Source: Dermatophilaceae bacterium (GTDB taxonomy: Bacteria; Actinomycetota; Actinomycetes; Actinomycetales; Dermatophilaceae). Taken from it: a stretch of DNA of 64,000 nt. The notes beneath the pieces are model-generated. The model did no database searches. It worked only from the letters and a program-made list of their open reading frames with translations, and had not been told where the DNA came from. The DNA is taken from positions 11,688-75,687 of the forward strand of contig JBHEPF010000127.1 in NCBI GenBank assembly GCA_046260445.1. Direction: 5' to 3'. Shown here in pieces: positions 1 to 64,000 of the stretch (position 1 is its first letter; every line of letters starts with the position of its first letter). A program made the position numbers and the translations under genes.

Positions 1-806
1 GACTTCTCGGTGCGCAGGATGACCCCCGTCTGGGCCGTGATCCGGTCCTTCGGGACGACGAGGTGGACACCCTTGCTCGCCGTGACCTTGAGCGGACCGT
101 CCGTGCCGAGCATGTCCTGGATCTCGTCGGTCCACACCCCCGTCGCAGAGATGACGTGGCGGGCCCGGATCGTCACACGACGCCCGTCGGTGTCGTCGAC
201 GGCGACGACACCGACCACCCGTCCGTCGTCGTCGCGCACGAGCTCCTCGGCCTTGATCCGGTTGGCGACGTGGGCGCCGTGCTGGGCGGCCGTGAGGACG
301 AGCTCGAGGACGAACCGCGCGTCGTCGACCTGGGCGTCGTAGTACTGGATGGCGCCACTCAGCACCGACGGCTTGAGGCTCGGCATGAGCTGCAAGGCGT
401 TCTTCTTGCGCAGGTGCCGGTGTCGAGGCATCCCGCCGGTCTGCCGGATCCCGAAGGCCAGGCCGTCGTAGAGCGCGATCCCGGAGCCCACGTAGAAGCG
501 CTCCCAGGCCGGCTTGGAGAGGGGGTACAGGAAGGAGACCGGCCGCACGAGGTGGGGGGCGATCTTGCCGAGGAGCAGGCCGCGCTCCTGGAGCGCCTCG
601 TGGACCAGCCCGAAGTCGAGCATCTCGAGGTAGCGGAGTCCACCGTGGATGAGCTTGCTGGAGCGCGACGACGTACCGCTCGAGTAGTCGCGGGCCTCGA
701 TGAGCCCGGTCGACAGCCCCCGGGTCACGGCGTCGAGGGCGACGCCGCCGCGGACGACACCGCCCCCGATGACGAGCACGTCGAGCGGCTCCTCCGAATC
801 CGCCAT
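1..806 (-). CDS. glpD: FAD-dependent glycerol-3-phosphate dehydrogenase; N-terminal ~268 codons only, the C-terminus lies beyond the left edge
   Basis: The minus-strand frame opens at ATG 804-806. It is absent from the ORF track because it runs off the edge. My translation is MADSEEPLDVLVIGGGVVRGGVALDAVTRGLSTGLIEARDYSSGTSSRSSKLIHGGLRYLE ... HLVVPKDRITAQTGVILRTEK, which is GlpD-like. It lies directly downstream of glpK. Confidence 0.85.
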   Translation of the reverse strand, partial: MADSEEPLDVLVIGGGVVRGGVALDAVTRGLSTGLIEARDYSSGTSSRSSKLIHGGLRYLEMLDFGLVHEALQERGLLLGKIAPHLVRPVSFLYPLSKPAWERFYVGSGIALYDGLAFGIRQTGGMPRHRHLRKKNALQLMPSLKPSVLSGAIQYYDAQVDDARFVLELVLTAAQHGAHVANRIKAEELVRDDDGRVVGVVAVDDTDGRRVTIRARHVISATGVWTDEIQDMLGTDGPLKVTASKGVHLVVPKDRITAQTGVILRTEK

Positions 807-862
807 CCGCTCGATCGCCGCAGCCCGTGAGTGCCCGTTCAGTGTCATGCCACTACGTCCTT

Positions 863-2389
863 TCAGACCACGTCGACCCAGTCGAGCGTGCGCTCGACCG
901 CTTTCTGCCAGCCCGCATACCCGTCGCGACGCTGGTCCTCGCTCCAGGTGGGCTCCCAGCGCCGCTCCTCGTGCCAGTTGGCCACGAGCTCATCGGTGCT
1001 CGCCCAGACTCCCGTCGCCAGTCCGGCGGCGTATGCGGCGCCCAGGGCGGTCGTCTCGGCCACCTCCGGCTTGCTCACCGGCACCCCGAGGATGTCGGCC
1101 TGCAGCTGCATACAGAGGTTATTGCCGGTGACGCCGCCGTCGACGCGCAGCACGTCGAGGTCGATGGTGCCGCCGTTGGCCTCCACGTCGGCGACCATCG
1201 CGTCGGCGACGTCCCTCGTCTGGTAGCAGATCGCCTCGAGGGTGGCCCGGGCAAGGTGGGCGCCCGTGTTGTAGCGCGACATCCCGACGATCGCGCCACG
1301 TGCGTCACTTCGCCAGTACGGCGCGAACAGCCCGGAGAAGGCCGGGACGAAGTACATCCCGCCGGTGTCCTCGACGCTGCGGGCGAGCGTCTCGACCTCG
1401 CCGGCGCCGCTGATGATCCCGAGCTGGTCGCGCAGCCACTGGACCGCGCTGCCGGTCACCGCGATCGAGCCCTCCAGCGCATACACGGGGTCATCGTCAC
1501 CGAAGCGGTAGGCGACCGTCGTGAGCAGCCCGTGCTGACTGCGCACGATCTCGGTGCCGGTGCTCATGAGCATGAAGTTGCCGGTGCCGTAGGTGTTCTT
1601 CGCCATCCCCGGCGTGAAGCACACCTGGCCCACGGTCGCCGCCTGCTGGTCCCCGAGGACGCCGGTGATCGGCACCTCGGCGCCGCGCAGCCCGATGGTC
1701 GTCCCGTATGCGGTGGCATGGCTGCTCGAGGCGATCGCCGGGAGCATCTCGCGCGGGATCCCGAAGAAGCCGAGCAGCTCCTCGTCCCAGTCGAGGGTCT
1801 GCAGGTCCATGAGCATCGTCCGGCTCGCGTTGGTCACGTCGGTGACGTGCCGGCCCCCGTCGGGCCCACCCGTGAGGTTCCAGACGACCCAGCTGTCGGG
1901 GGTGCCGAAGAGCGCCTCGCCGCGCTCGGCCATGGCGCGCAGCCCGTCGACGTTCTCGAGCAGCCACTGGACCTTGCCGGCCGAGAAGTAGGGGGCCGGC
2001 GGCAGCCCGGCCTTGCGGCGGATGACGTCGCCACGGCCGTCGCTGTCGAGGGCCTTGGCGATGGAGTCGGTCCGGGTGTCCTGCCACACGATCGCGTTGT
2101 GGAGCGGTCGCCCGGTGCGCCGGTCCCAGACGATGGCGGTCTCGCGCTGGTTCGTGATGCCGATGGCGGCCAGGTCGCTCGGCGCGAGGCGCGCCTTGGT
2201 CAGGGCCGACTGGATCGCGGTCTCGGTGCGCTCCCAGATCTCGAGGGGGTTGTGCTCGACCCAGCCGGCGCGGGGGAGGATCTGCTCGTGCTCGAGCTGG
2301 TGGCGGGTGACCTCGCGTCCCTCGGTGTCGAACACCATGAACCGCGTGCTCGTCGTCCCCTGGTCCACGGCGCCCACGAAGTCAGCCAT
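863..2389 (-). CDS. glpK: glycerol kinase
   Basis: 508-aa ORF. The N-terminus [30 protein letters not shown] and GTGNFML are classic FGGY glycerol kinase motifs. It forms a glpK-glpD pair. Confidence 0.95.
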
Positions 2390-2486
2390 GCTCTCAGCCT
2401 AGTCGGGCCGAAAGGACGCCCTCGCGCGCGCCGGCGCTGTGGATAACTTCGGGGTCCACCTGCCGGTTGCTGCCACGATCTGGGCC

Positions 2487-3404
2487 ATGGATGAGCGACT
2501 TGTGGATCTCGCCCGCGCCCGGGGAGGGCTGGTCACCGTGCCGGAGGCGGCGCGGCTCGGCGTCTCACCCGCGCGGCTGAACCGGCTCCGGGCCGCAGGT
2601 CTGCTCGCCCACGTGCGCCGGGGGGCGTATGCGCTGGCCGACACCTGGTCGGCTGCACCCGAGACGGAGCGGTATGCGCTGCGCACCCGCGCCGTCCTAC
2701 GCACCCGTCCTGGGGTGGCGGCGAGCCATCACGCTGCCCTGACCCTCGCGGGAGGGCCCACCTGGGGGGTCCCACTCGATCGGATCGATGTCGTCGATGT
2801 CGCAGGGAACGCCACCCGCGTGCGCAGCAAGGCCGGCCTCGTCGTCCACCCTCGTCCCGCCGGGTCCCAGCCGGTGGCGGACACCCTGGGTGACCTTCGC
2901 GTGTCCGTCCCGACGGCGCTGCTCCAGATGGCGCGCGACACCTCGCCCATGGTGTTCGCGGCCGCTCTCGACCAGGCTCTTCGGGCGGGACTGACGACGA
3001 CCGGCGAGGTGGGCGCGGCCCTGCGCCGCGACGACGAGCGGGCCCGGTGGGTGCGCCAGGCCGCGGACCTGCTCGCCGGGGCGGACCCGCTCAGCCCGTG
3101 TGTCGAGGCGACACGACTGAGGGTCCTCGTCACCGACATGGGGTTCCGGCCGCGTCTGCGAGTCCCGATCCCGTTGCCTGGCGATGGTGCGCTCGTCCGA
3201 CCCGAGCTCGTGATCGGCGCGTCGATCGCGGTCTCGCGCACGGCATACCCGGAGAGCAAGCGGGAGCGGCTGCGGGAGATGGGGGTGGCCGTCGCCCTGG
3301 TCCCGGATGCGGACCTCGACCATCCCCACCTGGTGGCGGCGTCGATCGCGGGCGCGATGCGTGAGCTCGACCTGCTCCGGCTCGGTCGGGCGCGGGGAGC
3401 GTGA
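2487..3404 (+). CDS. hypothetical protein with an AbiEi-like N-terminal wHTH (orphan, DUF559-like context)
   Basis: Track ORF 2439..3404. The internal ATG at 2487 gives MDERLVDLARARGGLVTVPEAARLGVSPARLNRLRAAGLLAHVRRGAYAL, typical of AbiEi_4-type N-termini. I do not recognise the C-terminal half, and no partner toxin gene is adjacent. Confidence 0.45.
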   Translation: MDERLVDLARARGGLVTVPEAARLGVSPARLNRLRAAGLLAHVRRGAYALADTWSAAPETERYALRTRAVLRTRPGVAASHHAALTLAGGPTWGVPLDRIDVVDVAGNATRVRSKAGLVVHPRPAGSQPVADTLGDLRVSVPTALLQMARDTSPMVFAAALDQALRAGLTTTGEVGAALRRDDERARWVRQAADLLAGADPLSPCVEATRLRVLVTDMGFRPRLRVPIPLPGDGALVRPELVIGASIAVSRTAYPESKRERLREMGVAVALVPDADLDHPHLVAASIAGAMRELDLLRLGRARGA

Positions 3405-3496
3405 GCAAGCGCACGCAGGTCCGCTCTCGTCGCCGCTCGACGGTCGCGGGAGGATGGGGACGACCCCGACAGACGCCCGATGAAGGAGCATGACTG

Positions 3497-4027
3497 ATGC
3501 AGTTCGGCCGCAGCTATGAGGAGTTCGAGGTCGGCGCGACCTACAAGCACTGGCCCGGTAAGACGGTCACCGAGTACGACGACCACCTCTTCTGTCTGCT
3601 CACGATGAACCACCACCCGCTCCACCTGGACGAGCACTACGCCCAGGAGACCACGCAGTTCGGCAGGAACGTCGTCGTCGGAAACTACGTGTACTCCCTG
3701 CTCCTCGGCATGTCGGTGCCCGACATCTCCGGCAAGGCGATCGCCAACCTCGAGGTCGAGAGCCTGCGGCACGTCGCCCCGACCTTCCACGGCGACACCC
3801 TCTATGGCGAGACCACCGTCCTGGACAAGTGGGAGAGCACGAGCAAGGACGACCGGGGCGTCGTCTATGTCGAGAGCATCGCCTACAACCAGGACGGCAA
3901 GGTCGTCTGCATCTTCCGTCGCAAGGTCATGGTGCCCAAGGAGAACTACCTCGAGGCGCGCGGCGGCGAGCAACCCGGCCGACCGGTCCCGCAGCCGGAC
4001 AAGAACTGGGAGGGCCCGGCGAAGTAG
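3497..4027 (+). CDS. MaoC-family (R)-specific enoyl-CoA hydratase/dehydratase
   Basis: 176-aa ORF with hot-dog fold hallmarks: YDDHLFCLLTMNHHPLHLDEHYA and GNYVYSLLLG. Confidence 0.8.
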   Translation: MQFGRSYEEFEVGATYKHWPGKTVTEYDDHLFCLLTMNHHPLHLDEHYAQETTQFGRNVVVGNYVYSLLLGMSVPDISGKAIANLEVESLRHVAPTFHGDTLYGETTVLDKWESTSKDDRGVVYVESIAYNQDGKVVCIFRRKVMVPKENYLEARGGEQPGRPVPQPDKNWEGPAK

Positions 4028-4077
4028 CCAAGGTGTTCGCACCCACCGGTGTGGGTGGGCGCTGGCAGACTCGCAGC

Positions 4078-4926
4078 ATGCAGATCGACCTCCACACCCA
4101 CTCCTCGGTCAGCGATGGCACGGAGACCCCGGCCGAGGTCATGGAGTCGGCAGTCCGGGCCGGGCTCGACGTGGTCGCGCTCACCGACCATGACACCGTC
4201 GGTGGTTGGGCGGAGGCCGCCGAGGCCGCGCAGAGGGTCGGGGTCGGGCTGGTGCGGGGCATCGAGATCTCCTGCCGGCGGGATGGCGGCAGCATCCACC
4301 TCCTCGGCTATCTCACGACCCCGGACGACCCCGACCTCATGGGCGAGCTGGCGCAGGCCCGCGAGTCTCGGCTCACCCGAATGGACACGATCGTCGGCAG
4401 GCTCGCCGCGGACGACATCCCCATCACGATCGAGCAGGTGCAGGCTCAGCTCGCCGAGGGTGCCACGCTCGGCCGGCCGCACCTCGCCGACGCACTCATC
4501 GAGGTGGGGGTGGTCGATGACCGCACCGAGGCGTTCAGCCGGTTCCTGCACAACGAGAGCCCGTACTACGTGGGCTACTACGCTCCCGACCCGGTGCGGG
4601 CGGTGGAGCTCGTCGTGGCCGCCGGGGGAGTCGCCGTGGTCGCTCATCCCTACACGAGCCGGATGCGACGCTGCGTCGATCCTGAGCTCATCGCGGACAT
4701 GGCCGCTGCCGGGATGCTCGGCATCGAGGTCGACCACCGCGACCACACCGACAGCGCGCGCCGGGAGCTGCGTGGCATCGCCTCCGAGCTCGGGCTCGTC
4801 GTGACCGGCTCCAGCGACTACCACGGTGCCGGCAAGCCCAACCTCATCGGCGAGAACCGCACCGACCCCGGGTCGTTCGAGGCGATCGTCGAAGCCGCTT
4901 CCGGCACCGACTACCTACCGGTCTGA
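4078..4926 (+). CDS. PHP-domain metal-dependent phosphoesterase (TrpH/YciV-like)
   Basis: Track ORF 3829..4926. The in-frame ATG at 4078 gives MQIDLHTHSSVSDGTETP, then ALTDHDT and AHP motifs of the PHP family. The upstream part of the ORF is R/G-rich and overlaps the MaoC gene. Confidence 0.8.
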   Translation: MQIDLHTHSSVSDGTETPAEVMESAVRAGLDVVALTDHDTVGGWAEAAEAAQRVGVGLVRGIEISCRRDGGSIHLLGYLTTPDDPDLMGELAQARESRLTRMDTIVGRLAADDIPITIEQVQAQLAEGATLGRPHLADALIEVGVVDDRTEAFSRFLHNESPYYVGYYAPDPVRAVELVVAAGGVAVVAHPYTSRMRRCVDPELIADMAAAGMLGIEVDHRDHTDSARRELRGIASELGLVVTGSSDYHGAGKPNLIGENRTDPGSFEAIVEAASGTDYLPV

Positions 4927-5010
4927 GGAGCATCTACTGGCAGGACGGTTGGCGGGACCGACTGGTGGACCGGTGAGGTCCAGTGCCGCGTCGTCGCCCA
5001 TCCTGGGGGC

Positions 5011-5865
5011 ATGCGCGCTGATGCCATCCTCACCCTCTCCTGCCCCGACCGGCCCGGGATCGTCGCGGCCGTGAGCCAGGTGCTCTTCGAACACGGCGCC
5101 AACATCGAGGAGAGCCAGCAGTTCGACGATGTCAGGACCGACCGGTTCTTCATGCGGATCGCGTTCTCCATCGCCGAGGGAGGGCCGAACGTCGAGCAGT
5201 GGCGGGGCATCCTGGCGCCGACGGCCGAGCGTCTCGGGATGGAGTGGGCCGTCTGGGACGGACACCGGCCGTTCCGCACGATGGTCATGGTGAGCCGCTT
5301 CGGCCACTGCCTCAACGACCTGCTGTTCCGCTGGAAGAGCGGCGCTCTCAACATCGACATCCCGGTCATCGTCTCCAACCACCCCGATCTCGGGCCCCTC
5401 GCGGCGATGTACGGCATCCCGTTCGTCGTCATCCCCGTCTCGACCGCGACCAAGGACGAGGCGGAGGCTCGCGTGCGGGACGTCATCGCCGAGCACGACA
5501 TCGACCTGGTGGTCCTGGCGCGCTACATGCAGATCCTCTCCGACGGCCTCTCCCGAGACCTCTCCGGCCGGGTCATCAACATCCACCACTCATTCCTGCC
5601 CTCGTTCAAGGGCGCCAAGCCCTACCACCAGGCCTTCGGTCGTGGTGTCAAGCTCGTCGGGGCCACCGCCCACTACGTCACGGCGGACCTGGACGAGGGA
5701 CCGATCATCGAGCAGGACGTCGTGCGCGTCGATCACCGGATGGCGGCCGACGATCTCGTGCGAGCCGGCGAGGAGTGCGAGTCGAGGGTGCTCGCCCGCG
5801 CGGTGAAGTGGCACTCCGAGAGCCGGGTTTTGCTGAACGGCGACCGGACCGTCGTCTTCAGCTGA
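5011..5865 (+). CDS. purU: formyltetrahydrofolate deformylase
   Basis: 284 aa. It has an ACT-domain N-terminus (LTLSCPDRPGIVAAVSQVLFEHGANI) and a formyltransferase core (NIHHSFLPSFKGAKPYHQAF, ATAHYVT). Confidence 0.9.
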   Translation: MRADAILTLSCPDRPGIVAAVSQVLFEHGANIEESQQFDDVRTDRFFMRIAFSIAEGGPNVEQWRGILAPTAERLGMEWAVWDGHRPFRTMVMVSRFGHCLNDLLFRWKSGALNIDIPVIVSNHPDLGPLAAMYGIPFVVIPVSTATKDEAEARVRDVIAEHDIDLVVLARYMQILSDGLSRDLSGRVINIHHSFLPSFKGAKPYHQAFGRGVKLVGATAHYVTADLDEGPIIEQDVVRVDHRMAADDLVRAGEECESRVLARAVKWHSESRVLLNGDRTVVFS

Positions 5866-5963
5866 GCGGGACGGCGGGTGCCCGCGTGTGATCGCGGGGG
5901 TCCGGATCGAGGGCTGTGGACAACCGAGCACACGCACGGGCGCTCGAGGGCAGAGTCGTGGGC

Positions 5964-6395
5964 ATGACAGCAGACCCCGGCCGCTATCCGCCCCTGCGAG
6001 AGTCCATCGAGACCGAGGACGACGCAGCCGACCTGGTCCGCAGCGTCCTCGCGATCGACGACATCGTGAGCGGTTCGCTCCTGCTCGTCCTGTGCGACCC
6101 CGAGCGACGTCCGACGGTGCCGGTCCTCATCACCGATGTGCCGGTGACAGCATCGGCCGGCGTCGTCCTCGACCACTGGTTCGAGCATCTCGCCGAGGTC
6201 GCGGGTGAGACCGGCCCCACCCTCGTCTTCGCTCGGGCACGCCCCGGACAGAGCTTCGTCGTCGACCATGACCGCGGTTGGCATGATGCGGTCGTTCGCG
6301 GCTGTGCCCGGTCGGGGATCCCGCTGCTGGCCGCCTTCGTCGCCACCCAGCATGCGGTCGTCCCCTTCCCGCCGCCGGTCCGCCTCGCCGACTGA
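5964..6395 (+). CDS. hypothetical protein
   Basis: Track ORF 5916..6395, with an ATG at 5964. Composition is coding-like and there is no competing gene on either strand. No family recognised. Confidence 0.35.
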   Translation: MTADPGRYPPLRESIETEDDAADLVRSVLAIDDIVSGSLLLVLCDPERRPTVPVLITDVPVTASAGVVLDHWFEHLAEVAGETGPTLVFARARPGQSFVVDHDRGWHDAVVRGCARSGIPLLAAFVATQHAVVPFPPPVRLAD

Positions 6396-6472
6396 GCTGC
6401 AGCCTGAACCGCCGCCTGGCGGAGCGGGACCGGCGAACGAGCCGGCGCGAGCAGGATGAGACACTGGCGCCC

Positions 6473-7255
6473 ATGGCCAAACGCTCCCGTACGCCCAAAG
6501 CCGCGATCATCTCGCTGGCGAACCAGAAGGGAGGCGTCGCCAAGACGACCTCCGTGGCCTCGCTCGGTGCCGCGTTCGCCGAGATGGGCAAGCGTGTGCT
6601 CCTCGTCGACCTCGACCCGCAGGCCTGCCTCACCTTCAGTCTCGGCGTCGACCCCGACGCCGTGGAGACCTCGATCAACGAGGTCGTCCTCGGTCGCGCC
6701 GACATGTCCGATGCCATCCTCGAGACCCAGGACGGCGTCCATCTCATCCCGAGCACGATCGACCTGGCCGGTGCCGAAGCCCAGCTCCTCCCGCGAGCCG
6801 GCCGCGAGTATGTGCTCGCCGGCGCGCTCGAGGACGTGGTCGAGGACTACGACATCATCCTCCTCGACTGTTCACCGACGCTCGGTGTCCTCACCCTCAA
6901 CGCCTTGACCGCCAGCAGCGGGCTGATCATCCCGATGCCCTGCGAGATGCTCAGCCACCGGGGCGTGGGGCAGCTGCTCGACACGGTCAAGGACGTCCGC
7001 AGGATCCTCAACAAGAAGCTCAAGATCGTGGGCATCCTCGCGACGATGTACGACGGCCGGAGCAACCACGCCCGTGAGGTGCTCGCGGACGTCGGTGGCC
7101 GCTACGGGATCGAGGTCCTCGAGCCGCCGATCCCGCGCACGGTGCGCTTCGCGGAGGCCCCCGCCGTCGGACGGTCCATCCTCGGCTCGAGTCGGTCCTC
7201 GAAGGGCGCCCAGGCCTACCGTGAGGCCGCGGTGCAGGTCCTCCAGCGCATCTGA
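6473..7255 (+). CDS. ParA/Soj-family ATPase (orphan, no parB adjacent)
   Basis: 260 aa with the deviant Walker A motif NQKGGVAKTT, followed by LLVDLDPQ. It matches the Rv3213c position in the conserved gene order. Confidence 0.85.
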   Translation: MAKRSRTPKAAIISLANQKGGVAKTTSVASLGAAFAEMGKRVLLVDLDPQACLTFSLGVDPDAVETSINEVVLGRADMSDAILETQDGVHLIPSTIDLAGAEAQLLPRAGREYVLAGALEDVVEDYDIILLDCSPTLGVLTLNALTASSGLIIPMPCEMLSHRGVGQLLDTVKDVRRILNKKLKIVGILATMYDGRSNHAREVLADVGGRYGIEVLEPPIPRTVRFAEAPAVGRSILGSSRSSKGAQAYREAAVQVLQRI

Positions 7256-7303
7256 GGGAGTGCACCACCCTCGCGACCCCTACCCCCGACGAAAGGCCTT
7301 GTC

Positions 7304-8356
7304 ATGACCACGACCATCCGCGCCCTAGCAGCCCCCTCCGCCGGCGCCCCTCTGGAGCCGATGACGATCGAGCGTCGCGACCTGCGCCCTGACGACGTCC
7401 GGATCGAGATCGCCTACGCCGGCATCTGCCACAGCGACATCCATCAGGTCCGTGAGGAGTGGGGCACCGCGCTGTTCCCCATGGTCCCGGGCCACGAGAT
7501 CGCCGGGACGGTGACCGAGGTCGGTCCCGGCGTCACTACGCATCGGGTCGGGGACCGGGTCGGGGTCGGCTGCATGGTGGACAGCTGCGGCGAGTGCGAG
7601 ATGTGCCGCACCGACCACGAGAACTTCTGTACCGAGAAGACCGTCTGGACGTACAACGACACCTATCCCGACGGCGAGGTGGCCATGGGGGGCTACAGCC
7701 GGGAGGTCGTCGTGGCCGAGAAGTTCGTGCTGCGGATCCCCGACGGTCTCGAGCTCGACGAGGCCGCACCGCTGCTCTGCGCGGGGGTGACGGTCTTCAC
7801 GCCGCTCACGCGGTGGGGGGCCGGGCCGGGCCGGTACGTCGCCGTCGTCGGCATGGGAGGGCTGGGCCACATGGCCGTCAAGATCGCGGTCGCGATGGGC
7901 GCCGAGGTCACCGTCCTGTCGCAGACGACGTCGAAGGAGCAGGACGGACGCGACTTCGGGGCGGTCGACTATCGGGCGACGGCGGACGGAACCGTGTTCA
8001 AGGAGCTGCGCGGCCGGTTCGACCTCATCATCAACACGGTGAGCGCGGACGTCCCGCTCGACCGCTTCCTCGGGATGCTGCGCCCGTTCGGTGCGGTCGT
8101 CAACGTCGGGCTCCCGACAACTCCCCAGCAGCTCCGGGTGGGATCGCTCGTCTCTGGCGACAAGGTCCTCACTGGGTCGAACATCGGCGGCATCGCGGGA
8201 ACCCAGGCGATGCTCGACTTCTGTGCTGAGCACGGCATCGGCGCGACGGTCGAGACGATCTCCGCCGACGAGGTCAACGAGGCCTACGACCGCGTCGTGG
8301 GCTCGGATGTGCGCTATCGCTTCGTCATCGACGTGAGCACGATCCCCGCCGAGTAG
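7304..8356 (+). CDS. zinc-dependent NAD(P) alcohol dehydrogenase (MDR family)
   Basis: 350 aa with CHSDIH, GHEIAGTV, the structural-zinc cysteines CGECEMCRTDHENFC, and the Rossmann motif VVGMGGLGH. Confidence 0.85.
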   Translation: MTTTIRALAAPSAGAPLEPMTIERRDLRPDDVRIEIAYAGICHSDIHQVREEWGTALFPMVPGHEIAGTVTEVGPGVTTHRVGDRVGVGCMVDSCGECEMCRTDHENFCTEKTVWTYNDTYPDGEVAMGGYSREVVVAEKFVLRIPDGLELDEAAPLLCAGVTVFTPLTRWGAGPGRYVAVVGMGGLGHMAVKIAVAMGAEVTVLSQTTSKEQDGRDFGAVDYRATADGTVFKELRGRFDLIINTVSADVPLDRFLGMLRPFGAVVNVGLPTTPQQLRVGSLVSGDKVLTGSNIGGIAGTQAMLDFCAEHGIGATVETISADEVNEAYDRVVGSDVRYRFVIDVSTIPAE

Positions 8357-8360
8357 CGCT

Positions 8361-8408
8361 GCGGAGCTCCCGCCCGGCAGCGGGGTCAGTCGCTCGCGGG
8401 AGCTCCGC
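8361..8408. terminator. candidate hairpin between the convergent adh and DEAD-box helicase genes
   Basis: GCGGAGCTCCCGC (8361-8373) and GCGGGAGCTCCGC (8396-8408) form a perfect 13-bp inverted repeat. The 3' arm overlaps the last codons of the helicase. There is no T-tract. Confidence 0.4.
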
Positions 8409-9903
8409 CACGGGTGCGACGACGTCCTCGTCGCGCACTGTTGCGCTGCGACTCCGAGCCGCTGGACGAGTCGCTGTCCCGTGCGCCGGTGCTCGCCCGC
8501 TGCGGGCGCTCACCGTCGCGGCCGCGGCGGCTGCCCACACCCTGGGAACCGGAGCGACGGCCATCGGAGCCGCCGGCCCCGGCCCCGGCCCGGCCCGGGC
8601 GACGACCGCTCGACTTGCCGGTCTCCCCGAGGTCCTCGAGGACCTCGGCGTCGAGGCCCGCCCTGGTCCGGGCGGAGCGCGGGAGCCGTCCCTTCGTGCC
8701 CTCGGGGATGCCGAGGTCGGAGTACAGGTGCGGTGAGGACGAGTAGGTCTCCTGCGGCTCCGGCATCTTGAGGTCGAGGCTCTTGCTGATCAGCCCCCAG
8801 CGCGGCAGGTCGTCCCAGTCGACGAACGTCACTGCGACGCCCTTCTTGCCGGCGCGCCCGGTGCGCCCGATCCGGTGGACGTAGGTCTTCTCGTCCTCGG
8901 GGCACTGGAAGTTGATGACGTGGGTGACGTCCTCGACGTCGATGCCCCGAGCTGCGACGTCGGTCGCGACGAGGACGTCGACCTTGCCGCTGCGGAAGGC
9001 GCGCAGCGCTTGCTCACGGGCACCCTGGCCGAGGTCGCCGTGGATCGCCGCAGCCGCGAAGCCGCGCTCGGCGAGATCGTCGGCGACCTTCGCGGCAGTG
9101 CGCTTGGTGCGGCTGAAGACGATCGTCAGACCACGGCCCTCCGCCTGCAGGATGCGGGCGACCATCTCCGTCTTGTCCATCGCGTGTGCGCGGTAGGCGA
9201 ACTGCGTGGTGGCAGCGACGAGTTGGCTGTCGGTCGCGCCATCGTCGGACATCGCGCGGATGTGCGTCGGCTGGCGCATGTAGCGGCGCGCGAGCGCGAC
9301 CACCGGACCGGGCATGGTCGCGGAGAACAGCATCGTCTGGCGCGACGCCGGGGTGAGGGCCAGGAGCTTCTCGACGTCGGGCAGGAATCCGAGGTCGAGC
9401 ATCTCGTCAGCCTCGTCGAGAACGAGGACCTTGACCGAGGAGAGGTTGAGATGACCTTGCTTGGCGAGGTCGATGAGCCGTCCCGGGGTGCCGACGACGA
9501 CCTCGACGCCGCGCTTCAGGGCCTCGATCTGCGGCTCGTAGGCGCGGCCGCCGTAGACGGTCAAGACGCGGACGCCGCGGCGCCGGCCGGCCTTCTCCAG
9601 GTCACTGGAGACCTGGACCGCGAGCTCACGGGTCGGGGCGACCGCGAGCGCCTGCGGGCGGCCGGCATACGAGAGGGTGGCGAACTCGGGGTCGGCGGGG
9701 GAGACGACCCGGTCGAGGATGGGCACGCCGAAGCCGAGGGTCTTGCCGGTGCCCGTCTTGGCCTGGCCGATGATGTCGTGGCCGCCGAGGGCGACCGGCA
9801 GGGTCATCGACTGGATGGGGAAGGGCGCCGTGATGCCCTCATCGGCGAGGGAGTCGACGATGTCGCGGTGGACGCCGAAGTCGGCGAAGGTCTGGGTGCT
9901 CAT
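8386..9903 (-). CDS. DEAD-box ATP-dependent RNA helicase with an RG-rich C-terminal tail
   Basis: Track ORF 8386..10056. The in-frame ATG at 9903 gives MSTQTFADFGV. Motifs present: AKTGTGKT, VLDEADEM, SAT, HRIGRTGRAG. Confidence 0.9.
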   Translation of the reverse strand: MSTQTFADFGVHRDIVDSLADEGITAPFPIQSMTLPVALGGHDIIGQAKTGTGKTLGFGVPILDRVVSPADPEFATLSYAGRPQALAVAPTRELAVQVSSDLEKAGRRRGVRVLTVYGGRAYEPQIEALKRGVEVVVGTPGRLIDLAKQGHLNLSSVKVLVLDEADEMLDLGFLPDVEKLLALTPASRQTMLFSATMPGPVVALARRYMRQPTHIRAMSDDGATDSQLVAATTQFAYRAHAMDKTEMVARILQAEGRGLTIVFSRTKRTAAKVADDLAERGFAAAAIHGDLGQGAREQALRAFRSGKVDVLVATDVAARGIDVEDVTHVINFQCPEDEKTYVHRIGRTGRAGKKGVAVTFVDWDDLPRWGLISKSLDLKMPEPQETYSSSPHLYSDLGIPEGTKGRLPRSARTRAGLDAEVLEDLGETGKSSGRRPGRAGAGAGGSDGRRSGSQGVGSRRGRDGERPQRASTGARDSDSSSGSESQRNSARRGRRRTRGGAPASD

Positions 9904-10300
9904 GGGTGGAGTCGGGTCTCTTTCGATCTTGGACGATGCCGAGCCCTGGAACGGGCTCCGCAGGGTCAGGCCACGGGCCGGAGCGCGGTGGTCACGCTCC
10001 GGGAACTGGGCCGATCGGAAGGAAGTCGAGAGGGAGCCGCGCGAGGCGCTCACCACGAGGTGTCACACACGTCGAGGGGAATGTCATTGAGTGTGCCGAC
10101 CGGGCACCGGTACGGTCGTCAGTCTAGCCTGATCCGCCCATGGACGACCGTCACCGCGGCCGCGCCCCCGCGCACGACACCGTCGACGGCCACGACCCAC
10201 ACCCGCGCATCCCGTCCGAGCGACCCTCCGCCCGGCTGAACCGGAGGGTCCTGATGCGAGGCATACCCCACGGAGCCGGGCGGCCACTAGGCTCGCCGAT

Positions 10301-11032
10301 GTGAGCGCGCCCGACGCATACCCCGCCCAGCGGCCCAGCGGTGAGCAGTCCGACGGTGAGCCGTTCGACCTCGACCCGGACTACGTGGCCGGTGCCGTCG
10401 ACCTGCTCGGGGTGCTCGCCTACGGCGAGCTGACGACGTACCAGTCGCTCGCGGTCCATGCCTTCTCCGCTCCCAACCTCACCGAGCGCATCGCGCTGTG
10501 CCGGTATGCGGCGGCCGACTTCGACCACGTCCGTCGGCTCGAGCGGCGGCTGGTCGAGCTCGGTTCGACGCTCGAGGAGGCGATGGCGCCGTTCGTCGCC
10601 GTCATCGACGACCTCAACCGACGGACCCGGGCCGAGACGTGGCTCGAGGGCCTGGTCAAGGCGACCGTGGCGCACGGGATCATCGCCGACTTCTACCGGG
10701 AGATGGCGCGACTCGTCGACCTACGGACCCGTGAGGTCGTCGACGAGGTCGTCGCCGACGACGCCAAGAGCGACCATCTCGTCCGCGTCGTGCGTGACTC
10801 GACCACACCCGGTTCGCCCGAGGCGAGTCGGCTCTCCCTCTGGGGCCGACGACTCGTCGGCGAGGCCCTCACCCAGGCGCAGCAGGTCGCCGCAGACCGC
10901 GAGCCCATGGCCGGGCTGCTCGTCGGAACTGCGGAGCGCCCTGGTGCCGACCTGGGGGAGATCGGCGAGATCCTCCGCCGGGTCACCGCTCGGCACACCG
11001 AGCGGATGGCCCGGATGGGCCTGACGGCCTAG
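10301..11032 (+). CDS. ferritin-like fold protein (conserved actinobacterial neighbour of the DEAD-box helicase)
   Basis: 243-aa ORF divergent from the helicase. The helical E/D/H-rich repeats resemble ferritin-like/MiaE-like proteins. The assignment is from memory of this gene neighbourhood and is not motif-proven. Confidence 0.5.
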   Translation: MSAPDAYPAQRPSGEQSDGEPFDLDPDYVAGAVDLLGVLAYGELTTYQSLAVHAFSAPNLTERIALCRYAAADFDHVRRLERRLVELGSTLEEAMAPFVAVIDDLNRRTRAETWLEGLVKATVAHGIIADFYREMARLVDLRTREVVDEVVADDAKSDHLVRVVRDSTTPGSPEASRLSLWGRRLVGEALTQAQQVAADREPMAGLLVGTAERPGADLGEIGEILRRVTARHTERMARMGLTA

Positions 11033-11077
11033 CCATCGCCGCGATCGCATTCGCGCAAGGAGCGGCTCGGCCTGAGG

Positions 11078-12034
11078 TCAGCCGAGCTCGTCCAGGACGG
11101 CCGACAGCACCTCGTGCATGTCGCCGATGACGGCATAGTCAGCCTTGGCCACCATCGGGGCGTCGGGGTCGGTGTTGACAGCGATGATCGTCTTGCTCGA
11201 CGCGCATCCGGCCCAATGCTGGATGGCGCCCGAGATTCCGCAGGCGACGTAGAGGTCGGGCGAGATACGCGAGCCGGTCTGACCGACCTGCTCGTGGTGC
11301 GGACGCCAGCCGAGGGAGGTGACGACGCGCGAGACCCCGACCGCACCACCGAGTCGGGATGCGAGGGCCTCGACGCCCGCGAAGCCGTCCGGCCCACCCG
11401 CGCCGCGGCCGCCTCCTACGACGACACGTGCCGAGCTGAGGCCGCTGGTGGCGCCCGGGTCACGTTGCTCGGTGCGTACGACCTGGGCGCGGAGATCCTT
11501 GGGGTCGATGGTGACCGCGAGCGGCGAGAGCCTCGCAGCGCCGGGGGAGACCGAGGGCGACGCCTCGACGGCGTGGCCGGCCATCGAGAGCAGTCGGACC
11601 GGGCTGTCGACGGAAGCCCGCTCGAGGACGGCGCCCCCGACGACCTGGCGCTGGACCACGAGCGGGCGCAGCGACTCCACCGAGACGACGTTCGCAGCCA
11701 TCCGCAGGTTGCGACGTGCGGCGACATGGGCGAGCACCTCGTTGCCCCTGCCGGTGCCGGAGGCGATGACGAGGTCGGCCTTGGCCGCGAGGCCAGCGGC
11801 CTCGACGACCCCCGCCCAGGCCGCGGCGGCATACCGCTCCAGCGCGGGATCGTCGGCGGTGTGCACCACGGCCACTCCCGCCTCGGCGCAGTCGGTGACG
11901 ACGCCCTGGGGCGCCCGGCCGACGACGACCGCGTGCAGGTCGCCGGCGCCGAGGTCGCGGGCGAAGGTCAGGGTCTCACGGGAGACGAGCGACGCGCGGC
12001 CCTCCTCGATCTCGACGAAGACGACAATGCTCAT
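11078..12034 (-). CDS. etfA: electron transfer flavoprotein alpha subunit
   Basis: 318 aa, MSIVVFVEIEEG..., with the C-terminal FAD-binding region VACGISGAIQHWAG. Its start overlaps the etfB stop by 4 nt. Confidence 0.9.
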   Translation of the reverse strand: MSIVVFVEIEEGRASLVSRETLTFARDLGAGDLHAVVVGRAPQGVVTDCAEAGVAVVHTADDPALERYAAAAWAGVVEAAGLAAKADLVIASGTGRGNEVLAHVAARRNLRMAANVVSVESLRPLVVQRQVVGGAVLERASVDSPVRLLSMAGHAVEASPSVSPGAARLSPLAVTIDPKDLRAQVVRTEQRDPGATSGLSSARVVVGGGRGAGGPDGFAGVEALASRLGGAVGVSRVVTSLGWRPHHEQVGQTGSRISPDLYVACGISGAIQHWAGCASSKTIIAVNTDPDAPMVAKADYAVIGDMHEVLSAVLDELG

Positions 12035-12804
12035 CGCGACACCACTCCCAGCTCACTCAGGACCCTGACGAGTGCGGGTGCGGCGGCCGCTCCCTCGCCG
12101 AGGAGGGTCACCTGGCTCGGTGCGGACTCGGGCACCGTGAGCCGCTCACGGCCGGTGCCGGTCGCGGTTCCGGACCAGGCGAGCACCTCGACCGGCGCCT
12201 TCTTGGCGCGCACCCGGCCTATGACGCTCGGATAGCGGGGGCTCACGCCACCCTCCATGACGGTGACGACAACGGGTAGCGCCACGTCGAAGACCTCGGT
12301 GCCATCCGGACCCTCGCCGCGCAGCGTGGCGCGACCGTGCGCGACCGCGGCGCTCTGGATACCGGCTGCGACCGGCCAGTCGAGGCCGTATGCGAGACGC
12401 ACCCCTACCTGAAAGTCGCCGGTGTCGGCGGCGTCGTTGCCGAGCAGGACGAGGTCGTATGTGATGCCGGCCTCCTCGCGCGAGCGCACCACCTGCGCGA
12501 TGGCGTCGGCGACGTCGGCCGGACCGAGCAGCTCGGCGTCGGCCTCGACGAGGATTCCGTCGGTGGCGCCGACCGCGATGGCGGCGCGCACCTGCTCTAG
12601 GCTGTCGGTCGACCCGACGGAGAGCACCGTCACCGAGCCGTCGGTGCCCTCGGTCAGCTGAACGGCAAGGGCAACTGCGGACTCCTCATGAGGACTCGTG
12701 GTGTAGCCGGCGTACCGGCCGTCGACGCGCAGCCCATCGGAGGTGAGAACGACCTCTCCTGTGGGGTCGGGCACCCGCTTGACGCAGACGAGGACGTTGG
12801 TCAT
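12031..12804 (-). CDS. etfB: electron transfer flavoprotein beta subunit
   Basis: 257 aa, MTNVLVCVKRVPD..., typical of EtfB. There is a 4-nt overlap with the upstream dehydrogenase stop (12801..12804). Confidence 0.9.
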   Translation of the reverse strand: MTNVLVCVKRVPDPTGEVVLTSDGLRVDGRYAGYTTSPHEESAVALAVQLTEGTDGSVTVLSVGSTDSLEQVRAAIAVGATDGILVEADAELLGPADVADAIAQVVRSREEAGITYDLVLLGNDAADTGDFQVGVRLAYGLDWPVAAGIQSAAVAHGRATLRGEGPDGTEVFDVALPVVVTVMEGGVSPRYPSVIGRVRAKKAPVEVLAWSGTATGTGRERLTVPESAPSQVTLLGEGAAAAPALVRVLSELGVVSR

Positions 12805-15323
12805 GACAGGCCGCGGATGCGGGCGTTCTCGGGGTCGAACAACGGCGTCGCGTCAGCCGCCGCAACCGTGACTGGGTAGAGCTCCTCCATGTACGAGACC
12901 GCGAGCTCGGTGCCGACGAGAGCCTGCTCCGGCGGGAGGAAGGCCATGAGGACATGCTTGCCCAGGCTGGGCGCCGACCCGGCGGTCGTGACGTAGGGGT
13001 GGCGGCCATGGCCATCGGTGAGGGTGTCGCCCGCACGGGTGAGGATGGGCTCCCCGCCGAGCATGTAGCGCTTGACGCCGCTGGCCGAGGTGTGGTCGTC
13101 GACGGTCAGGGAGCACAGGACGGTCTTCGCCGGCCGCTGCGCCTGGGCCATCACGGCGTCCTTGCCGATGAAGTCGTGGTCCTTCCACCTCGCCCGGGAC
13201 ATGCCGGTCTCCATGAGAGTGCGCTCGCTGTCGAGCTCGGCGCCATACGCGCGGTAGCCCTTCTCGAGGCGCCCCGTCGTGCCGTAGACGCCGATGCCGA
13301 CGGGCACCATGCCGAGCGGCGTGCCGACCTCCAGTATTCGGTTCCACAGTGCCGCCCCGGCCTCCATGGGGATGTAGAGCTCCCAGCCGTACTCACCCAC
13401 GTAGGAGATCCGAGAGGCCAGCACGTGCAAGGAGCCGACCTCGATCTCGCGACAGGTGCCGAAGGGGAAGCCCTGGTGCGAGAGGTCGGCGGTCGTGACG
13501 GCAGTGAGGATGTCGCGTGCGTTCGGGCCCCAGACGCCGACGGTCGTCCAGCTCGAGGTCAGGTCGACGACCACCGCACCACCGTCCTGTGGCATCCGGT
13601 CGATGAACCACTTCTTGTCCGCCATGCCGTGAGCGCCGCCGGTGACGACGCGGAAGCGGTCGTGAGCCAGGCGCATGATCGTGAGGTCCGAGCGGAAGCC
13701 GCCTCCCTCGTCCAGCACCGGGGTGTAGACGACCCGGCCGATGCGCACGTCGCACTGGGCGACGACGATCCGCTGCACGGTCTCGAGCGCCTCGGGCCCG
13801 ATGAGGTCGAAGATCGCGAAGGCCGACAGGTCGACCAGGCCGGCGGTCTCGCGCATCTGGAGGTGCTCGGCGTTGATGATGGGGGACCACCACCGGGCGT
13901 CCCATTCGTGCTCACGCACCATGCAGGCATCACCGAACTTCTCGACCAGGCCCGCATTCGACTCGTACCAGAACGGGCGCTCCCAGCCGGCGGTCTCGTA
14001 GAAGACCGCACCGAGCTCCTGCTCCGAGGTATGCATCGGCGCCAGACGGATGCCGCGGTCGCTCTCATACTGCTCGGCTGGGTGAACGATGCCGTAGGTC
14101 TTCTGGAACGACTCGGAGGTGCGCGCCCTGACGTGGGCCCTGGTCTTCTGGTGGGGGTGGAAGCGGGCGATGTCGGAGTGGCCGAGGTCGATCTCGGGGT
14201 TGCCGTGAGACATCCACTCGGCGACGGCGCGGCCCGTGCCCGGCCCTTCCTTGATCCAGACTGCCGCGGCCGACCACAGACCCTTGACCTCGGGGGTCTC
14301 GCCGAGGATCGGGTAGCCGTCGGGGGTGAGGGAGAGAAGGCCGTTGATGGCGTAGCGGATCTCGGCGCGTTCGTCGCCGAGCAGCTCGGGCATGAGCTCC
14401 AGAGCTTGCTCGAGCTGCGGGTCGAAGTCGTCCTCGGTGAACGGCAGCTCGGTCGGCGACAGCCTGCTCTGCTCGATCGAGGGGATGTCCTCGGGATCCC
14501 AGAGGATCGCGCGGTGCGCATACGACCCGACCTCCATGTCGGAACCATGCTGGCGCTCGTAGCAGAACGTGTCCATGTCGCGCACGATCGGGAAGCTGAT
14601 CTCGCCGGGACGATCGGCGAGCACCTCGCACGGGCCGACCGAGATCATCTGGTGCACGGCGGGAGTCAGCGGGATGTGAGCACCCGCCATTCGGGCGATC
14701 TTAGGGCTCCACACGCCGCAGGCGATGACGACCGTCTCGGCCTCGATGCGGCCCTGGTTGGTCTCGACGGCGCGGACACGACCGGCGAGGACCTCCATGC
14801 CGGTGACCTCGACGTTGGGCACGGTCGTGAGCGCGTCCTTCTCGATGGCGCGTTCGCGCATGATCGTGCCGGCGCGCAGGCTGTCCACCACGCCCACGGT
14901 GGGGAACCATGCGGCCCCGATGATGACGTCCGTGTCGAGGAAGGGAACCCTCTCGGCGACGTGCTCGGGGGTGACGAGCTCGGCGGGGATGCCCCAGGCC
15001 TTGGCACTGCTCATCCGGCGCCGCAGCTCCTCCATGCGCTCCTGCGTGCGGGCGACCTCGTAGCCGCCGGACTCGGTGAAGACGCCGAGCTCGACGTACT
15101 GGCGCACCGAGTCCATTGTGAGGTCAGCGAACTCGCGCGAGTGGTCGACGGGGAAGATGAAGTTGCTCGCGTGGCCGGTGGAGCCACCGGGGTTGGGCAG
15201 CGGGCCCTTGTCGAGCTGGACGATGTCGGTCCAGCCGAGTTCCGCGAGGTGGTGGACGAGCGAGTTCCCGACGATCCCGGCGCCGATGACGACACAACGG
15301 GCGGAGGGGGGGAGAGCGGCCAT
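12801..15323 (-). CDS. dimethylglycine dehydrogenase/oxidase family flavoenzyme (DAO domain plus GcvT-type folate-binding domain)
   Basis: 840 aa. The N-terminal FAD motif is VVIGAGIVGNSLVHHLA, and the C-terminal half is aminomethyltransferase-like. The size matches the ~830-aa Arthrobacter DMGO class. It is coupled to etfBA. Confidence 0.85.
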   Translation of the reverse strand: MAALPPSARCVVIGAGIVGNSLVHHLAELGWTDIVQLDKGPLPNPGGSTGHASNFIFPVDHSREFADLTMDSVRQYVELGVFTESGGYEVARTQERMEELRRRMSSAKAWGIPAELVTPEHVAERVPFLDTDVIIGAAWFPTVGVVDSLRAGTIMRERAIEKDALTTVPNVEVTGMEVLAGRVRAVETNQGRIEAETVVIACGVWSPKIARMAGAHIPLTPAVHQMISVGPCEVLADRPGEISFPIVRDMDTFCYERQHGSDMEVGSYAHRAILWDPEDIPSIEQSRLSPTELPFTEDDFDPQLEQALELMPELLGDERAEIRYAINGLLSLTPDGYPILGETPEVKGLWSAAAVWIKEGPGTGRAVAEWMSHGNPEIDLGHSDIARFHPHQKTRAHVRARTSESFQKTYGIVHPAEQYESDRGIRLAPMHTSEQELGAVFYETAGWERPFWYESNAGLVEKFGDACMVREHEWDARWWSPIINAEHLQMRETAGLVDLSAFAIFDLIGPEALETVQRIVVAQCDVRIGRVVYTPVLDEGGGFRSDLTIMRLAHDRFRVVTGGAHGMADKKWFIDRMPQDGGAVVVDLTSSWTTVGVWGPNARDILTAVTTADLSHQGFPFGTCREIEVGSLHVLASRISYVGEYGWELYIPMEAGAALWNRILEVGTPLGMVPVGIGVYGTTGRLEKGYRAYGAELDSERTLMETGMSRARWKDHDFIGKDAVMAQAQRPAKTVLCSLTVDDHTSASGVKRYMLGGEPILTRAGDTLTDGHGRHPYVTTAGSAPSLGKHVLMAFLPPEQALVGTELAVSYMEELYPVTVAAADATPLFDPENARIRGLS

Positions 15324-15341
15324 TGGGAGGTTCCTTTCGGC

Positions 15342-15386
15342 GACGCTAGTGATGCGCTATACGCAACATGACGCTCGATGCGCAAC
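15342..15386 (-). promoter_or_regulatory. candidate operator: direct repeat GACGCT(N1-3)GATGCGC occurring twice, each followed by CGCAAC
   Basis: GACGCTAGTGATGCGC lies at 15342-15357 and GACGCTCGATGCGC at 15370-15383. CGCAAC occurs at 15362-15367 and 15381-15386. The site is 19-63 nt upstream of the DMG dehydrogenase start. Confidence 0.25.
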
Positions 15387-15565
15387 CCTAGACAGTCTGG
15401 CAGATTCACCGGGCGGAGCCAATACCTGCCCGTGGGCATCGCTCGGGTACCAGCCGCATACGTCAACGTCACCATCACGGCGACTGAGACTGAGCGGCAT
15501 CCTGGGATGCGACCGAGGGATGCCCCGTCTACCCCGACGTCCCCACCCCTGCTGTGCGGCGTCGG

Positions 15566-17599
15566 TCAGCCCCGTGTGAGGTTGCCCAGCCGGACGAACT
15601 GCAGGTGCTGCTCGTAGTTGTCGAGGCAGTCATGGATGACCTGGCCCTGGCTGTAGCCCATGACGTCGTAGTCCTGGCCCCCGGCCTCGAGGTGCACGAC
15701 GAGGCGCGCATGGCTGTCTCGCGCCTGGATCATCCGGCCGCCGTACGTCGGGACCGGGCCCTCGGTCAGCACCACCCGGTAGACGAACGGCTCGTCGCTC
15801 GACGTGGTGCGCAGCGTGACGGCAGGCTGCCCGCCACCCTCAGCGCCGAGGGGATCGACGCTGACCTCGGTCTCGACGCCGATGCGGTCCAGCTCGGCTG
15901 CCACCTCGTCGAGGGCCGGACGGATGACGGAGTCCAGGTGGGCCTGGGCGTCATCGCGGTCGACGAAGCTGGTCAGGCGGGCGAGGCGCAACTTCCATAG
16001 CGCGGCCGGATGCGGGTCGACCTCGGTGCCCCGAGCGGACAGGCGCGCGGGCATGGTGTGCGCACCGCTGTCGACCCGGCGGCCCTCTCGGCGAAGGGCC
16101 TTGAGCAAACCGAGCATGACGAGGACGAGGACGAAGGCGAAGGGCAGCCCGAAGATGATCGTGGCGTACTGAAGAGCGACGATGCCACCGACGATGAGCA
16201 TCGCGATGGTGAGCAGCCCGGTGACGGCAGCCCAGAGGATCCTCTGCCAGGCAGCGGCATCCTCGGACCCGGTGTCGAGGCGGCTGCACAGGTTCGCCAT
16301 GACGAGTGCTCCAGAGTCCGCCGAGGTGACGTAGAACAGGAGCCCGACGAACACGGCCAGGGTGATGACGACGTTCGCCGCGGGATAGCCGCTGAGGAGC
16401 TCGTAGAAGCCAAGGCCGGTGAAGTCCTGGGCGACCTCGCCGAACTCGGTGTCGCCTCCACGGATCCTCTCGATGGTGGCGTTGCCGAAGATCGAGACCC
16501 ACATGACGATGTAGAGGAACGGGATGATCATCGTGCCGGCCACGAACTGGCGAATGGTCCGGCCACGGGAGATCCGGGCGAGGAACAGGCCGACGAAGGA
16601 GGCCCAGGCCACCCACCAGGCCCAGAAGAAGAGCGTCCAGTAGCTCATCCACTCGGCGTTGTCGACGAAGGGGAAGGTCTCCATCGTCTTCGCCGGGAAG
16701 GTCCGCGCGAAGTCGCCGACGTTGGCGACGACGGCATTGAGGATGAAGCTGGTGTTGCCGGTCACGAGGATCCAGCCGGCGAGCCCGAGGGCCAGGAGGA
16801 CGTTGAGCTGGGAGAGGAAGCGGATGCCCTTGTCGACTCCGGTCGTCGCGGAGACCGCCGCCATGACGATCGCTAGCACGGCGAGGGCTATCTGGGCGCC
16901 GGTGCCCACCGGGACCCCGAAGAGCAGGTTGAGCCCGACGTTGAGGAAGACCACTCCGATGCCGAGCGAGGTCGCGACCCCGAAGATCGTCCCGAGGACC
17001 GCAGCGGTGTCCACCGCGTGCCCTACCGGGCCCTCGATGCGGCGGCCGAGGATCGGCTGCAGCGCGGAGCGGACCGCGAGGGGGAGGCCCATGCGGTGAC
17101 AGAAGTAGCCCAGCGCCATGCCCATCAGCGCATACATCCCCCATCCGGTGATCCCGTAGTGGAACAGGGTCCACACCGTGGCGTCGCGGGCGGCCTCGAC
17201 GGTCCCTGGCTCACCCACTGGTGGGGCGAGGTACTGGGACGCGGGCTCGACGACGGAGTAGAACATCACGTCGGTGCCGATGCCGGCGGCGAACAGCATC
17301 GAGGCCCACGCGAAGGTGGAGAACTCGGGGCGCGAGTGGTCCGGCCCGAGGCGGATGCGCCCGTAGCGGGAAATGCCCAGGGAGAGCACAAAGACGAGCA
17401 CCGCGGTCGCGAGGAGGACGTAGAACCAACCGAACCACTCGGTGACCCAGCCGGTGACCGTCCCCAGAGCGCTCTCGGCGGACGCGGGGGCGGCCAGCGC
17501 CCAGATGGCCAGCGTGAGCACGCCGACGAGCGAGGCGGCGAACACGGGCAGGCGCATCGGCGGTCCGGACACAATGCGGGCACGAATGTCGGTGCTCAT
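15566..17599 (-). CDS. betT: BCCT-family choline/glycine betaine transporter
   Basis: 677 aa, polytopic, with a BCCT signature region (WTLFFWAWWVAWASFVGLFLARISRGRTIRQF) and a long cytoplasmic C-terminal extension as in BetT. Confidence 0.9.
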   Translation of the reverse strand: MSTDIRARIVSGPPMRLPVFAASLVGVLTLAIWALAAPASAESALGTVTGWVTEWFGWFYVLLATAVLVFVLSLGISRYGRIRLGPDHSRPEFSTFAWASMLFAAGIGTDVMFYSVVEPASQYLAPPVGEPGTVEAARDATVWTLFHYGITGWGMYALMGMALGYFCHRMGLPLAVRSALQPILGRRIEGPVGHAVDTAAVLGTIFGVATSLGIGVVFLNVGLNLLFGVPVGTGAQIALAVLAIVMAAVSATTGVDKGIRFLSQLNVLLALGLAGWILVTGNTSFILNAVVANVGDFARTFPAKTMETFPFVDNAEWMSYWTLFFWAWWVAWASFVGLFLARISRGRTIRQFVAGTMIIPFLYIVMWVSIFGNATIERIRGGDTEFGEVAQDFTGLGFYELLSGYPAANVVITLAVFVGLLFYVTSADSGALVMANLCSRLDTGSEDAAAWQRILWAAVTGLLTIAMLIVGGIVALQYATIIFGLPFAFVLVLVMLGLLKALRREGRRVDSGAHTMPARLSARGTEVDPHPAALWKLRLARLTSFVDRDDAQAHLDSVIRPALDEVAAELDRIGVETEVSVDPLGAEGGGQPAVTLRTTSSDEPFVYRVVLTEGPVPTYGGRMIQARDSHARLVVHLEAGGQDYDVMGYSQGQVIHDCLDNYEQHLQFVRLGNLTRG

Positions 17600-17647
17600 T
17601 AGGCCTCCTGGGTCTGAGGGGGTGGAGGTGACCGATGGCGTTGACGC

Positions 17648-19378
17648 TCAGGGGGCCTCGGTAGGGGCGGTGAGCGGACTGCCGGCCCGGTGGTCGTACC
17701 AGGGCACATCGGATGGCGGGAGGGGGGTGTTTCCAGCGATGAGGTCGGCCGCCTTCTCGGCGAGCATGACGACCGGGGCGTAGATGTTGCCGTTGGTGAC
17801 GTAGGGCATCGAGCTCGCGTCGACCACGCGTAGGCCCTGCGTGTCATGAACGCCCATCGTCAGGGGATCCAGAACGGAGAGGTCGTCGATCCCCATTCGC
17901 GCGGTACAGCTCGGGTGCAGCGCGGTCTCGGCGTCGGCGCGGACCCATTCGAGGATCTCCTCGTCGGTCTCGACGCTGGGCCCCGGGGAGATCTCGCCGT
18001 CGTTGAAGGGGTCCATCGCACTCTGGCCGAGGATGTGTCGTGCAGCCCGGATCGCCTCGACCCACTCGCTGCGGTCCTGTTCGGTCGACAGGTAGTTGAA
18101 ACTCAGCGCCGGCTGGACCGTCGGGTCCCGGCTCGTGATCTTGACCGTCCCCCTGGCGTCCGAGTACATGGGCCCGATGTGCACCTGGTAGCCGTGCCCC
18201 TTGATCGGGCTCGACCCGTCGTAGCGGATCGCGATCGGGAGGAAGTGGAACATCAGGTTCGGATAGTCGACATCCTCGTTGCCCCGGACGAAGCCACCGC
18301 CCTCGAAGTGGTTCGTCGCGCCGAGGCCCTTGCGGAAGAAGAGCCAGTCCGCGGCCAGCTTGGGACGGTTGTGGTACTTCAGGCCAGGGGCGATCGAGAC
18401 CGGGAGCTTGCTCGCGAACTGGATGTAAACCTCGAGGTGGTCCTGGAGATGTTCGCCGACGCCCGGGACGTGGGCCACCGGGGCGACGCCGAGCGCGCGG
18501 AGCTCGTCGGCGTTGCCGATCCCGGAGAGCTGGAGCAGCTGGGGGCTGTTGATCGCGCCACCGCTGAGGATGACCTCCCCCGCCCGGACGGTATGCCGTG
18601 TGCCGAGCTGGGTGTACTCCACGCCGACTGCCCTCGTCCCTTCGAAGAGGATCCGGGTCGTCATCGCGAGTGTCCGGACGTGCAGGTTGGGGCGGTCCGT
18701 CACAGGGTGGAGATAGGCCCGAGAGGCGGACAGCCGGCGCCCCCGGTGGATGTTCCTGTCGAACCTCGCGAAGCCCTCCTGACGGTAGCCGTTGACGTCA
18801 TCCGTCATCGGGTACCCGGCCTCGACGGCGGCGGCGAAGAACGCGCCGAAGAGCGGGTTGGTCGCCGGGCCGCGCTCGAGGATGAGCGGGCCGTCTCCGC
18901 CGCGCCAGCGGTCCGCCCCGGCGAGGCAGTTCTCCATCCGCTTGAAGTAGGGCAGGCAGTGGGCGAAGTCCCAGCTGTCCATGCCCGGGTCGGCGGCCCA
19001 GCGCTCGTAGTCCATGGGGTTGCCGCGCTGGAAGATCATCCCGTTGATCGAGCTCGAGCCGCCAAGGATCTTGCCACGGGCGTGGTATATGCGACGCCTG
19101 TTCATGTGGGGTTCGGGCTCGGACTCGTACTTCCAGTCGTAGAAGCGGCTCCCGATAGGGAACGGCAGGGCAGCCGGCATGGTGATGAACGGGTCGATCT
19201 TGAGATCGGACCGACCCGCCTCGAGGACGAGCACGTTCGTCGCCGAGTCGGCCGAGAGACGGTTCGCCAGGACGCACCCCGCGCTCCCACCGCCCACGAT
19301 CACGGTGTCCACGCGCTCTGGTGCTGCGCCCAGGGTGGTGTGCCCGAGCGCCTCGCTGACCCACCCCGGCATCCGCAT
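17648..19378 (-). CDS. betA: choline dehydrogenase (GMC oxidoreductase)
   Basis: Track ORF 17648..19504. The in-frame ATG at 19378 lies 2 nt after the betB stop. The FAD motif [17 protein letters not shown] and the GMC signatures are present. Confidence 0.9.
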
Positions 19379-19380
19379 CC

Positions 19381-20853
19381 TCACTCCCACCACCCCGAAG
19401 GAGAAGGTGTCGTGTTTCGCCACACGTGCTTGGTCTCCTGGTACTCCTCCAGGCCCAGCTCGCCGAGCTCGCGGCCGATACCCGACTGCTTGTAGCCCCC
19501 CCACTCAGCCTGAGCGACGTAGGGGTGGTAGTCGTTGATCCACACCGTGCCCATCCGCAGTCGGCGGGCGATCCGGTCGGCGCGCTCGGAGTCGTCGGTC
19601 CAGACGGCCCCGGCAAGGCCGAAGATCGTGTCGTTGGCGAGAGCGACCGCCTCGTCCTCGGTGGTGAACGTCTCCACGGTGAGCACCGGCCCGAAGGACT
19701 CCTCCTGGACGATGCTCATCGCCGGACTGCAGCGGTCGAACACCGTGGGCGGGAAGAAGAACCCGTCGTCCAGGCCAGCGCCGGTGGCTCGCTCACCACC
19801 GAGCCGGAGCCGGGCCCCGTCGGCGATCCCGGCGGCGACGTACGCCTCGACCTTGCGCAGGTGGTTCTCGCTCGTGAGCGAGCCGGTGTCGGCCTGCTCG
19901 TCGAACGGGCCGCCGAGCCGGATGCCGCGGGCGCGCTCGATGATCTCGTCGACGAAGCCCTCGGCGATCGACTCCTCGACGATGAGCCGGGCCCCGGCCG
20001 AGCACACCTGCCCGGAATGCAGGAACACCGCGGTCATCGCGTTGTCGAGGGCGGCCTCGCGACTGGCGTCGGCGAAGACGATGTTCGGGTTCTTCCCACC
20101 GAGCTCGAGGGCGACCCGCTTGACGGTCGGCGCAGCCGCGGCCATGAGGTGTCGCCCCACAGCGAGGCTTCCGGTGAAGGAGACGAGGTCGACCCTCGGG
20201 TCGCTGGAGAGGGGGCCACCGCAACCCGGACCGGTGCCGAGGACGAGGTTGCCGACACCGGCGGGGAGGCCGGCCTCGGCGAGGATCCGCACGAGGTGGA
20301 TCGTCGAGTGCGGGGTGATCTCGCTCGGCTTGAGGACGAACGTGTTGCCGGCGGCGAGGCAGGGGGCGACCTTCCAGCTCGCCTGGAGAGAGGGGTAGTT
20401 CCACGGGGTGATGAGGGCGCAGACTCCGATCGGCTCCTTGACGATCGTGCTCTGGACCCCCTCGCGCCCGACATCGACGACGCGACCCCCCGTGGGCGCC
20501 GTGGACGCGACAGCGGCGTAGTGGCGGAAGGCCGAGACGACGTCGGCGACGTCGTACTCCGCCTCGACGAACCGCTTCCCGGTGTCGAGCGCCTCAGCCC
20601 GCGCGATATCCTTGGTGTCACGTTCCAGCAGGTCGGCGGTGCGGTCGAGGAGGGCCCCCCGGTCGGCCATCGCGGTCCTGGGCCAGGAACCACTGTCGAA
20701 CGCCGACCGCGCCGCGCTGATCGCGGCGAGGGTGTCGATGTCGGTGGCCTCCTGGACGGTGCCGACGGGGGTGCCGTCGGCCGGGCACGTGATCGAGCGC
20801 GTGCCGCCGCCCGCCGCGGCTACCCATCGGCCATCGATGAACAGCTTCGTCAC
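19381..20853 (-). CDS. betB: betaine-aldehyde dehydrogenase
   Basis: 490-aa ALDH with FTGS, ELGGKNP and the catalytic Cys in [10 protein letters not shown]. It has a GTG start with AGGAGG 6 nt upstream and lies immediately upstream of betA. Confidence 0.9.
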
Positions 20854-20868
20854 GGGCGCCTCCTGGTA

Positions 20869-20906
20869 GTTGCACGATGCAACGCATGAGTGTTGTGCGC
20901 ATCAAC
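20869..20906 (-). promoter_or_regulatory. two GTTG-N7-CAAC inverted repeats in the betB leader
   Basis: GTTGCACGATGCAAC (20869-20883) has perfect 6-bp arms. GTTGTGCGCATCAAC (20892-20906) has 4-bp arms. The centres are 23 bp apart, and the first abuts the betB RBS. Confidence 0.3.
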
Positions 20907-21000
20907 AATGGTGCCCGCGGGGGTGGGGTCAAGGACCTGACCGTGGCTGGCGCCGACCCGCGGTCTCGCTGTGACGGTATCGGCCTCGCGGCGCGGCCGG

Positions 21001-21783
21001 TCAGGTGACGAAGGGGCGGTGGGCAATGCGGGCGCTGATCTCGGCGGCGGCCGTGCGAAGGAGCGGGACGATCTCGTCGACGCGGGCCTGCTCGAAACGG
21101 AACGACGGGCCGGAGACGCTTACCGACGCGACGATGTCGCCGTGGGTGTCGCGCACCGGGGCCGCGACGGCGGTCAGGCCGATGTCGAGCTCGTCGGCGG
21201 CGAGTGCGTAGCCCTTGGCTCGGACTCCCGCGAGCTGCGCGTCGAGGACGGCACGGTCGGTGATGGTCGACGGGGTGAAGGCGACGAGCTCGCCGAGGAG
21301 ATGGGCCAGCTCGGGGTCGTCGCGTTCACTGACGAGCACCTTGCCGTTGCTCGTGGCGTGGATCGGGATGTGCTGGCCGACCCAGTTGTAGGACGACAGG
21401 GTCGAGGCTCCGTCCACCTGGTCCACGTAGAGTGCCGCTCCGCCCGATAGGACGACGAGGTTGACGGTCTCGCCGGTCTCGGAGGCGAGGTGCCGGCATA
21501 CGGTCCGGGCCTGCTGGGCCAAGTCAAGCCGGGCGCTGCTCGCGGCGGCGAGCTTGAGCACCCCGACGCCGAGCCGGTAGTGTCCCCGCTCCTCGATCTG
21601 TTCGACGAGCTGCCGTCGCTCGAGCGCGGCGACGAGGCGGCTCGCCGTCGACTTGTGCACCCCGAGGGTGCGGGCCAGCTGCGTCACCCCCGCGGCCCCG
21701 TGAACGGCGAGTAGCTCGAGGATCGTCACGGCGCGGTCGACGGACTGCACCGTTGCAGACTCGGCCCGAGCATTGGTGCGCAT
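21001..21783 (-). CDS. IclR-family transcriptional regulator
   Basis: 260 aa with an N-terminal wHTH (SVDRAVTILELLAVHGAAGVTQLARTLGVHKSTASRLVAALE) and a C-terminal IclR effector domain. Confidence 0.85.
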   Translation of the reverse strand: MRTNARAESATVQSVDRAVTILELLAVHGAAGVTQLARTLGVHKSTASRLVAALERRQLVEQIEERGHYRLGVGVLKLAAASSARLDLAQQARTVCRHLASETGETVNLVVLSGGAALYVDQVDGASTLSSYNWVGQHIPIHATSNGKVLVSERDDPELAHLLGELVAFTPSTITDRAVLDAQLAGVRAKGYALAADELDIGLTAVAAPVRDTHGDIVASVSVSGPSFRFEQARVDEIVPLLRTAAAEISARIAHRPFVT

Positions 21784-21823
21784 GGCGCAACAGTAGCCGA
21801 GTGCGACTCGAGGACGGCCTCCG

Positions 21824-23263
21824 TCAGTCGCCGAGCTCCCGGCGGCGCCGGATCACGAAGTCCTCGAGTCCGGCGAGGACGCCGTCGTCGATGGTGGGCT
21901 GCTCGTAGTCCTCGAGCCGCTTGCGCCAGATGGCCGCGGCGCGCGTGGCCGTGTCCTGGGCGCCGTTGCGCGTCCAGCGCTCGTAGTTCTCGGAGGAGTT
22001 CAGGAAGGGGCGGTAGAAGCAGGTGCGGAAGCGCTCCATCGTGTGCGCCGAGCCCAGGAAGTGGCCACCGTGACCGACCTCCTGGTGGGCGTCGAAGGCG
22101 AGCGAGCCAGCGTCGATCTCGAGTGGGGTGAACTCGTGCTGGAGCATCTCGACGATCTGGCAGTCGATGACGAACTTCTCGAGCCCCGCAACCAGGCCGC
22201 CCTCGAGCCACCCTGCTGTGTGCATGACCCAGTTCGTGCCCGCGAGAAACGTCGGCAGCAGGGTCATCAGTGCCTCGTATCCGGCTTGGGCGTCCGGCAC
22301 CTGTGAGGAGGTGAGGCCGCCGCCGGTGCGGAACGGCAGGCCGAACCGGCGCGCGATCTGGCCGGTGCAGAGCAGTCCGATGCCGGACTCCGGCGTGCCG
22401 AAGGTGGGGGAGCCGGACTGCATGTCGATGTTCGAGAGGAACGACCCGAAGATCACCGGGCACCCGGGGCGGATGAGCTGGGCCAGGGCGATGCCCGACA
22501 ATGCCTCGGCGATCTGCTGCACCAACGCTGCCGGGATGGTCACGGGCGACATCGCGCCCATGAGGATGAACGGCGTCACGACGACCGGCTGGTTGGCCGC
22601 GCAGTACTCGAAGAGGGCGTCGAGCATACGGTCGTCCCAGCGGAGGGGCGAGTTGCAGTTGATGAGGCTGATCGATGTCGGCGTGGCCTCGATCGCGTCG
22701 CGGCCGCCGAACACGATCTCGGACATCGCGATGACGTCGCGGGCGTTGGGCCCGGAGACGACGTTGCCCATGAACACCTTGTCGGTGAGCGTCATCAGAG
22801 CGAGCGTCATGTCGAGGTGGCGTGAGTCGAGCGGAGTGTCGTTGGGTTCGCAGACGACGCCGCCGGCGGAGTCCAGGACCGAGAAGGACTGGGAGAGGCG
22901 CGCGAAGTTGCGGTAGTCCTCCATGGTGCCGTCCCGGCGGATCTCGCCATCGCGGACGAACGGAGGGCCGTAGACGGCACCGAAGGCCATTGAGTCGCCG
23001 CCGATGTGGATGCTGCGCTCGGCGTTGCGCGCCTGGACGTCGAACTCGCGGGGCGCCTTGGCCACCTGCTCGAGGACGAACTCAGGGTCGAGGAACACCG
23101 TCTTCTCCTCGACCCGCTGGCCCGCGTCGCGGAAGAGGGCCACGGCGCGGTCACTCATGAACTCGACCCCGATCTCGGTGACGAGTCGACGCCAGCCGGC
23201 GTCCAGCTGCTCGAGGGCGTCCGCGGAGAGGATCTCGTAGCGCGGCATGCGGTTGGTGAACAT
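21824..23263 (-). CDS. MttB-superfamily (trimethylamine methyltransferase family) non-pyrrolysine quaternary-amine:corrinoid methyltransferase; glycine betaine is the likely substrate
   Basis: 479-aa uninterrupted ORF with no in-frame TAG. It shows MttB-like sequence throughout (YEILSADALEQLDAGWRRLVTEIGVEF ... NCNSPLRWD ... GGLTSS). The context includes a corrinoid protein, a methyl-THF methyltransferase and a RamA-type activase. Confidence 0.88.
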   Translation of the reverse strand: MFTNRMPRYEILSADALEQLDAGWRRLVTEIGVEFMSDRAVALFRDAGQRVEEKTVFLDPEFVLEQVAKAPREFDVQARNAERSIHIGGDSMAFGAVYGPPFVRDGEIRRDGTMEDYRNFARLSQSFSVLDSAGGVVCEPNDTPLDSRHLDMTLALMTLTDKVFMGNVVSGPNARDVIAMSEIVFGGRDAIEATPTSISLINCNSPLRWDDRMLDALFEYCAANQPVVVTPFILMGAMSPVTIPAALVQQIAEALSGIALAQLIRPGCPVIFGSFLSNIDMQSGSPTFGTPESGIGLLCTGQIARRFGLPFRTGGGLTSSQVPDAQAGYEALMTLLPTFLAGTNWVMHTAGWLEGGLVAGLEKFVIDCQIVEMLQHEFTPLEIDAGSLAFDAHQEVGHGGHFLGSAHTMERFRTCFYRPFLNSSENYERWTRNGAQDTATRAAAIWRKRLEDYEQPTIDDGVLAGLEDFVIRRRRELGD

Positions 23264-23318
23264 CGGCGGGCCTTTCGGAGCGATCGACGTTGACGGTGAG
23301 ACGGGTCACATCCTAGCC

Positions 23319-23350
23319 TCATCATGTGGGACTGTGGTTCCACATCATGA
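23319..23350. promoter_or_regulatory. candidate operator in the mttB / iclR-corrinoid divergent promoter
   Basis: TCATCATGTGG (23319-23329) and CCACATCATGA (23340-23350) are inverted repeats matching at 10 of 11 positions. The inner core TGTGGTTCCACA (23333-23344) has 5-bp perfect arms. Confidence 0.35.
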
Positions 23351-24171
23351 GCAGCCGCGCGCGACCTCGCGACTCGGCCAACATCCAGGAGAGGACAGCC
23401 CGCGTGAGCACCCCCACAGTGAGTACCGGCACCCAGTCCATCGACCGGGCTGCCGACCTGCTCGCCCGTGTCGTGCGCGCGCAGGAGGCGGTGACCTTCA
23501 GCGAACTGGCCGTGGCGACCGGGCTGGCGCGCTCGACGACCTCCCGTCTACTGGCCGCCCTCGAGCGCGCGGAACTCCTCGCCCGTGACGACCATGGTCG
23601 TTGGACCCCCGGTGCGCTTTTCGAGCACTACGCCACGCAGCGCTCCGATGACGAAGTGCTGATCCAGGCCGCCGATCCCATGATGCGGGCGCTGGGGGAG
23701 GCCACCGGCGAGACCGTGAACCTCGGGGTCAGTCGCCGCGGTACCGTCGTGCAGGTCGCCCAGGTCGACTCGGTCTACTTCCTCGGCTCGCGTGACTGGG
23801 TCGGCACAGAAGTGCCGGCGCACTGCTCCTCCCTGGGCAAGGTTCTCCTCGCGCACGGCGCGCTCCGACTGCCCTCCGGACCGCTCGAAGCACTGACCCC
23901 GTCGTCGGTCACCACCGGCGCGGCCCTGCAAGCCCAGCTGCCGGGCATCCGCGCCGACGGCTACGCGACGACCGTCGACGAGCTCGAGCCCGGTCTGACG
24001 GGGGTGGCGGCACCGGTCCGCCGCAATGGCGCGGTCGTGGCCGCGCTCGGCGTTTCGGGGCCGACCTCCCGCCTCGCGGTGGACCTGCAGTCCACCGGAA
24101 CCCTTGTCGCCGCCCACGCCCGGGCGCTGTCGACCCGTCTCGACCACCACCCGCAGGAAGGCGCAGCATGA
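23347..24171 (+). CDS. IclR-family transcriptional regulator, first gene of the corrinoid operon
   Basis: Track ORF 23326..24171. Possible starts are ATG 23347 or GTG 23404; the latter would clear the inverted repeat. The wHTH is SIDRAADLLARVV...FSELAVATGLARSTTSRLLAALE. Its stop overlaps the next start (ATGA at 24168). Confidence 0.8.
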   Translation: MSSRARPRDSANIQERTARVSTPTVSTGTQSIDRAADLLARVVRAQEAVTFSELAVATGLARSTTSRLLAALERAELLARDDHGRWTPGALFEHYATQRSDDEVLIQAADPMMRALGEATGETVNLGVSRRGTVVQVAQVDSVYFLGSRDWVGTEVPAHCSSLGKVLLAHGALRLPSGPLEALTPSSVTTGAALQAQLPGIRADGYATTVDELEPGLTGVAAPVRRNGAVVAALGVSGPTSRLAVDLQSTGTLVAAHARALSTRLDHHPQEGAA

Positions 24172-24833
24172 CTCCCGACGAGATCCTTCAGGGGTTGTAC
24201 GACGAGACGCTCGTCGGCAACGCACCCGCGGTGCTCGACCTCACCCACCAGGCACTGAACCAGGGCATGGCGCCGGGCAGCCTGCTGTTCGACGCACTGA
24301 TCCCCGCCCTGGAGGAGGTCGGCGCTCGCTTCGAGCGCGGCGACTTCTTCGTGCCCGAGATGCTCATCGCGGGCCGCGCCATGGCCGGCTCAATGGCAGT
24401 ACTGCGACCGCTCCTCGCCGACACCGGGGTCCAGACGATCGGGCGCTTCCTCATGGGGACCGTCAAGGGCGACGTCCACGACATCGGAAAGAACCTCGTC
24501 AACATCATGCTCGAGGGGGCCGGCTTCGAGGTGATCGACCTCGGGGTGCAGGTGGCGCCGGAGAGGTTCGTCGCGGCCATTGAGGAGCACCAGCCCGACA
24601 TCGTCGGCTTCTCAGCGTTCCTCACCACGACCATGCCGATGTTCAAGGCGAACATCAACGCCCTCGAGAAGGCAGGTCTACGCGACTCCGTCATCGTCAT
24701 GGTGGGCGGGGCCCCGGTCACGCAGGAGTACGCCGACGCGGTCGGCGCCGACGGGTATGCCTCCGATGCCTCCGCCACCGTCAAGCGGGCCAAGGCTCTG
24801 CTCGAGGCCCGCCGCACCAGGGTCCTGGCGTGA
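24168..24833 (+). CDS. cobalamin-binding corrinoid protein (MtgC/MtbC-like)
   Basis: 221 aa with a B12-binding cap domain plus a Rossmann domain. It carries the DxHxxG motif GDVHDIGKN, the SxL motif (SAFLTT) and GG (MVGGAP). Confidence 0.9.
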   Translation: MTPDEILQGLYDETLVGNAPAVLDLTHQALNQGMAPGSLLFDALIPALEEVGARFERGDFFVPEMLIAGRAMAGSMAVLRPLLADTGVQTIGRFLMGTVKGDVHDIGKNLVNIMLEGAGFEVIDLGVQVAPERFVAAIEEHQPDIVGFSAFLTTTMPMFKANINALEKAGLRDSVIVMVGGAPVTQEYADAVGADGYASDASATVKRAKALLEARRTRVLA

Positions 24834-25732
24834 GCGCCCCCCTGCGTCGCACCGTCCTGCGTTCGGCGACCAAGGAGGTCGTCATTGCTGCAGACCAGCC
24901 GTTCTGCGTCATCGGTGAGCGGATCAACCCGACCGGTCGGCCCGTGCTCCAGAAGGCACTGCGCGAGGGCGACCTGTCGATCATCGCCAAGGACGTCGAC
25001 TCCCAGGTCGCTGGCGGCGCCGACGTCCTCGACATCAACATGGGTGTGCCCCTCACCGACGAGGTCGCGCTGCTCGTCAGGGCGATCCAGCTGGTGCAGC
25101 AGGTGACCGACCTGCCCGTCTGCATCGACTCCTCGGTGGTCGAGGCGCTGGAGGCCGGGCTCGCCGCTTACCAGGGCCGGGCCCTGGTCAATTCCGTGAC
25201 GGCCGAGGACGAACGGCTCGCCGCCATCCTCCCCCTCGTCAAGAAGTACGACGCCGCGGTCGTCGCGCTGCCGAACGACGAGGACGAGATTCCCATGGAG
25301 CACGAGAAGCGACTCCTGCTCACCGAGAAGATCGTCCAGGTCGCCACGCGGGAGTACGGCATCGCCATCGACGACATCGTCATCGATCCACTTGCGATGC
25401 CCATCGGTGCCGACTCCACGGTGGGCCGCGAGACCCTCGCGACCATCCGTGGCATCCGCGAGCGGTGGGGCCTCAACACGACGTGCGGCGCGTCCAACGT
25501 CAGCTTCGGGATGCCGGGCCGCCACGCCATCAACGGCGCCTGGCTGCCGCTCGCGATGTCGGCCGGCCTCACCAGCGCCATCATGGACGCCCGCACTCCG
25601 CACGTCGTCGACGCGGTGCGTGCCGCCGACCTGCTCCTCGGCAATGACGAATGGGGCTCGGCGTGGATCGCGACCCACCGGGCGCGACAGGCGGCGCAGG
25701 CGGCCCCGACCGCTGCGGCTGGACCTGCGTGA
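24830..25732 (+). CDS. methylcorrinoid:tetrahydrofolate methyltransferase (pterin-binding domain, MtgA/AcsE/MetH-module-like)
   Basis: 300 aa with VIGERINPTGRPVLQKALREGD, GADVLDINMG and ALVNSV, as in the pterin-binding (DHPS-like) family. There is a GTGA start/stop overlap with the corrinoid protein gene. Confidence 0.85.
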   Translation: MSAPLRRTVLRSATKEVVIAADQPFCVIGERINPTGRPVLQKALREGDLSIIAKDVDSQVAGGADVLDINMGVPLTDEVALLVRAIQLVQQVTDLPVCIDSSVVEALEAGLAAYQGRALVNSVTAEDERLAAILPLVKKYDAAVVALPNDEDEIPMEHEKRLLLTEKIVQVATREYGIAIDDIVIDPLAMPIGADSTVGRETLATIRGIRERWGLNTTCGASNVSFGMPGRHAINGAWLPLAMSAGLTSAIMDARTPHVVDAVRAADLLLGNDEWGSAWIATHRARQAAQAAPTAAAGPA

Positions 25733-25854
25733 GCGGGTCACGCGGCCCGGGATCGCCGTTCGATGATGTCGTCGACGGGCTGCGGCGCGAGGGTCTGCTC
25801 GAGCCGGCCTCGTCGAGGTCCGTCGCACGGGACGTTCGCGAGGGCGCCGGGAGG

Positions 25855-27699
25855 GTGCAACTGAGCTTCACGCCATCCAACCGCTCGGTGCGGGTGCCGC
25901 CGGGGGTGTCTGTCTTCGACGCCGCCTCCTGGAACGGGATCGCCATCGACTCCACGTGTGGGGGCCACGGCACCTGTCGCAAGTGCCTCGTCCGTGTGAC
26001 GACAGGCTCGGCGCCGGTGACGAGGCACGACCTCAAGACCTTCTCCGACGACCAGATCGGTGACGGTTGGCGGCTCGCGTGCCTCGTGAAGGCCGCCCAC
26101 GACCTCAGTCTCGAGGTTCCGCCGCTCGTCACCCGGCCCAAGGCGTCCACCGTCGGCATTGGCCGTCAGGTCATCCTGCGCCCCGGGGTGCAGAAGCGCT
26201 ACGTCGAGCTCGCCGAACCGACCCTCGCGGACCAGCGCACCGACCTGCGGCGCCTGCGTGACGCGGTGGAGGACCTCACCCTCGACCCCGACCTCCACGC
26301 CCTACGGCGCCTGCCGAACGTGTTGCGGGACAGCGACTTCAGGGTGACCGCGGTCGTGGTCCACGAGACTCTCATCGATGTCGAGCCGGGCGACACCACG
26401 GGTCGCCGGCACGCGATCGCGTTCGACCTCGGGACGACCACCGTCGTCGCCACCCTGCTCGACCTCGAGACCGGGACACCGGTCGCTGTGGCCTCGATGC
26501 TCAACAAGCAGCAGCCCTTCGGTGGCGATGTCATCACCAGGATCAGCGCGACGATGTTGGACCCCGAAGCGCTGGGTCGGCTCACCTCGCTGGCCCGCGA
26601 GACCCTCGCCGAGCTCGCGGCGGAGGTGCTCAAGGAGGGCGGGATCGCCCCGAGTGAGGTCTATGAGGTCGCGCTCGCCGGCAACGCGACGATGACGGCC
26701 CTGTTACTCGGTGTCGACCCCGAGCCCCTCGGCGTCGCCCCCTTCATCCAGGTGACTGCCGACTGGCCCGTCCTGAAGGCCACCGAGCTGGGTCTGACCC
26801 TGCACCCGGGGGCACGGGCCACGGTCTTCCCCGCGCTCGGCGCCTACGTCGGCGGCGACATCGTCGCGGGCATGCTCGCGAGCGGGCTGGATCGCGATAA
26901 GCGGGTTCGCCTGTTCATCGACGTCGGCACCAACTGCGAGATCGCCCTGAGCGACGGCGAACGCATCGTCACGACCGCAGCGCCGGCCGGTCCCGCGTTC
27001 GAGGGCGGCGCCATCCGCTGCGGCATGCGTGCCGCCGACGGCGCCATTGAGGTCATCAGGCTAGACCCCGCTGCCGAGGACGACGCCATCTCGGTGGTAC
27101 TCGGCGTCATCGGTGACGTCGAGCCCCGGGGGCTGTGTGGTTCCGGCCTCGTCGACGCCGTGTCCGAGCTGGTCCGGGTCGGCCTGCTCGACGCGTCAGG
27201 TCGGTTCGTCCCGGAGGACGATGCTGCTCGTGACGTCCCGCTGCTCGCATCCCGACTCACGACCGTGGGGCAGGGCGAGCGGGTGTTCGTGCTGCACCGG
27301 CCCACTCCGGACTCACCTGCAGCGGAGTCTGTGTACCTGTCCCAGAGGGACGTTCGCGAGCTCCAGTTCGCCAAGGCGGCGATATCCACGGGGTGGACCC
27401 TGCTGCTGGAGGAGCTCGGGATGGCCGCGCGCGACGTCCAGCAAGTCCTGCTCGCAGGGTCCTTCGGCTCCTACCTCTCGCCCGCCTCGGCCGTGCGGAT
27501 CGGGCTGGTCCCCGAACTGCCGGTGCTGCGGATCGTCTCCGCGGGCAACGTCGCGGGGGAGGGGGCCAAAATGGTCCTCCTGTCGTCCCGCGAACGGGCT
27601 GGTGCCGACGCGCTGCTCGAGGAGGTGCGCTATGTCGAACTCTCCGACCGCCCCGATTTCAACGACCGGTTCATCGACCAGCTCGCGTTCCCGGTGTGA
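25855..27699 (+). CDS. RamA/RACo-type corrinoid reductive activase (2Fe-2S ferredoxin domain plus ASKHA ATPase, DUF4445)
   Basis: Track ORF 25651..27699. The GTG at 25855 gives VQLSFTPSNRSVRVPPGVSVFDAASWNGIAIDSTCGGHGTCRKCLVRV, a family-typical N-terminus. An alternative GTG at 25729 overlaps the upstream stop (GTGA). The body is ASKHA-like (AFDLGTTTVVATLLD, IDVGTNCEI). Confidence 0.85.
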   Translation: MQLSFTPSNRSVRVPPGVSVFDAASWNGIAIDSTCGGHGTCRKCLVRVTTGSAPVTRHDLKTFSDDQIGDGWRLACLVKAAHDLSLEVPPLVTRPKASTVGIGRQVILRPGVQKRYVELAEPTLADQRTDLRRLRDAVEDLTLDPDLHALRRLPNVLRDSDFRVTAVVVHETLIDVEPGDTTGRRHAIAFDLGTTTVVATLLDLETGTPVAVASMLNKQQPFGGDVITRISATMLDPEALGRLTSLARETLAELAAEVLKEGGIAPSEVYEVALAGNATMTALLLGVDPEPLGVAPFIQVTADWPVLKATELGLTLHPGARATVFPALGAYVGGDIVAGMLASGLDRDKRVRLFIDVGTNCEIALSDGERIVTTAAPAGPAFEGGAIRCGMRAADGAIEVIRLDPAAEDDAISVVLGVIGDVEPRGLCGSGLVDAVSELVRVGLLDASGRFVPEDDAARDVPLLASRLTTVGQGERVFVLHRPTPDSPAAESVYLSQRDVRELQFAKAAISTGWTLLLEELGMAARDVQQVLLAGSFGSYLSPASAVRIGLVPELPVLRIVSAGNVAGEGAKMVLLSSRERAGADALLEEVRYVELSDRPDFNDRFIDQLAFPV

Positions 27700-27724
27700 T
27701 GTCGGAGACGCCGCGCGCGCGTCG

Positions 27725-28315
27725 GTGGCACTCGTCGCGTGCGGTGCAATCGCCCAGCCGGCCGCCGACAGTGCAGCGCGACACGGGTGGGCTGTGGACG
27801 TCCACCCCTTGCCGCCCCTCCTGCATAACCGTCCGGAGCGGATCGCGGGCGAGGTCGAGCACCTCGTCCGTGAGTTGAGCGGACGCTACGACCGGGTCGC
27901 GGTCGGGTATGCCGACTGCGGCACCTACGGAGCGCTGGATGCGCTGTGTGAGCGGCTCGGAGTGCAGCGGCTGCCCGGTCTGCATTGCTATGACCTCTTC
28001 GCCGGAACGACCATCGTTGAAGAGCTGGCCGCCGACGAGCCGGGCACCTACCTACTCACCGACTTCCTGGTGAGGTCGTTCTCCCGGACCGTGGTCCACG
28101 AGCTCGGTCTCGACCGGCACCCAGAGCTGCGCGATGAATACTTCCGCCACTACACCCGCATCGTGTGGCTCGTCCAGAGCACCGACCCCCAGGAACAGGC
28201 CGAGCTGAGGCTGCTCGCACAGGGCGCCGCCGACCGCGTCGGACTGCCCTTGCAGGTGCAGCACGCGGGCCCTGGCGGCCTCGACCGCGCGCTCGCCGAC
28301 CTCCTCGGCGACTAG
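27725..28315 (+). CDS. DUF1638-domain protein (function unknown, recurrent partner of corrinoid methyltransferase systems)
   Basis: This is the tail of track ORF 27113..28315. The GTG at 27725 gives VALVACGAIAQP..., then VGYADCGTYGALDALCE and YLLTDFLVRSF. The upstream part of the ORF overlaps ramA out of frame. Confidence 0.65.
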   Translation: MALVACGAIAQPAADSAARHGWAVDVHPLPPLLHNRPERIAGEVEHLVRELSGRYDRVAVGYADCGTYGALDALCERLGVQRLPGLHCYDLFAGTTIVEELAADEPGTYLLTDFLVRSFSRTVVHELGLDRHPELRDEYFRHYTRIVWLVQSTDPQEQAELRLLAQGAADRVGLPLQVQHAGPGGLDRALADLLGD

Positions 28316-28403
28316 CGCGCGGCGAGGACCTCGGACATCGCTCGCACGGGATCGGGGGCAGAGCCGCAGCAGGCCCGACGATGTCGATCCCGGTGGGCCC
28401 GTC

Positions 28404-29267
28404 TCACCGTGGTCGGCTTCGGGTGGCGACCGCCTCGTCGAGCATCCGTCGGCGCCAGGCCTCGATGACCTCGACCTGGTTGAACGTGAAGACGTGGAGG
28501 CCCTCGACGCCCAATGTCTCGTTCGTCGCCAGGGCCGCGACGCGGTGGACGAACCGGTCGGTGGAGAAGCCCGGACTGGCGATCCGGGCGAAGACCGACC
28601 CCTGCTTGCGCAGGAAACGGAGCGATTCTCCGACCCCGATCTTCGTCGCCATGCCGAGCAGCTTCGTGCGCTCGACGGGGCCCGGGAGGCCGACGAGGAT
28701 AGGGAGGGTGACCCCGCGGCGCCGCACCCGCTCGGCCCACGTGGCGAGGCGCTCGACGTCGAAGGTCATGTTCGAGACGATGTGCGTCGCGTACGGGCGC
28801 TTGTCCCACATCGCCTGCACCGTGACGTCGTCGTCGATCGTCGGGTGTGACTCGGGGTAGCCCGTGATGCCCACCTGGGTGAAGTGGTGGCCCATCTCGT
28901 CGAGGCCGCGCAGGAGGTCGAGGGCGCCGTGGTACGGACCGGCCGGCGGATCGGCGTCGCCGGCGGGCACGAAGACCGCCGAGACGTCGTGCTCCTTCAG
29001 CCGCGAGACGATGTCGGCGAGCTCCTCGCGGCCCGACACCATCCTGGCCGCTAGGTGTGGCACGACGGTGTAGCCGGAGTCGGCGAGCGAGGTGGCCAGG
29101 TCCAGGGTGGCTGCCAGGCCTTTGCTGGGGGCGGCGGTCACCGTGAGCGGCACTGATGAGGGGACGTGCTCTCGGACCGTATCGGCGATCGTGGCCGTGG
29201 GCATGACCTCGTATCGCGCACCCTTCAGCAGGCGGGTGAGGGCGACGGTTGGCAACTCGTTGCTCAT
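28404..29267 (-). CDS. metF: 5,10-methylenetetrahydrofolate reductase
   Basis: Track ORF 28404..29537. The in-frame ATG at 29267 gives MSNELPTVALTRLLKGARYEVMP, followed by an MTHFR-like sequence (GITGYPESHP, TFDVERL, GLPGPV). Confidence 0.85.
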   Translation of the reverse strand: MSNELPTVALTRLLKGARYEVMPTATIADTVREHVPSSVPLTVTAAPSKGLAATLDLATSLADSGYTVVPHLAARMVSGREELADIVSRLKEHDVSAVFVPAGDADPPAGPYHGALDLLRGLDEMGHHFTQVGITGYPESHPTIDDDVTVQAMWDKRPYATHIVSNMTFDVERLATWAERVRRRGVTLPILVGLPGPVERTKLLGMATKIGVGESLRFLRKQGSVFARIASPGFSTDRFVHRVAALATNETLGVEGLHVFTFNQVEVIEAWRRRMLDEAVATRSRPR

Positions 29268-29752
29268 CGTGCAACCTGTCTCGTCATGCGCACCGGATGG
29301 CGCACAGCCTAGGGGTCGTCGGTCGTCGGCGCTAGCGTCTGGGCTCATGAGTCCTGGGCGGGCCCTGACGATGCCGGAGCCGAGCAGCCCGCGCTGCCCC
29401 ATTCGGGCGTGCCGCACCGCCGTGTGCCGCGAGCCCGAGCACGCTCCTGCTCCTGGGTGGCCGGTCCGCGGCCCCACCGAATCCGGTATCGCCACCGTCC
29501 CCGCCCTCCCCGCTCGACAACGCGGTGCACAACGCACCGTGCCGCCGGTGGGGTGTCGTGTGGCCAGATCGCCGCGTAGGCCGGACCTATCCGAGCCGCC
29601 GACCAGAGTCGGAACGGCCGGGCAGGATTTTTCTCAGTGACCCACGCACGTGAGCGAGCGAAGCTTTGGCCCGCAACCAGCGCAACCGGACCGACCTCGC
29701 ACAGCTCGAGTCCATCAGGGAGCTTGCACCCGGTCCCGTCGAGGGATCGGCG

Positions 29753-30019
29753 CTAGACCTGCTTGCGTCCGATGGCCAGCCCGTAGACGACGATGAGCAC
29801 AGCCGCGGCGACGACGCCGGCGACGAACGGGATGACCTCGAAGCCCCCGGACCCTTCATATCCGAACCGGTAGACGACCCAGCTCCCGACGAGGGAGCCG
29901 AGGATGCCGAGGATGACCGTGACGAGTAGGGAGATGCTCTGCCGGCCGGGGAGGATGAGCCGAGCCACGGCACCGATGATCGCGCCCAGGATGATGGCGC
30001 TGATGATGGTGAAGAACAT
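29753..30019 (-). CDS. GlsB/YeaQ/YmgE-family small membrane stress protein
   Basis: 88 aa, MFFTIISAIILGAIIGAVARLILPGRQ..., with three hydrophobic helices and G-rich packing motifs. Confidence 0.8.
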   Translation of the reverse strand: MFFTIISAIILGAIIGAVARLILPGRQSISLLVTVILGILGSLVGSWVVYRFGYEGSGGFEVIPFVAGVVAAAVLIVVYGLAIGRKQV

Positions 30020-30052
30020 CGAGTGGGCTCCCGTCGGTCGGGGTGCGCCGCG

Positions 30053-30292
30053 CTAGCGGGGGACCGGGACGGTGCCGAAGCCGACGCGGCCCTTCTCGGA
30101 GTCGCCGAACTGGACGTAGCCCAGGGCTGCGGTGGGCACGAGGACCTCGCGACCTCGGGAGTCGGTGAGAGAGAGCACGCCTGCGTCGTCGGTGAGTGCC
30201 GACCGCACTGCGGCCGCGACCTCCTCGGCGCTCTGGTCGGTCTCGATGCTCAGCTCGCGCGCGACGTTCTGTACGCCGATCTTGACCTCCAC
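30053..30292 (-). CDS. DUF3107 protein (TB9.4 / Rv3208A-like)
   Basis: Track ORF 30053..30508. The GTG at 30292 gives VEVKIGVQNVARELSIETDQSAEEV..., the conserved small protein found next to this TetR regulator in actinobacteria. Confidence 0.7.
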   Translation of the reverse strand: MEVKIGVQNVARELSIETDQSAEEVAAAVRSALTDDAGVLSLTDSRGREVLVPTAALGYVQFGDSEKGRVGFGTVPVPR

Positions 30293-30386
30293 GGGTGACT
30301 TCCTTTCAGTGCCATCGCGGTTCGGTGCCGAACCGGTCGGGCGACGGGGGACGGGTCCCGCAAGAGGGGACGAGTTCGTGCCTAGG

Positions 30387-31073
30387 CTAACCCGCTGCGC
30401 CGGTGGATTCTTCCCCCGCCACGACGAGGGCCGGGTTCTCGGGCATCCCCGTGGGGAATCCGGACACCCCGCGCCAGGCGAGCTGTCCGACGAGGTGGGC
30501 GGCGACATGCTTCGGGATGGTCGAGCCCTGCGCCAGCCAGTGGCGGGCCGAGACCTGAGCCAGTCCGGCGAGCGCGACCGCCATGAGCAGTGCCTGGTCG
30601 GCGTCGAGGCCGCCTGCCGTGTCCTCGACGATCGCCTCGGCGATCGCGACGGCGCAGGCGTCGGTCACCCCGTCGAGCCGGTCGCGGACCCGGGGCTCGC
30701 TCGTGAGATCCGACTCGAAGACCATCCGGAAGGCCGCGTCCTCTCGGGAGACGAAGTCGAAGTACGCCTCGATCGTGGCGAAGACCCGTGACTTGGCCGA
30801 CTCGGCCGGAGTGTGCAGAGCGTCCCGCACCAGCGACTCGAGGGTGCCGCAGTGTTGGTCGAGGAGAGCGAGATAGAGGTCGAGCTTGCCTGGAAAGTGC
30901 TGATAGAGCACGGGCTTGGACACGCCCGCCCGATCGGCGATGTCGTCCATGCCTGAGGAGTGGTAGCCGGCTCCGGCGAAGACGGACTGCGCAGCTTCGA
31001 GCAGCTGGGCCCGGCGTGCGGATCGGGGGAGTCGTGGGCTGCGGCTGTTGCCAAGGGCCTGGCCGGTGCTCAT
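30387..31073 (-). CDS. TetR-family transcriptional regulator
   Basis: Track ORF 30387..31145, with an ATG at 31073. The HTH is AGYHSSGMDDIADRAGVSKPVLYQHFPGKLDLY. Confidence 0.85.
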   Translation of the reverse strand: MSTGQALGNSRSPRLPRSARRAQLLEAAQSVFAGAGYHSSGMDDIADRAGVSKPVLYQHFPGKLDLYLALLDQHCGTLESLVRDALHTPAESAKSRVFATIEAYFDFVSREDAAFRMVFESDLTSEPRVRDRLDGVTDACAVAIAEAIVEDTAGGLDADQALLMAVALAGLAQVSARHWLAQGSTIPKHVAAHLVGQLAWRGVSGFPTGMPENPALVVAGEESTGAAG

Positions 31074-31190
31074 CCGCTCTCCTCTCAGCCGTGCCGGGCC
31101 GATGCCGGGCCGATATGGGTGTCGCTGCCTCGGTGGCACCGTCACGTGACGACCACTCTAGGGCGACGGTGCGCGACTATCGTGCACCGT

Positions 31191-32330
31191 ATGCAGGTCG
31201 GACCGCTCGTCGAACCCTCGCCCGCACTGAGTGGGCCTGAGCGGGAGAGGTATGCGCGGCATACGCGGCTGGTGGAGATCGGGGAGGTGGGCCAGCGTCG
31301 GCTCGCGGCCGCGCGCGTGCTCGTCGTCGGTGCCGGTGGCCTGGGCTCTCCGGCACTCACATATCTGGCCGCGGCCGGAGTCGGGAGGATCGGCATCGTC
31401 GACGACGATGTCGTCGAGCTCTCCAACCTCCACCGGCAGCCGCTCCACGGTGATCCCGACATCGGCAGAGCCAAGGTCGACTCGGCCGCAGACCGGCTCC
31501 GGGAGATCAACCCTCATGTCACTGTCCGCACCCACCGGCACCGCCTCACCGGCGACAACGCGCAGGAGCTGGTCGCCGCATACGACCTCGTCGTGGACGG
31601 CGCGGACAACTTCGCCACTCGGTACCTCGTCACCGATGCGTGCGGCCTGGCCCGGATCCCGCACGTGTGGGCCTCGATCAACACCTTCGCCGGACAGCTG
31701 AGCGTGTGGTGGGCCGGCCACGGACCGTGCTACCGCTGCGTCTTCCCGGAGGCGCCGCCGCCCGGATCCGTGGCCTCATGCGCGGAGGCAGGGGTGCTCG
31801 GCGTCCTTCCGGGCGTCATGGGTGCGCTCCAGGCGGCCGAGGCGATCAAGCTGATCACCGGCGTCGGGGACGTGGCGGTCGGCCGCATCGTTCTGCACGA
31901 CGCGCTCGCGGGCAGCTGGGACGAGGTGCCGGTCCGGGCGCGCCGGGACTGTGCTCTCTGTGGTGAGAACCCGACGGTCACCGAGGTCGTCGGTGTCGAT
32001 GACCGTCTCGAGGTGCCGACGGTCACCCCCTCGGCTGTCGCTGATCTCGTCGGTGGTCCGGGCGTCGTCTTCCTCGACGTCCGGGAGGCGAGTGAGTTCG
32101 GCGAGGGTCGGATCGAGCCGTCGGTGCACATCCCGTTGCGCGACCTCGTCGGAGGCGGTGCGGCCGAGCAGGTGGGGGTTTGGCGTGGTCACGGCGACCG
32201 GATCGTCGTCTACTGCCGCAGCGGGGTGCGGAGCGCCCGGGCCGCGGCCTACCTCCTCGACGAGGGCGTTTCGCGTGTCGAGTCGCTCGACGGCGGCATC
32301 CTCGCGTGGGAAGGGCACGCGCGCGACTGA
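31191..32330 (+). CDS. moeZ: MoeB/ThiF-type adenylyltransferase with a C-terminal rhodanese domain (MoeZ-like)
   Basis: Track ORF 30960..32330, with an ATG at 31191. It has VLVVGAGGLGSPALTYLAAAGVG, cysteine pairs PCYRC and CALC, and a rhodanese active-site loop VVYCRSGVRS. Confidence 0.85.
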   Translation: MQVGPLVEPSPALSGPERERYARHTRLVEIGEVGQRRLAAARVLVVGAGGLGSPALTYLAAAGVGRIGIVDDDVVELSNLHRQPLHGDPDIGRAKVDSAADRLREINPHVTVRTHRHRLTGDNAQELVAAYDLVVDGADNFATRYLVTDACGLARIPHVWASINTFAGQLSVWWAGHGPCYRCVFPEAPPPGSVASCAEAGVLGVLPGVMGALQAAEAIKLITGVGDVAVGRIVLHDALAGSWDEVPVRARRDCALCGENPTVTEVVGVDDRLEVPTVTPSAVADLVGGPGVVFLDVREASEFGEGRIEPSVHIPLRDLVGGGAAEQVGVWRGHGDRIVVYCRSGVRSARAAAYLLDEGVSRVESLDGGILAWEGHARD

Positions 32331-32335
32331 GTCGC

Positions 32336-32376
32336 GTCAGGCGGTGGCTCGTCAGGCGGTGGCTCGTCAGGCGGTG
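32336..32376. repeat. intergenic tandem repeat, 15-nt unit GTCAGGCGGTGGCTC in 2.7 copies
   Basis: Perfect copies lie at 32336-32350 and 32351-32365, with a partial copy at 32366-32376. The repeat sits between the moeZ stop (32330) and the adnA start (32403). Confidence 0.85.
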
Positions 32377-32402
32377 TCGGTGGGACGTGATGGGATCGAG
32401 TC

Positions 32403-35400
32403 ATGCCCCTCTTCGTGCCGAATGACGAGCAGCGCGCCGCGATCGACCATCGCGGCGGCGTGCTGCGCGTGCTCGGCGCGCCACGCACCGGCAAGACCGA
32501 GACGGCCGTCGGGCTCGTCCTCGACCGCATCCGGGCCGGTGAGGTCGCGACCGACCAGGTGCTCCTCCTAGCGAGCACCCGCCACGCCGCCGCCAGGGTG
32601 CGGCGTCGCGTCATGGTCGAGCTCGGCGGCACCGCGACCACCCCCGTTGCTCGGACGGCTTCGTCCCTGGCGTTCGGGATCCTCCGGCAGCGGGCCGCCG
32701 TCCTCGGTGACCCGCCTCCCCGGCTGCTCAACGGCCCCGAGCAGGACATCGTCATCCGCGACCTGCTGGCCGGCCACGCGAGCGGCGACGTCTCCGCGCC
32801 GCCCTGGCCGGAGCGCGTCCGAGGAGCGCTGCAGACCCGCGCCTTCCGCGCCGAGCTGCGTGATCTGCTCATGCGGGCCGTGGAGAACTCCCTCGGGGGC
32901 GCAGACCTCCACGAGCTCGGTGTCGAGTACGACGTCCCGGAGTGGCGCGCAGGGGCCCACGTCCTCGAAGAGTACGACCGCGTGACGGCGCTCGCCACCC
33001 CCGGGTCCTACGACCCGGCCTGGATCGTCGCTGCCGCCGGCGAGACCCTCCTCGACGACCCGGCCCTGGCGGCGATGGTGCGCGCCGACCTGCGTCTGGT
33101 CGTGGTCGACGATGCACACGAGCTCACCCCTGGGTCGGCCCGGCTCGTCGCGACGATCGCCGGGATCCCGTCCGCGCACCCCCTCGACGTCATCCTGCTC
33201 GGTGACCCGGACGCGACCGTGCAGTCCTTCCGCGGCGCGGACCCCACCATCCTCGCGGGAGGCGCGACAGCGCCCGTCGAGTGGTCGAGCCTGTCGCGGA
33301 CGGGGGTGACGAGAACGATCCGACTGCGCACCGCATACCGTCCGCAGGAGCTCATCGACGCCGGCAGGCGGGTGGCCGGCGCGATCGGCAGCGTCGGGGA
33401 GGTCGAGCACCGTGAGGTGGCTGCCGCTCCGGACGTCGGCACCGGCTCGGTGGAGACCCACCTGCTCCGCACTCCTTCCGCTGAGGCCGCCTATGTCGCA
33501 TCTCGTGTCCGCGACGCGGTGCTGCACGACGGCCGCAGCTGGTCCGACATCGCCGTCATCGTGCGCGGCCGCCGGCGCAGCGACGCCATCCGGCGGGCAC
33601 TGGCCGTCGCCGATGTGCCGGTCGCAGCCGACGCTGCCGAGCTGCCCGTCCGGGACGAGCCCGCAGTCCGCCCTCTCCTGCAGGTCCTCGGCGCGGTTCT
33701 CGACGGGAGTCACGGTGCCGAGGACGGGGGACTGACCCCCGACCTCGTCGTCGACCTGCTCGGGTCGCGGATCGGGGGCACGGATGCGGTGCAGCTGCGG
33801 AGACTGCGTCGTCGGCTACGTCAGGTCGAGCTCGGCGCTGGAGGCTCCAGGCCGAGTGATGCGCTCCTGGTCGAGGCGGTCCGGCGGCCCCTCGTCCTTC
33901 AGGACATCGGCGTCGAGGCGACCGGTGCCCGGCGAGTCGCAGCCGCCTACGGCGCAGGACTGGCCACCCTCGCCGTCCTCGACGAGGCAGCCCGGCCGGT
34001 CCGTCGCGGCGGCGTGCTCGTCGAGGACGTCCTCTGGGCGATGTGGTCGGCTCTCCAGCTCGCCCCCCGGTGGCGGGGTGCCGCGCTCGCCGGGGGAGCG
34101 GCCGGGGCCCGTGCCGACCGTGACCTCGACGCGGTGCTTGCGCTCTTCGACGCGGCGACCCGATTCTCCGACCGGCTCGTCCGCGCCGACCCGGCAGCCT
34201 TCCTCGCCCACATCGAGGAGCAGGAGGTGGCCGGAGACACTCTCGCCGTCCGCTCACCCCTGGGAGACTCGGTGGCCGTGCTCACCCCGGCTGGAGCGGC
34301 CGGGCAGGCATGGCCCGTCGTCATCGTCGCCGGCGTGCAGGACGGCATCTGGCCCGACACTCGACTGCGCGGGCTGCTCCTGCGCAGCAGCGAGCTCGTC
34401 GACCGCGTGCGTGGCCGCCCGTGGTCGTGGCGCTCGGCCGCCGCTGCCGTCCGCCACGACGAGACCAGGCTCTTCCACGTCGCCGCCACCCGGGCCACCG
34501 AGCGACTCATCGTCACAGCGGTGCGCGATGAGACCGACCTGCCTTCTCCCTACGTCACCCTCGTCGACGGCACCGGCGGACTGCACGAGCGAGACCTCAC
34601 CGAGGTGACCGACCCGACCACTCAACGAGAGCTCGTCGCCTGGCTGCGACGTCAGCTTTCGGAGACGGCCCCGGGACAGGAGCCGGACCGAGCCGTCATC
34701 GCCGGTCTCGCTCGCCTAACAGCGGCCGGGGTGCAGGGCGCCGATCCCGTCCAGTGGTGGAGTCGCCGGAGGACGACGAGCACCCGTCCGCTCGCTCCAG
34801 CCGACCTGCCCGTCGAGGTCTCCCCGTCCCGGATCCAGGCATTCCACGACTGCCCGCTCCAGTGGCTGCTCACGACCCGGGGCGGAGACGGCCCGCCGAT
34901 GGGGTCCTCCGCGCTCGGGACCCTCATCCACGACATCGCGAGAGACCTCGGCGACGCCCCGGTCGACGAACTCGTCGCCGAGGTCGACGCGCGCTGGGGG
35001 CGGCTCGGTCTGACCCCCGGGTGGGTGACGGAGCGCTCCCGGACTCTGGCGCACGAGATGGTGCGGCGGCTCGGCACCTACTTCGAGCAGGCTGCCGCGG
35101 ACGGCTGGACCAAGGTCGGTGCCGAGGTGTCGATGCGGGTCGCTCTGGGTCGTGCCGTCCTGCGCGGACAGGTCGACCGGATCGAGATGGACGGTGCGGG
35201 ACAGATCCGGATCCTCGACTACAAGACCGGCTCGAGCCGACCACGCAAGGCGGACCTGCCGCGCAACGCCCAGCTCGGGGCCTACCAGGTGGCGCTCGTC
35301 GAGGATGGCTTCGCCGAGCACCTCGCGCAGCCGTCGGCCGCCTCGACACCGCAGCCGCCGCGGTCCGCCGGTGCAGCGCTCATCCAGGTCGGCAAGTGCG

Positions 35401-35600
35401 TCACGTCCGGTCCCGCGCTCGACCCCCAGCCGCCCCTGCACGACGACGAGGACCCGCGGTGGGCGCACACTCTCGTCGACGCGACGGCCGAGGCCATGGC
35501 GGCCGCCGGTTTCCTCGCGCGACCCGAGGAGCAACGTTGCCAACGATGCCCCGTCCGGCGCACCTGCCCGGCCCAGCCGGAGGGGGCGGCGCTGGCATGA
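32403..35600 (+). CDS. adnA: helicase-nuclease subunit AdnA (UvrD-like motor plus C-terminal RecB-type nuclease)
   Basis: 1065 aa with Walker A GAPRTGKTE and a C-terminal nuclease region (RGQVDRIEMD...ILDYKTG) ending in a Cys cluster, CQRCPVRRTC. Its stop overlaps the adnB start (ATGA). Confidence 0.8.
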   Translation: MPLFVPNDEQRAAIDHRGGVLRVLGAPRTGKTETAVGLVLDRIRAGEVATDQVLLLASTRHAAARVRRRVMVELGGTATTPVARTASSLAFGILRQRAAVLGDPPPRLLNGPEQDIVIRDLLAGHASGDVSAPPWPERVRGALQTRAFRAELRDLLMRAVENSLGGADLHELGVEYDVPEWRAGAHVLEEYDRVTALATPGSYDPAWIVAAAGETLLDDPALAAMVRADLRLVVVDDAHELTPGSARLVATIAGIPSAHPLDVILLGDPDATVQSFRGADPTILAGGATAPVEWSSLSRTGVTRTIRLRTAYRPQELIDAGRRVAGAIGSVGEVEHREVAAAPDVGTGSVETHLLRTPSAEAAYVASRVRDAVLHDGRSWSDIAVIVRGRRRSDAIRRALAVADVPVAADAAELPVRDEPAVRPLLQVLGAVLDGSHGAEDGGLTPDLVVDLLGSRIGGTDAVQLRRLRRRLRQVELGAGGSRPSDALLVEAVRRPLVLQDIGVEATGARRVAAAYGAGLATLAVLDEAARPVRRGGVLVEDVLWAMWSALQLAPRWRGAALAGGAAGARADRDLDAVLALFDAATRFSDRLVRADPAAFLAHIEEQEVAGDTLAVRSPLGDSVAVLTPAGAAGQAWPVVIVAGVQDGIWPDTRLRGLLLRSSELVDRVRGRPWSWRSAAAAVRHDETRLFHVAATRATERLIVTAVRDETDLPSPYVTLVDGTGGLHERDLTEVTDPTTQRELVAWLRRQLSETAPGQEPDRAVIAGLARLTAAGVQGADPVQWWSRRRTTSTRPLAPADLPVEVSPSRIQAFHDCPLQWLLTTRGGDGPPMGSSALGTLIHDIARDLGDAPVDELVAEVDARWGRLGLTPGWVTERSRTLAHEMVRRLGTYFEQAAADGWTKVGAEVSMRVALGRAVLRGQVDRIEMDGAGQIRILDYKTGSSRPRKADLPRNAQLGAYQVALVEDGFAEHLAQPSAASTPQPPRSAGAALIQVGKCVTSGPALDPQPPLHDDEDPRWAHTLVDATAEAMAAAGFLARPEEQRCQRCPVRRTCPAQPEGAALA

Positions 35601-38600
35601 GCGACACACCGGTCCACTCGGACCGAGCTCGCCTGACCGCCGTCGACGTCGCCCGGGCGCTCGGCCTCGAACACGACCCGACGCCTGAGCAGGCGGCCGT
35701 CATCGAGGCGCCGCTGGAGCCGCTGCTCGTCGTCGCCGGTGCCGGCTCGGGCAAGACCGAGACGATGGCGGCGCGCGTCGTGTGGCTCGTCGCCAACGGG
35801 CTCGCCGATCCGGAGCAGGTGCTGGGCCTGACCTTCACCCGCAAGGCGGCGAGCGAGCTGTCCGCCCGCGTCGAGCGGCGTCTGCGGACGCTGCGGGACG
35901 TCGGGCTCTGGACACCGGAACCAGCACGGGACTCGACCTCCGGAGCAGCAGCCGACGCCTTCGCGGGCCGACCGACGATCTCCACCTACCACTCCTACGC
36001 CGGCTCGATCGTCGCTGACTTCGGCCTGCGGCTCGGGGTCGAGCCCACCGTGCGACTGCTCACCGAGGCCGCGACGTGGCAGCTCGCCTACGAGGCGGCG
36101 GTGCGCTTCGACGGTGACGTGTCCGACTTCGACCTCACCGAGTCCTCACTCACCAACGCCACCCTCAACCTCTCCGGCGAGCTGGCTGAGCACCTCGTCG
36201 ACCTCGGTGCGGTCGAGGACTACTTCCGCGGCTGTGCCCGGACGCTCGCAGGTCTGCCCCTGGGTCCGAAGGCCAGGGTCCTTCCGCCCGACGTGCGCGG
36301 CGCGGTCGCCTCGCTGCGTGCTCGCTGCGTGGCGGTCGACGTCGCCCGACGATACGCCGGGCTCAAGTCGTCGCGGGACGCCATGGACTTCGCCGACCAG
36401 ATGGCGCTCGCCGCCAGGCTGGCGCGCGACTTCCCCGACATCGCGGCGATCGAGCAGGAGCGCTTCCGGATCGTGCTCCTCGATGAGTTCCAGGACACCT
36501 CCCACGCACAGCTCGAGCTGCTCCGGTCGCTCTTCTCGCAGACGGCGGTGACGGCCGTGGGCGACCCCCACCAGTCCATCTACGGATGGCGCGGAGCGAG
36601 CGCGACGACCCTGGCCGCCTTTCAGCAGGCCTTCTCCGACGACGGAGCCGTGGCCCCCGAGCGCACGGTCCGGGCGCTGCCCCTGGCGACGAGCTGGCGC
36701 AACGCTGAGCGCATCCTCACCGTCGCCAACGCGGTCGCCGCGCCCTTGCGTGAGCGACTCACCGTGCCCGTCGCCGAGCTGAGCCCGCGCCCTGGGGCTC
36801 CTCACGGTCGGGTGTTCGTCGCCCGCCACGAGACCGACCAGGGGGAGGCCGCCGCCCTCGCGCAGTGGCTGGGAGACCGGGGAGCGGGTGGTTCGGGGGT
36901 GTCGGCGGCGGTCCTGTGTCGCAAGCGGCGCCAGTTCCGCCCCGTGATGGAGGCGCTCGAGGCGCGAGGCATCCCCTTCGAGGTCGTCGGGCTGGGCGGG
37001 CTGCTCCTCACCCCCGAGGTCGAGGACGTCGTCGCGCTGCTCAACGTCGTCCACGACCCCACGAGGGGGGACCACCTCATGCGGCTCCTTCTCGGTCCGC
37101 TGGTTCGTCTCGGCGCCGCCGACCTCGACGGCCTCTGGGCCTATGCGCGACACCGCCAACGCGAGACCGCGGCTGTACGCCCGGCGAGGGTGCGCGACCA
37201 GGCCCGCGAGGCAGCCGAGACCGCCACACTGGTCGAGGCCGTCGAGGACCTTCCCGCTCCCGGCTGGCAGGGTCCGCGGGGTGAGTCGATCTCCGCGCTC
37301 GCCCTGGAGCGGCTGGCAGCACTCGCCGAGATCGTCCGGTTGGTGCGCCGAGAGACGGCACTGCCGCTGCCGGATCTCGTCAATGCCGCGGAGCGGGCGC
37401 TCGGCCTCGACGTCGAGGTCGCCGCCCGGCCCGGCTACTACCTCTCCGCTGCGCGAGCCCACCTCGATGCCTTCGTCGACATCGCCGCGGAGTTCTCCGC
37501 GAGCGCCGACCGGGTCACCCTCGGCGCGTTCCTCGCCTGGCTGGATGCCGCAGAGGAGCATGAGCGGGGACTCGAGACGCGTGCTGCGGACAGCGCGAGC
37601 GGGCCGGTCGCGATCATGACGGTCCATGCGGCCAAGGGCCTGGAGTGGGATCTCGTGGCCGTCCCCGGACTGGTCGAGGCGACCTTCCCGACCCACAACA
37701 GCACGACGTCCTCGGCCAAGACCGGTCGGTGGACGATCGGTCCGCAGACCGGCAAGGGATGGCTCGGGTCGGTCACCGGGGCCGGCATACCCCATGCGTT
37801 GCGCGGGGACCGCGCCGCGCTGCCGGATCTGGACTGGAGGAACCTGGCCGACACCGGCGAGGCGAGGACGGCCCTGGCTCATTACACGGAGCAGATGGGG
37901 GAGCATGCGATGGACGAGGAGCGCCGGCTCGCCTACGTCGCGGTCACGCGGGCCCGGGACCAGCTCCTCCTCAGCTGCTCGGTGTGGGGTCCGCAGAAGA
38001 CCCCGCGCGTCACCTCGCGGTTTCTCGTGGACGCCCTCGCGGGAGCAGGGCTCCTCGACATCGCCCCCGAGGAGCGCGTCGCGCACCTCGACGATGCCCG
38101 GCTCGCACTGGGGCGGGACGAGACGGTCACCGTCCTCACCTGGGCGCCGATGCCGCCCGTCCTGGACCCGGTGCGCCCGGAGTCCACCATCGAGCGTGCC
38201 ACGCTCTGGCCGGTGATCACCGACGCCGCCGATGGTCGCGACGAGGTGCGGGAGCGGGCTGCGGAGGCGATCTCCGCCGCTGTCCGGGTCGGAGGGTGGG
38301 GTGAGATCGATCCCCAGGACCCGATCCGGTCGCTGGTGGAGCGCATCCTCGCCCAGGAGGGTCTGCAGGCTCGACCGGTCGATGCGGTCCCTGCGCTCGA
38401 GTCGATCTCGGCCTCCAACGTCGTCGCCGCCGCTCGCTCGCCGAGAGCCTTCGCGGCGGGTCTGCGCCGGCCCATGCCGGGGCCGCCGAACCCCGCCGCT
38501 CGACGTGGCACGCGCTTCCACGCCTTCGTCGAGCAGCACTACGGCAGCGCGGCGATGCTCGACTGGGACGAGCTGCCGGGCAGCGCCGACGCGGACGCTC

Positions 38601-39007
38601 AGCGGGAGGAGGAGCAGGATCTGGCCGTCATGAAGGCGCACTTCCTCCAGAGCGAGTGGGCCGAGATGAGGCCGCTCGCTCTGGAGACCGACGTGGAGAC
38701 CGTCCTGCCCACGGCGCACGGGCCGGTCTCCGTCCGGGGTCGCATCGACGCGGTGTTCACCCGGGAGGACGGCGGTGTGACCATCATCGACTGGAAGTCG
38801 GGGGCTCCCGGCTCCCCGGACGACCTCGCCGCCCGTGCCATCCAGCTCGGGGTGTACGCGCTCGCGTGGGAGCGCATCCATGACCTCGCACCGGGGTCGG
38901 TCGGTGTCGCGTTCTACTTCGCAGCGACGGGGGAGACCGTCTGGCCCGATGCGCCCTCAGAGGCGGACGTCGTCGCCGTGCTCGACGCCGTCGGCATCGT
39001 CAGCTGA
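35597..39007 (+). CDS. adnB: helicase-nuclease subunit AdnB
   Basis: Track ORF 34754..39007. The ATG at 35597 gives MSDTPVHSD..., followed by VVAGAGSGKTETMA, the LLDEFQDTS box, and the C-terminal nuclease motif RGRIDAVFTRE...IIDWKSG. Confidence 0.85.
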   Translation: MSDTPVHSDRARLTAVDVARALGLEHDPTPEQAAVIEAPLEPLLVVAGAGSGKTETMAARVVWLVANGLADPEQVLGLTFTRKAASELSARVERRLRTLRDVGLWTPEPARDSTSGAAADAFAGRPTISTYHSYAGSIVADFGLRLGVEPTVRLLTEAATWQLAYEAAVRFDGDVSDFDLTESSLTNATLNLSGELAEHLVDLGAVEDYFRGCARTLAGLPLGPKARVLPPDVRGAVASLRARCVAVDVARRYAGLKSSRDAMDFADQMALAARLARDFPDIAAIEQERFRIVLLDEFQDTSHAQLELLRSLFSQTAVTAVGDPHQSIYGWRGASATTLAAFQQAFSDDGAVAPERTVRALPLATSWRNAERILTVANAVAAPLRERLTVPVAELSPRPGAPHGRVFVARHETDQGEAAALAQWLGDRGAGGSGVSAAVLCRKRRQFRPVMEALEARGIPFEVVGLGGLLLTPEVEDVVALLNVVHDPTRGDHLMRLLLGPLVRLGAADLDGLWAYARHRQRETAAVRPARVRDQAREAAETATLVEAVEDLPAPGWQGPRGESISALALERLAALAEIVRLVRRETALPLPDLVNAAERALGLDVEVAARPGYYLSAARAHLDAFVDIAAEFSASADRVTLGAFLAWLDAAEEHERGLETRAADSASGPVAIMTVHAAKGLEWDLVAVPGLVEATFPTHNSTTSSAKTGRWTIGPQTGKGWLGSVTGAGIPHALRGDRAALPDLDWRNLADTGEARTALAHYTEQMGEHAMDEERRLAYVAVTRARDQLLLSCSVWGPQKTPRVTSRFLVDALAGAGLLDIAPEERVAHLDDARLALGRDETVTVLTWAPMPPVLDPVRPESTIERATLWPVITDAADGRDEVRERAAEAISAAVRVGGWGEIDPQDPIRSLVERILAQEGLQARPVDAVPALESISASNVVAAARSPRAFAAGLRRPMPGPPNPAARRGTRFHAFVEQHYGSAAMLDWDELPGSADADAQREEEQDLAVMKAHFLQSEWAEMRPLALETDVETVLPTAHGPVSVRGRIDAVFTREDGGVTIIDWKSGAPGSPDDLAARAIQLGVYALAWERIHDLAPGSVGVAFYFAATGETVWPDAPSEADVVAVLDAVGIVS

Positions 39008-40384
39008 GTCCGGAGCGGGAGCCGGGTCTGGATCGGGAACCGAGTCGGGTCCGGTTCCGCTCCCGTCGGTCGTGGAGTCCGCCTCGTCGACGTCCGCGTC
39101 GGGTTGCTCCGGCTGGGTTGTCCGGGAGTCCCCCTCGTCCGAGAAGCCTGTGACGGCCTCGGCTGGCATCGCGATCACGTCGATGACGTCCGTCGCGTCG
39201 CCGTCGGGTGAGGTGGGTTCGCTCTGGGCCGCGTTCGGATCACCGGACCCGGTCCTCTCATCGGTCACCTCAGCGGCCATACCCACAGCCGTCGGATGCG
39301 GCCTCGCCCACGACCCGGACCTCCCGGCCGGCTCCGGACTCTCGGCCGCAACCGGAGGTGCAGCCCGGAAGGACACGGGTGGCGCGGGGACGATCCGGAG
39401 TCGCCGGGCGTGCACCTCGCTGTGCACGGTGTCGTCGAGGCGGCGCAGCCGCGCAGTCGTCGCCTCGGTCGCGACCTCGTCCCTCGCGCCGACGGCCCGC
39501 AGCAGCGTCGCGAGCAGAGCGAGCTCGCTCACCAGCCGGGCCCGGGCGAGGATGTGCTCGTCGGGTCGCTCGACCCGCACGTGGGCGTACGCCCTGTGCA
39601 CCGCATGCACGACCTCGGGCCTGGCGTCGGTGACGAGCGCGGCGAAGTCGTCAGCGGGATCGGCGACCTTGGCCGCCTCCCAACCGGTGACGCCGCGGAT
39701 CGTCGCCCGCGTGGCGTCCGCCCGGTCGGGGAAGGTGACGAGGACGTCGGAGCCGGAGAGCGCGCCGTGGATCGGGGTCGGGGCGAAGCGCCACAGCCGC
39801 ACGTCGTCGAGGGCCTCCTCCCATCGGGCGAGGAGCCCGGAGGGGACCCGTCCCGTCGCCGCACCACGGTCGATCTCGGCGAGGTGGCGCTTGCGGTAGC
39901 TCTCCGCGTCGTAGGAAGCGAGACCGGCCTCGTCGTAGAGCGCCCGGTCGACGTTGTGGATCATGGCGATGGTGCGGCCGAGCTCGGCGGTCACGGGGTG
40001 ACCTGGTTGTAGCGCGGCGAGGTCGAGAGGGTGTCCGGGAATGTAGCTGTGGACGGCAGCGCGCCCGATCTTCGGGATCGGCGCGAACCCCTTGGGTGCG
40101 GGGACAGCGAACGGCACCCTGCGCACGAGCAGCGCGAGCATGGCGAGGCTGGCGTCCATATGCGCAGCCGCGACCTCGGTGCGCGGGGCGCGAATGACCC
40201 ATCGCCGCTGTTGGGTGTCCTGGATGAACGCCACGTCGAAGTGCTCGTCCGCGCCTCCCATGACCTCCTGGACCGCCATCGGGTCGAGGCCGGGCACAGC
40301 AGCGCTTGCGAGCGCGGCAAGTCGAAGCGAACGATCCACGAGCCCACCGTATGCGGTGCTCGCCACAGATCCGGTGAGGGACAC
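38957..40384 (-). CDS. aminoglycoside-phosphotransferase-fold protein, probably catalytically inactive, with a ~150-aa acidic disordered C-terminal tail
   Basis: 475-aa ORF with APH-like landmarks (WVIRAPR, IHGALSGSDVLV, GVTGWEAAKVADPADDFA). The tail is rich in D/E/P/T/S. The 3' end overlaps the adnB 3' end by 51 nt (convergent). Confidence 0.6.
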   Translation of the reverse strand: MSLTGSVASTAYGGLVDRSLRLAALASAAVPGLDPMAVQEVMGGADEHFDVAFIQDTQQRRWVIRAPRTEVAAAHMDASLAMLALLVRRVPFAVPAPKGFAPIPKIGRAAVHSYIPGHPLDLAALQPGHPVTAELGRTIAMIHNVDRALYDEAGLASYDAESYRKRHLAEIDRGAATGRVPSGLLARWEEALDDVRLWRFAPTPIHGALSGSDVLVTFPDRADATRATIRGVTGWEAAKVADPADDFAALVTDARPEVVHAVHRAYAHVRVERPDEHILARARLVSELALLATLLRAVGARDEVATEATTARLRRLDDTVHSEVHARRLRIVPAPPVSFRAAPPVAAESPEPAGRSGSWARPHPTAVGMAAEVTDERTGSGDPNAAQSEPTSPDGDATDVIDVIAMPAEAVTGFSDEGDSRTTQPEQPDADVDEADSTTDGSGTGPDSVPDPDPAPAPDSADDADGVEHGDDVRL

Positions 40385-40434
40385 ACGGTGCAGGGCAGCG
40401 GGACCACGATGCGCAGGTCACTACGCTGCTCGGT

Positions 40435-41349
40435 GTGAGCCGACTCCCCGAGGTGGTCTTCGCGGGCGGTGCCATCGACCGGGCCGCTTACCGCCGCACC
40501 GATCCTGCTCTGCTCACCTCGCTCATCGCCGATCCCACGACGCGCGTCATCGACATGTCGGGGGAGGGTTTCGTCGTCGGTGACGACGGCTCGTTCGCGC
40601 TGCGCCCCCCGGGCCCGGCCGACCACGAGGCCGAGCTGGTCGTGTTCCTCGGGGAGGGCATGATCCAGGGAGAGGTGCGTACGGCATACCTCCTCGTCGT
40701 GCCTCGAGAGCTGGAGGCGACCCGCCCGACAGTGGGGCTGCCGCACCTGGCGGGCGGCCTCGACGCGGACACGGCATCTCTCGTCGTCACCTCTCTCGGC
40801 CTGGTCAACTGGCACCGCACCCACCCACGGTGCAGCCGCTGCGGTGCCCCGACCGAGCCCGACCTCGCAGGCTGGATCCGTCGGTGCCCTCAGGACGGCA
40901 GCGACCACTACCCGCGCACCGACATCGCGGTCATCATGGCCGTGACGGACCCCGAGGACCGGCTGCTCCTCGGCCGGGCACCGAGCTGGCCGCAGGGGCG
41001 GATGTCGATCCTCGCCGGCTTCGTCGAGCCGGGGGAGACCCTCGAGCAGGCGGTTGCCCGCGAGGTCCGCGAGGAGGTGGGGATCGACGTGCAGGACGTG
41101 GAGTACGTCGCCGACCAGCCGTGGCCCTTCCCGTCCTCGCTCATGGTGGGCTTCACGGCTCGGGCGGTGCAGACCGACCTCGTGCTCGACCCGGTCGAGA
41201 TCGCCGAGGCGCGCTGGGTCGACCGCGGTGACGTCCCGGGTCTCATCGCGCGGGGCCAGTACCGCCCGAGCCCGGGGTTCTCGATCTCGCGGGCCCTCGT
41301 CGAGGACTGGTTCGGCGGTCCGCTTCCTAGCGTCCCAAACGGGCCATGA
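40435..41349 (+). CDS. nudC: NADH pyrophosphatase (Nudix)
   Basis: 304 aa, GTG start. It has the zinc ribbon CSRCGAPT...CPQDG and the Nudix box GFVEPGETLEQAVAREVREEVGI. It occupies the Rv3199c-equivalent position. Confidence 0.8.
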   Translation: MSRLPEVVFAGGAIDRAAYRRTDPALLTSLIADPTTRVIDMSGEGFVVGDDGSFALRPPGPADHEAELVVFLGEGMIQGEVRTAYLLVVPRELEATRPTVGLPHLAGGLDADTASLVVTSLGLVNWHRTHPRCSRCGAPTEPDLAGWIRRCPQDGSDHYPRTDIAVIMAVTDPEDRLLLGRAPSWPQGRMSILAGFVEPGETLEQAVAREVREEVGIDVQDVEYVADQPWPFPSSLMVGFTARAVQTDLVLDPVEIAEARWVDRGDVPGLIARGQYRPSPGFSISRALVEDWFGGPLPSVPNGP

Positions 41350-41599
41350 CCTCGTAGGACGAGGGGTTCGTCGCGGTCGAGCCGTCCGGGAAGACCACGG
41401 TGGGAACGGTCCGGTTGCCGTCATTGACCGTCATCACGACCTCTGCCGCGTCCGGGGTCCCGTCGATGTCCACCTCGGTGTAGTCGACCTGGTCGCGGTC
41501 GAGCTGGTGCTTGAGCCTGCGGCAGAAGCCACACCACGACGTGGTGAGAAGGGTGACAGTGCCGCCTGCCGGCGTGAACTGCTCGGTCGAGGTCGTCAT
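41327..41599 (-). CDS. mycoredoxin/glutaredoxin-like protein
   Basis: Track ORF 41327..41638. The ATG at 41599 gives MTTSTEQFTPAGGTVTLLTTSWCGFCRRLK (CxxC active site). It occupies the Rv3198A-equivalent position, divergent from uvrD2. Confidence 0.75.
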   Translation of the reverse strand: MTTSTEQFTPAGGTVTLLTTSWCGFCRRLKHQLDRDQVDYTEVDIDGTPDAAEVVMTVNDGNRTVPTVVFPDGSTATNPSSYEVMARLGR

Positions 41600-41676
41600 G
41601 GCGGTGACCCTAATGCACCGTGCCGGGCTGCGACCCATCGGTCGCTGTCGGACCCGGGTGAGAGACTGACGTCGTC

Positions 41677-43782
41677 ATGGCCGCCCCCGTCCCTCCCCCC
41701 GATCCCGACGCGATCCTCGCTGCCCTGGACCCCGAACAGCGGGCCGTCGCGTCTGATCCGCGGGGGCCCATGTGCGTCCTCGCCGGGGCCGGCACCGGCA
41801 AGACCCGGGCCATCACCCACCGCATCGCGTACGCGGTGCACGCCGGTATCTTCGCTCCCACCCAGATGCTCGCGGTCACCTTCACCGCCCGGGCCGCCGG
41901 CGAGATGCGCACCCGGTTGCGGGTGCTCGGCGTCGACGGGGCGCAGGCGCGCACGTTCCACGCTGCGGCCCTGCGCCAGCTGCACTACTTCTGGCCGCAG
42001 GCCGTCGGCGGGGGCGCGCCGCAGGTCGTGAAGCACAAGGCTCCCCTCGTGGCGGAGGCGCTCGGCCGGCTAAGGATCGATGTCGATCGTGCGGTCATCC
42101 GCGACGTCGCCGCCGAGATCGAGTGGGCCAAGGTCTCGATGCTCACCGCAGAGGCCTACGCCGCGGCCGCCCGGGCGGCTCGACGCGAGGCGCCGGGGAT
42201 GGACCTGTCGGCGATGGCCAAGGTGATCGACGCCTACGAGGCGTGCAAGAGCGACCGAAGCGTCATCGACTTCGAGGACGTCCTGCTCCTCACCGTCGGC
42301 ATCCTCGAGGACCGGGACGACATCGCGGCCGCTGTCCGTCGTCAGTACCGCGCCTTCGTCGTCGACGAGTACCAGGACGTGAGTGCCCTCCAGCAGCGTC
42401 TGCTCGACGCGTGGGCAGGCGGCCGTGACGACATCTGTGTCGTGGGCGACCCGTCCCAGACGATCTACTCCTTCACCGGCGCGAGCGACCGGTTCCTCCT
42501 CGGGTTCGCCGGTCGCCATCCAGGTGCCCGGACCGTCGAGCTCGTGCGCAACTATCGCTCGACTCCGGAGATCCTCGCCGTCGCGAACGGCGTCATCGCG
42601 GGGCCGACCGCGCGCCAGCACCGACCGCTGCGTCTGGTCGCCCAACGGCCGGCCGGGGCGCGGCCCACGATCCGGGAGCACGCTGACGAGGCGGCCGAGG
42701 CGGACGCCACGGCGACGGCCATCCGGGCCCGTCTCGACGACGGCGCGCCCGCGTCCGAGATCGCGGTCCTGGTCCGCACCAACGGGCAGACCGAGGCGCT
42801 CGAGGCCGCCCTGGCCGACGCGGGGGTGCCCTACCTCGTGCGCGGTGGGGAGCGCTTCTTCAGCCGGGCGGAGGTGCGTCAGGCGCTGCTCCTCCTGCGC
42901 GGGGCGGCGCGCACCGACGACGGTGCGGTGCCGCTGCCCGAGCTCGTCGCAGCGGTCCTCGGCGGCGCAGGGTGGAGCGCTGAGGCGCCAGGGGTGCGCG
43001 GGGCAGCGCGGGAGCGCTGGGAGAGTCTGGGTGCGCTCGTCAGCCTCGCCGAGGAGACCGCAGCGCACCGACCCGCGGCCCGTCTCGCCGAGTTCGTCGC
43101 CGACCTGGACGAGCGGTCAGCGGCCCAGCATGCCCCGTCGGCCGCCGGGGTGACCCTGGCGTCCCTCCACGCGGCCAAGGGCCTGGAGTGGGATCACGTC
43201 CACCTCGTGGGCTGCAGCGAGGGCTTGCTCCCGATCAGCCTCGCAGACACCCCGGCGGCGGTCGACGAGGAGCGCCGGCTGCTCTACGTCGGCATCACCC
43301 GGGCTCGCGAGAGTCTCTCCATGTCGTATGCGCTCGGCCGCACCCCCTCACGTGGCGGGCGGCGCCTGTCCCGCTTCCTCCTCGGTCTCGGCGACGCCGT
43401 CGATGCCCCGGACAGCACGCCTCGGACCCCACCGCCGGGTCCTTCCCGGCGCCGGAAGCGCAAGGCGAGCCGTCCCGTCCCCCCGTGCTCGACCTGCGGG
43501 GCGACCCTGGACACGGCTGCGGCCCGGACGCTCGGCCGGTGCGAGGCCTGTCCCTCGTCCGCCGATCCCCAGCTGGTCGCCGCCCTGCGCGAGTGGCGCT
43601 CGGCCCGCGCGACGCGCGACAAGGTCCCGGCCTATGTGGTCCTCACCGACGTCACCCTCCTCGCTCTCGCCGAGCGACGACCCGGCAGCCCCGAGGCTCT
43701 CCTGGAGATCCCGGGCATCGCCGAGCGCAAGGTGGAGTCCTACGGCGAGGACCTGCTCGCCGTGCTGTCCTCGTCCCATTGA
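41677..43782 (+). CDS. uvrD2: ATP-dependent DNA helicase UvrD2 (UvrD core, tetracysteine module, HRDC domain)
   Basis: 701 aa with LAGAGTGKT, VVDEYQDVS, the cysteine module CSTCG...CEAC, and a C-terminal HRDC-like region LREWRSARATRDKVPAYVVLTDVTLLALAE. Confidence 0.85.
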   Translation: MAAPVPPPDPDAILAALDPEQRAVASDPRGPMCVLAGAGTGKTRAITHRIAYAVHAGIFAPTQMLAVTFTARAAGEMRTRLRVLGVDGAQARTFHAAALRQLHYFWPQAVGGGAPQVVKHKAPLVAEALGRLRIDVDRAVIRDVAAEIEWAKVSMLTAEAYAAAARAARREAPGMDLSAMAKVIDAYEACKSDRSVIDFEDVLLLTVGILEDRDDIAAAVRRQYRAFVVDEYQDVSALQQRLLDAWAGGRDDICVVGDPSQTIYSFTGASDRFLLGFAGRHPGARTVELVRNYRSTPEILAVANGVIAGPTARQHRPLRLVAQRPAGARPTIREHADEAAEADATATAIRARLDDGAPASEIAVLVRTNGQTEALEAALADAGVPYLVRGGERFFSRAEVRQALLLLRGAARTDDGAVPLPELVAAVLGGAGWSAEAPGVRGAARERWESLGALVSLAEETAAHRPAARLAEFVADLDERSAAQHAPSAAGVTLASLHAAKGLEWDHVHLVGCSEGLLPISLADTPAAVDEERRLLYVGITRARESLSMSYALGRTPSRGGRRLSRFLLGLGDAVDAPDSTPRTPPPGPSRRRKRKASRPVPPCSTCGATLDTAAARTLGRCEACPSSADPQLVAALREWRSARATRDKVPAYVVLTDVTLLALAERRPGSPEALLEIPGIAERKVESYGEDLLAVLSSSH

Positions 43783-43848
43783 CACCCCTCCGGAATGCCG
43801 CCCCACCCTCCGTTCGGCTCATCCTGCGGGTGCTCGTCGACAATTCCG

Positions 43849-43878
43849 TTGCGCCCTGCGCGCCCCTGCCTCTACTCT
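43849..43878 (+). promoter_or_regulatory. candidate whiB7 promoter (-35 TTGCGC, 18-nt spacer, -10 TACTCT) preceded by a short AATT element
   Basis: Found by eye: TTGCGC at 43849-43854, TACTCT at 43873-43878 and AATT at 43842-43845. The match to consensus is weak, and the call rests on position only. Confidence 0.25.
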
Positions 43879-43970
43879 GGCCAGACGTGCCCTCCGGGGG
43901 ACGCCGACCACAGCCTGACGACAGCGTCATGGCCAAGAGGACGCCAGGCTACGAGCGAGAGGAGGCCCCG

Positions 43971-44186
43971 GTGAAGATGACGATGACGACCCAGACCGGT
44001 GCCTTCGCCGTGCCCGCGCGCGTCCTCGACGACGCCGCCGGCTACCGCGACCGTGGCACCACCGGGCTTCGCGCGACCGCTTTCGGATCCACCCCGGTCC
44101 CGAGCGCCTCGCGCATCGCGTCCGCCTGGACCACCGTCGATGTCCCGACCTTTATGGCTGTCCGCCATGGAGGTGCACACGGATAA
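43971..44186 (+). CDS. candidate whiB7 leader peptide (upstream ORF)
   Basis: The frame stays open to TAA at 44184-44186. The GTG at 43971 has GGAGG 5 nt upstream; alternative starts are ATG 43929 or 43977. The stop lies ~30 nt before the attenuator hairpin. No homology is claimed. Confidence 0.35.
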   Translation: MKMTMTTQTGAFAVPARVLDDAAGYRDRGTTGLRATAFGSTPVPSASRIASAWTTVDVPTFMAVRHGGAHG

Positions 44187-44215
44187 CGATCCGTATCGCA
44201 CCCAGACCTCTTCAG

Positions 44216-44256
44216 AGGCCGCGGACCCAGCCGGGGATCCGCGGCCTTTTGCGTTG
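44216..44256 (+). terminator. intrinsic terminator/attenuator hairpin inside the whiB7 5' leader
   Basis: GGCCGCGGA (44217-44225) pairs with TCCGCGGCC (44238-44246) across a 12-nt loop, followed by TTTTGCGTTG. It lies 170 nt upstream of the whiB7 start. Confidence 0.5.
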
Positions 44257-44424
44257 TCCCCACCCTTTCGTCCACTCCCAGCCCAGACCCCGAGCCAAGA
44301 CCAGCCAAGACCCATGGCGACCCCGGAGCCCACGATGACCCTCCTCGACCCGAGCAGACACCCACCGCTCACCCGACCACCGCATACCCCCTCACCCGAG
44401 ACCCCAGATCAGGAGGTGCCCGAG

Positions 44425-44745
44425 ATGACCCTCGCCGCACTGCTTGACGCCGGGACCCTCGGCGCGGCCACCGGCGACGAGATCCCCTGCCAGCAGGAGG
44501 ACCCGGAGCTCTGGTTCGCCGAGACGCCCGACGACGTCGAGTTCGCCAAGGCCCTGTGCGGGACCTGCCCCGTGCAGCGGGCCTGCCTCGACGGAGCCCG
44601 CCAGCGGCGAGAGCCGTGGGGCGTCTGGGGCGGCCAGCTCTTCATCGCCGGTGTCGTCGTCCCCCGCAAGCGACCGAGGGGCCGGCCCCGCAAGGACGCC
44701 GCGACGCTGGAGTCCGCGGGTGTTCTGGAGTCGAGCACGTCATAG
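44425..44745 (+). CDS. whiB7: WhiB-family redox-sensing transcription factor WhiB7 (with a C-terminal AT-hook)
   Basis: Track ORF 43999..44745. The ATG at 44425 has AGGAGG 8 nt upstream. The four Cys are arranged C-x22-C-x2-C-x5-C (CQQED...CGTCPVQRAC). It has the GVWGG turn and the AT-hook RPRGRPRK that distinguishes WhiB7. Confidence 0.85.
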   Translation: MTLAALLDAGTLGAATGDEIPCQQEDPELWFAETPDDVEFAKALCGTCPVQRACLDGARQRREPWGVWGGQLFIAGVVVPRKRPRGRPRKDAATLESAGVLESSTS

Positions 44746-44756
44746 GCTGAACAGTC

Positions 44757-45326
44757 ATGACGCGCCTGCAGATCGCCCAGGACCCGCACGCCGACGAGGT
44801 GCTGACCGCCGACGACTTCGCTCTGCTCGTCGGCATGCTCCTCGATCAACAGTTCCCGATGGAGCGGGCCTTCGCCGGCCCCGCGAAGATCCTCGACCGC
44901 TTCGGCACTCTCGACCCGGTCCGGGTGGCAGGTGCGGAGCCGGAGGGTTTCGCCGACCTGTGCGCCACCCCGCCGGCAGTCCACCGCTACGGCCGCTCCA
45001 TGGCCGGCCGGATCCAGGCGCTCGCCCGCGTGGTCGTCGACGACTACGACGGGCGGGCGTCCCGCATCTGGGAGGACGCAGAGTCGACGCGTGATCTGCT
45101 CGCCCGACTGCAGGCCCTTCCCGGGTTCGGTGAACAGAAGGCGCGGATCTTCGCCGCGCTCCTCGGCAAGCGTCTCGGCGTGTGCCATGACGGCTGGCGC
45201 GAGGCGATCGGCCCGTATGCGGAGCAGGGCTCGTTCCGCTCCGTCGCCGACGTCGTCGACCCTGAGTCGCTCCAGAAGGTGCGCGACTTCAAGAAGCAGG
45301 CCAAGGCTGCCGCGAAGCGGGCCTGA
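44757..45326 (+). CDS. HhH-GPD-type base-excision-repair-like protein
   Basis: 189 aa. LPGFGEQKARIFAALLGK is a helix-hairpin-helix element. The overall sequence resembles the actinobacterial HhH-GPD-type family. It starts 11 nt after the whiB7 stop. Confidence 0.6.
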   Translation: MTRLQIAQDPHADEVLTADDFALLVGMLLDQQFPMERAFAGPAKILDRFGTLDPVRVAGAEPEGFADLCATPPAVHRYGRSMAGRIQALARVVVDDYDGRASRIWEDAESTRDLLARLQALPGFGEQKARIFAALLGKRLGVCHDGWREAIGPYAEQGSFRSVADVVDPESLQKVRDFKKQAKAAAKRA

Positions 45327-45359
45327 CGACGCCGTTCCTCACGTCCGTGGTCAGTACAG

Positions 45360-46796
45360 CTAGATGAAGTCGTCCTCGTCGTCCAAGCCCTCGCGGTACT
45401 CGCTGTCGGCCGCCTCGATGGGCGGGAACGAGGCGCCCGGGATGAGCTCCTCTGCGAGACGCCGACCGTCGACGTTCCCGCCGAGCTGGCAAAGCACGCC
45501 GATGCCACCAAGCCAGACCCGGTGAATGAGGAGGTAGTCGGGCGGCAGGTTCAGCTTCATGCCCACGACCCAGTCGGGTTGACGGGGGTCGTTGATCCGG
45601 GCGCCGACGCCGCGCAACCAGTCCCGGGTGAAGGTGAACTCCTCGTCCAGCAGGGGGGTGAAGAACGGCATGAGATAACCGAGCAGCTGGTCCGGGTCGA
45701 TCGAGACCGACTCCCGGATGAAGCCCTCCTCCTTGAGCCGGCGCGTCATCCCGTGCGAGTCGCCCCAGAGCGCGAAGGAGAGGATCTCGCCCAGGGCCGG
45801 AGGCATCCCGTCAGGAAGGCGGTTGACCGCGCCGAAGTCGAAGACGGCGAGTCGGCCGTCGGGCGTGATCCGGTAGTTGCCGGGGTGCGGGTCCGCGTGC
45901 AGCAGCCGGGCCCGGACCGGACCGCTCATGAGGAACTCGAGGTAGAGCCGGGCCGCGTGGTCACGCTCCTGCTGCGTGCCCGTCGCGATGATGTCGGAAA
46001 GCGGTCGGCCATCCACCCACTCGGTGACGAGCACCCGCTCGGACTGGGCGAGCACGTCGGGGATGAGGATGTGCGGGTGGTGCCGGAAGGCCCGCGCGAA
46101 GGCCTTCTGGTGGGAGGCCTCGAGGGCGTAGTCGAGCTCCTCCGACATCCGCTCCTTGAGCTCGGTCAGGATCGGGACCATGTCGATCCCGGGGACCAGC
46201 CCGCCGGCGAGCTTGGCGACCCGGGAGAGCTGGTTGAGGTCGCTCATGAGGGCCTTCGCCACCCCCGGGTACTGGATCTTCACGGCCACCTCACGCCCGT
46301 CCCGCCAGACGGCCCGGTGGACCTGGCCGATGGATGCGGCGGCGGCCGGCTTGTCGTCGAAGTGTTCGAACTTCGCTGTGCGCCAACGAGGTCCGAGCTG
46401 GTCGGCAAGGATCGCATGGACCCGTTCCGCTGCCATTGGAGGGGCCGCGTCCTGAAGCTTGGTGAGGGTCGCGCGGTAGGGGGCGACGAGCTCCTCGGGC
46501 ATGGCGGCCTCCATGATCGAGAGCCCCTGACCGACCTTCATCGCACCGCCCTTGAGCTCGCCGAGCACCGCGAAGAGCTGCTCAGCGGTGCGGGTCTGGA
46601 GCTCGAGGGCCACCATCTCCGCGGGCCTGCCACCGACCCGCTTGCCCATGGCCCATGCGGTGCGGCCCGCAAAGCTGATCGGCAGCGTCGCGAGCTTGGC
46701 GGTGCGGGTCACGCCGCGCAGGGGCAGGTCGGTCACGCTGACAGTCTCCCACCCTGTTCCACCGCGCCCGGTCGTCGAGGCCCGGGACGGGAACAT
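45360..46796 (-). CDS. ABC1/UbiB-family atypical protein kinase
   Basis: Track ORF 45360..47111. The start is ATG 46796 (or GTG 46736). Motifs present: [33 protein letters not shown]. It occupies the Rv3197-equivalent position. Confidence 0.85.
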
Positions 46797-46825
46797 CGGT
46801 GCGCATCGCCGCATGGACCCGTCTC

Positions 46826-47842
46826 TCACCCCACCGATCTCGACTGGCCGTGGGTGTCGCATTCCGGATGGACCTCCCATCGGGAGGTGGCGAGCGACGG
46901 GAGAGGGAGTGCGCTGTGCCACCGCATGCCGAGCGGCGGGGGATAGGCGTCGATGAGTCCCAGTGCGAGCATGGCGACCGTTCCGGCCGTGATCCCGGCC
47001 AGGCTCGGTTCCACGCGGGTCGGGTCGTTCTGAGCATCGGCGAGCAGATCGTCCCGGCCTAGGTCGGCCAGGAGCGTCGTCCCCTCGTGCAGCCAGATGC
47101 AGGTCAGGCACGGACCCGCACCAGGGACGACCAACGGCCCGATGTCGACCGAGCCGACGCGCGCGATGACCGGAAGGTGCGCGATGGAGCGGCGCAGCCA
47201 GTCCGTCGCACGCAACCGGGGGAGCCGGGTGCCGACGGTGATGACGAGGCTTGGATCCGGGCCCCGGTCGTCAAGGTCCTCGCCGGCCCCGGCGTACCAG
47301 CCGCAGCGCACGGCTCCGACACGGGCGGCTCGCAGGAGGCGTGCGACGTCCTCGGCGACGGTGCCCCGGCCGTCGATCACGACCCGTGCGCCCTCTCGAC
47401 GGTCCTTGAGCGACAGCGGTGACCCGACGAGGACGCTCCTCTCGCCCCCGTGTCGTCGCCGGGCCAGTGACCAGGCGGACAGGTCGCCGCGATCCGGGCC
47501 CGCAGGGTGGCGGCGGGTGAGTCCGGCCTCCTCGAGCGCGTGGACGATCTCGACGACGCGGATCTGCGGGAGTCCGGTCGCGCCGGCGAGCGCCTCGGAG
47601 CGCACGGGGTCGCTGGCCTCGGCCAGGAGAGCGAGCAGACGGCTCGCCGGACCGGCCTCGTGCTGGGCCAGGCCGGTGAGGACGACGCCGTGGATCGGGT
47701 CCGGTCCGAGCTGCAGGGTGCCGTCGATGCGACTCTGGGGGCTCAAACCCGGGTGGAGGGGGTGCGCCAGGATGCCGGCCTTCGACTCGGAGGCGTTGCG
47801 GGGTGCAGCGGCGGTGCGCAGGTGTGCCGGGGACGAGCTCAT
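46826..47842 (-). CDS. conserved hypothetical E1/ThiF-like protein with an N-terminal wHTH-like segment (Rv3196-like position)
   Basis: Track ORF 46826..47893, with an ATG at 47842. GRGTVAEDVARLL is GxGxxA-like, and GAGPCLTCIWL parallels the PCYRC motif of MoeZ in this same window. Confidence 0.5.
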   Translation of the reverse strand: MSSSPAHLRTAAAPRNASESKAGILAHPLHPGLSPQSRIDGTLQLGPDPIHGVVLTGLAQHEAGPASRLLALLAEASDPVRSEALAGATGLPQIRVVEIVHALEEAGLTRRHPAGPDRGDLSAWSLARRRHGGERSVLVGSPLSLKDRREGARVVIDGRGTVAEDVARLLRAARVGAVRCGWYAGAGEDLDDRGPDPSLVITVGTRLPRLRATDWLRRSIAHLPVIARVGSVDIGPLVVPGAGPCLTCIWLHEGTTLLADLGRDDLLADAQNDPTRVEPSLAGITAGTVAMLALGLIDAYPPPLGMRWHSALPLPSLATSRWEVHPECDTHGQSRSVG

Positions 47843-47953
47843 GGCGACCGAGTCAACCGGGAGCACCCGCGCGGTGCACGGGGTTGTCCACAATCACGCC
47901 GAAAGCGGGTGAACGAGGGTGCCCACTCGGGATCCGGGGTGCCCCTGACGCAC

Positions 47954-47987
47954 GAACGGGCGGGACCGTGGAGGGTCCCACCCGTTC
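47954..47987 (-). terminator. candidate terminator hairpin downstream of the DUF5679 gene
   Basis: GAACGGGCGGGACC (47954-47967) pairs with GGTCCCACCCGTTC (47974-47987) at 13 of 14 positions, with a 6-nt loop. There is no T-tract. Confidence 0.45.
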
Positions 47988-48035
47988 GGTGGTGGACCGC
48001 TGTCGCGGCCCCGTGTGGACGTCAGTCCCGGTGCG

Positions 48036-48197
48036 TCAGGCCTTGCCGAGGATGCGGTTGAGGTTGGTGCCGCAGTCCGGGCACTTGCCCTTGGCCATCC
48101 GGCGGCCGTTCTCGGACACGACGACCTTGCCCTCGGCCTCCTTCTTGGCCTTGCACTTGACGCAGTAGAACTCGCCCTTGTAGGTCTCTTCAGCCAT
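48036..48197 (-). CDS. small zinc-ribbon protein (DUF5679-like)
   Basis: Track ORF 48036..48272. The ATG at 48197 is preceded by AAAGGAGAAACC. The product is MAEETYKGEFYCVKCKAKKEAEGKVVVSENGRRMAKGKCPDCGTNLNRILGKA, with two CxxC pairs. Confidence 0.65.
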   Translation of the reverse strand: MAEETYKGEFYCVKCKAKKEAEGKVVVSENGRRMAKGKCPDCGTNLNRILGKA

Positions 48198-48390
48198 GGT
48201 TTCTCCTTTGGTCAAACCCTTGCGGTCACCGGCGCGATGGCGCCCTGCCGTGAAGGGGCTGCCTACGACCATAAACGAGCACGTGGGCAGGTCCGGGCCA
48301 TCTTCCGCTCGGCGCGTCGCGACTTCTCACAACATTCACCCCATATGTCACAAGCGCACCATGCGTCACAGATTCAGGCGGTTGGTGTGC

Positions 48391-48999
48391 TCAGCCCTCG
48401 ATGACGGCGCGGTCCCTCGCGAGGTCCTGACCTCGGGTGATGAGGATGCCGAGGTCGGCCACGACGTCGTCCGGAAGGGCCTCGATGGGCCACCAGCGCA
48501 CGTCGAGAGACTCCGAACTGCGTCGCGGCTCGGCGCCGACGGGAGCCCAGCCGGCGAAGCGAACGTCGAGGTGCGCCGCGCAGCGCCCGAATCGCGCGCC
48601 GAGGCTATGCCGGTGCAGGTCGACGATCCGCGGATCGACCGCGACCGCGTCGATGCCCGACTCCTCACGGACCTCCCGGTCGGCGGCCGCATACAGCGTC
48701 GGGTCGGTGGCCTCGACGTGCCCGCCGAACTGCAGCCAGGCGTGTGCCTTGGTGTGCAGGGTGAGGAGCACGCGCTCGCTGCGGTGGTCGAACACGATGC
48801 ACGAGGCGGTGAGGTGCACCGGCGGTCCGGCCTTGAAGACCGCCGTGTCGTCCCCGAGTGCGTCGAGGTATGCGGTGCGCAGCTCCGCCTGCTCACTGTC
48901 GGCCGGCTCGAACCGCCGCAGCGTCGTCACCGCGTCCCGCCAGGCGGGCGAGCGGCGTGGAGCGACTCCCTCGGCGAACCCATCAGCGGGTCCGCTCAT
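48391..48999 (-). CDS. NUDIX hydrolase
   Basis: 202 aa with the Nudix box GGHVEATDPTLYAAADREVREESGI. Its start overlaps the upstream gene's stop (48996..48999). Confidence 0.8.
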   Translation of the reverse strand: MSGPADGFAEGVAPRRSPAWRDAVTTLRRFEPADSEQAELRTAYLDALGDDTAVFKAGPPVHLTASCIVFDHRSERVLLTLHTKAHAWLQFGGHVEATDPTLYAAADREVREESGIDAVAVDPRIVDLHRHSLGARFGRCAAHLDVRFAGWAPVGAEPRRSSESLDVRWWPIEALPDDVVADLGILITRGQDLARDRAVIEG

Positions 49000-50588
49000 G
49001 GGGTGGGCGGGCCCTCGTCCCGGGCGGGGCGGTCCTGGCCGTCCGAGCCCCCGTTGTCGGTCGGCCCATCCGACGACCCGGGCTCAGCGAGCAGCTTGGC
49101 CAGCTCGGCGTCGAAGTCGTCGCTCGCGGGTGCGCCGAAGCGGTCGACATAGCCCAGGGGGTCGTCCAGGTCCGACGACCGGGGTGCGACGTCCGGGTGC
49201 TGCCACATGTCGTCGCGCGCCGTCCGCCCGTGCCGGTCCTCCATCGCCCGGAAGAGATTGGCGGCATCGCGCAGCCGGCGCGGCCGCAGGTCGAGGCCGA
49301 CGAGCCCGCGGAAGACCTTCTCGCCCGGCCCCCCGCTCGCCCGGCGCCGGCGAATGGCCTCACCGAGCGCTGCACCGTGAGGGAGGGTCGCCGTGGTCGC
49401 AGCCTCGGCGACGACGTCGACCCACCCCTCGATGAGGGCGAGCGAGGTCTCGAGGCGATCCAGGGCCCGCGACTGTGCCGCGCTCGGAGTCGGCGCGAAG
49501 AGTGAGCCGCTCAGCGCCGACTGGAGCGCCTCGGGGTCGTGCAGGTCGACGTCGCGCAGCTGGGACTCGATGCCGTCCAGGTCGAAGGTGATGTCGGCGG
49601 CGTAGTCGCGCACTGCGGCCAGCACCTGCGGCCCGAGCCAGGGCACCTGGGCGAACAGCCGCGTGCGGGCCACCTCCCGCACCGCGAGGTAGAGGCGGAC
49701 CTCGGCAGCATCGACGGACAGCCCTGCGGCCAGGTCATCGATCGCTGCCGGTAGGAGGACGACGTGGTCGTCCGGCACGAGCGGGAGCCCCACGTCACTT
49801 CCGGTGAGGACCTCCTGGCTGAGCGTTCCGATCGCCTGCCCCAGCTGGGTGGAGAACATCCCGGCACTCAACCGCTCGAGCATCCCCTGCATCTGGCCCA
49901 TGACCACCGCCGGGTCCATGCCCGGCGGCAGCATGCCCTGCAGCTCCGGCGGCAGCTCCCCGGCCCCGCCGGTGAGCTGGTCGAGCTGGTTCTTCGACGC
50001 CGTGGCCATGGCGCCGGACAGTCCCGTGGCGATCGGGCCGACGAGCTCACTCCAGAGCGGCATCGTCTCCTCAGTCCAGTTGAGCGGGGTCCACGCGTGC
50101 GCCCAGGCCGTATGCGGGGGCAGCGTGGTCGCCTCGTCGACCCAGAGCGAGGCGATGCGGACGGCCTCCGACACGGAGCGTGCGGCGTTGTCCTCCACCT
50201 CGTCAGGGGTCCGCCCCGCGGCGACCGCGCCCGAGACCACACCCCGGGCCGCCATGAGCGCCGCGTCCTGGTCGATGGCTCCCGGGCCGGCCCCACCTCC
50301 GCCGAAGAGCCCGCCGAGCATGCCGGCGCCCGCTCCCGACATCATCGACTGCACCTGGCTCATCGCCTGCTCGATGACGTCGGGATCCATCCGGTCCAGA
50401 CCGAGGTTGCTCATCAGTCCGGCCATCTCCGGTGGCACGGGACCGCCGGTGAGGCTCTCGAACATCTTCTCGAGCTCCGGCGGCAGCCCGGACGATACGG
50501 GCTCATCAGGCCCGGGGGTCTCCTCGAACTCGTCGTCGGGTCGGTCATGCGGCTGGATGTCATCGGGCACCCTGCCATTGTCCATCAC
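48996..50588 (-). CDS. DUF2342 / zincin-like protein (Rv3195-like position)
   Basis: 530 aa. The central region LYLAVREVARTRLFAQVPWLGPQV and LIEGWVDVV resembles the actinobacterial family annotated as zinc-dependent metalloprotease. It has a Gly/Met-rich N-terminal region. Confidence 0.65.
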   Translation of the reverse strand: MMDNGRVPDDIQPHDRPDDEFEETPGPDEPVSSGLPPELEKMFESLTGGPVPPEMAGLMSNLGLDRMDPDVIEQAMSQVQSMMSGAGAGMLGGLFGGGGAGPGAIDQDAALMAARGVVSGAVAAGRTPDEVEDNAARSVSEAVRIASLWVDEATTLPPHTAWAHAWTPLNWTEETMPLWSELVGPIATGLSGAMATASKNQLDQLTGGAGELPPELQGMLPPGMDPAVVMGQMQGMLERLSAGMFSTQLGQAIGTLSQEVLTGSDVGLPLVPDDHVVLLPAAIDDLAAGLSVDAAEVRLYLAVREVARTRLFAQVPWLGPQVLAAVRDYAADITFDLDGIESQLRDVDLHDPEALQSALSGSLFAPTPSAAQSRALDRLETSLALIEGWVDVVAEAATTATLPHGAALGEAIRRRRASGGPGEKVFRGLVGLDLRPRRLRDAANLFRAMEDRHGRTARDDMWQHPDVAPRSSDLDDPLGYVDRFGAPASDDFDAELAKLLAEPGSSDGPTDNGGSDGQDRPARDEGPPTP

Positions 50589-50778
50589 CGGAACGTGCAG
50601 GGTCTCAACGGGCGTGGGCGAAACCTGCCGGCCCTCTCGATCGTTCCCCTCCTGACGACCGCCGGCCCGCCACGGCGGCGTGGGCTGTCAGAACGTCCCG
50701 CGCGTCGCATACGGTTGGCTGTCCGGCGGCACGCCCGTCAGCCGCCCGCCCCACAGGCTCGACCCAGGAGAGACCACG

Positions 50779-51213
50779 GTGCCGCAGTCCCACCCGCGTG
50801 TCGCGCTCGTCGACATCCGCGATCACGCGCTCTCCCTCGACGAGGTCGTGGCGGCGGTGTCCCGGCCCGGTCACGGCGCCGTCGTGACCTTCACTGGCGT
50901 CGTCCGCGACCACGACGGAGCCAGAAATGTCACGGGGCTCGACTACTCGGCGCATCCGTCCGCCGTCGACCTGCTCGCCGCCTCCTGCGCACGCGTCGTC
51001 GATACCCACCCCGACGTGGTCGTGGCCGCCGTGCACCGCACCGGGCCCCTCGCCCTCGGCGACCTCGCCGTGGTCCTCGCCGCGGGTGCGCCCCACCGGG
51101 GTGCGGCGTTCGCCGCGTCCCGAGCCCTCATCGACGACCTGAAGGCCAGCGTCCCGATCTGGAAGCACCAGAGCTTCACCGACGGCTCGGACGAGTGGGT
51201 CGGGCTTCCGTGA
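50779..51213 (+). CDS. moaE: molybdopterin synthase catalytic subunit
   Basis: Track ORF 50680..51213. The GTG at 50779 has GGAGAG upstream. MoaE motifs present: GAVVTFTGVVRDH and VPIWKHQ. Confidence 0.8.
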   Translation: MPQSHPRVALVDIRDHALSLDEVVAAVSRPGHGAVVTFTGVVRDHDGARNVTGLDYSAHPSAVDLLAASCARVVDTHPDVVVAAVHRTGPLALGDLAVVLAAGAPHRGAAFAASRALIDDLKASVPIWKHQSFTDGSDEWVGLP

Positions 51214-52286
51214 CGACGCGCACGCTGCCCGAACGGCAACGGCTCGGGTGCGGCGCGGCCGCGGTCCTGCTCGCCGGCCTGGCCGGCATGGTTCTCGCGA
51301 TCGTCCTGGCCCAGGTCACGCTGCCCTACGCGATCATGACGCCTGGGCCGGTGACGAACACGCTCGGGGAGGTCGGCGACGGCACTCCGCTCATCGCGGT
51401 CGAGGGGGCGCCGACCTACCCCACGGACGGGGAGCTGAACTTCACGACCGTCCGGGTCGGCGGCGGGCCCGGCAACGAGACGACCATCGTCGACTACCTC
51501 TCGGCGGTCTTCTCGTCGGAGGCGACGATCCTTCCGGTGGAGCAGGTGTTCCCGCGTGGGGCGACGCGCACGGAGATCCGTGATGAAAACGAGGCCGAGA
51601 TGGTCGGCTCCCAGCAGGAGGCCGCGGCGGTGGCGTTGAGCGCCCTGGGGTATGCGGTGCGGGAGACGGTGACCATCGTCGAGGTCGATGAGTCCTCCGC
51701 CTTCCTCGACCTCCTCCAGGGGGGCGATGTCGTGGTCGGTGTGAACGAGGTACCGACCGATGGCGCGGATGCGATCCGTGCCGAGGTGGCCAAGGTCCCG
51801 GTGGGAGAGCCGGTCTCGGTGAGCGTCCTGCGTGACGGCGCGGAGGCCACGGTCGAGGGGTCGACGATCGAGGCCGGGGGGCGGTCCGTGCTCGGGATCT
51901 ATCTGTCCCGGGCGTTCGACTCCGACGTGGACATCACGATCACGGCCGGCGAGGTGGGTGGTCCATCGGCGGGGATGATGTTCGCCCTCGGCGTCTACGA
52001 CGTGCTCACCGAGGGCTCCCTGACCGGCGGGAGGGAGATCTCCGGCACCGGGACGATCACGGTCGACGGCCAGGTCGGCCCGATCGGCGGGATCGTCCAA
52101 AAGGTGGTGGGGGCCAAGGACGACGGGTCGGAGTACTTCCTCGCACCTCCGGGCAACTGCGCCGAGCTCGACGGCAGGGTGCCGGGCGACATCGAGGTAT
52201 TCGCAGTCGCGACGTTCGAGGATGCACTGGCTGCGGTGGAGGGCATCTCGTCCGGCGCGATCGACGATCTGCCACGCTGCGGCTGA
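51210..52286 (+). CDS. membrane-anchored PDZ plus Lon-like (S16) protease-domain protein (Rv3194c-like)
   Basis: This is the tail of track ORF 49764..52286. The GTG at 51210 overlaps the moaE stop (GTGA). It has an N-terminal TM helix, a PDZ-like segment, and a Lon catalytic-domain motif GPSAGMMFALG. Confidence 0.8.
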   Translation: MTTRTLPERQRLGCGAAAVLLAGLAGMVLAIVLAQVTLPYAIMTPGPVTNTLGEVGDGTPLIAVEGAPTYPTDGELNFTTVRVGGGPGNETTIVDYLSAVFSSEATILPVEQVFPRGATRTEIRDENEAEMVGSQQEAAAVALSALGYAVRETVTIVEVDESSAFLDLLQGGDVVVGVNEVPTDGADAIRAEVAKVPVGEPVSVSVLRDGAEATVEGSTIEAGGRSVLGIYLSRAFDSDVDITITAGEVGGPSAGMMFALGVYDVLTEGSLTGGREISGTGTITVDGQVGPIGGIVQKVVGAKDDGSEYFLAPPGNCAELDGRVPGDIEVFAVATFEDALAAVEGISSGAIDDLPRCG

Positions 52287-52451
52287 CCCGGGTTGCCACC
52301 CCCCGTCCCCGTCGGCCAACGTCGACCCCGACGTGCTGAGGACGACGACCGCAGCCGTCGCCCACGCCACAGAGACGCTCGCCTCGCGCCGCTGGCTCGC
52401 TGACCCTGACGTGTTCACCGCGGGTAGGTCACTCGCGCGACACTTCCTCCC

Positions 52452-53009
52452 TCAGTCGCCCTCGGGCGTCGGGGCGAAGGTCGAGAGCAGTCCGTGGACG
52501 AGGCCGGGAGCGATGTCGTCACCCTGCGCGACCCGGTCGTCACGGTCGTGGTCGCGTTGCCGGAGGAGGCACCGGGACGGCCCGTCGCGCAGAACGGCCA
52601 CGAGGAGCCGAACGTCCTTGCGATCCGGATGGCTGGCGAGCGTGGCGATGGCGTCGTCGGGGTTGCCCGGCAGGTTGCGCTCTGCCGTCGGGGGAACGAC
52701 GATGCGCTCCACGGCGATCGCGGCGCCGACGACGGTGTCCGGCCACATCACCTGAGCCATCATGGACTCCAGGTGCCCCGCTGAAGGCAGGTCCTCCTGC
52801 TCGATCGCGGTGAGTGCCCCGGGGGCCACGTCGTGGGGCTGGAGCGCGTCGAGGAACCCGGGCTCGTGCTCGAGCAGGTGGGCCGTCTCGACGAGGGCGA
52901 AGAGCCGCACCGGCTGGTCCCAGCCGCCGGAGGCCACGTGCCGTTCGGTCTCGAGCGCCACGATGGACAGCGGATCGGTCACCGGACGGGGGGTCGTAGG
53001 CGTGTTCAC
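52452..53009 (-). CDS. conserved hypothetical protein (PPA1309-family-like, divergent from the UPF0182 gene)
   Basis: This is the tail of track ORF 52452..53702. The GTG at 53009 gives VNTPTTPRPVTDPLSIVALETERHVASGGWDQPVRLFALV. The family name is from memory of this neighbourhood. Confidence 0.5.
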   Translation of the reverse strand: MNTPTTPRPVTDPLSIVALETERHVASGGWDQPVRLFALVETAHLLEHEPGFLDALQPHDVAPGALTAIEQEDLPSAGHLESMMAQVMWPDTVVGAAIAVERIVVPPTAERNLPGNPDDAIATLASHPDRKDVRLLVAVLRDGPSRCLLRQRDHDRDDRVAQGDDIAPGLVHGLLSTFAPTPEGD

Positions 53010-53211
53010 GAAGATCCATCCTGCCCCCTGCTCGCCCCTTTCGCCATGAGAACGCGGCCCGCGAGGTCCGCAGGTCACGATCGCGTGACAGCCCCGGTTC
53101 TGGGTCCCCCTCGGTCCGGGAACTCTCAGCCCGGCCGGGTAGGTTATCGAAGGCAGACATCTCATCGGGCACCCCCCCGGTGTATCGAGCACGACGTGTG
53201 AAGGCCTTTCT

Positions 53212-56200
53212 GTGAGCAACCCCCCCTGGATGGACCGCCCCGACGACGAGAACGGCGAGGGCGCTGAGCGACCCGACGGCACGAGTGGGGACCCGAACGA
53301 GCCCACTGACCCGAAAGAGCCCACTGACCCGACCGCACCCCAGGGACGGCCGGATCGCGGGGCCGGGGATGACCCCATGCGGGACCTCGCGGCACTCTTC
53401 GGGCCCTTCGCGGCAGGTGGCGCCGGGGCCGCCGGTGGCGGAGCCGGTCGGTTCGGCGGCGGCGGCGGCGGTGGTGGGGGAGCACCGCGCGGCCCGCAGG
53501 GTCCGCAGCCACCGCAGGCGCAGCGGACTCGGCGCAGCCCACTGACGGTCACCCTGTTCGCGCTGGCGATCATCGTCATGGTGGTCACGTGGCTGGCCGG
53601 CCTGTGGACGGACCTGCTCTGGTACGACTCGGTGGGCTTCCGCGGGGTCTTCACGACCGTGCTCCTGACCCGCGGACTGCTCTTCATCCTCGGCTTCATC
53701 ATCGTCGCCGGACTAGTGGCGGGATCGATGGCGCTCGCCTACAAGCAACGCCCCATCTATGTCCCGACGACACCGGCTCAGCAGGTCCTCGAGCAGTACC
53801 GTCAGGCCATCGAGCCGGTCCGCCGTCTGTCCATGTATGCGGTGCCGGGAGTCCTCGGACTGCTCGCCGGGTCGGCGGCCGCATCCCAGTGGGAGACCTA
53901 CCTCCTCTGGCGCAACGGCGGAGAGTTCGGCGCCACCGACCCGCAGTTCAACCTCGACGTCGGGTTCTACGTCTTCGACCTGCCGTTCTTCCGGTTCATC
54001 CTCGGCTTCGCGACGATCGCCCTCGGGTTGGCCCTCATCGCCGCGCTGGTGACGCACTACATCTACGGCGGGATCCAGCTGCCCGGGCGTGGCCCGACGA
54101 CACGGCTGGCGTTCATCCACGTCGGTGTCCTCGGCGCACTCCTCGCCCTGGTCCGAGCCGGGGTCTACTGGCTGGACCGCTACTCCCTCACCACGAGGGA
54201 GGCCACCCTCATCACCGGCATCACGTACACCGACGCCAACGCGGTGCTGCCGACGAAGGCGATCCTCGCAGCCGCGTCGGTCCTCGTCGCCGGCATGTTC
54301 CTCGCGGCGATCTGGACCCGATCCTGGCGGATCCCGATCGTCGGCGTCGCTCTGCTCACGGTGACCTCGATCGTCGCCGGCGGCATCTACCCGGCACTCG
54401 TGCAGTCGCTGCGGGTGCGCCCCTCCGAGCGCGCGCTCGAGGCGCCGTACATCCAACGCAACATCGACGCCACGCGGACGGCCTTCGGTATCGACGAGAT
54501 CGAGCGAACGGCCTACCAGGCCGTGACCGACGTCGAGGCCGGCCAGCTGCGCCAGGACGCCGAGGTCATCCCCGGCATCCGTCTCATCGATCCCAGCATC
54601 GTCTCGCCGACGTTCCGTCAGTTCGAGAGCCTGCGGCCGTACTACGCCTTCCCGGAGATCCTCGACGTCGACCGCTACGACATCGACGGCGAGAGCGCCG
54701 ACTCGGTCGTAGCCGTGCGGGAGGTCAACCTCGACGGCGTGCCGGTCTCCCAACGGAACTGGGTCAACGACCACACGAACTACACCCATGGCTACGGTTT
54801 CGTGGGCGCCTACGGCAACCGGAAGACGGCCGAGGGCGACCCGATCTTCTTCTCCGGTGGGCTGAGCGACAACACCGAAGCCGGTGAGTTCGAGCCGCGG
54901 ATCTACTTCGGGGAGATCTCCCCGGTCTACTCGGTCGTCGGCGACGTCGAGGGCGCCCCGCCGCGCGAGTTCGACATCCCCGACGATGAGGCCACCGGAG
55001 GCAACCGGACCTACACCTACACGGGCGAGGGAGGCGTCGGCATCGGGAGCTTCTTCCGCAAGGCCGCCTACGCACTCAAGTACCGCGAGCTGAACTTCCT
55101 CCTCTCGGAGTTCGTCACGGGTGGGTCCAAGATCCTCGACCACCGCCCGCCGGCCGAGCGGGTCCAACGGGTGGCCCCGTGGCTGACCCTCGACGGCAAT
55201 GTCTACCCGGCCGTCGTCGACGGCCGGATCCAGTGGATCGTCGACGCCTACACGATGACGGCGAGCTACCCCTACAGCCGCCTCGTCGACCTGCGGACCG
55301 CGACGTCCGACTCGCTCACCGAACGCTCCAACCTCATCACGGCCGGCACGGGACGCATCAACTACGTGCGCAACTCGGTCAAGGCGACCGTCGACGCCTA
55401 CGACGGCTCGGTCACGCTCTACGCCTGGGACACCGAGGACCCCCTCCTACAGGCCTGGTCCAAGACGTTCCCCGGCGCGCTCACACCCTTGTCGGAGATG
55501 TCGGCCGACGTCATGGCCCACGTCCGCTACCCCCAGGACCTGCTCAAGATCCAGCGGCTCATGCTCTCCAGCTATCACGTGACCGACCCGGAGTCGTTCT
55601 ACACCGGTCAGGACTTCTGGGCCGTCCCTGCGGATCCGACGATGGCCAGCCAGGACCAGCCGACGTACTACCAGTCGCTTGCGATGCCAGGGCAGGACAG
55701 CCCGTCCTTCTCGCTCACGACGACGTTCATCCCGACCGGTAGCGGCCGTGAGATCCTGCGTGGGTTCCTGGCCGCCGATGCCGATGCGGGCAACGAAGCG
55801 GGGGTCAAGGCGGAGTCCTACGGCACGCTGCGGCTCCTCGAGCTGCCCCGAGCCTCCGCCGTCGACGGCCCCGGTCAGGTCCAGAACCAGATCGAGGTCT
55901 CGACCGAGCGATCTCAGGATCCGTCCGAGCAGCTCAACCTCAGCCAGTTCATCGCGCAGAACCGCCAGAGCGGTCGCGAGCTGACCTTCGGCAACCTCCT
56001 CACCCTGCCCGTGGGCGGCGGGCTGCTCTACGTCCAACCGATGTACGTCCAGTCCTCGCGGGAGGGCGGCTCCTTCCCGCAGAACAAGGCGACCATCGCG
56101 GTGTTCGGCAAGGAGGTCGCGTGGGGCACGACCCTCGACCAGGCGCTCGACGGTCTCTTCGGCGGCGACGCCGGCGCCAGTGCCGGTGACTCCGACGTCG

Positions 56201-56493
56201 GGACCGACACCGAGACCGACCCGGGTACCGCTGAGCCCGTCGAGCCACGCGACGGAGACGCGGTGGCGCTGGCTCGGGCGCTCGCGGACATCGACCAGGC
56301 CTACGCCGATGGCGAGGCGGCCTTGCGCGCAGGCGACTTCACCGCATACGGGGCGGCGCAGCAGCGACTCCGCGAAGCGATCACCCGGGCGATCGAGGCA
56401 TCGCCCACCGAGGTGCCCGACCCGGCGGACACGGCGACGGACACCGCGACCGAGCCGACCGAGCCGACCGAGGAGGAGACCACCGCTCCCTAG
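53212..56493 (+). CDS. UPF0182-family large integral membrane protein (Rv3193c-like)
   Basis: 1093 aa, GTG start. It has a Gly-rich N-terminus, about 7 TM helices, a large extracytoplasmic domain, and an acidic T/E/P-rich C-terminus. Confidence 0.85.
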   Translation: MSNPPWMDRPDDENGEGAERPDGTSGDPNEPTDPKEPTDPTAPQGRPDRGAGDDPMRDLAALFGPFAAGGAGAAGGGAGRFGGGGGGGGGAPRGPQGPQPPQAQRTRRSPLTVTLFALAIIVMVVTWLAGLWTDLLWYDSVGFRGVFTTVLLTRGLLFILGFIIVAGLVAGSMALAYKQRPIYVPTTPAQQVLEQYRQAIEPVRRLSMYAVPGVLGLLAGSAAASQWETYLLWRNGGEFGATDPQFNLDVGFYVFDLPFFRFILGFATIALGLALIAALVTHYIYGGIQLPGRGPTTRLAFIHVGVLGALLALVRAGVYWLDRYSLTTREATLITGITYTDANAVLPTKAILAAASVLVAGMFLAAIWTRSWRIPIVGVALLTVTSIVAGGIYPALVQSLRVRPSERALEAPYIQRNIDATRTAFGIDEIERTAYQAVTDVEAGQLRQDAEVIPGIRLIDPSIVSPTFRQFESLRPYYAFPEILDVDRYDIDGESADSVVAVREVNLDGVPVSQRNWVNDHTNYTHGYGFVGAYGNRKTAEGDPIFFSGGLSDNTEAGEFEPRIYFGEISPVYSVVGDVEGAPPREFDIPDDEATGGNRTYTYTGEGGVGIGSFFRKAAYALKYRELNFLLSEFVTGGSKILDHRPPAERVQRVAPWLTLDGNVYPAVVDGRIQWIVDAYTMTASYPYSRLVDLRTATSDSLTERSNLITAGTGRINYVRNSVKATVDAYDGSVTLYAWDTEDPLLQAWSKTFPGALTPLSEMSADVMAHVRYPQDLLKIQRLMLSSYHVTDPESFYTGQDFWAVPADPTMASQDQPTYYQSLAMPGQDSPSFSLTTTFIPTGSGREILRGFLAADADAGNEAGVKAESYGTLRLLELPRASAVDGPGQVQNQIEVSTERSQDPSEQLNLSQFIAQNRQSGRELTFGNLLTLPVGGGLLYVQPMYVQSSREGGSFPQNKATIAVFGKEVAWGTTLDQALDGLFGGDAGASAGDSDVGTDTETDPGTAEPVEPRDGDAVALARALADIDQAYADGEAALRAGDFTAYGAAQQRLREAITRAIEASPTEVPDPADTATDTATEPTEPTEEETTAP

Positions 56494-56558
56494 CCCTGGC
56501 GGCGTCGATGCCGCGATTTGGCGCTCCGCACCCGGTCACGTAAAGTACTGACTACCGA

Positions 56559-56635
56559 CGCGGGGTGGAGCAGCTCGGTAGCTCGCCGGGCTCATAACCC
56601 GGAGGTCGCAGGTTCAAATCCTGCCCCCGCTACCA
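56559..56635 (+). tRNA. initiator tRNA-fMet (anticodon CAT)
   Basis: I folded the 77-nt cloverleaf by hand: acceptor CGCGGGG/CCCCGCT, D stem GAGC/GCTC, anticodon stem CCGGG/CCCGG with loop CTCATAA, T arm GCAGG-TTCAAAT-CCTGC, and an encoded CCA. The three G-C pairs at the base of the anticodon stem and the 1:72 mismatch mark an initiator. Confidence 0.9.
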
Positions 56636-56650
56636 ACGCGTCAGCGGATG

Positions 56651-56681
56651 AAGGCCCCCAGCACGATGTGCTGGGGGCCTT
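56651..56681. terminator. perfect 14-bp hairpin between the tRNA and the convergent EIIA remnant
   Basis: AAGGCCCCCAGCAC (56651-56664), loop GAT, GTGCTGGGGGCCTT (56668-56681). There is no T-tract on either strand. Confidence 0.5.
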
Positions 56682-56700
56682 CGCCGTCGAGCCGGTGGGC

Positions 56701-57184
56701 TCACCCCTCCAAGATCGCCCGCACCTCGCCGGTGGAGCGTGCTGCCTCGAGCCGGGCGACCTTCTCCTTGTCGAGGAAGACCTGGGCGATCTTCTGCAAC
56801 AGCCGCAGGTGGTCGTCGCCTGCACCGGCGATGCCGATGACGAACGTCGCCGGCTTGCCCTTCCAGTCGATGGGCTCGTCGAAGCGGACGAACGACATCG
56901 CGCAGCGCCGGATCGAGCCCTTGGCCTCGTTGGTGCCGTGCGGGATGGCCAGTCCGTGGCCCATGAAGGTCGAGACAGGCTTCTCGCGGTCGTGCATCGC
57001 CGCGACGTAGGAGGCGTCGACCGCGCCCGTGGCCAAGCAGGTCGCGGGCCTCGGTGATGGCGTCCTCCAGGTTGGCGGCTGAACCACTCAGACGGATAGC
57101 GTCATCTGCGAGAAGGCTCGAGTCGGTAGGAGGACTGCTGGGGTGCCTGCGCCGTGGTGGACGCGGCCCCTGAGGCGCCAGCAT
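56701..57184 (-). pseudogene. PTS EIIA (mannitol/fructose class, PTS_EIIA_2) gene disrupted by a frameshift
   Basis: The N-terminal homology SSLLADDAIRLSGSAANLEDAITEARDLL is in the frame of ORF 56630..57184. The remainder, TGAVDASYVAAMHDREKPVSTFMGHGLAIPHGT...FVIGIAGAGDDHL, is in the frame of ORF 56701..57087. The frames switch near 57030-57040. No canonical start lies next to the domain. Confidence 0.6.
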
Positions 57185-57198
57185 CGCCGCCGACGAGG

Positions 57199-57312
57199 GT
57201 GGAGGTGCTTGTCAAGGACCCCATCACCGCCCGCATCCCGCTCGAGAACGTGCTCGACGTCTTCGACATCGTCGCCGAGGGCAAGGCGATCAAGGTGACC
57301 GTCGAGCCCTGA
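57199..57312 (+). pseudogene. C-terminal remnant (~37 codons) of an MDR-family polyol/alcohol dehydrogenase
   Basis: My translation is VEVLVKDPITARIPLENVLDVFDIVAEGKAIKVTVEP-stop, which fits the C-terminal pattern of sorbitol/threonine dehydrogenase-type enzymes. Nothing dehydrogenase-like lies upstream in frame (stop at 57127). It overlaps the EIIA remnant. Confidence 0.35.
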
Positions 57313-57395
57313 GGGGTTCCCTCTGCCGCACCCTCGGTGACCCAACGCACTCCGCGACCCCGGCATACCGGGTCGCCGCCGGTATTCTAGCCGGC

Positions 57396-58775
57396 ATGCC
57401 TCTCGAGCCCTCCCTCAGCGAGACCCCATCCGTGACGTCCGACGCCCCACCGAGGCACCGCGTGGTCGTCATCGGGTCCGGCTTCGGCGGGTTGTTCTTC
57501 ACCCAGGCCCTGCGTCGCGCCGATGTCGACATCACCCTCATCGCGCGCACGTCCCACCATCTCTTCCAGCCGCTGTTATACCAGGTGGCCACCGGGATCC
57601 TGTCGCAGGGCGAGATCGCACCGGCGACGCGCGAGATCCTCGCGCGGCAGGAGAACGCCCGGGTCATCCTCGGAGAGGTCACCCGGATCGATGTCGCCAC
57701 CAGGACGGTCACGAGCGAGCTGCTCGGGCAGGAGGTCGTGACGTCCTATGACACTGTCCTCGTGGCCGCCGGCGCCGGTCAGTCCTACTTCGGCAATGAG
57801 CACTTCGCCAGGTACGCGCCGGGAATGAAGAGCATCGACGACGCGCTGGAGCTCCGTGGCCGGATCTTCGGTGCTTTCGAGGCGGCCGAGCTCGCCACGA
57901 CGGAGGACGCGCGTCGTCGACTGCTCACTTTCGTCGTCGTCGGAGCTGGGCCGACCGGCGTGGAGATGGCCGGCCAGATCGCCGAGCTTGCGAGTCGCAC
58001 CCTCAAGCGCGACTTCCGCTCGATCGACCCTCGGTCGGCACGCGTCGTCCTCATCGACGCTGCTCCGGCCGTCCTTGGGGGCTTCGGCGACAAGCTCGGC
58101 GACAAGGCGCGAGAGCGGCTCGAGAGCATGGGGGTGGAGGTGCTGCTCGGAACGATGGTCATCGACGTCGACGCCTCGAGCGTGACGGTGCGCGATCCCG
58201 ATGGTGAGCCGCGTCGGATCGATGCGGTCACCAAGGTCTGGGCAGCCGGAGTCGCCGGCTCCCCCCTGGCCGCTCAGCTGGCGGAGCAGACCGGTGCCGG
58301 ACTGGACCGCGCCGGTCGGATCGAGGTGCAACCGGATCTCACCGTGCCAGGGCACCCTGAGGTGTTCGTCGTCGGTGACATGGCCGCGCTCAAGGACTAT
58401 CCGGGGGTCGCCCAGGTGGCGATCCAGGGAGCCCGCTATGCGGCGGACCAGGTCCGCCGTCGGCTCGCCGGCAAGCCGGCGCGGGGCCCTTTCGAGTACA
58501 AGGACAAGGGCTCGATGGCGACGATCTCGCGCTTCTCGGCTGTCGCGAGCATCGGTCGGTTCCAGTTCGGCGGTTTCGTCGCATGGCTGCTGTGGCTCGC
58601 GATCCACCTCGTCTATATCATCGGCTTCAAGCATCGGGTGACGACCCTGCTGCACTGGGCGGTCAGCTTCCTCGGACGCGGCCGCGCGGAGCGCACCACG
58701 ACCGAGCAGCAGGTCTTCGCCCGCAACGCGATCGACGATCTCGGCGAAGACTACTCACCCACCCTGCCTCGTTAG
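57396..58775 (+). CDS. ndh: type II NADH:quinone oxidoreductase (NDH-2)
   Basis: 459 aa with VVVIGSGFGGL, HLFQPLLYQVATG and a second dinucleotide fold FVVVGAGPTGVEMAG, plus a C-terminal membrane-anchoring helix. Confidence 0.9.
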   Translation: MPLEPSLSETPSVTSDAPPRHRVVVIGSGFGGLFFTQALRRADVDITLIARTSHHLFQPLLYQVATGILSQGEIAPATREILARQENARVILGEVTRIDVATRTVTSELLGQEVVTSYDTVLVAAGAGQSYFGNEHFARYAPGMKSIDDALELRGRIFGAFEAAELATTEDARRRLLTFVVVGAGPTGVEMAGQIAELASRTLKRDFRSIDPRSARVVLIDAAPAVLGGFGDKLGDKARERLESMGVEVLLGTMVIDVDASSVTVRDPDGEPRRIDAVTKVWAAGVAGSPLAAQLAEQTGAGLDRAGRIEVQPDLTVPGHPEVFVVGDMAALKDYPGVAQVAIQGARYAADQVRRRLAGKPARGPFEYKDKGSMATISRFSAVASIGRFQFGGFVAWLLWLAIHLVYIIGFKHRVTTLLHWAVSFLGRGRAERTTTEQQVFARNAIDDLGEDYSPTLPR

Positions 58776-58778
58776 GGT

Positions 58779-60077
58779 GTGTGCATGCCGCTGGACTACC
58801 CCATCCACGACCGCACCCTGGACAACGGGCTGCGCGTCGTCGTCTCCCCGGACCACACCGTTCCCGTCGTCACCGTGAACCTCTGGGTCGGAGTCGGGTC
58901 GCGCCACGAGACGCCCGGTCGGACCGGCTTCGCCCACCTGTTCGAGCACCTCATGTTCCAGGGATCGCGTTCGGTCTCCAGCGGCGAGCACTTCTCGGCG
59001 CTCATGGCGCACGGTGGTCGTGCCAATGCGACGACGTGGTTCGACCGGACCAACTACTTCGAGACGGTGCCCGTCGGCGCCCTCGAGCTCGCTCTCTGGC
59101 TCGAGGCCGACCGCCACGGTCATCTCCTCGACGCCGTCACCCAGGACAACCTCGACAACCAACGCGACGTCGTCAAGGAGGAGAAGCGTCAGCGCTACGA
59201 CAACCAGCCGTACGGCAACGCCCTCACCGACGTCTATGCCGCGACCTTCCCGGTGGAGCATCCCTACAACCACCCGACGATCGGGTCCATGGAGGACCTC
59301 GACGCCGCCAGTCTGGAGGATGTGCACGCCTTCTTCTCGCGGTATTACGCACCGAACAACACCGTGCTCACCCTCGTCGGCGACCTCACGGCGGAGGAGG
59401 GTTTCGCGCTCGCCGAGCGCTACCTCGGCCACCTTGACCACGCGGTCGAGGCACCCCGAGGTCGCAGCGCCCAACTGCCGCCGGTGCCCGGTCCGGTCCG
59501 GGTCGACCGCTTCGAGGATGTCCCGAACGACCGGCTGCACCTCGCGTTCCGACTGCCGGCAGAGGGAGGCGACGACTTCCGTGCGGCATCGTTGGCGCTG
59601 GACTGTGTCGCCGGGCTGGCCTCGTCGCCGATGACGACCAATCTGGTCCGTCGCGAGCAGATCGCCACCTCGATCGGCGCGCACGCCATGGGTTTCGTCG
59701 ACGGATCGTCCCTCGGCCTGCTCGTCGTGGACATCGCCCCCGGGCAGGACGCCGCCGAGGTCGAGGACAAGGTCGCCGCCGAGCTGGCTCGCTTCGTCGA
59801 GGAGGGTCCCAGCGAGGAGCTGCTCGAGGCGGTCAAGGCGCAGGAGGAGCGGTCCTGGCTGTCTGCCCTGGCCAGTGGTGAGGACCGGGCCGATCTCATC
59901 AGCCAGTACACCCTGCTCCATGACGATCCCGGCTACCTCAATGAGGCGCTCGACCACCTGCTCGCCGTCACGCGCGACGACGTTCGGGCGGCCGCCCAAC
60001 AGTGGCTGCAGCCCGACCACCGAGTCTGTGTCGCATACCTGGCGAACGGTTCCGGCGAGGGCGAGGAGGCGGCATGA
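58779..60077 (+). CDS. M16-family zinc peptidase (catalytic subunit, HxxEH)
   Basis: 432 aa. The start is GTG 58779 or ATG 58785. It has the inverted zinc motif in GFAHLFEHLMFQGS and a downstream Glu in EEKRQR. Confidence 0.85.
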   Translation: MCMPLDYPIHDRTLDNGLRVVVSPDHTVPVVTVNLWVGVGSRHETPGRTGFAHLFEHLMFQGSRSVSSGEHFSALMAHGGRANATTWFDRTNYFETVPVGALELALWLEADRHGHLLDAVTQDNLDNQRDVVKEEKRQRYDNQPYGNALTDVYAATFPVEHPYNHPTIGSMEDLDAASLEDVHAFFSRYYAPNNTVLTLVGDLTAEEGFALAERYLGHLDHAVEAPRGRSAQLPPVPGPVRVDRFEDVPNDRLHLAFRLPAEGGDDFRAASLALDCVAGLASSPMTTNLVRREQIATSIGAHAMGFVDGSSLGLLVVDIAPGQDAAEVEDKVAAELARFVEEGPSEELLEAVKAQEERSWLSALASGEDRADLISQYTLLHDDPGYLNEALDHLLAVTRDDVRAAAQQWLQPDHRVCVAYLANGSGEGEEAA

Positions 60078-61468
60078 CCGACCAGGCCCTGCCCGCGTCC
60101 GGCGACGTCGACCCGACCTCGATCCCACGTCCGTCGGTCACCCCGCCCGCGCCGTGGGCCTTCCCCCACCCGACCTCGGACTGGACTCTTGACAACGGAC
60201 TGCGGGTGCTGGCCTACGACGTCCCGGGCCAGTACGTCATCTCGGCCTCCCTCGTCGTGCCCCTCCCGCTGAGCACTGAGCCGCGCGAGGTCGAGGGCGT
60301 CGCATCCCTGATGAGCCAGCTGCTGGACGAGGGGACGGCCCAGCACAGCAGTGAGGAGTTCGCAGGGCTCCTCGAGCGACATGGGATAGCGCTCTCGGCG
60401 ACCGTCAACGACGGCGCCCTCCTGGTCGACCTCGACGTGCCGGTCCGACACCTGACGATGGCGTTCCGGCTCATGACCGAGGCGCTCGCCGAGCCGGCCT
60501 TCCCCGAGGACGAGGTGAGACGCCTTCGCACCGCTCGCCTCGCCGAGATCGAGCAGGAACGGGCGTCCGCCCCCCACCGGGCGTCCCGCGAGCTGATCGG
60601 CACGTTGTGGGCGCCCTACGAGCGTGCCGCGCGGCCGACAGCGGGAGCCGCCTCCACGGTGGCGACCATCACCCCCGACCACGTTCGCGCCTTCCACGCC
60701 GAGCGGGTCGGTCCCGAGGGCGCGGGTCTGGTCCTCGCAGGAGCCCTCGCGGGCGTGAACGTGCGTGCTCTGGTGGAGGCGACCATGGGGGAGTGGCGTG
60801 CCCCGTCGCATACTCCTCCAGCGGCGGCCGTCGCGCCCGACCTGGCCGTCGACGCCGCCCGGGTCGTCCTCGTCGACCGGCCTGGTTCGGTGCAGAGCGA
60901 GATCACGATCGGCTGGCGCGGCCCGGACCGGCACGTGGAGGGGGGCTGGGCACCCTATCCGGTCATCGGCTTCCTCCTCGGCGGGTCGCCGAACGCGCGG
61001 ATCGATGCCGTCCTGCGCGAGGACAAGGGCTACACCTACGGCATGCGCACCGGTGTCCGCCCTCGTCGCGCGGGGGGCCTGCTGCTCACCAGCGGCTCGG
61101 TCCGGGCCGATGCCACGGTCGACTCCCTGCGCATCCTCGCCGACCTGCTCGATCCCGCCCAGGTCGCCTTCACCGAGGACGAGCTGCGCTCCGGTGTCGA
61201 CTTCATCGCCGGAACCGCTCCCGGACGGTATGCCACCGCTGACTCGATCGCGTCCGAGGCCTCCTCCCTCCTCATGGACCGGTTGCCGCTCGACTTCACC
61301 ACGACGACCCGGACGGACACCCTCGCCCTCTCCGTTGAGGACCTGACGGCGGCCTACGCCGGACTGGCGCCCGGCCAGTGGTGCATCGTCGTCGTCGGTG
61401 ATGCATCGGAGTACGCCGACCGAGTGCGAGAGCTCGGGATCGGGGACGTGTCGGTCGTCGCGAACTAG
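60074..61468 (+). CDS. M16-family peptidase-like protein (non-catalytic partner, no HxxEH)
   Basis: Track ORF 60002..61468. The ATG at 60074 overlaps the upstream stop (ATGA). It has an M16 fold-like sequence but lacks the zinc motif. Confidence 0.8.
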   Translation: MTDQALPASGDVDPTSIPRPSVTPPAPWAFPHPTSDWTLDNGLRVLAYDVPGQYVISASLVVPLPLSTEPREVEGVASLMSQLLDEGTAQHSSEEFAGLLERHGIALSATVNDGALLVDLDVPVRHLTMAFRLMTEALAEPAFPEDEVRRLRTARLAEIEQERASAPHRASRELIGTLWAPYERAARPTAGAASTVATITPDHVRAFHAERVGPEGAGLVLAGALAGVNVRALVEATMGEWRAPSHTPPAAAVAPDLAVDAARVVLVDRPGSVQSEITIGWRGPDRHVEGGWAPYPVIGFLLGGSPNARIDAVLREDKGYTYGMRTGVRPRRAGGLLLTSGSVRADATVDSLRILADLLDPAQVAFTEDELRSGVDFIAGTAPGRYATADSIASEASSLLMDRLPLDFTTTTRTDTLALSVEDLTAAYAGLAPGQWCIVVVGDASEYADRVRELGIGDVSVVAN

Positions 61469-61494
61469 AGGATCGCAGCGGCGTCACCGCCGCC

Positions 61495-61526
61495 GACCGG
61501 CGGATGGTGGGACCGGCGGATGGTGG
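61495..61526. repeat. perfect tandem duplication of the 16-nt unit GACCGGCGGATGGTGG
   Basis: Copies lie at 61495-61510 and 61511-61526, in the 59-nt gap between the convergent M16 partner gene (stop 61468) and hisN (stop 61528). Confidence 0.85.
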
Positions 61527-61527
61527 G

Positions 61528-62325
61528 TCAGACGGGGTCGGCGGTGCCGATGTAGTCCAGCGCCAGGTCGTGGAGCAGCCCGTTGGTCGCGAGGGCGTTG
61601 CCGCCATGCGGTCCGTCCGTGCCGTTCAGCGAGGTGAACCGACCCCCGGCCTCGGTAACGATCGGGACCAGTGCCGCCATGTCGTACAGGGCCAGCTCCG
61701 GTTCGCAGGCGATGTCGACAGCCCCCTCGGCGAGAAGCATGTAGGACCAGAAGTCGCCGTAGGCCCTGGTCCGCCAGCACGCATCGAGCAGGTCGAGGAA
61801 CCGTTGCCGACGGCCCAGCTCGCGCCAGCCGCCCAGGCTCGAGTAGGAGATGGATGCGTCACCGAGGTGACCGACGTGGGAGACCGACATGCGCCGCGCA
61901 GAGGTGAGACTGCGGCCCGTCCAGGCACCTGATCCCAGGGCGGCCCACCACCGCCGGCCGAGGGCGGGTGCCGCGACCAGGCCGAGGACGGGGGTGTCCC
62001 ACTCGTCGAGCAGGGCGATGAGCGTGGCCCACACCGGCACCCCGCGCACATAGTTGTGGGTGCCGTCGATCGGGTCGACGACCCAGTGCCGCGGGCCCCG
62101 GCCGCTGGTCCCCCCCTCCTCGCCGACGACGGCGTCTCGGGGGCGGGTCCGGGAGAGCTGGCTGCGCAGGATGTCCTCAGCGGCACGGTCGGCGTCGGAG
62201 ACCAGCGTCAGGTCGGGCTTGGTCTCGACGACGAGGTCGTCGGCGGTGAACCGGGCCATGGTCGTGCCCTCGACGGCATCGGCCAGGACGTGGGCGAGCC
62301 GCAGGTCGTCGTCATAGGCGGGCAC
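61528..62325 (-). CDS. hisN: inositol-monophosphatase-fold histidinol-phosphatase
   Basis: Track ORF 61528..62412. The GTG at 62325 gives VPAYDDDLRLAHVLAD. IMPase motifs present: VGEEGG, WVVDPIDGT and DFWSYMLLAEGAVD, typical of actinobacterial HisN. Confidence 0.7.
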   Translation of the reverse strand: MPAYDDDLRLAHVLADAVEGTTMARFTADDLVVETKPDLTLVSDADRAAEDILRSQLSRTRPRDAVVGEEGGTSGRGPRHWVVDPIDGTHNYVRGVPVWATLIALLDEWDTPVLGLVAAPALGRRWWAALGSGAWTGRSLTSARRMSVSHVGHLGDASISYSSLGGWRELGRRQRFLDLLDACWRTRAYGDFWSYMLLAEGAVDIACEPELALYDMAALVPIVTEAGGRFTSLNGTDGPHGGNALATNGLLHDLALDYIGTADPV

Positions 62326-62601
62326 GCACCGCAATCTACCCGTCGGGGACCGGACGGCGGTGCACCGACGGAGGCTCACTGCGCAGCAGAGTGTCCGAGC
62401 CCGGCCAGACACGGCTGGGGCACGGATTGGTCACAGTTGGGTCTCGACTGCCGTGCCGGTGACGTGGGAGCGGTCGGCGAGAGGTTACATAAGACTGCTG
62501 TGCGTATGTGCAGTGACGCGGAGACCGGCCTCACCAAGGGCAGTCGTCCGACGCCTGATCCCGGGGACCCCCGAGATCGACTCGAATCAAGGAGGACATC
62601 C

Positions 62602-64000
62602 ATGCGAGGAATCACTCGCACGGTTGCCGTCGCCGGAATCTCAGCGGTCGCGCTTCTCGCGACCGCCTGTGGTGGCGACAATGGCGACACGACCGCAACG
62701 GACGGGACCACGGCTGCCGAGGGCGCCGCTGGCGGCGAGATCGTCGTCGACGGCTGCACCCCCGAGAACCCGCTCATCGCCGGCAACACCAGTGAGACCT
62801 GTGGTGGCAACATTCTCGACACCATCGTCGCGAAGCTCGTCCACTACAACTCCGAGGACGCCTCGCCCGAGAACGACATCGCCGAGTCGATTGAGAGCGA
62901 CGACAACCAGACGTTCACGGTGAAGATCAAGCAGGGCTACCTGTTCCAGGACGGGACCGAGGTCAAGGCGCAGAACTTCGTCGACGCGTGGAACTACACC
63001 GCGTTCGGTCCGAACGGCCAGACCGGCAGCTACTTCATGGCGCCGATCGAGGGCTTCGCAGAGGTCAACGCCGAGGGCGCGACCGTTGAGGAGCTGTCAG
63101 GACTTGAGGTCGTCGACGACTACACCTTCACGATCAGGACCACCGAGCCGGTCTCCAACCTGCCGGTCCGTCTCGGCTACACCGCCTTCGCGCCGCAGCC
63201 CGACGCCTTCTTCGCGGACCCCGCCGCGTTCGACAAGGCACCGATCGGCGCCGGTCCCTACCAGGTGACCGAGTTCAACGACGGCCAGAGCATCATCGTC
63301 GAGAAGTTCGCCGACTACTCCGGCGAATTCGGCGGTCAGGTCGACAAGATCACCTTCAAGATCTACCAGGACGCCGACGCCGCCTACAACGACCTGCTCG
63401 CGAACCAGGTCGACGTCATCAGGCAGATCCCCCAGTCGGCGCTCATCGACGACAAGTACCAGTCCGACCTCCCGGACCGCAACGGGGACCGTGAGACCGG
63501 AGTCATCCAGTTCATCGGCATCGACGCCGTCGCCAGCCCGGACCTTGCAGACCCGCAGATCCGCAAGGCGATCTCGATGGCGATCGACCGTGACCTGATC
63601 AACGAGCAGATCTTCAACAACACCCGGGTGTCCGCCACCGGCTGGGTCTCCCCGGTCGTCGACGGCTACCAGGAGAACGCGTGCGGCGACGCCTGCGTCT
63701 TCGACCCCGATGCCGCCAAAGCCATGCTCGACGAGGCCGGCGGCTACGACGGTGAGCTCACCCTGAGCTACAACGGTGACGGCGACCACAAGGCGTGGAC
63801 CGAGGCGACGTGCAACAGCATCTCGAGCGCGCTCGACATCGCGTGCACGGCGACCCCGGTCGTCGACTTCGCGACCTACCTCACCCAGCTCGGCAACGGC
63901 GAGATGACCGGTATGTGGCGTCTCGGCTGGCAGATGGACTACCCGTCCATCGAGAACTTCCTCGCCCCGCTCTACGCAGAGGGTGCCGACAGCAACTACT
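62602..64000 (+). CDS. ABC transporter substrate-binding lipoprotein, peptide/nickel (family 5) type; C-terminus beyond the right edge
   Basis: ATG at 62602 with AAGGAGG upstream. The signal peptide plus Cys is MRGITRTVAVAGISAVALLATACGG. The body is family-5 SBP-like (TFTVKIKQGYLFQDGTEVKAQNFVDAW, PIGAGPYQV). It is not in the track because no stop falls within the window. Confidence 0.85.
   Translation, partial: MRGITRTVAVAGISAVALLATACGGDNGDTTATDGTTAAEGAAGGEIVVDGCTPENPLIAGNTSETCGGNILDTIVAKLVHYNSEDASPENDIAESIESDDNQTFTVKIKQGYLFQDGTEVKAQNFVDAWNYTAFGPNGQTGSYFMAPIEGFAEVNAEGATVEELSGLEVVDDYTFTIRTTEPVSNLPVRLGYTAFAPQPDAFFADPAAFDKAPIGAGPYQVTEFNDGQSIIVEKFADYSGEFGGQVDKITFKIYQDADAAYNDLLANQVDVIRQIPQSALIDDKYQSDLPDRNGDRETGVIQFIGIDAVASPDLADPQIRKAISMAIDRDLINEQIFNNTRVSATGWVSPVVDGYQENACGDACVFDPDAAKAMLDEAGGYDGELTLSYNGDGDHKAWTEATCNSISSALDIACTATPVVDFATYLTQLGNGEMTGMWRLGWQMDYPSIENFLAPLYAEGADSNY

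Follow-up and report, generated by a model that had tools for sequence, protein, structure and literature searches.

An actinobacterial corrinoid-dependent methyl-transfer module with probable glycine betaine demethylase function in a choline catabolic locus

Glycine betaine demethylation by MttB-family proteins has a biochemically and structurally defined representative in MtgB of Desulfitobacterium hafniense. Mausz et al. 2025 (PNAS; PMC12478193) described betaine demethylation in the aerobic bacterium Ruegeria pomeroyi, performed by MtgBCD together with RamA, DUF1638 and MetF2, as evidenced by mtgC and mtgD knock-outs and by proteomics. Phaeobacter inhibens has both betaine routes (mtgB1 and gbcAB), and growth on betaine was abolished in the mtgB1/gbcAB double knock-out (bioRxiv 10.64898/2025.12.19.695462). 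A further cluster, which Mausz et al. place in MtgBCDE (PMC12478193), is that of Sinorhizobium meliloti, where an MttB-family gene is accompanied by genes for a Cbl-binding protein, DUF1638, an MTHFR, a MeTHF:Cbl methyltransferase, an ASKHA protein and bmt. The first-pass annotation of the DNA analysed here had regarded this route as known only from strict anaerobes and unproven in aerobes, a view contradicted by the R. pomeroyi and P. inhibens reports. Because marine bacteria that respire oxygen were shown in 2025 to use the route, what is new about the module described below is its lineage and not the pathway. The literature searched contained no experiments on a betaine demethylation module in actinobacteria.

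We analysed a window of 64,000 nucleotides (the whole stretch of DNA under study) from a Dermatophilaceae bacterium. The module described here is probably the actinobacterial form of MtgBCD, the cobalamin-dependent demethylase of glycine betaine, placed inside a choline-to-glycine catabolic locus. What the sequences show directly is which domains the genes carry, their homology and synteny, the conservation of single residues and the action of purifying selection; from these we infer the substrate, the direction of flux, the pairing of regulator and operator, and the relationship to oxygen. Pfam and NCBIfam profile searches recovered all of the module genes listed in the first-pass annotation, at or near the positions given there:

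21824–23263 (−): mtgB-like gene (mttB homolog), non-pyrrolysine MttB-superfamily substrate:corrinoid methyltransferase, 479 aa (PF06253)
23318–23351 (no strand): candidate IclR operator in the mttB/iclR2 divergent intergenic region, an inverted repeat with two 15-nt arms, CTCATCATGTGGGAC-N4-GTTCCACATCATGAG
23404–24171 (+): iclR2, IclR-family regulator, first gene of the divergent operon (HTH_IclR and IclR_C domains)
24168–24833 (+): mtgC-like corrinoid protein, base-off/His-on, 221 aa (PF02607 and PF02310, B12-binding_2 and B12-binding)
24830–25732 (+): mtgD-like methyl-corrinoid:tetrahydrofolate methyltransferase of the MeTr/MetH pterin-module type, 300 aa (PF00809, Pterin_bind)
25729–27699 (+): RACo-type reductive activator of corrinoid proteins, 656 aa (Fer2, RACo_linker, Raco_middle and RACo_C_ter domains)
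27725–28315 (+): DUF1638 protein (PF07796, 75 bits)
28404–29267 (−): metF2, S6MTHFR-type methylenetetrahydrofolate reductase homolog, 287 aa (PF02219, 43 bits)

With the domains of all six genes confirmed, the module has the full set of parts for corrinoid-dependent methyl transfer, as had been proposed.

The mtgB-like product matches PF06253 with 624 bits (profile positions 25–500 of 500), and a scan of its reading frame found no in-frame TAG, in agreement with the initial description of the ORF. The host belongs with the Intrasporangiaceae among the actinobacteria, the closest match being Oryzobacter telluris (94% amino acid identity for MttB, 85.6% nucleotide identity for the core module), and for the mtgB-like gene a dN/dS of 0.07–0.10 against close relatives indicates purifying selection. 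The best PDB match (45% identity) is 4YYC, the MttB-family protein of S. meliloti (100% identical over 475/475 aligned residues), and D. hafniense MtgB (9YCE/2QNE) is matched over its full length with 391 bits and 40% identity. The residues with which D. hafniense MtgB contacts betaine, Y97, R312 and H348, have their counterparts in Y98, R312 and H348, found without exception in 120/120 close homologs. Of the four betaine-binding residues defined by experiment, three are thus invariant in this lineage. The fourth, F356, is replaced by Gly356; in D. hafniense MtgB the substitution F356L raises the Km about 800-fold. The HxxGWLEGG motif which stands in its place is common to many MttB clades and is therefore not betaine-specific. 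Among the nearest 50%-cluster neighbours (59–60% identity) the Y97 position is occupied by S or Q, so the specificity of MttB-family proteins shifts over short distances. In an NJ tree the window protein fell outside the D. hafniense MtgB clade, and it was roughly equidistant (40–48%) from every anchor in that tree having any functional evidence.

The remaining components correspond only in part to the MtgB/MtgC/MtgA architecture suggested by the first-pass annotation. The corrinoid protein carries GDVHDIGKN at residues 101–109 (DxHxxG motif from residue 102); its best NCBIfam match, MtgC_2, scores 200 bits (below the cutoff of 370), its nearest PDB entries are 1Y80 and MttC 7XCN, and it shares 43% identity with the Cbl-binding protein of the S. 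meliloti cluster. The third component is MetH/MeTr-like (the “MtgD” of Mausz et al.) and not D. hafniense MtgA: it exceeds the PRK07535 cutoff (317 versus 259 bits), its nearest PDB entries are 2YCI, 1Q7M and 1F6Y, its S. meliloti counterpart is 52% identical, and a PDB search gave no match to the MtgA chains even at E≤5. The RACo-type protein (317 bits to PDB 3ZYY; 32% identity with the S. meliloti ASKHA protein) combines an N-terminal [2Fe-2S] ferredoxin domain, having CGGHGTCRKC at residues 77–86 and Cys77, 83, 86 and 118, with an ASKHA ATPase; its ORF extends over 25651–27699 (+), with a likely GTG start at 25729, so placed that the gene shares 4 nt with the end of mtgD. The DUF1638 protein, 43% identical to that of S. 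meliloti, has an uncertain start (GTG 27725 or ATG 27632) and ends at 28315; a role as partner in corrinoid reactivation has been proposed for this family (PMC12478193).

The best PDB match of the metF2 product is 7XG9, the S6MTHFR of Sphingobium SYK-6 (97 bits, with no other MTHFR exceeding 34 bits), whose direction is methyl-THF oxidation (PMC11868366); the metF2 product is accordingly predicted from this homology to oxidise methyl-THF. Position 29267, given as the module end in the first-pass annotation, is the ATG of metF2. An overlapping ORF, 28312–29274 (−), has no family match and was rejected as spurious.

The wider neighbourhood in the window contains genes of choline and betaine metabolism:

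5011–5865 (+): purU, formyl-THF deformylase, C1 exit (TIGR00655, 334 bits, above the cutoff of 286)
11078–12804 (−): etfB (12031–12804) and etfA (11078–12034), the electron acceptor of the dehydrogenase (domain scan)
12801–15323 (−): dimethylglycine/sarcosine dehydrogenase-like (DMGDH-like) flavoprotein (DAO, FAO_M, GCV_T and GCV_T_C domains; no equivalog model above its cutoff)
15566–17599 (−): betT-type BCCT choline/betaine transporter (PRK09928, 818 bits, above the cutoff of 695)
17648–19378 (−): betA, choline dehydrogenase (TIGR01810, 807 bits, above the cutoff of 732)
19381–20853 (−): betB-like betaine-aldehyde dehydrogenase (PF00171; TIGR01804, 577 bits, below the cutoff of 669)
21001–21783 (−): iclR1, another regulator of the IclR family, located between betB and mttB (Pfam)
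57174–58775: Pyr_redox_2 protein (domain scan)

Domain or family matches thus bear out the BetA, BetB-like, DMGDH-like, EtfBA and Pyr_redox_2 proteins of the first-pass annotation; iclR1 and PurU were absent from its description. The ORFs of the window that were scanned included neither a Rieske GbcA nor a BHMT gene.

Synteny was counted in the 80 closest species genomes (Intrasporangiaceae and Nocardioidaceae). The mttB homolog is accompanied by genes for MtgC (77/80), MtgD (76/80), RACo (74/80), DUF1638 (65/80) and MetF2 (62/80), and most of these genomes also show synteny with betBA, a betaine ABC transporter and purU (BetB 62/80, BetA 60/80, OpuA ATPase 60/80, PurU 58/80). The purU gene adjoins iclR1 in most relatives and is 15 kb distant in the window. 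A DMGDH gene lies within 10 kb of the module in only 8/80 loci; DMGDH/ETF or L-serine ammonia-lyase genes adjoin it in some. In 10/80 loci, all Intrasporangiaceae-type, a PF02574 homocysteine S-methyltransferase gene is located between those for DUF1638 and MetF2, its product being 44% identical to S. meliloti Bmt/MtgE. A related module of Paracoccus methylovorus lies near a carnitine 3-dehydrogenase gene. Relatives of the actinobacterial lineage occur in at least 586 species genomes. The new items of this analysis include this lineage, the S6MTHFR-type partner, the conserved candidate IclR operator and the MtgE-like gene, present in some relatives and absent from the window.

The conversion of glycine betaine to dimethylglycine is the reaction with the best support, because of the bet/opu/DMGDH/purU synteny, the conservation of Y97, R312 and H348, and the S6MTHFR-type MTHFR. 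In the proposed pathway, BetT would bring in choline, which BetA and BetB would oxidise to glycine betaine. Betaine would be held in the TIM-barrel pocket of the MttB-family protein, its carboxylate by R312 and H348 and its trimethylammonium group by Y98, and the His-on corrinoid protein would accept one methyl group at its Co(I), with release of dimethylglycine. The MeTr/MetH-like enzyme would then pass the methyl group to tetrahydrofolate, and the S6MTHFR-type MetF would convert methyl-THF to methylene-THF, the carbon leaving via the folate C1 pathway and PurU, while the DMGDH-like enzyme with EtfAB would strip the next methyl group(s). The RACo protein, with its [2Fe-2S] and ASKHA parts, would act together with DUF1638 to re-reduce corrinoid oxidised to Co(II), a step expected to be more important in an oxygen-respiring cell.

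The same machinery might instead act on another methyl donor (proline betaine, carnitine, gamma-butyrobetaine, (phospho)choline or DMSP), with the bet genes merely nearby. The MttB-family enzymes so far characterised span at least five substrates which family membership does not separate, and in genomes having an MtgBCD system there are often several PF06253 paralogs to which no substrate is assigned; the loss of F356, the position outside the MtgB clade and the P. methylovorus neighbourhood point the same way. We nevertheless consider this unlikely: linkage with betB/betA, the betaine ABC transporter and purU is kept across two actinobacterial orders, the sole step missing in the window between BetAB and the DMGDH-like enzyme is, as first proposed, betaine to dimethylglycine, and Y97, invariant here, belongs to an aromatic pair that is not conserved in MtcB, MtpB, MthB and MtyB (Picking et al. 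2026). The proposal of betaine demethylation is supported with respect to synteny and to Y97, R312 and H348, and qualified with respect to F356 and the tree.

The module could also serve mainly as a split methionine synthase, by analogy with the dual-function MtgBCDE of Rhodobacterales, in which methyl groups from betaine, or from methyl-THF with MtgD in reverse, would pass via the corrinoid protein to homocysteine. The PF02574 gene of the ten Intrasporangiaceae-type loci favours such a function, and relatives possessing it may combine betaine catabolism with methionine synthesis. For the window we regard this as quite improbable, as no PF02574-like gene was found anywhere in the 64 kb by tblastn (nor in Nocardioides-type loci), the methyl-THF-oxidising MTHFR type and the purU tied to the module point to C1 disposal, and the cluster lies within a catabolic array of betA, betB, DMGDH and ETF. 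The database name of close homologs, “trimethylamine methyltransferase family protein”, and PF06253 membership would suggest a trimethylamine:corrinoid methyltransferase, an identity effectively refuted by the UAG-free frame, in which Leu317 aligns with the pyrrolysine position of Methanosarcina barkeri MttB, by only 25–28% identity to that protein, and by 277 bits to the Pyl-type TIGR02369 model (cutoff 525); moreover, the non-Pyl MtgB of D. hafniense does not use TMA.

Of the two regulator genes, iclR1 accompanies betB/betA in related loci, while iclR2 adjoins the mttB homolog in 80/80; the iclR2 ORF opens at 23326, with a likely GTG start at 23404 that yields 255 aa, the length seen in orthologs. 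Repression of the divergent promoters, via the conserved palindrome, is the probable role of IclR2. This candidate operator occurs only once in the window, where 0 copies would be expected by chance, and adjoins a conserved GGCTAGGAT (-10-like) element; a relaxed form of it precedes the mttB homolog in 63/80 related loci, versus 12/5609 background windows.

Because the window has a G+C content of about 70%, real genes were chosen by third-position GC, and the choice was then checked against Pfam and NCBIfam profiles. All module genes listed in the first-pass annotation are present at or near the positions it had given and match the expected profiles (MTTB, B12-binding, Pterin_bind, RACo and MTHFR). 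The genes on which the argument depends are as follows.

Genes of the module and of the bet locus, with PurU (window coordinates)
5011-5865: PurU
11078-12804, same strand as mttB: etfBA
12801-15323, same strand as mttB: DAO/FAO_M/GCV_T dehydrogenase (DMGDH-like)
15566-17599, same strand as mttB: betT, above the cutoff of its model
17648-19378, same strand as mttB: betA, above the TIGR01810 cutoff
19381-20853, same strand as mttB: betB-like gene
21001-21783, same strand as mttB and downstream of it: second IclR gene (iclR1)
21824-23263, minus strand: MttB homolog (479 aa; PF06253, 624 bits over positions 25-500 of the 500-position profile)
23404-24171, plus strand, divergent from mttB: IclR2 regulator (ORF from 23326, probable start GTG 23404)
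24168-24833, plus strand: corrinoid protein (221 aa; GDVHDIGKN motif)
24830-25732, plus strand, divergent operon: Pterin_bind methyltransferase
25729-27699, plus strand: RACo-type activase (probable start GTG 25729; 656 aa, as in orthologs; CGGHGTCRKC [2Fe-2S] motif)
ending at 28315, plus strand, divergent operon: DUF1638 protein
28404-29267, minus strand, convergent: MTHFR (metF2; 287 aa, ATG at 29267)

The length of the MttB homolog, the absence of in-frame TAG codons from its gene and the motifs of the corrinoid protein and the activase were all confirmed. Leu317 is aligned with the pyrrolysine (X) of Methanosarcina barkeri MttB (7XCL), the protein scores under the cutoff of the pyrrolysine-type model TIGR02369, and its best solved relatives are the Sinorhizobium meliloti MttB-family protein 4YYC (430 bits) and Desulfitobacterium hafniense MtgB (2QNE/9YCE, 391 bits), as against 137 bits for the pyrrolysine-type MttB. 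By these comparisons it is assigned to the non-pyrrolysine branch of the MttB superfamily. The dN/dS values of its gene (0.07-0.10) show that it is under purifying selection. An overlapping ORF on the minus strand at 28312-29274 (320 codons) was ruled out as MetF, as it matches no family and lies in the wrong frame by GC3; it is a high-GC artefact which a naive ORF caller could take for that gene.

The probable start of the activase gene overlaps the upstream stop codon by 4 nt. Its [2Fe-2S] ferredoxin, linker, middle and ASKHA C-terminal domains are all matched in Pfam, the four cysteines are present, and RACo (3ZYY) is matched over the full length (317 bits), so that the protein is classed, from its sequence, with the RACo/COG3894 type of corrinoid reductive activases. 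Like RACo of Carboxydothermus hydrogenoformans and AcsV, it has a [2Fe-2S] domain at its N-terminus and an ATPase body of the ASKHA type. RACo, however, serves an anaerobe, where it acts on CoFeSP in the Wood-Ljungdahl pathway, whereas the client in the window would be the MtgC-like protein, with DUF1638 as a possible extra partner.

The closest solved relatives of the corrinoid protein are 1Y80 and MttC, and those of the pterin methyltransferase are MeTr and the pterin module of MetH. The first-pass annotation had equated the latter enzyme with MtgA. Its PDB matches included no D. hafniense MtgA chain even at E<=5, on the premise that the database copy used contains the published MtgA structures (PMC7154762). 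“MtgA” is therefore the wrong label; the enzyme is the counterpart of what Mausz et al. call “MtgD”, a MetH-like protein. The MTHFR has its best PDB match in 7XG9 (97 bits over residues 5-233), while other MTHFRs gave 34 bits or less. This structure is the S6MTHFR of Sphingobium lignivorans SYK-6 (Commun Biol 2025, PMC11868366), the prototype of a group of MTHFRs which oxidise the methyl-THF made by THF-dependent demethylases, including the corrinoid-dependent CmuAB. MetF2 is accordingly predicted to be a methyl-THF-oxidising enzyme of the S6MTHFR type, which would fit a catabolic direction of flux in the module. The similarity is moderate, with the C-terminal ~50 residues of the window protein unaligned, and the partner, an MttB-type system, lies beyond the survey of that study.

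The window encodes all six components of an MtgBCD-type system within 21824-29267, and it is close to certain that they transfer a methyl group, in a corrinoid-dependent manner, from some methylated onium compound to THF. The further proposal, that the compound is glycine betaine, is probably correct, and most of the weight for it is carried by gene context. The genes betT, betA and betB, the DMGDH-like gene and etfBA are contiguous, and the only gap between BetAB and the DMGDH-like enzyme is the conversion of betaine to dimethylglycine. The window ORFs scanned included no Rieske GbcA-like or BHMT-like gene. Of the betaine demethylation module proposed in the first-pass annotation, the methyl-transfer biochemistry and the bet/DMGDH context are upheld, and the substrate is probably right.

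The betaine site of D. hafniense MtgB comprises Y97, R312, H348 and F356, as defined by mutagenesis and a ligand-bound structure (9YCE) (Picking et al. JBC 2026, PMC13080624). After correction for a 2-residue offset of the PDB chain, the window protein, which is 40% identical to this enzyme over its full length and has Leu at the pyrrolysine position, was found to carry Y98, R312 and H348 at the first three positions, and these are invariant in 120/120 close homologs. The cation-pi residue F356 is replaced by Gly, with a Trp four residues earlier (equivalent to 352); 4YYC shows the same pattern (Y, R and H kept, Gly at F356, Trp at 352). This comparison is favourable but incomplete, since the HxxGWLEGG motif is present in many MttB clades, the Y97 position differs between clades (S, Q, G, A, L or T), and the Eubacterium limosum enzymes MtpB (proline betaine), MtcB (carnitine), MtyB (gamma-butyrobetaine) and MthB (phosphocholine) retain R312 but lack the aromatic pair that includes Y97 (PMC13080624). 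The last four are likewise non-pyrrolysine members of the MttB superfamily which feed one corrinoid protein and THF, and they differ from the window group in its invariant Y97 equivalent. A role of Trp352 as a betaine-specific stand-in for F356 was rejected as diagnostic, given the wide distribution of HxxGWLE across MttB clades.

The first-pass annotation had likened the protein to MtgB of the anaerobes. In a neighbour-joining tree of 99 MttB-family sequences, anchored only by D. hafniense MtgB, 4YYC, a Paracoccus plasmid homolog and pyrrolysine-type MttB, the window clade lies apart from D. hafniense MtgB, inside a large group that also holds 4YYC, and grouping with a biochemically or genetically proven MtgB was not seen. 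Identities are 40% to D. hafniense MtgB, 45% to 4YYC, 48% to the Paracoccus homolog and 25-28% to pyrrolysine-type MttB. The distance from the pyrrolysine enzymes was therefore upheld and the affiliation with the D. hafniense clade was not; given this position and these identities, the phylogeny does not assign a substrate. The nearest representatives of 50%-identity clusters, P0121 and P0122 (59-60% identity), have Ser or Gln at the Y97 position and appear to be clades of sister paralogs acting on a different substrate.

The view that such systems are known only in strict anaerobes has been outdated by work published in 2025. In the aerobic Ruegeria pomeroyi, neither betaine catabolism nor methionine synthesis proceeds without MtgC and MtgD, and betaine induces PF06253 proteins, RamA, DUF1638 and MetF2 (Mausz et al. 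PNAS 2025, PMC12478193). The same system was proposed there for S. meliloti and many marine Proteobacteria, and Actinomycetota accounted for only 5% of mtgC reads. In Phaeobacter inhibens, growth of an mtgB1 mutant on betaine was impaired under cobalt-replete conditions, and an mtgB1 gbcAB double mutant did not grow on betaine (bioRxiv 10.64898/2025.12.19.695462).

The likeness of the window to MtgBCD(E) of these aerobic Alphaproteobacteria (R. pomeroyi DSS-3, P. inhibens, S. meliloti) extends to a PF06253 MtgB, a small His-on MtgC, a MetH-like MtgD, a RamA/RACo activase, DUF1638 and a dedicated MetF, as well as to a host that probably respires oxygen and the association with bet, DMG/sarcosine, SdaA and THF-C1 genes. 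The sequence of 4YYC is that of the S. meliloti MttB-family protein encoded in a cluster of this kind, with bmt/MtgE 6 kb away; MtgC, MtgD, RACo and DUF1638 of the window are 43%, 52%, 32% and 43% identical to the proteins of that cluster, and a plasmid of Paracoccus methylovorus carries the same module. Homology to the S. meliloti and Paracoccus modules covers all components except MetF: MetF2 (S6MTHFR-like, 287 aa) is not orthologous to their MTHFR, which has 363-388 aa and is accompanied by a separate C-terminal-domain protein. The window further differs in its host phylum (Actinomycetota), its one compact divergent cluster, its two IclR regulators and its lack of mtgE, and an Rfam scan detected no cobalamin riboswitch in it, one tRNA being the only RNA match.

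The MtgB/MtgC/MtgA system of D. hafniense is reportedly that of Ticak and co-workers, dating from 2014. It has in common with the window module the transfer of methyl groups from betaine through a corrinoid to THF and the corrinoid protein family. On the side of the differences, D. hafniense is a strict anaerobe; the THF methyltransferase of the window has no sequence relation to its MtgA, and the window activase is of the RACo type with a [2Fe-2S] domain, scoring 118 bits against a cutoff of 500 on the methylamine RamA model TIGR04270.

Relatives of the window MttB protein were found in at least 586 genomes of the species-representative collection. The closest are from Intrasporangiaceae, and the best 80 of them (78-94% identity) belong to Oryzobacter (O. 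telluris, 94%), Phycicoccus, Nostocoides, Agilicoccus, Kineosphaera, Nocardioides and Marmoricola. These are mainly aerobic genera, and relatives from Nocardioidaceae and Intrasporangiaceae are common in soil and activated sludge. An aerobic lifestyle of the host itself is indicated only indirectly, by the ETF, the choline dehydrogenase and a Pyr_redox_2 protein of the window. The core module is 85.6% identical to that of O. telluris at the DNA level, and the window therefore comes from a related but different species.

Synteny was counted in these 80 closest loci within 10 kb on either side of the mttB homolog, some loci being shorter. IclR2 is present in all 80, MtgC in 77, MtgD in 76, RACo in 74, DUF1638 in 65, MetF2 and BetB in 62 each, BetA and an OpuA-type ATPase in 60 each, and PurU in 58. 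Genes for DMGDH/ETF or for L-serine ammonia-lyase adjoin the module in the Intrasporangiaceae-type loci. In several relatives the latter gene (TIGR00720, 673 bits) directly follows mttB (11457-12845 in related locus L001, 11457-12842 in L005), in agreement with the induction of SdaA on betaine reported for R. pomeroyi; the window has iclR1-betB-betA-betT-DMGDH-etfBA in its place. In most related loci purU adjoins iclR1. In the window they are ~15 kb apart, separated by ParA-like, ADH, DEAD helicase, MiaE-like and etfAB/DMGDH genes, which indicates that the catabolic island has been rearranged locally.

A PF02574 homocysteine S-methyltransferase gene is located between DUF1638 and MetF2 in 10 of the 80 relatives, the closest ones included, all of Intrasporangiaceae type (4118-4957 in L001, 2894-3706 in L005). 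The protein is 44% identical to S. meliloti Bmt. In the window only ~90 bp (28316-28403) separate the two genes, and no PF02574 (MtgE/Bmt-like) homolog was found within the 64 kb, so that a coupling to methionine synthesis is not evident here. The distribution of this gene suggests that such coupling is variable within the actinobacterial lineage.

Among the 80 loci (L005-L084), the MttB and MtgC orthologs of Micrococcales (Intrasporangiaceae) and Propionibacteriales (Nocardioidaceae) share 80-88% identity, whereas IclR, MetF2 and DUF1638 beside them share only 50-65%. Either the two catalytic partners are under very strong constraint, or there has been lateral transfer from one family to the other. 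In the plasmid collection, all MttB homologs were less than 48% identical to the window protein and were from Proteobacteria only.

The region between mttB and iclR2 contains a near-perfect inverted repeat with two 15-nt arms (23318-23351; CTCATCATGTGGGAC-N4-GTTCCACATCATGAG); on the mttB strand, a conserved GGCTAGGAT element comes after it. The repeat occurs once in the window. Since it is kept from Intrasporangiaceae to Nocardioides, in two actinobacterial orders, despite the divergence of the DNA on either side, it is likely to be an IclR operator overlapping the promoter. A relaxed form of it was found upstream of the mttB homolog in 63 of the 80 loci, compared with 12 of 5609 background windows. 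A scan of the window for consensus promoters and terminators gave nothing exceeding the shuffled expectation.

No new kind of biochemistry is revealed by this analysis. What appears to be new is the actinobacterial lineage and its breadth, the organisation in one locus with two IclR regulators, the conserved candidate operator, the pairing of an S6MTHFR-type MetF with an MttB module, and the PF02574 gene within the module of some relatives; in the literature searched, no paper was found that ties MttB-family genes to Nocardioides, Intrasporangiaceae or other Actinobacteria. We tentatively propose, at slightly less than even chances, a fuller scheme for Nocardioidaceae and Intrasporangiaceae, in which a self-contained MtgBCD-RACo-DUF1638 system would be the main step from betaine to dimethylglycine, with an S6MTHFR-type methyl-THF oxidase as its partner, under the control of an IclR repressor that acts on the conserved palindrome, and independent of methionine synthase; choline/betaine catabolism would then be cobalamin-dependent, and Trp352 would replace Phe356 as the second aromatic contact. 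If the betaine reading is confirmed, the recently discovered oxygen-compatible, B12-dependent betaine demethylation would no longer be confined to marine Proteobacteria but would include Actinomycetota that are abundant in soil and wastewater, and a requirement for B12 and cobalt would be added to their choline and betaine turnover. The compact locus (regulator, operator, enzyme, corrinoid protein, activase and methyl-THF oxidase) would be easier to reconstitute than the scattered genes of Ruegeria, and relatives with and without the MtgE-like gene offer a natural test of the coupling between betaine demethylation and methionine outside Rhodobacterales.

The remaining genes of the window are housekeeping. 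Two adjoining large UvrD-helicase/PD-(D/E)XK nuclease genes, AdnA/AdnB-like, lie at 32391-39007 and are followed by an APH-family kinase, a NUDIX/NADH pyrophosphatase and a further UvrD/HRDC helicase (41662-43782); this is a DNA-repair neighbourhood with no relation to the betaine module. Two candidate ORFs on the minus strand, 50943-52418 (491 aa) and 52452-53702 (416 aa), have no Pfam match, and the second overlaps the start of a UPF0182 gene. An ORF adjoining glycerol kinase (2403-3404) encodes an AbiEi_4 antitoxin-type HTH domain and may be a solitary toxin-antitoxin or abortive-infection regulator.
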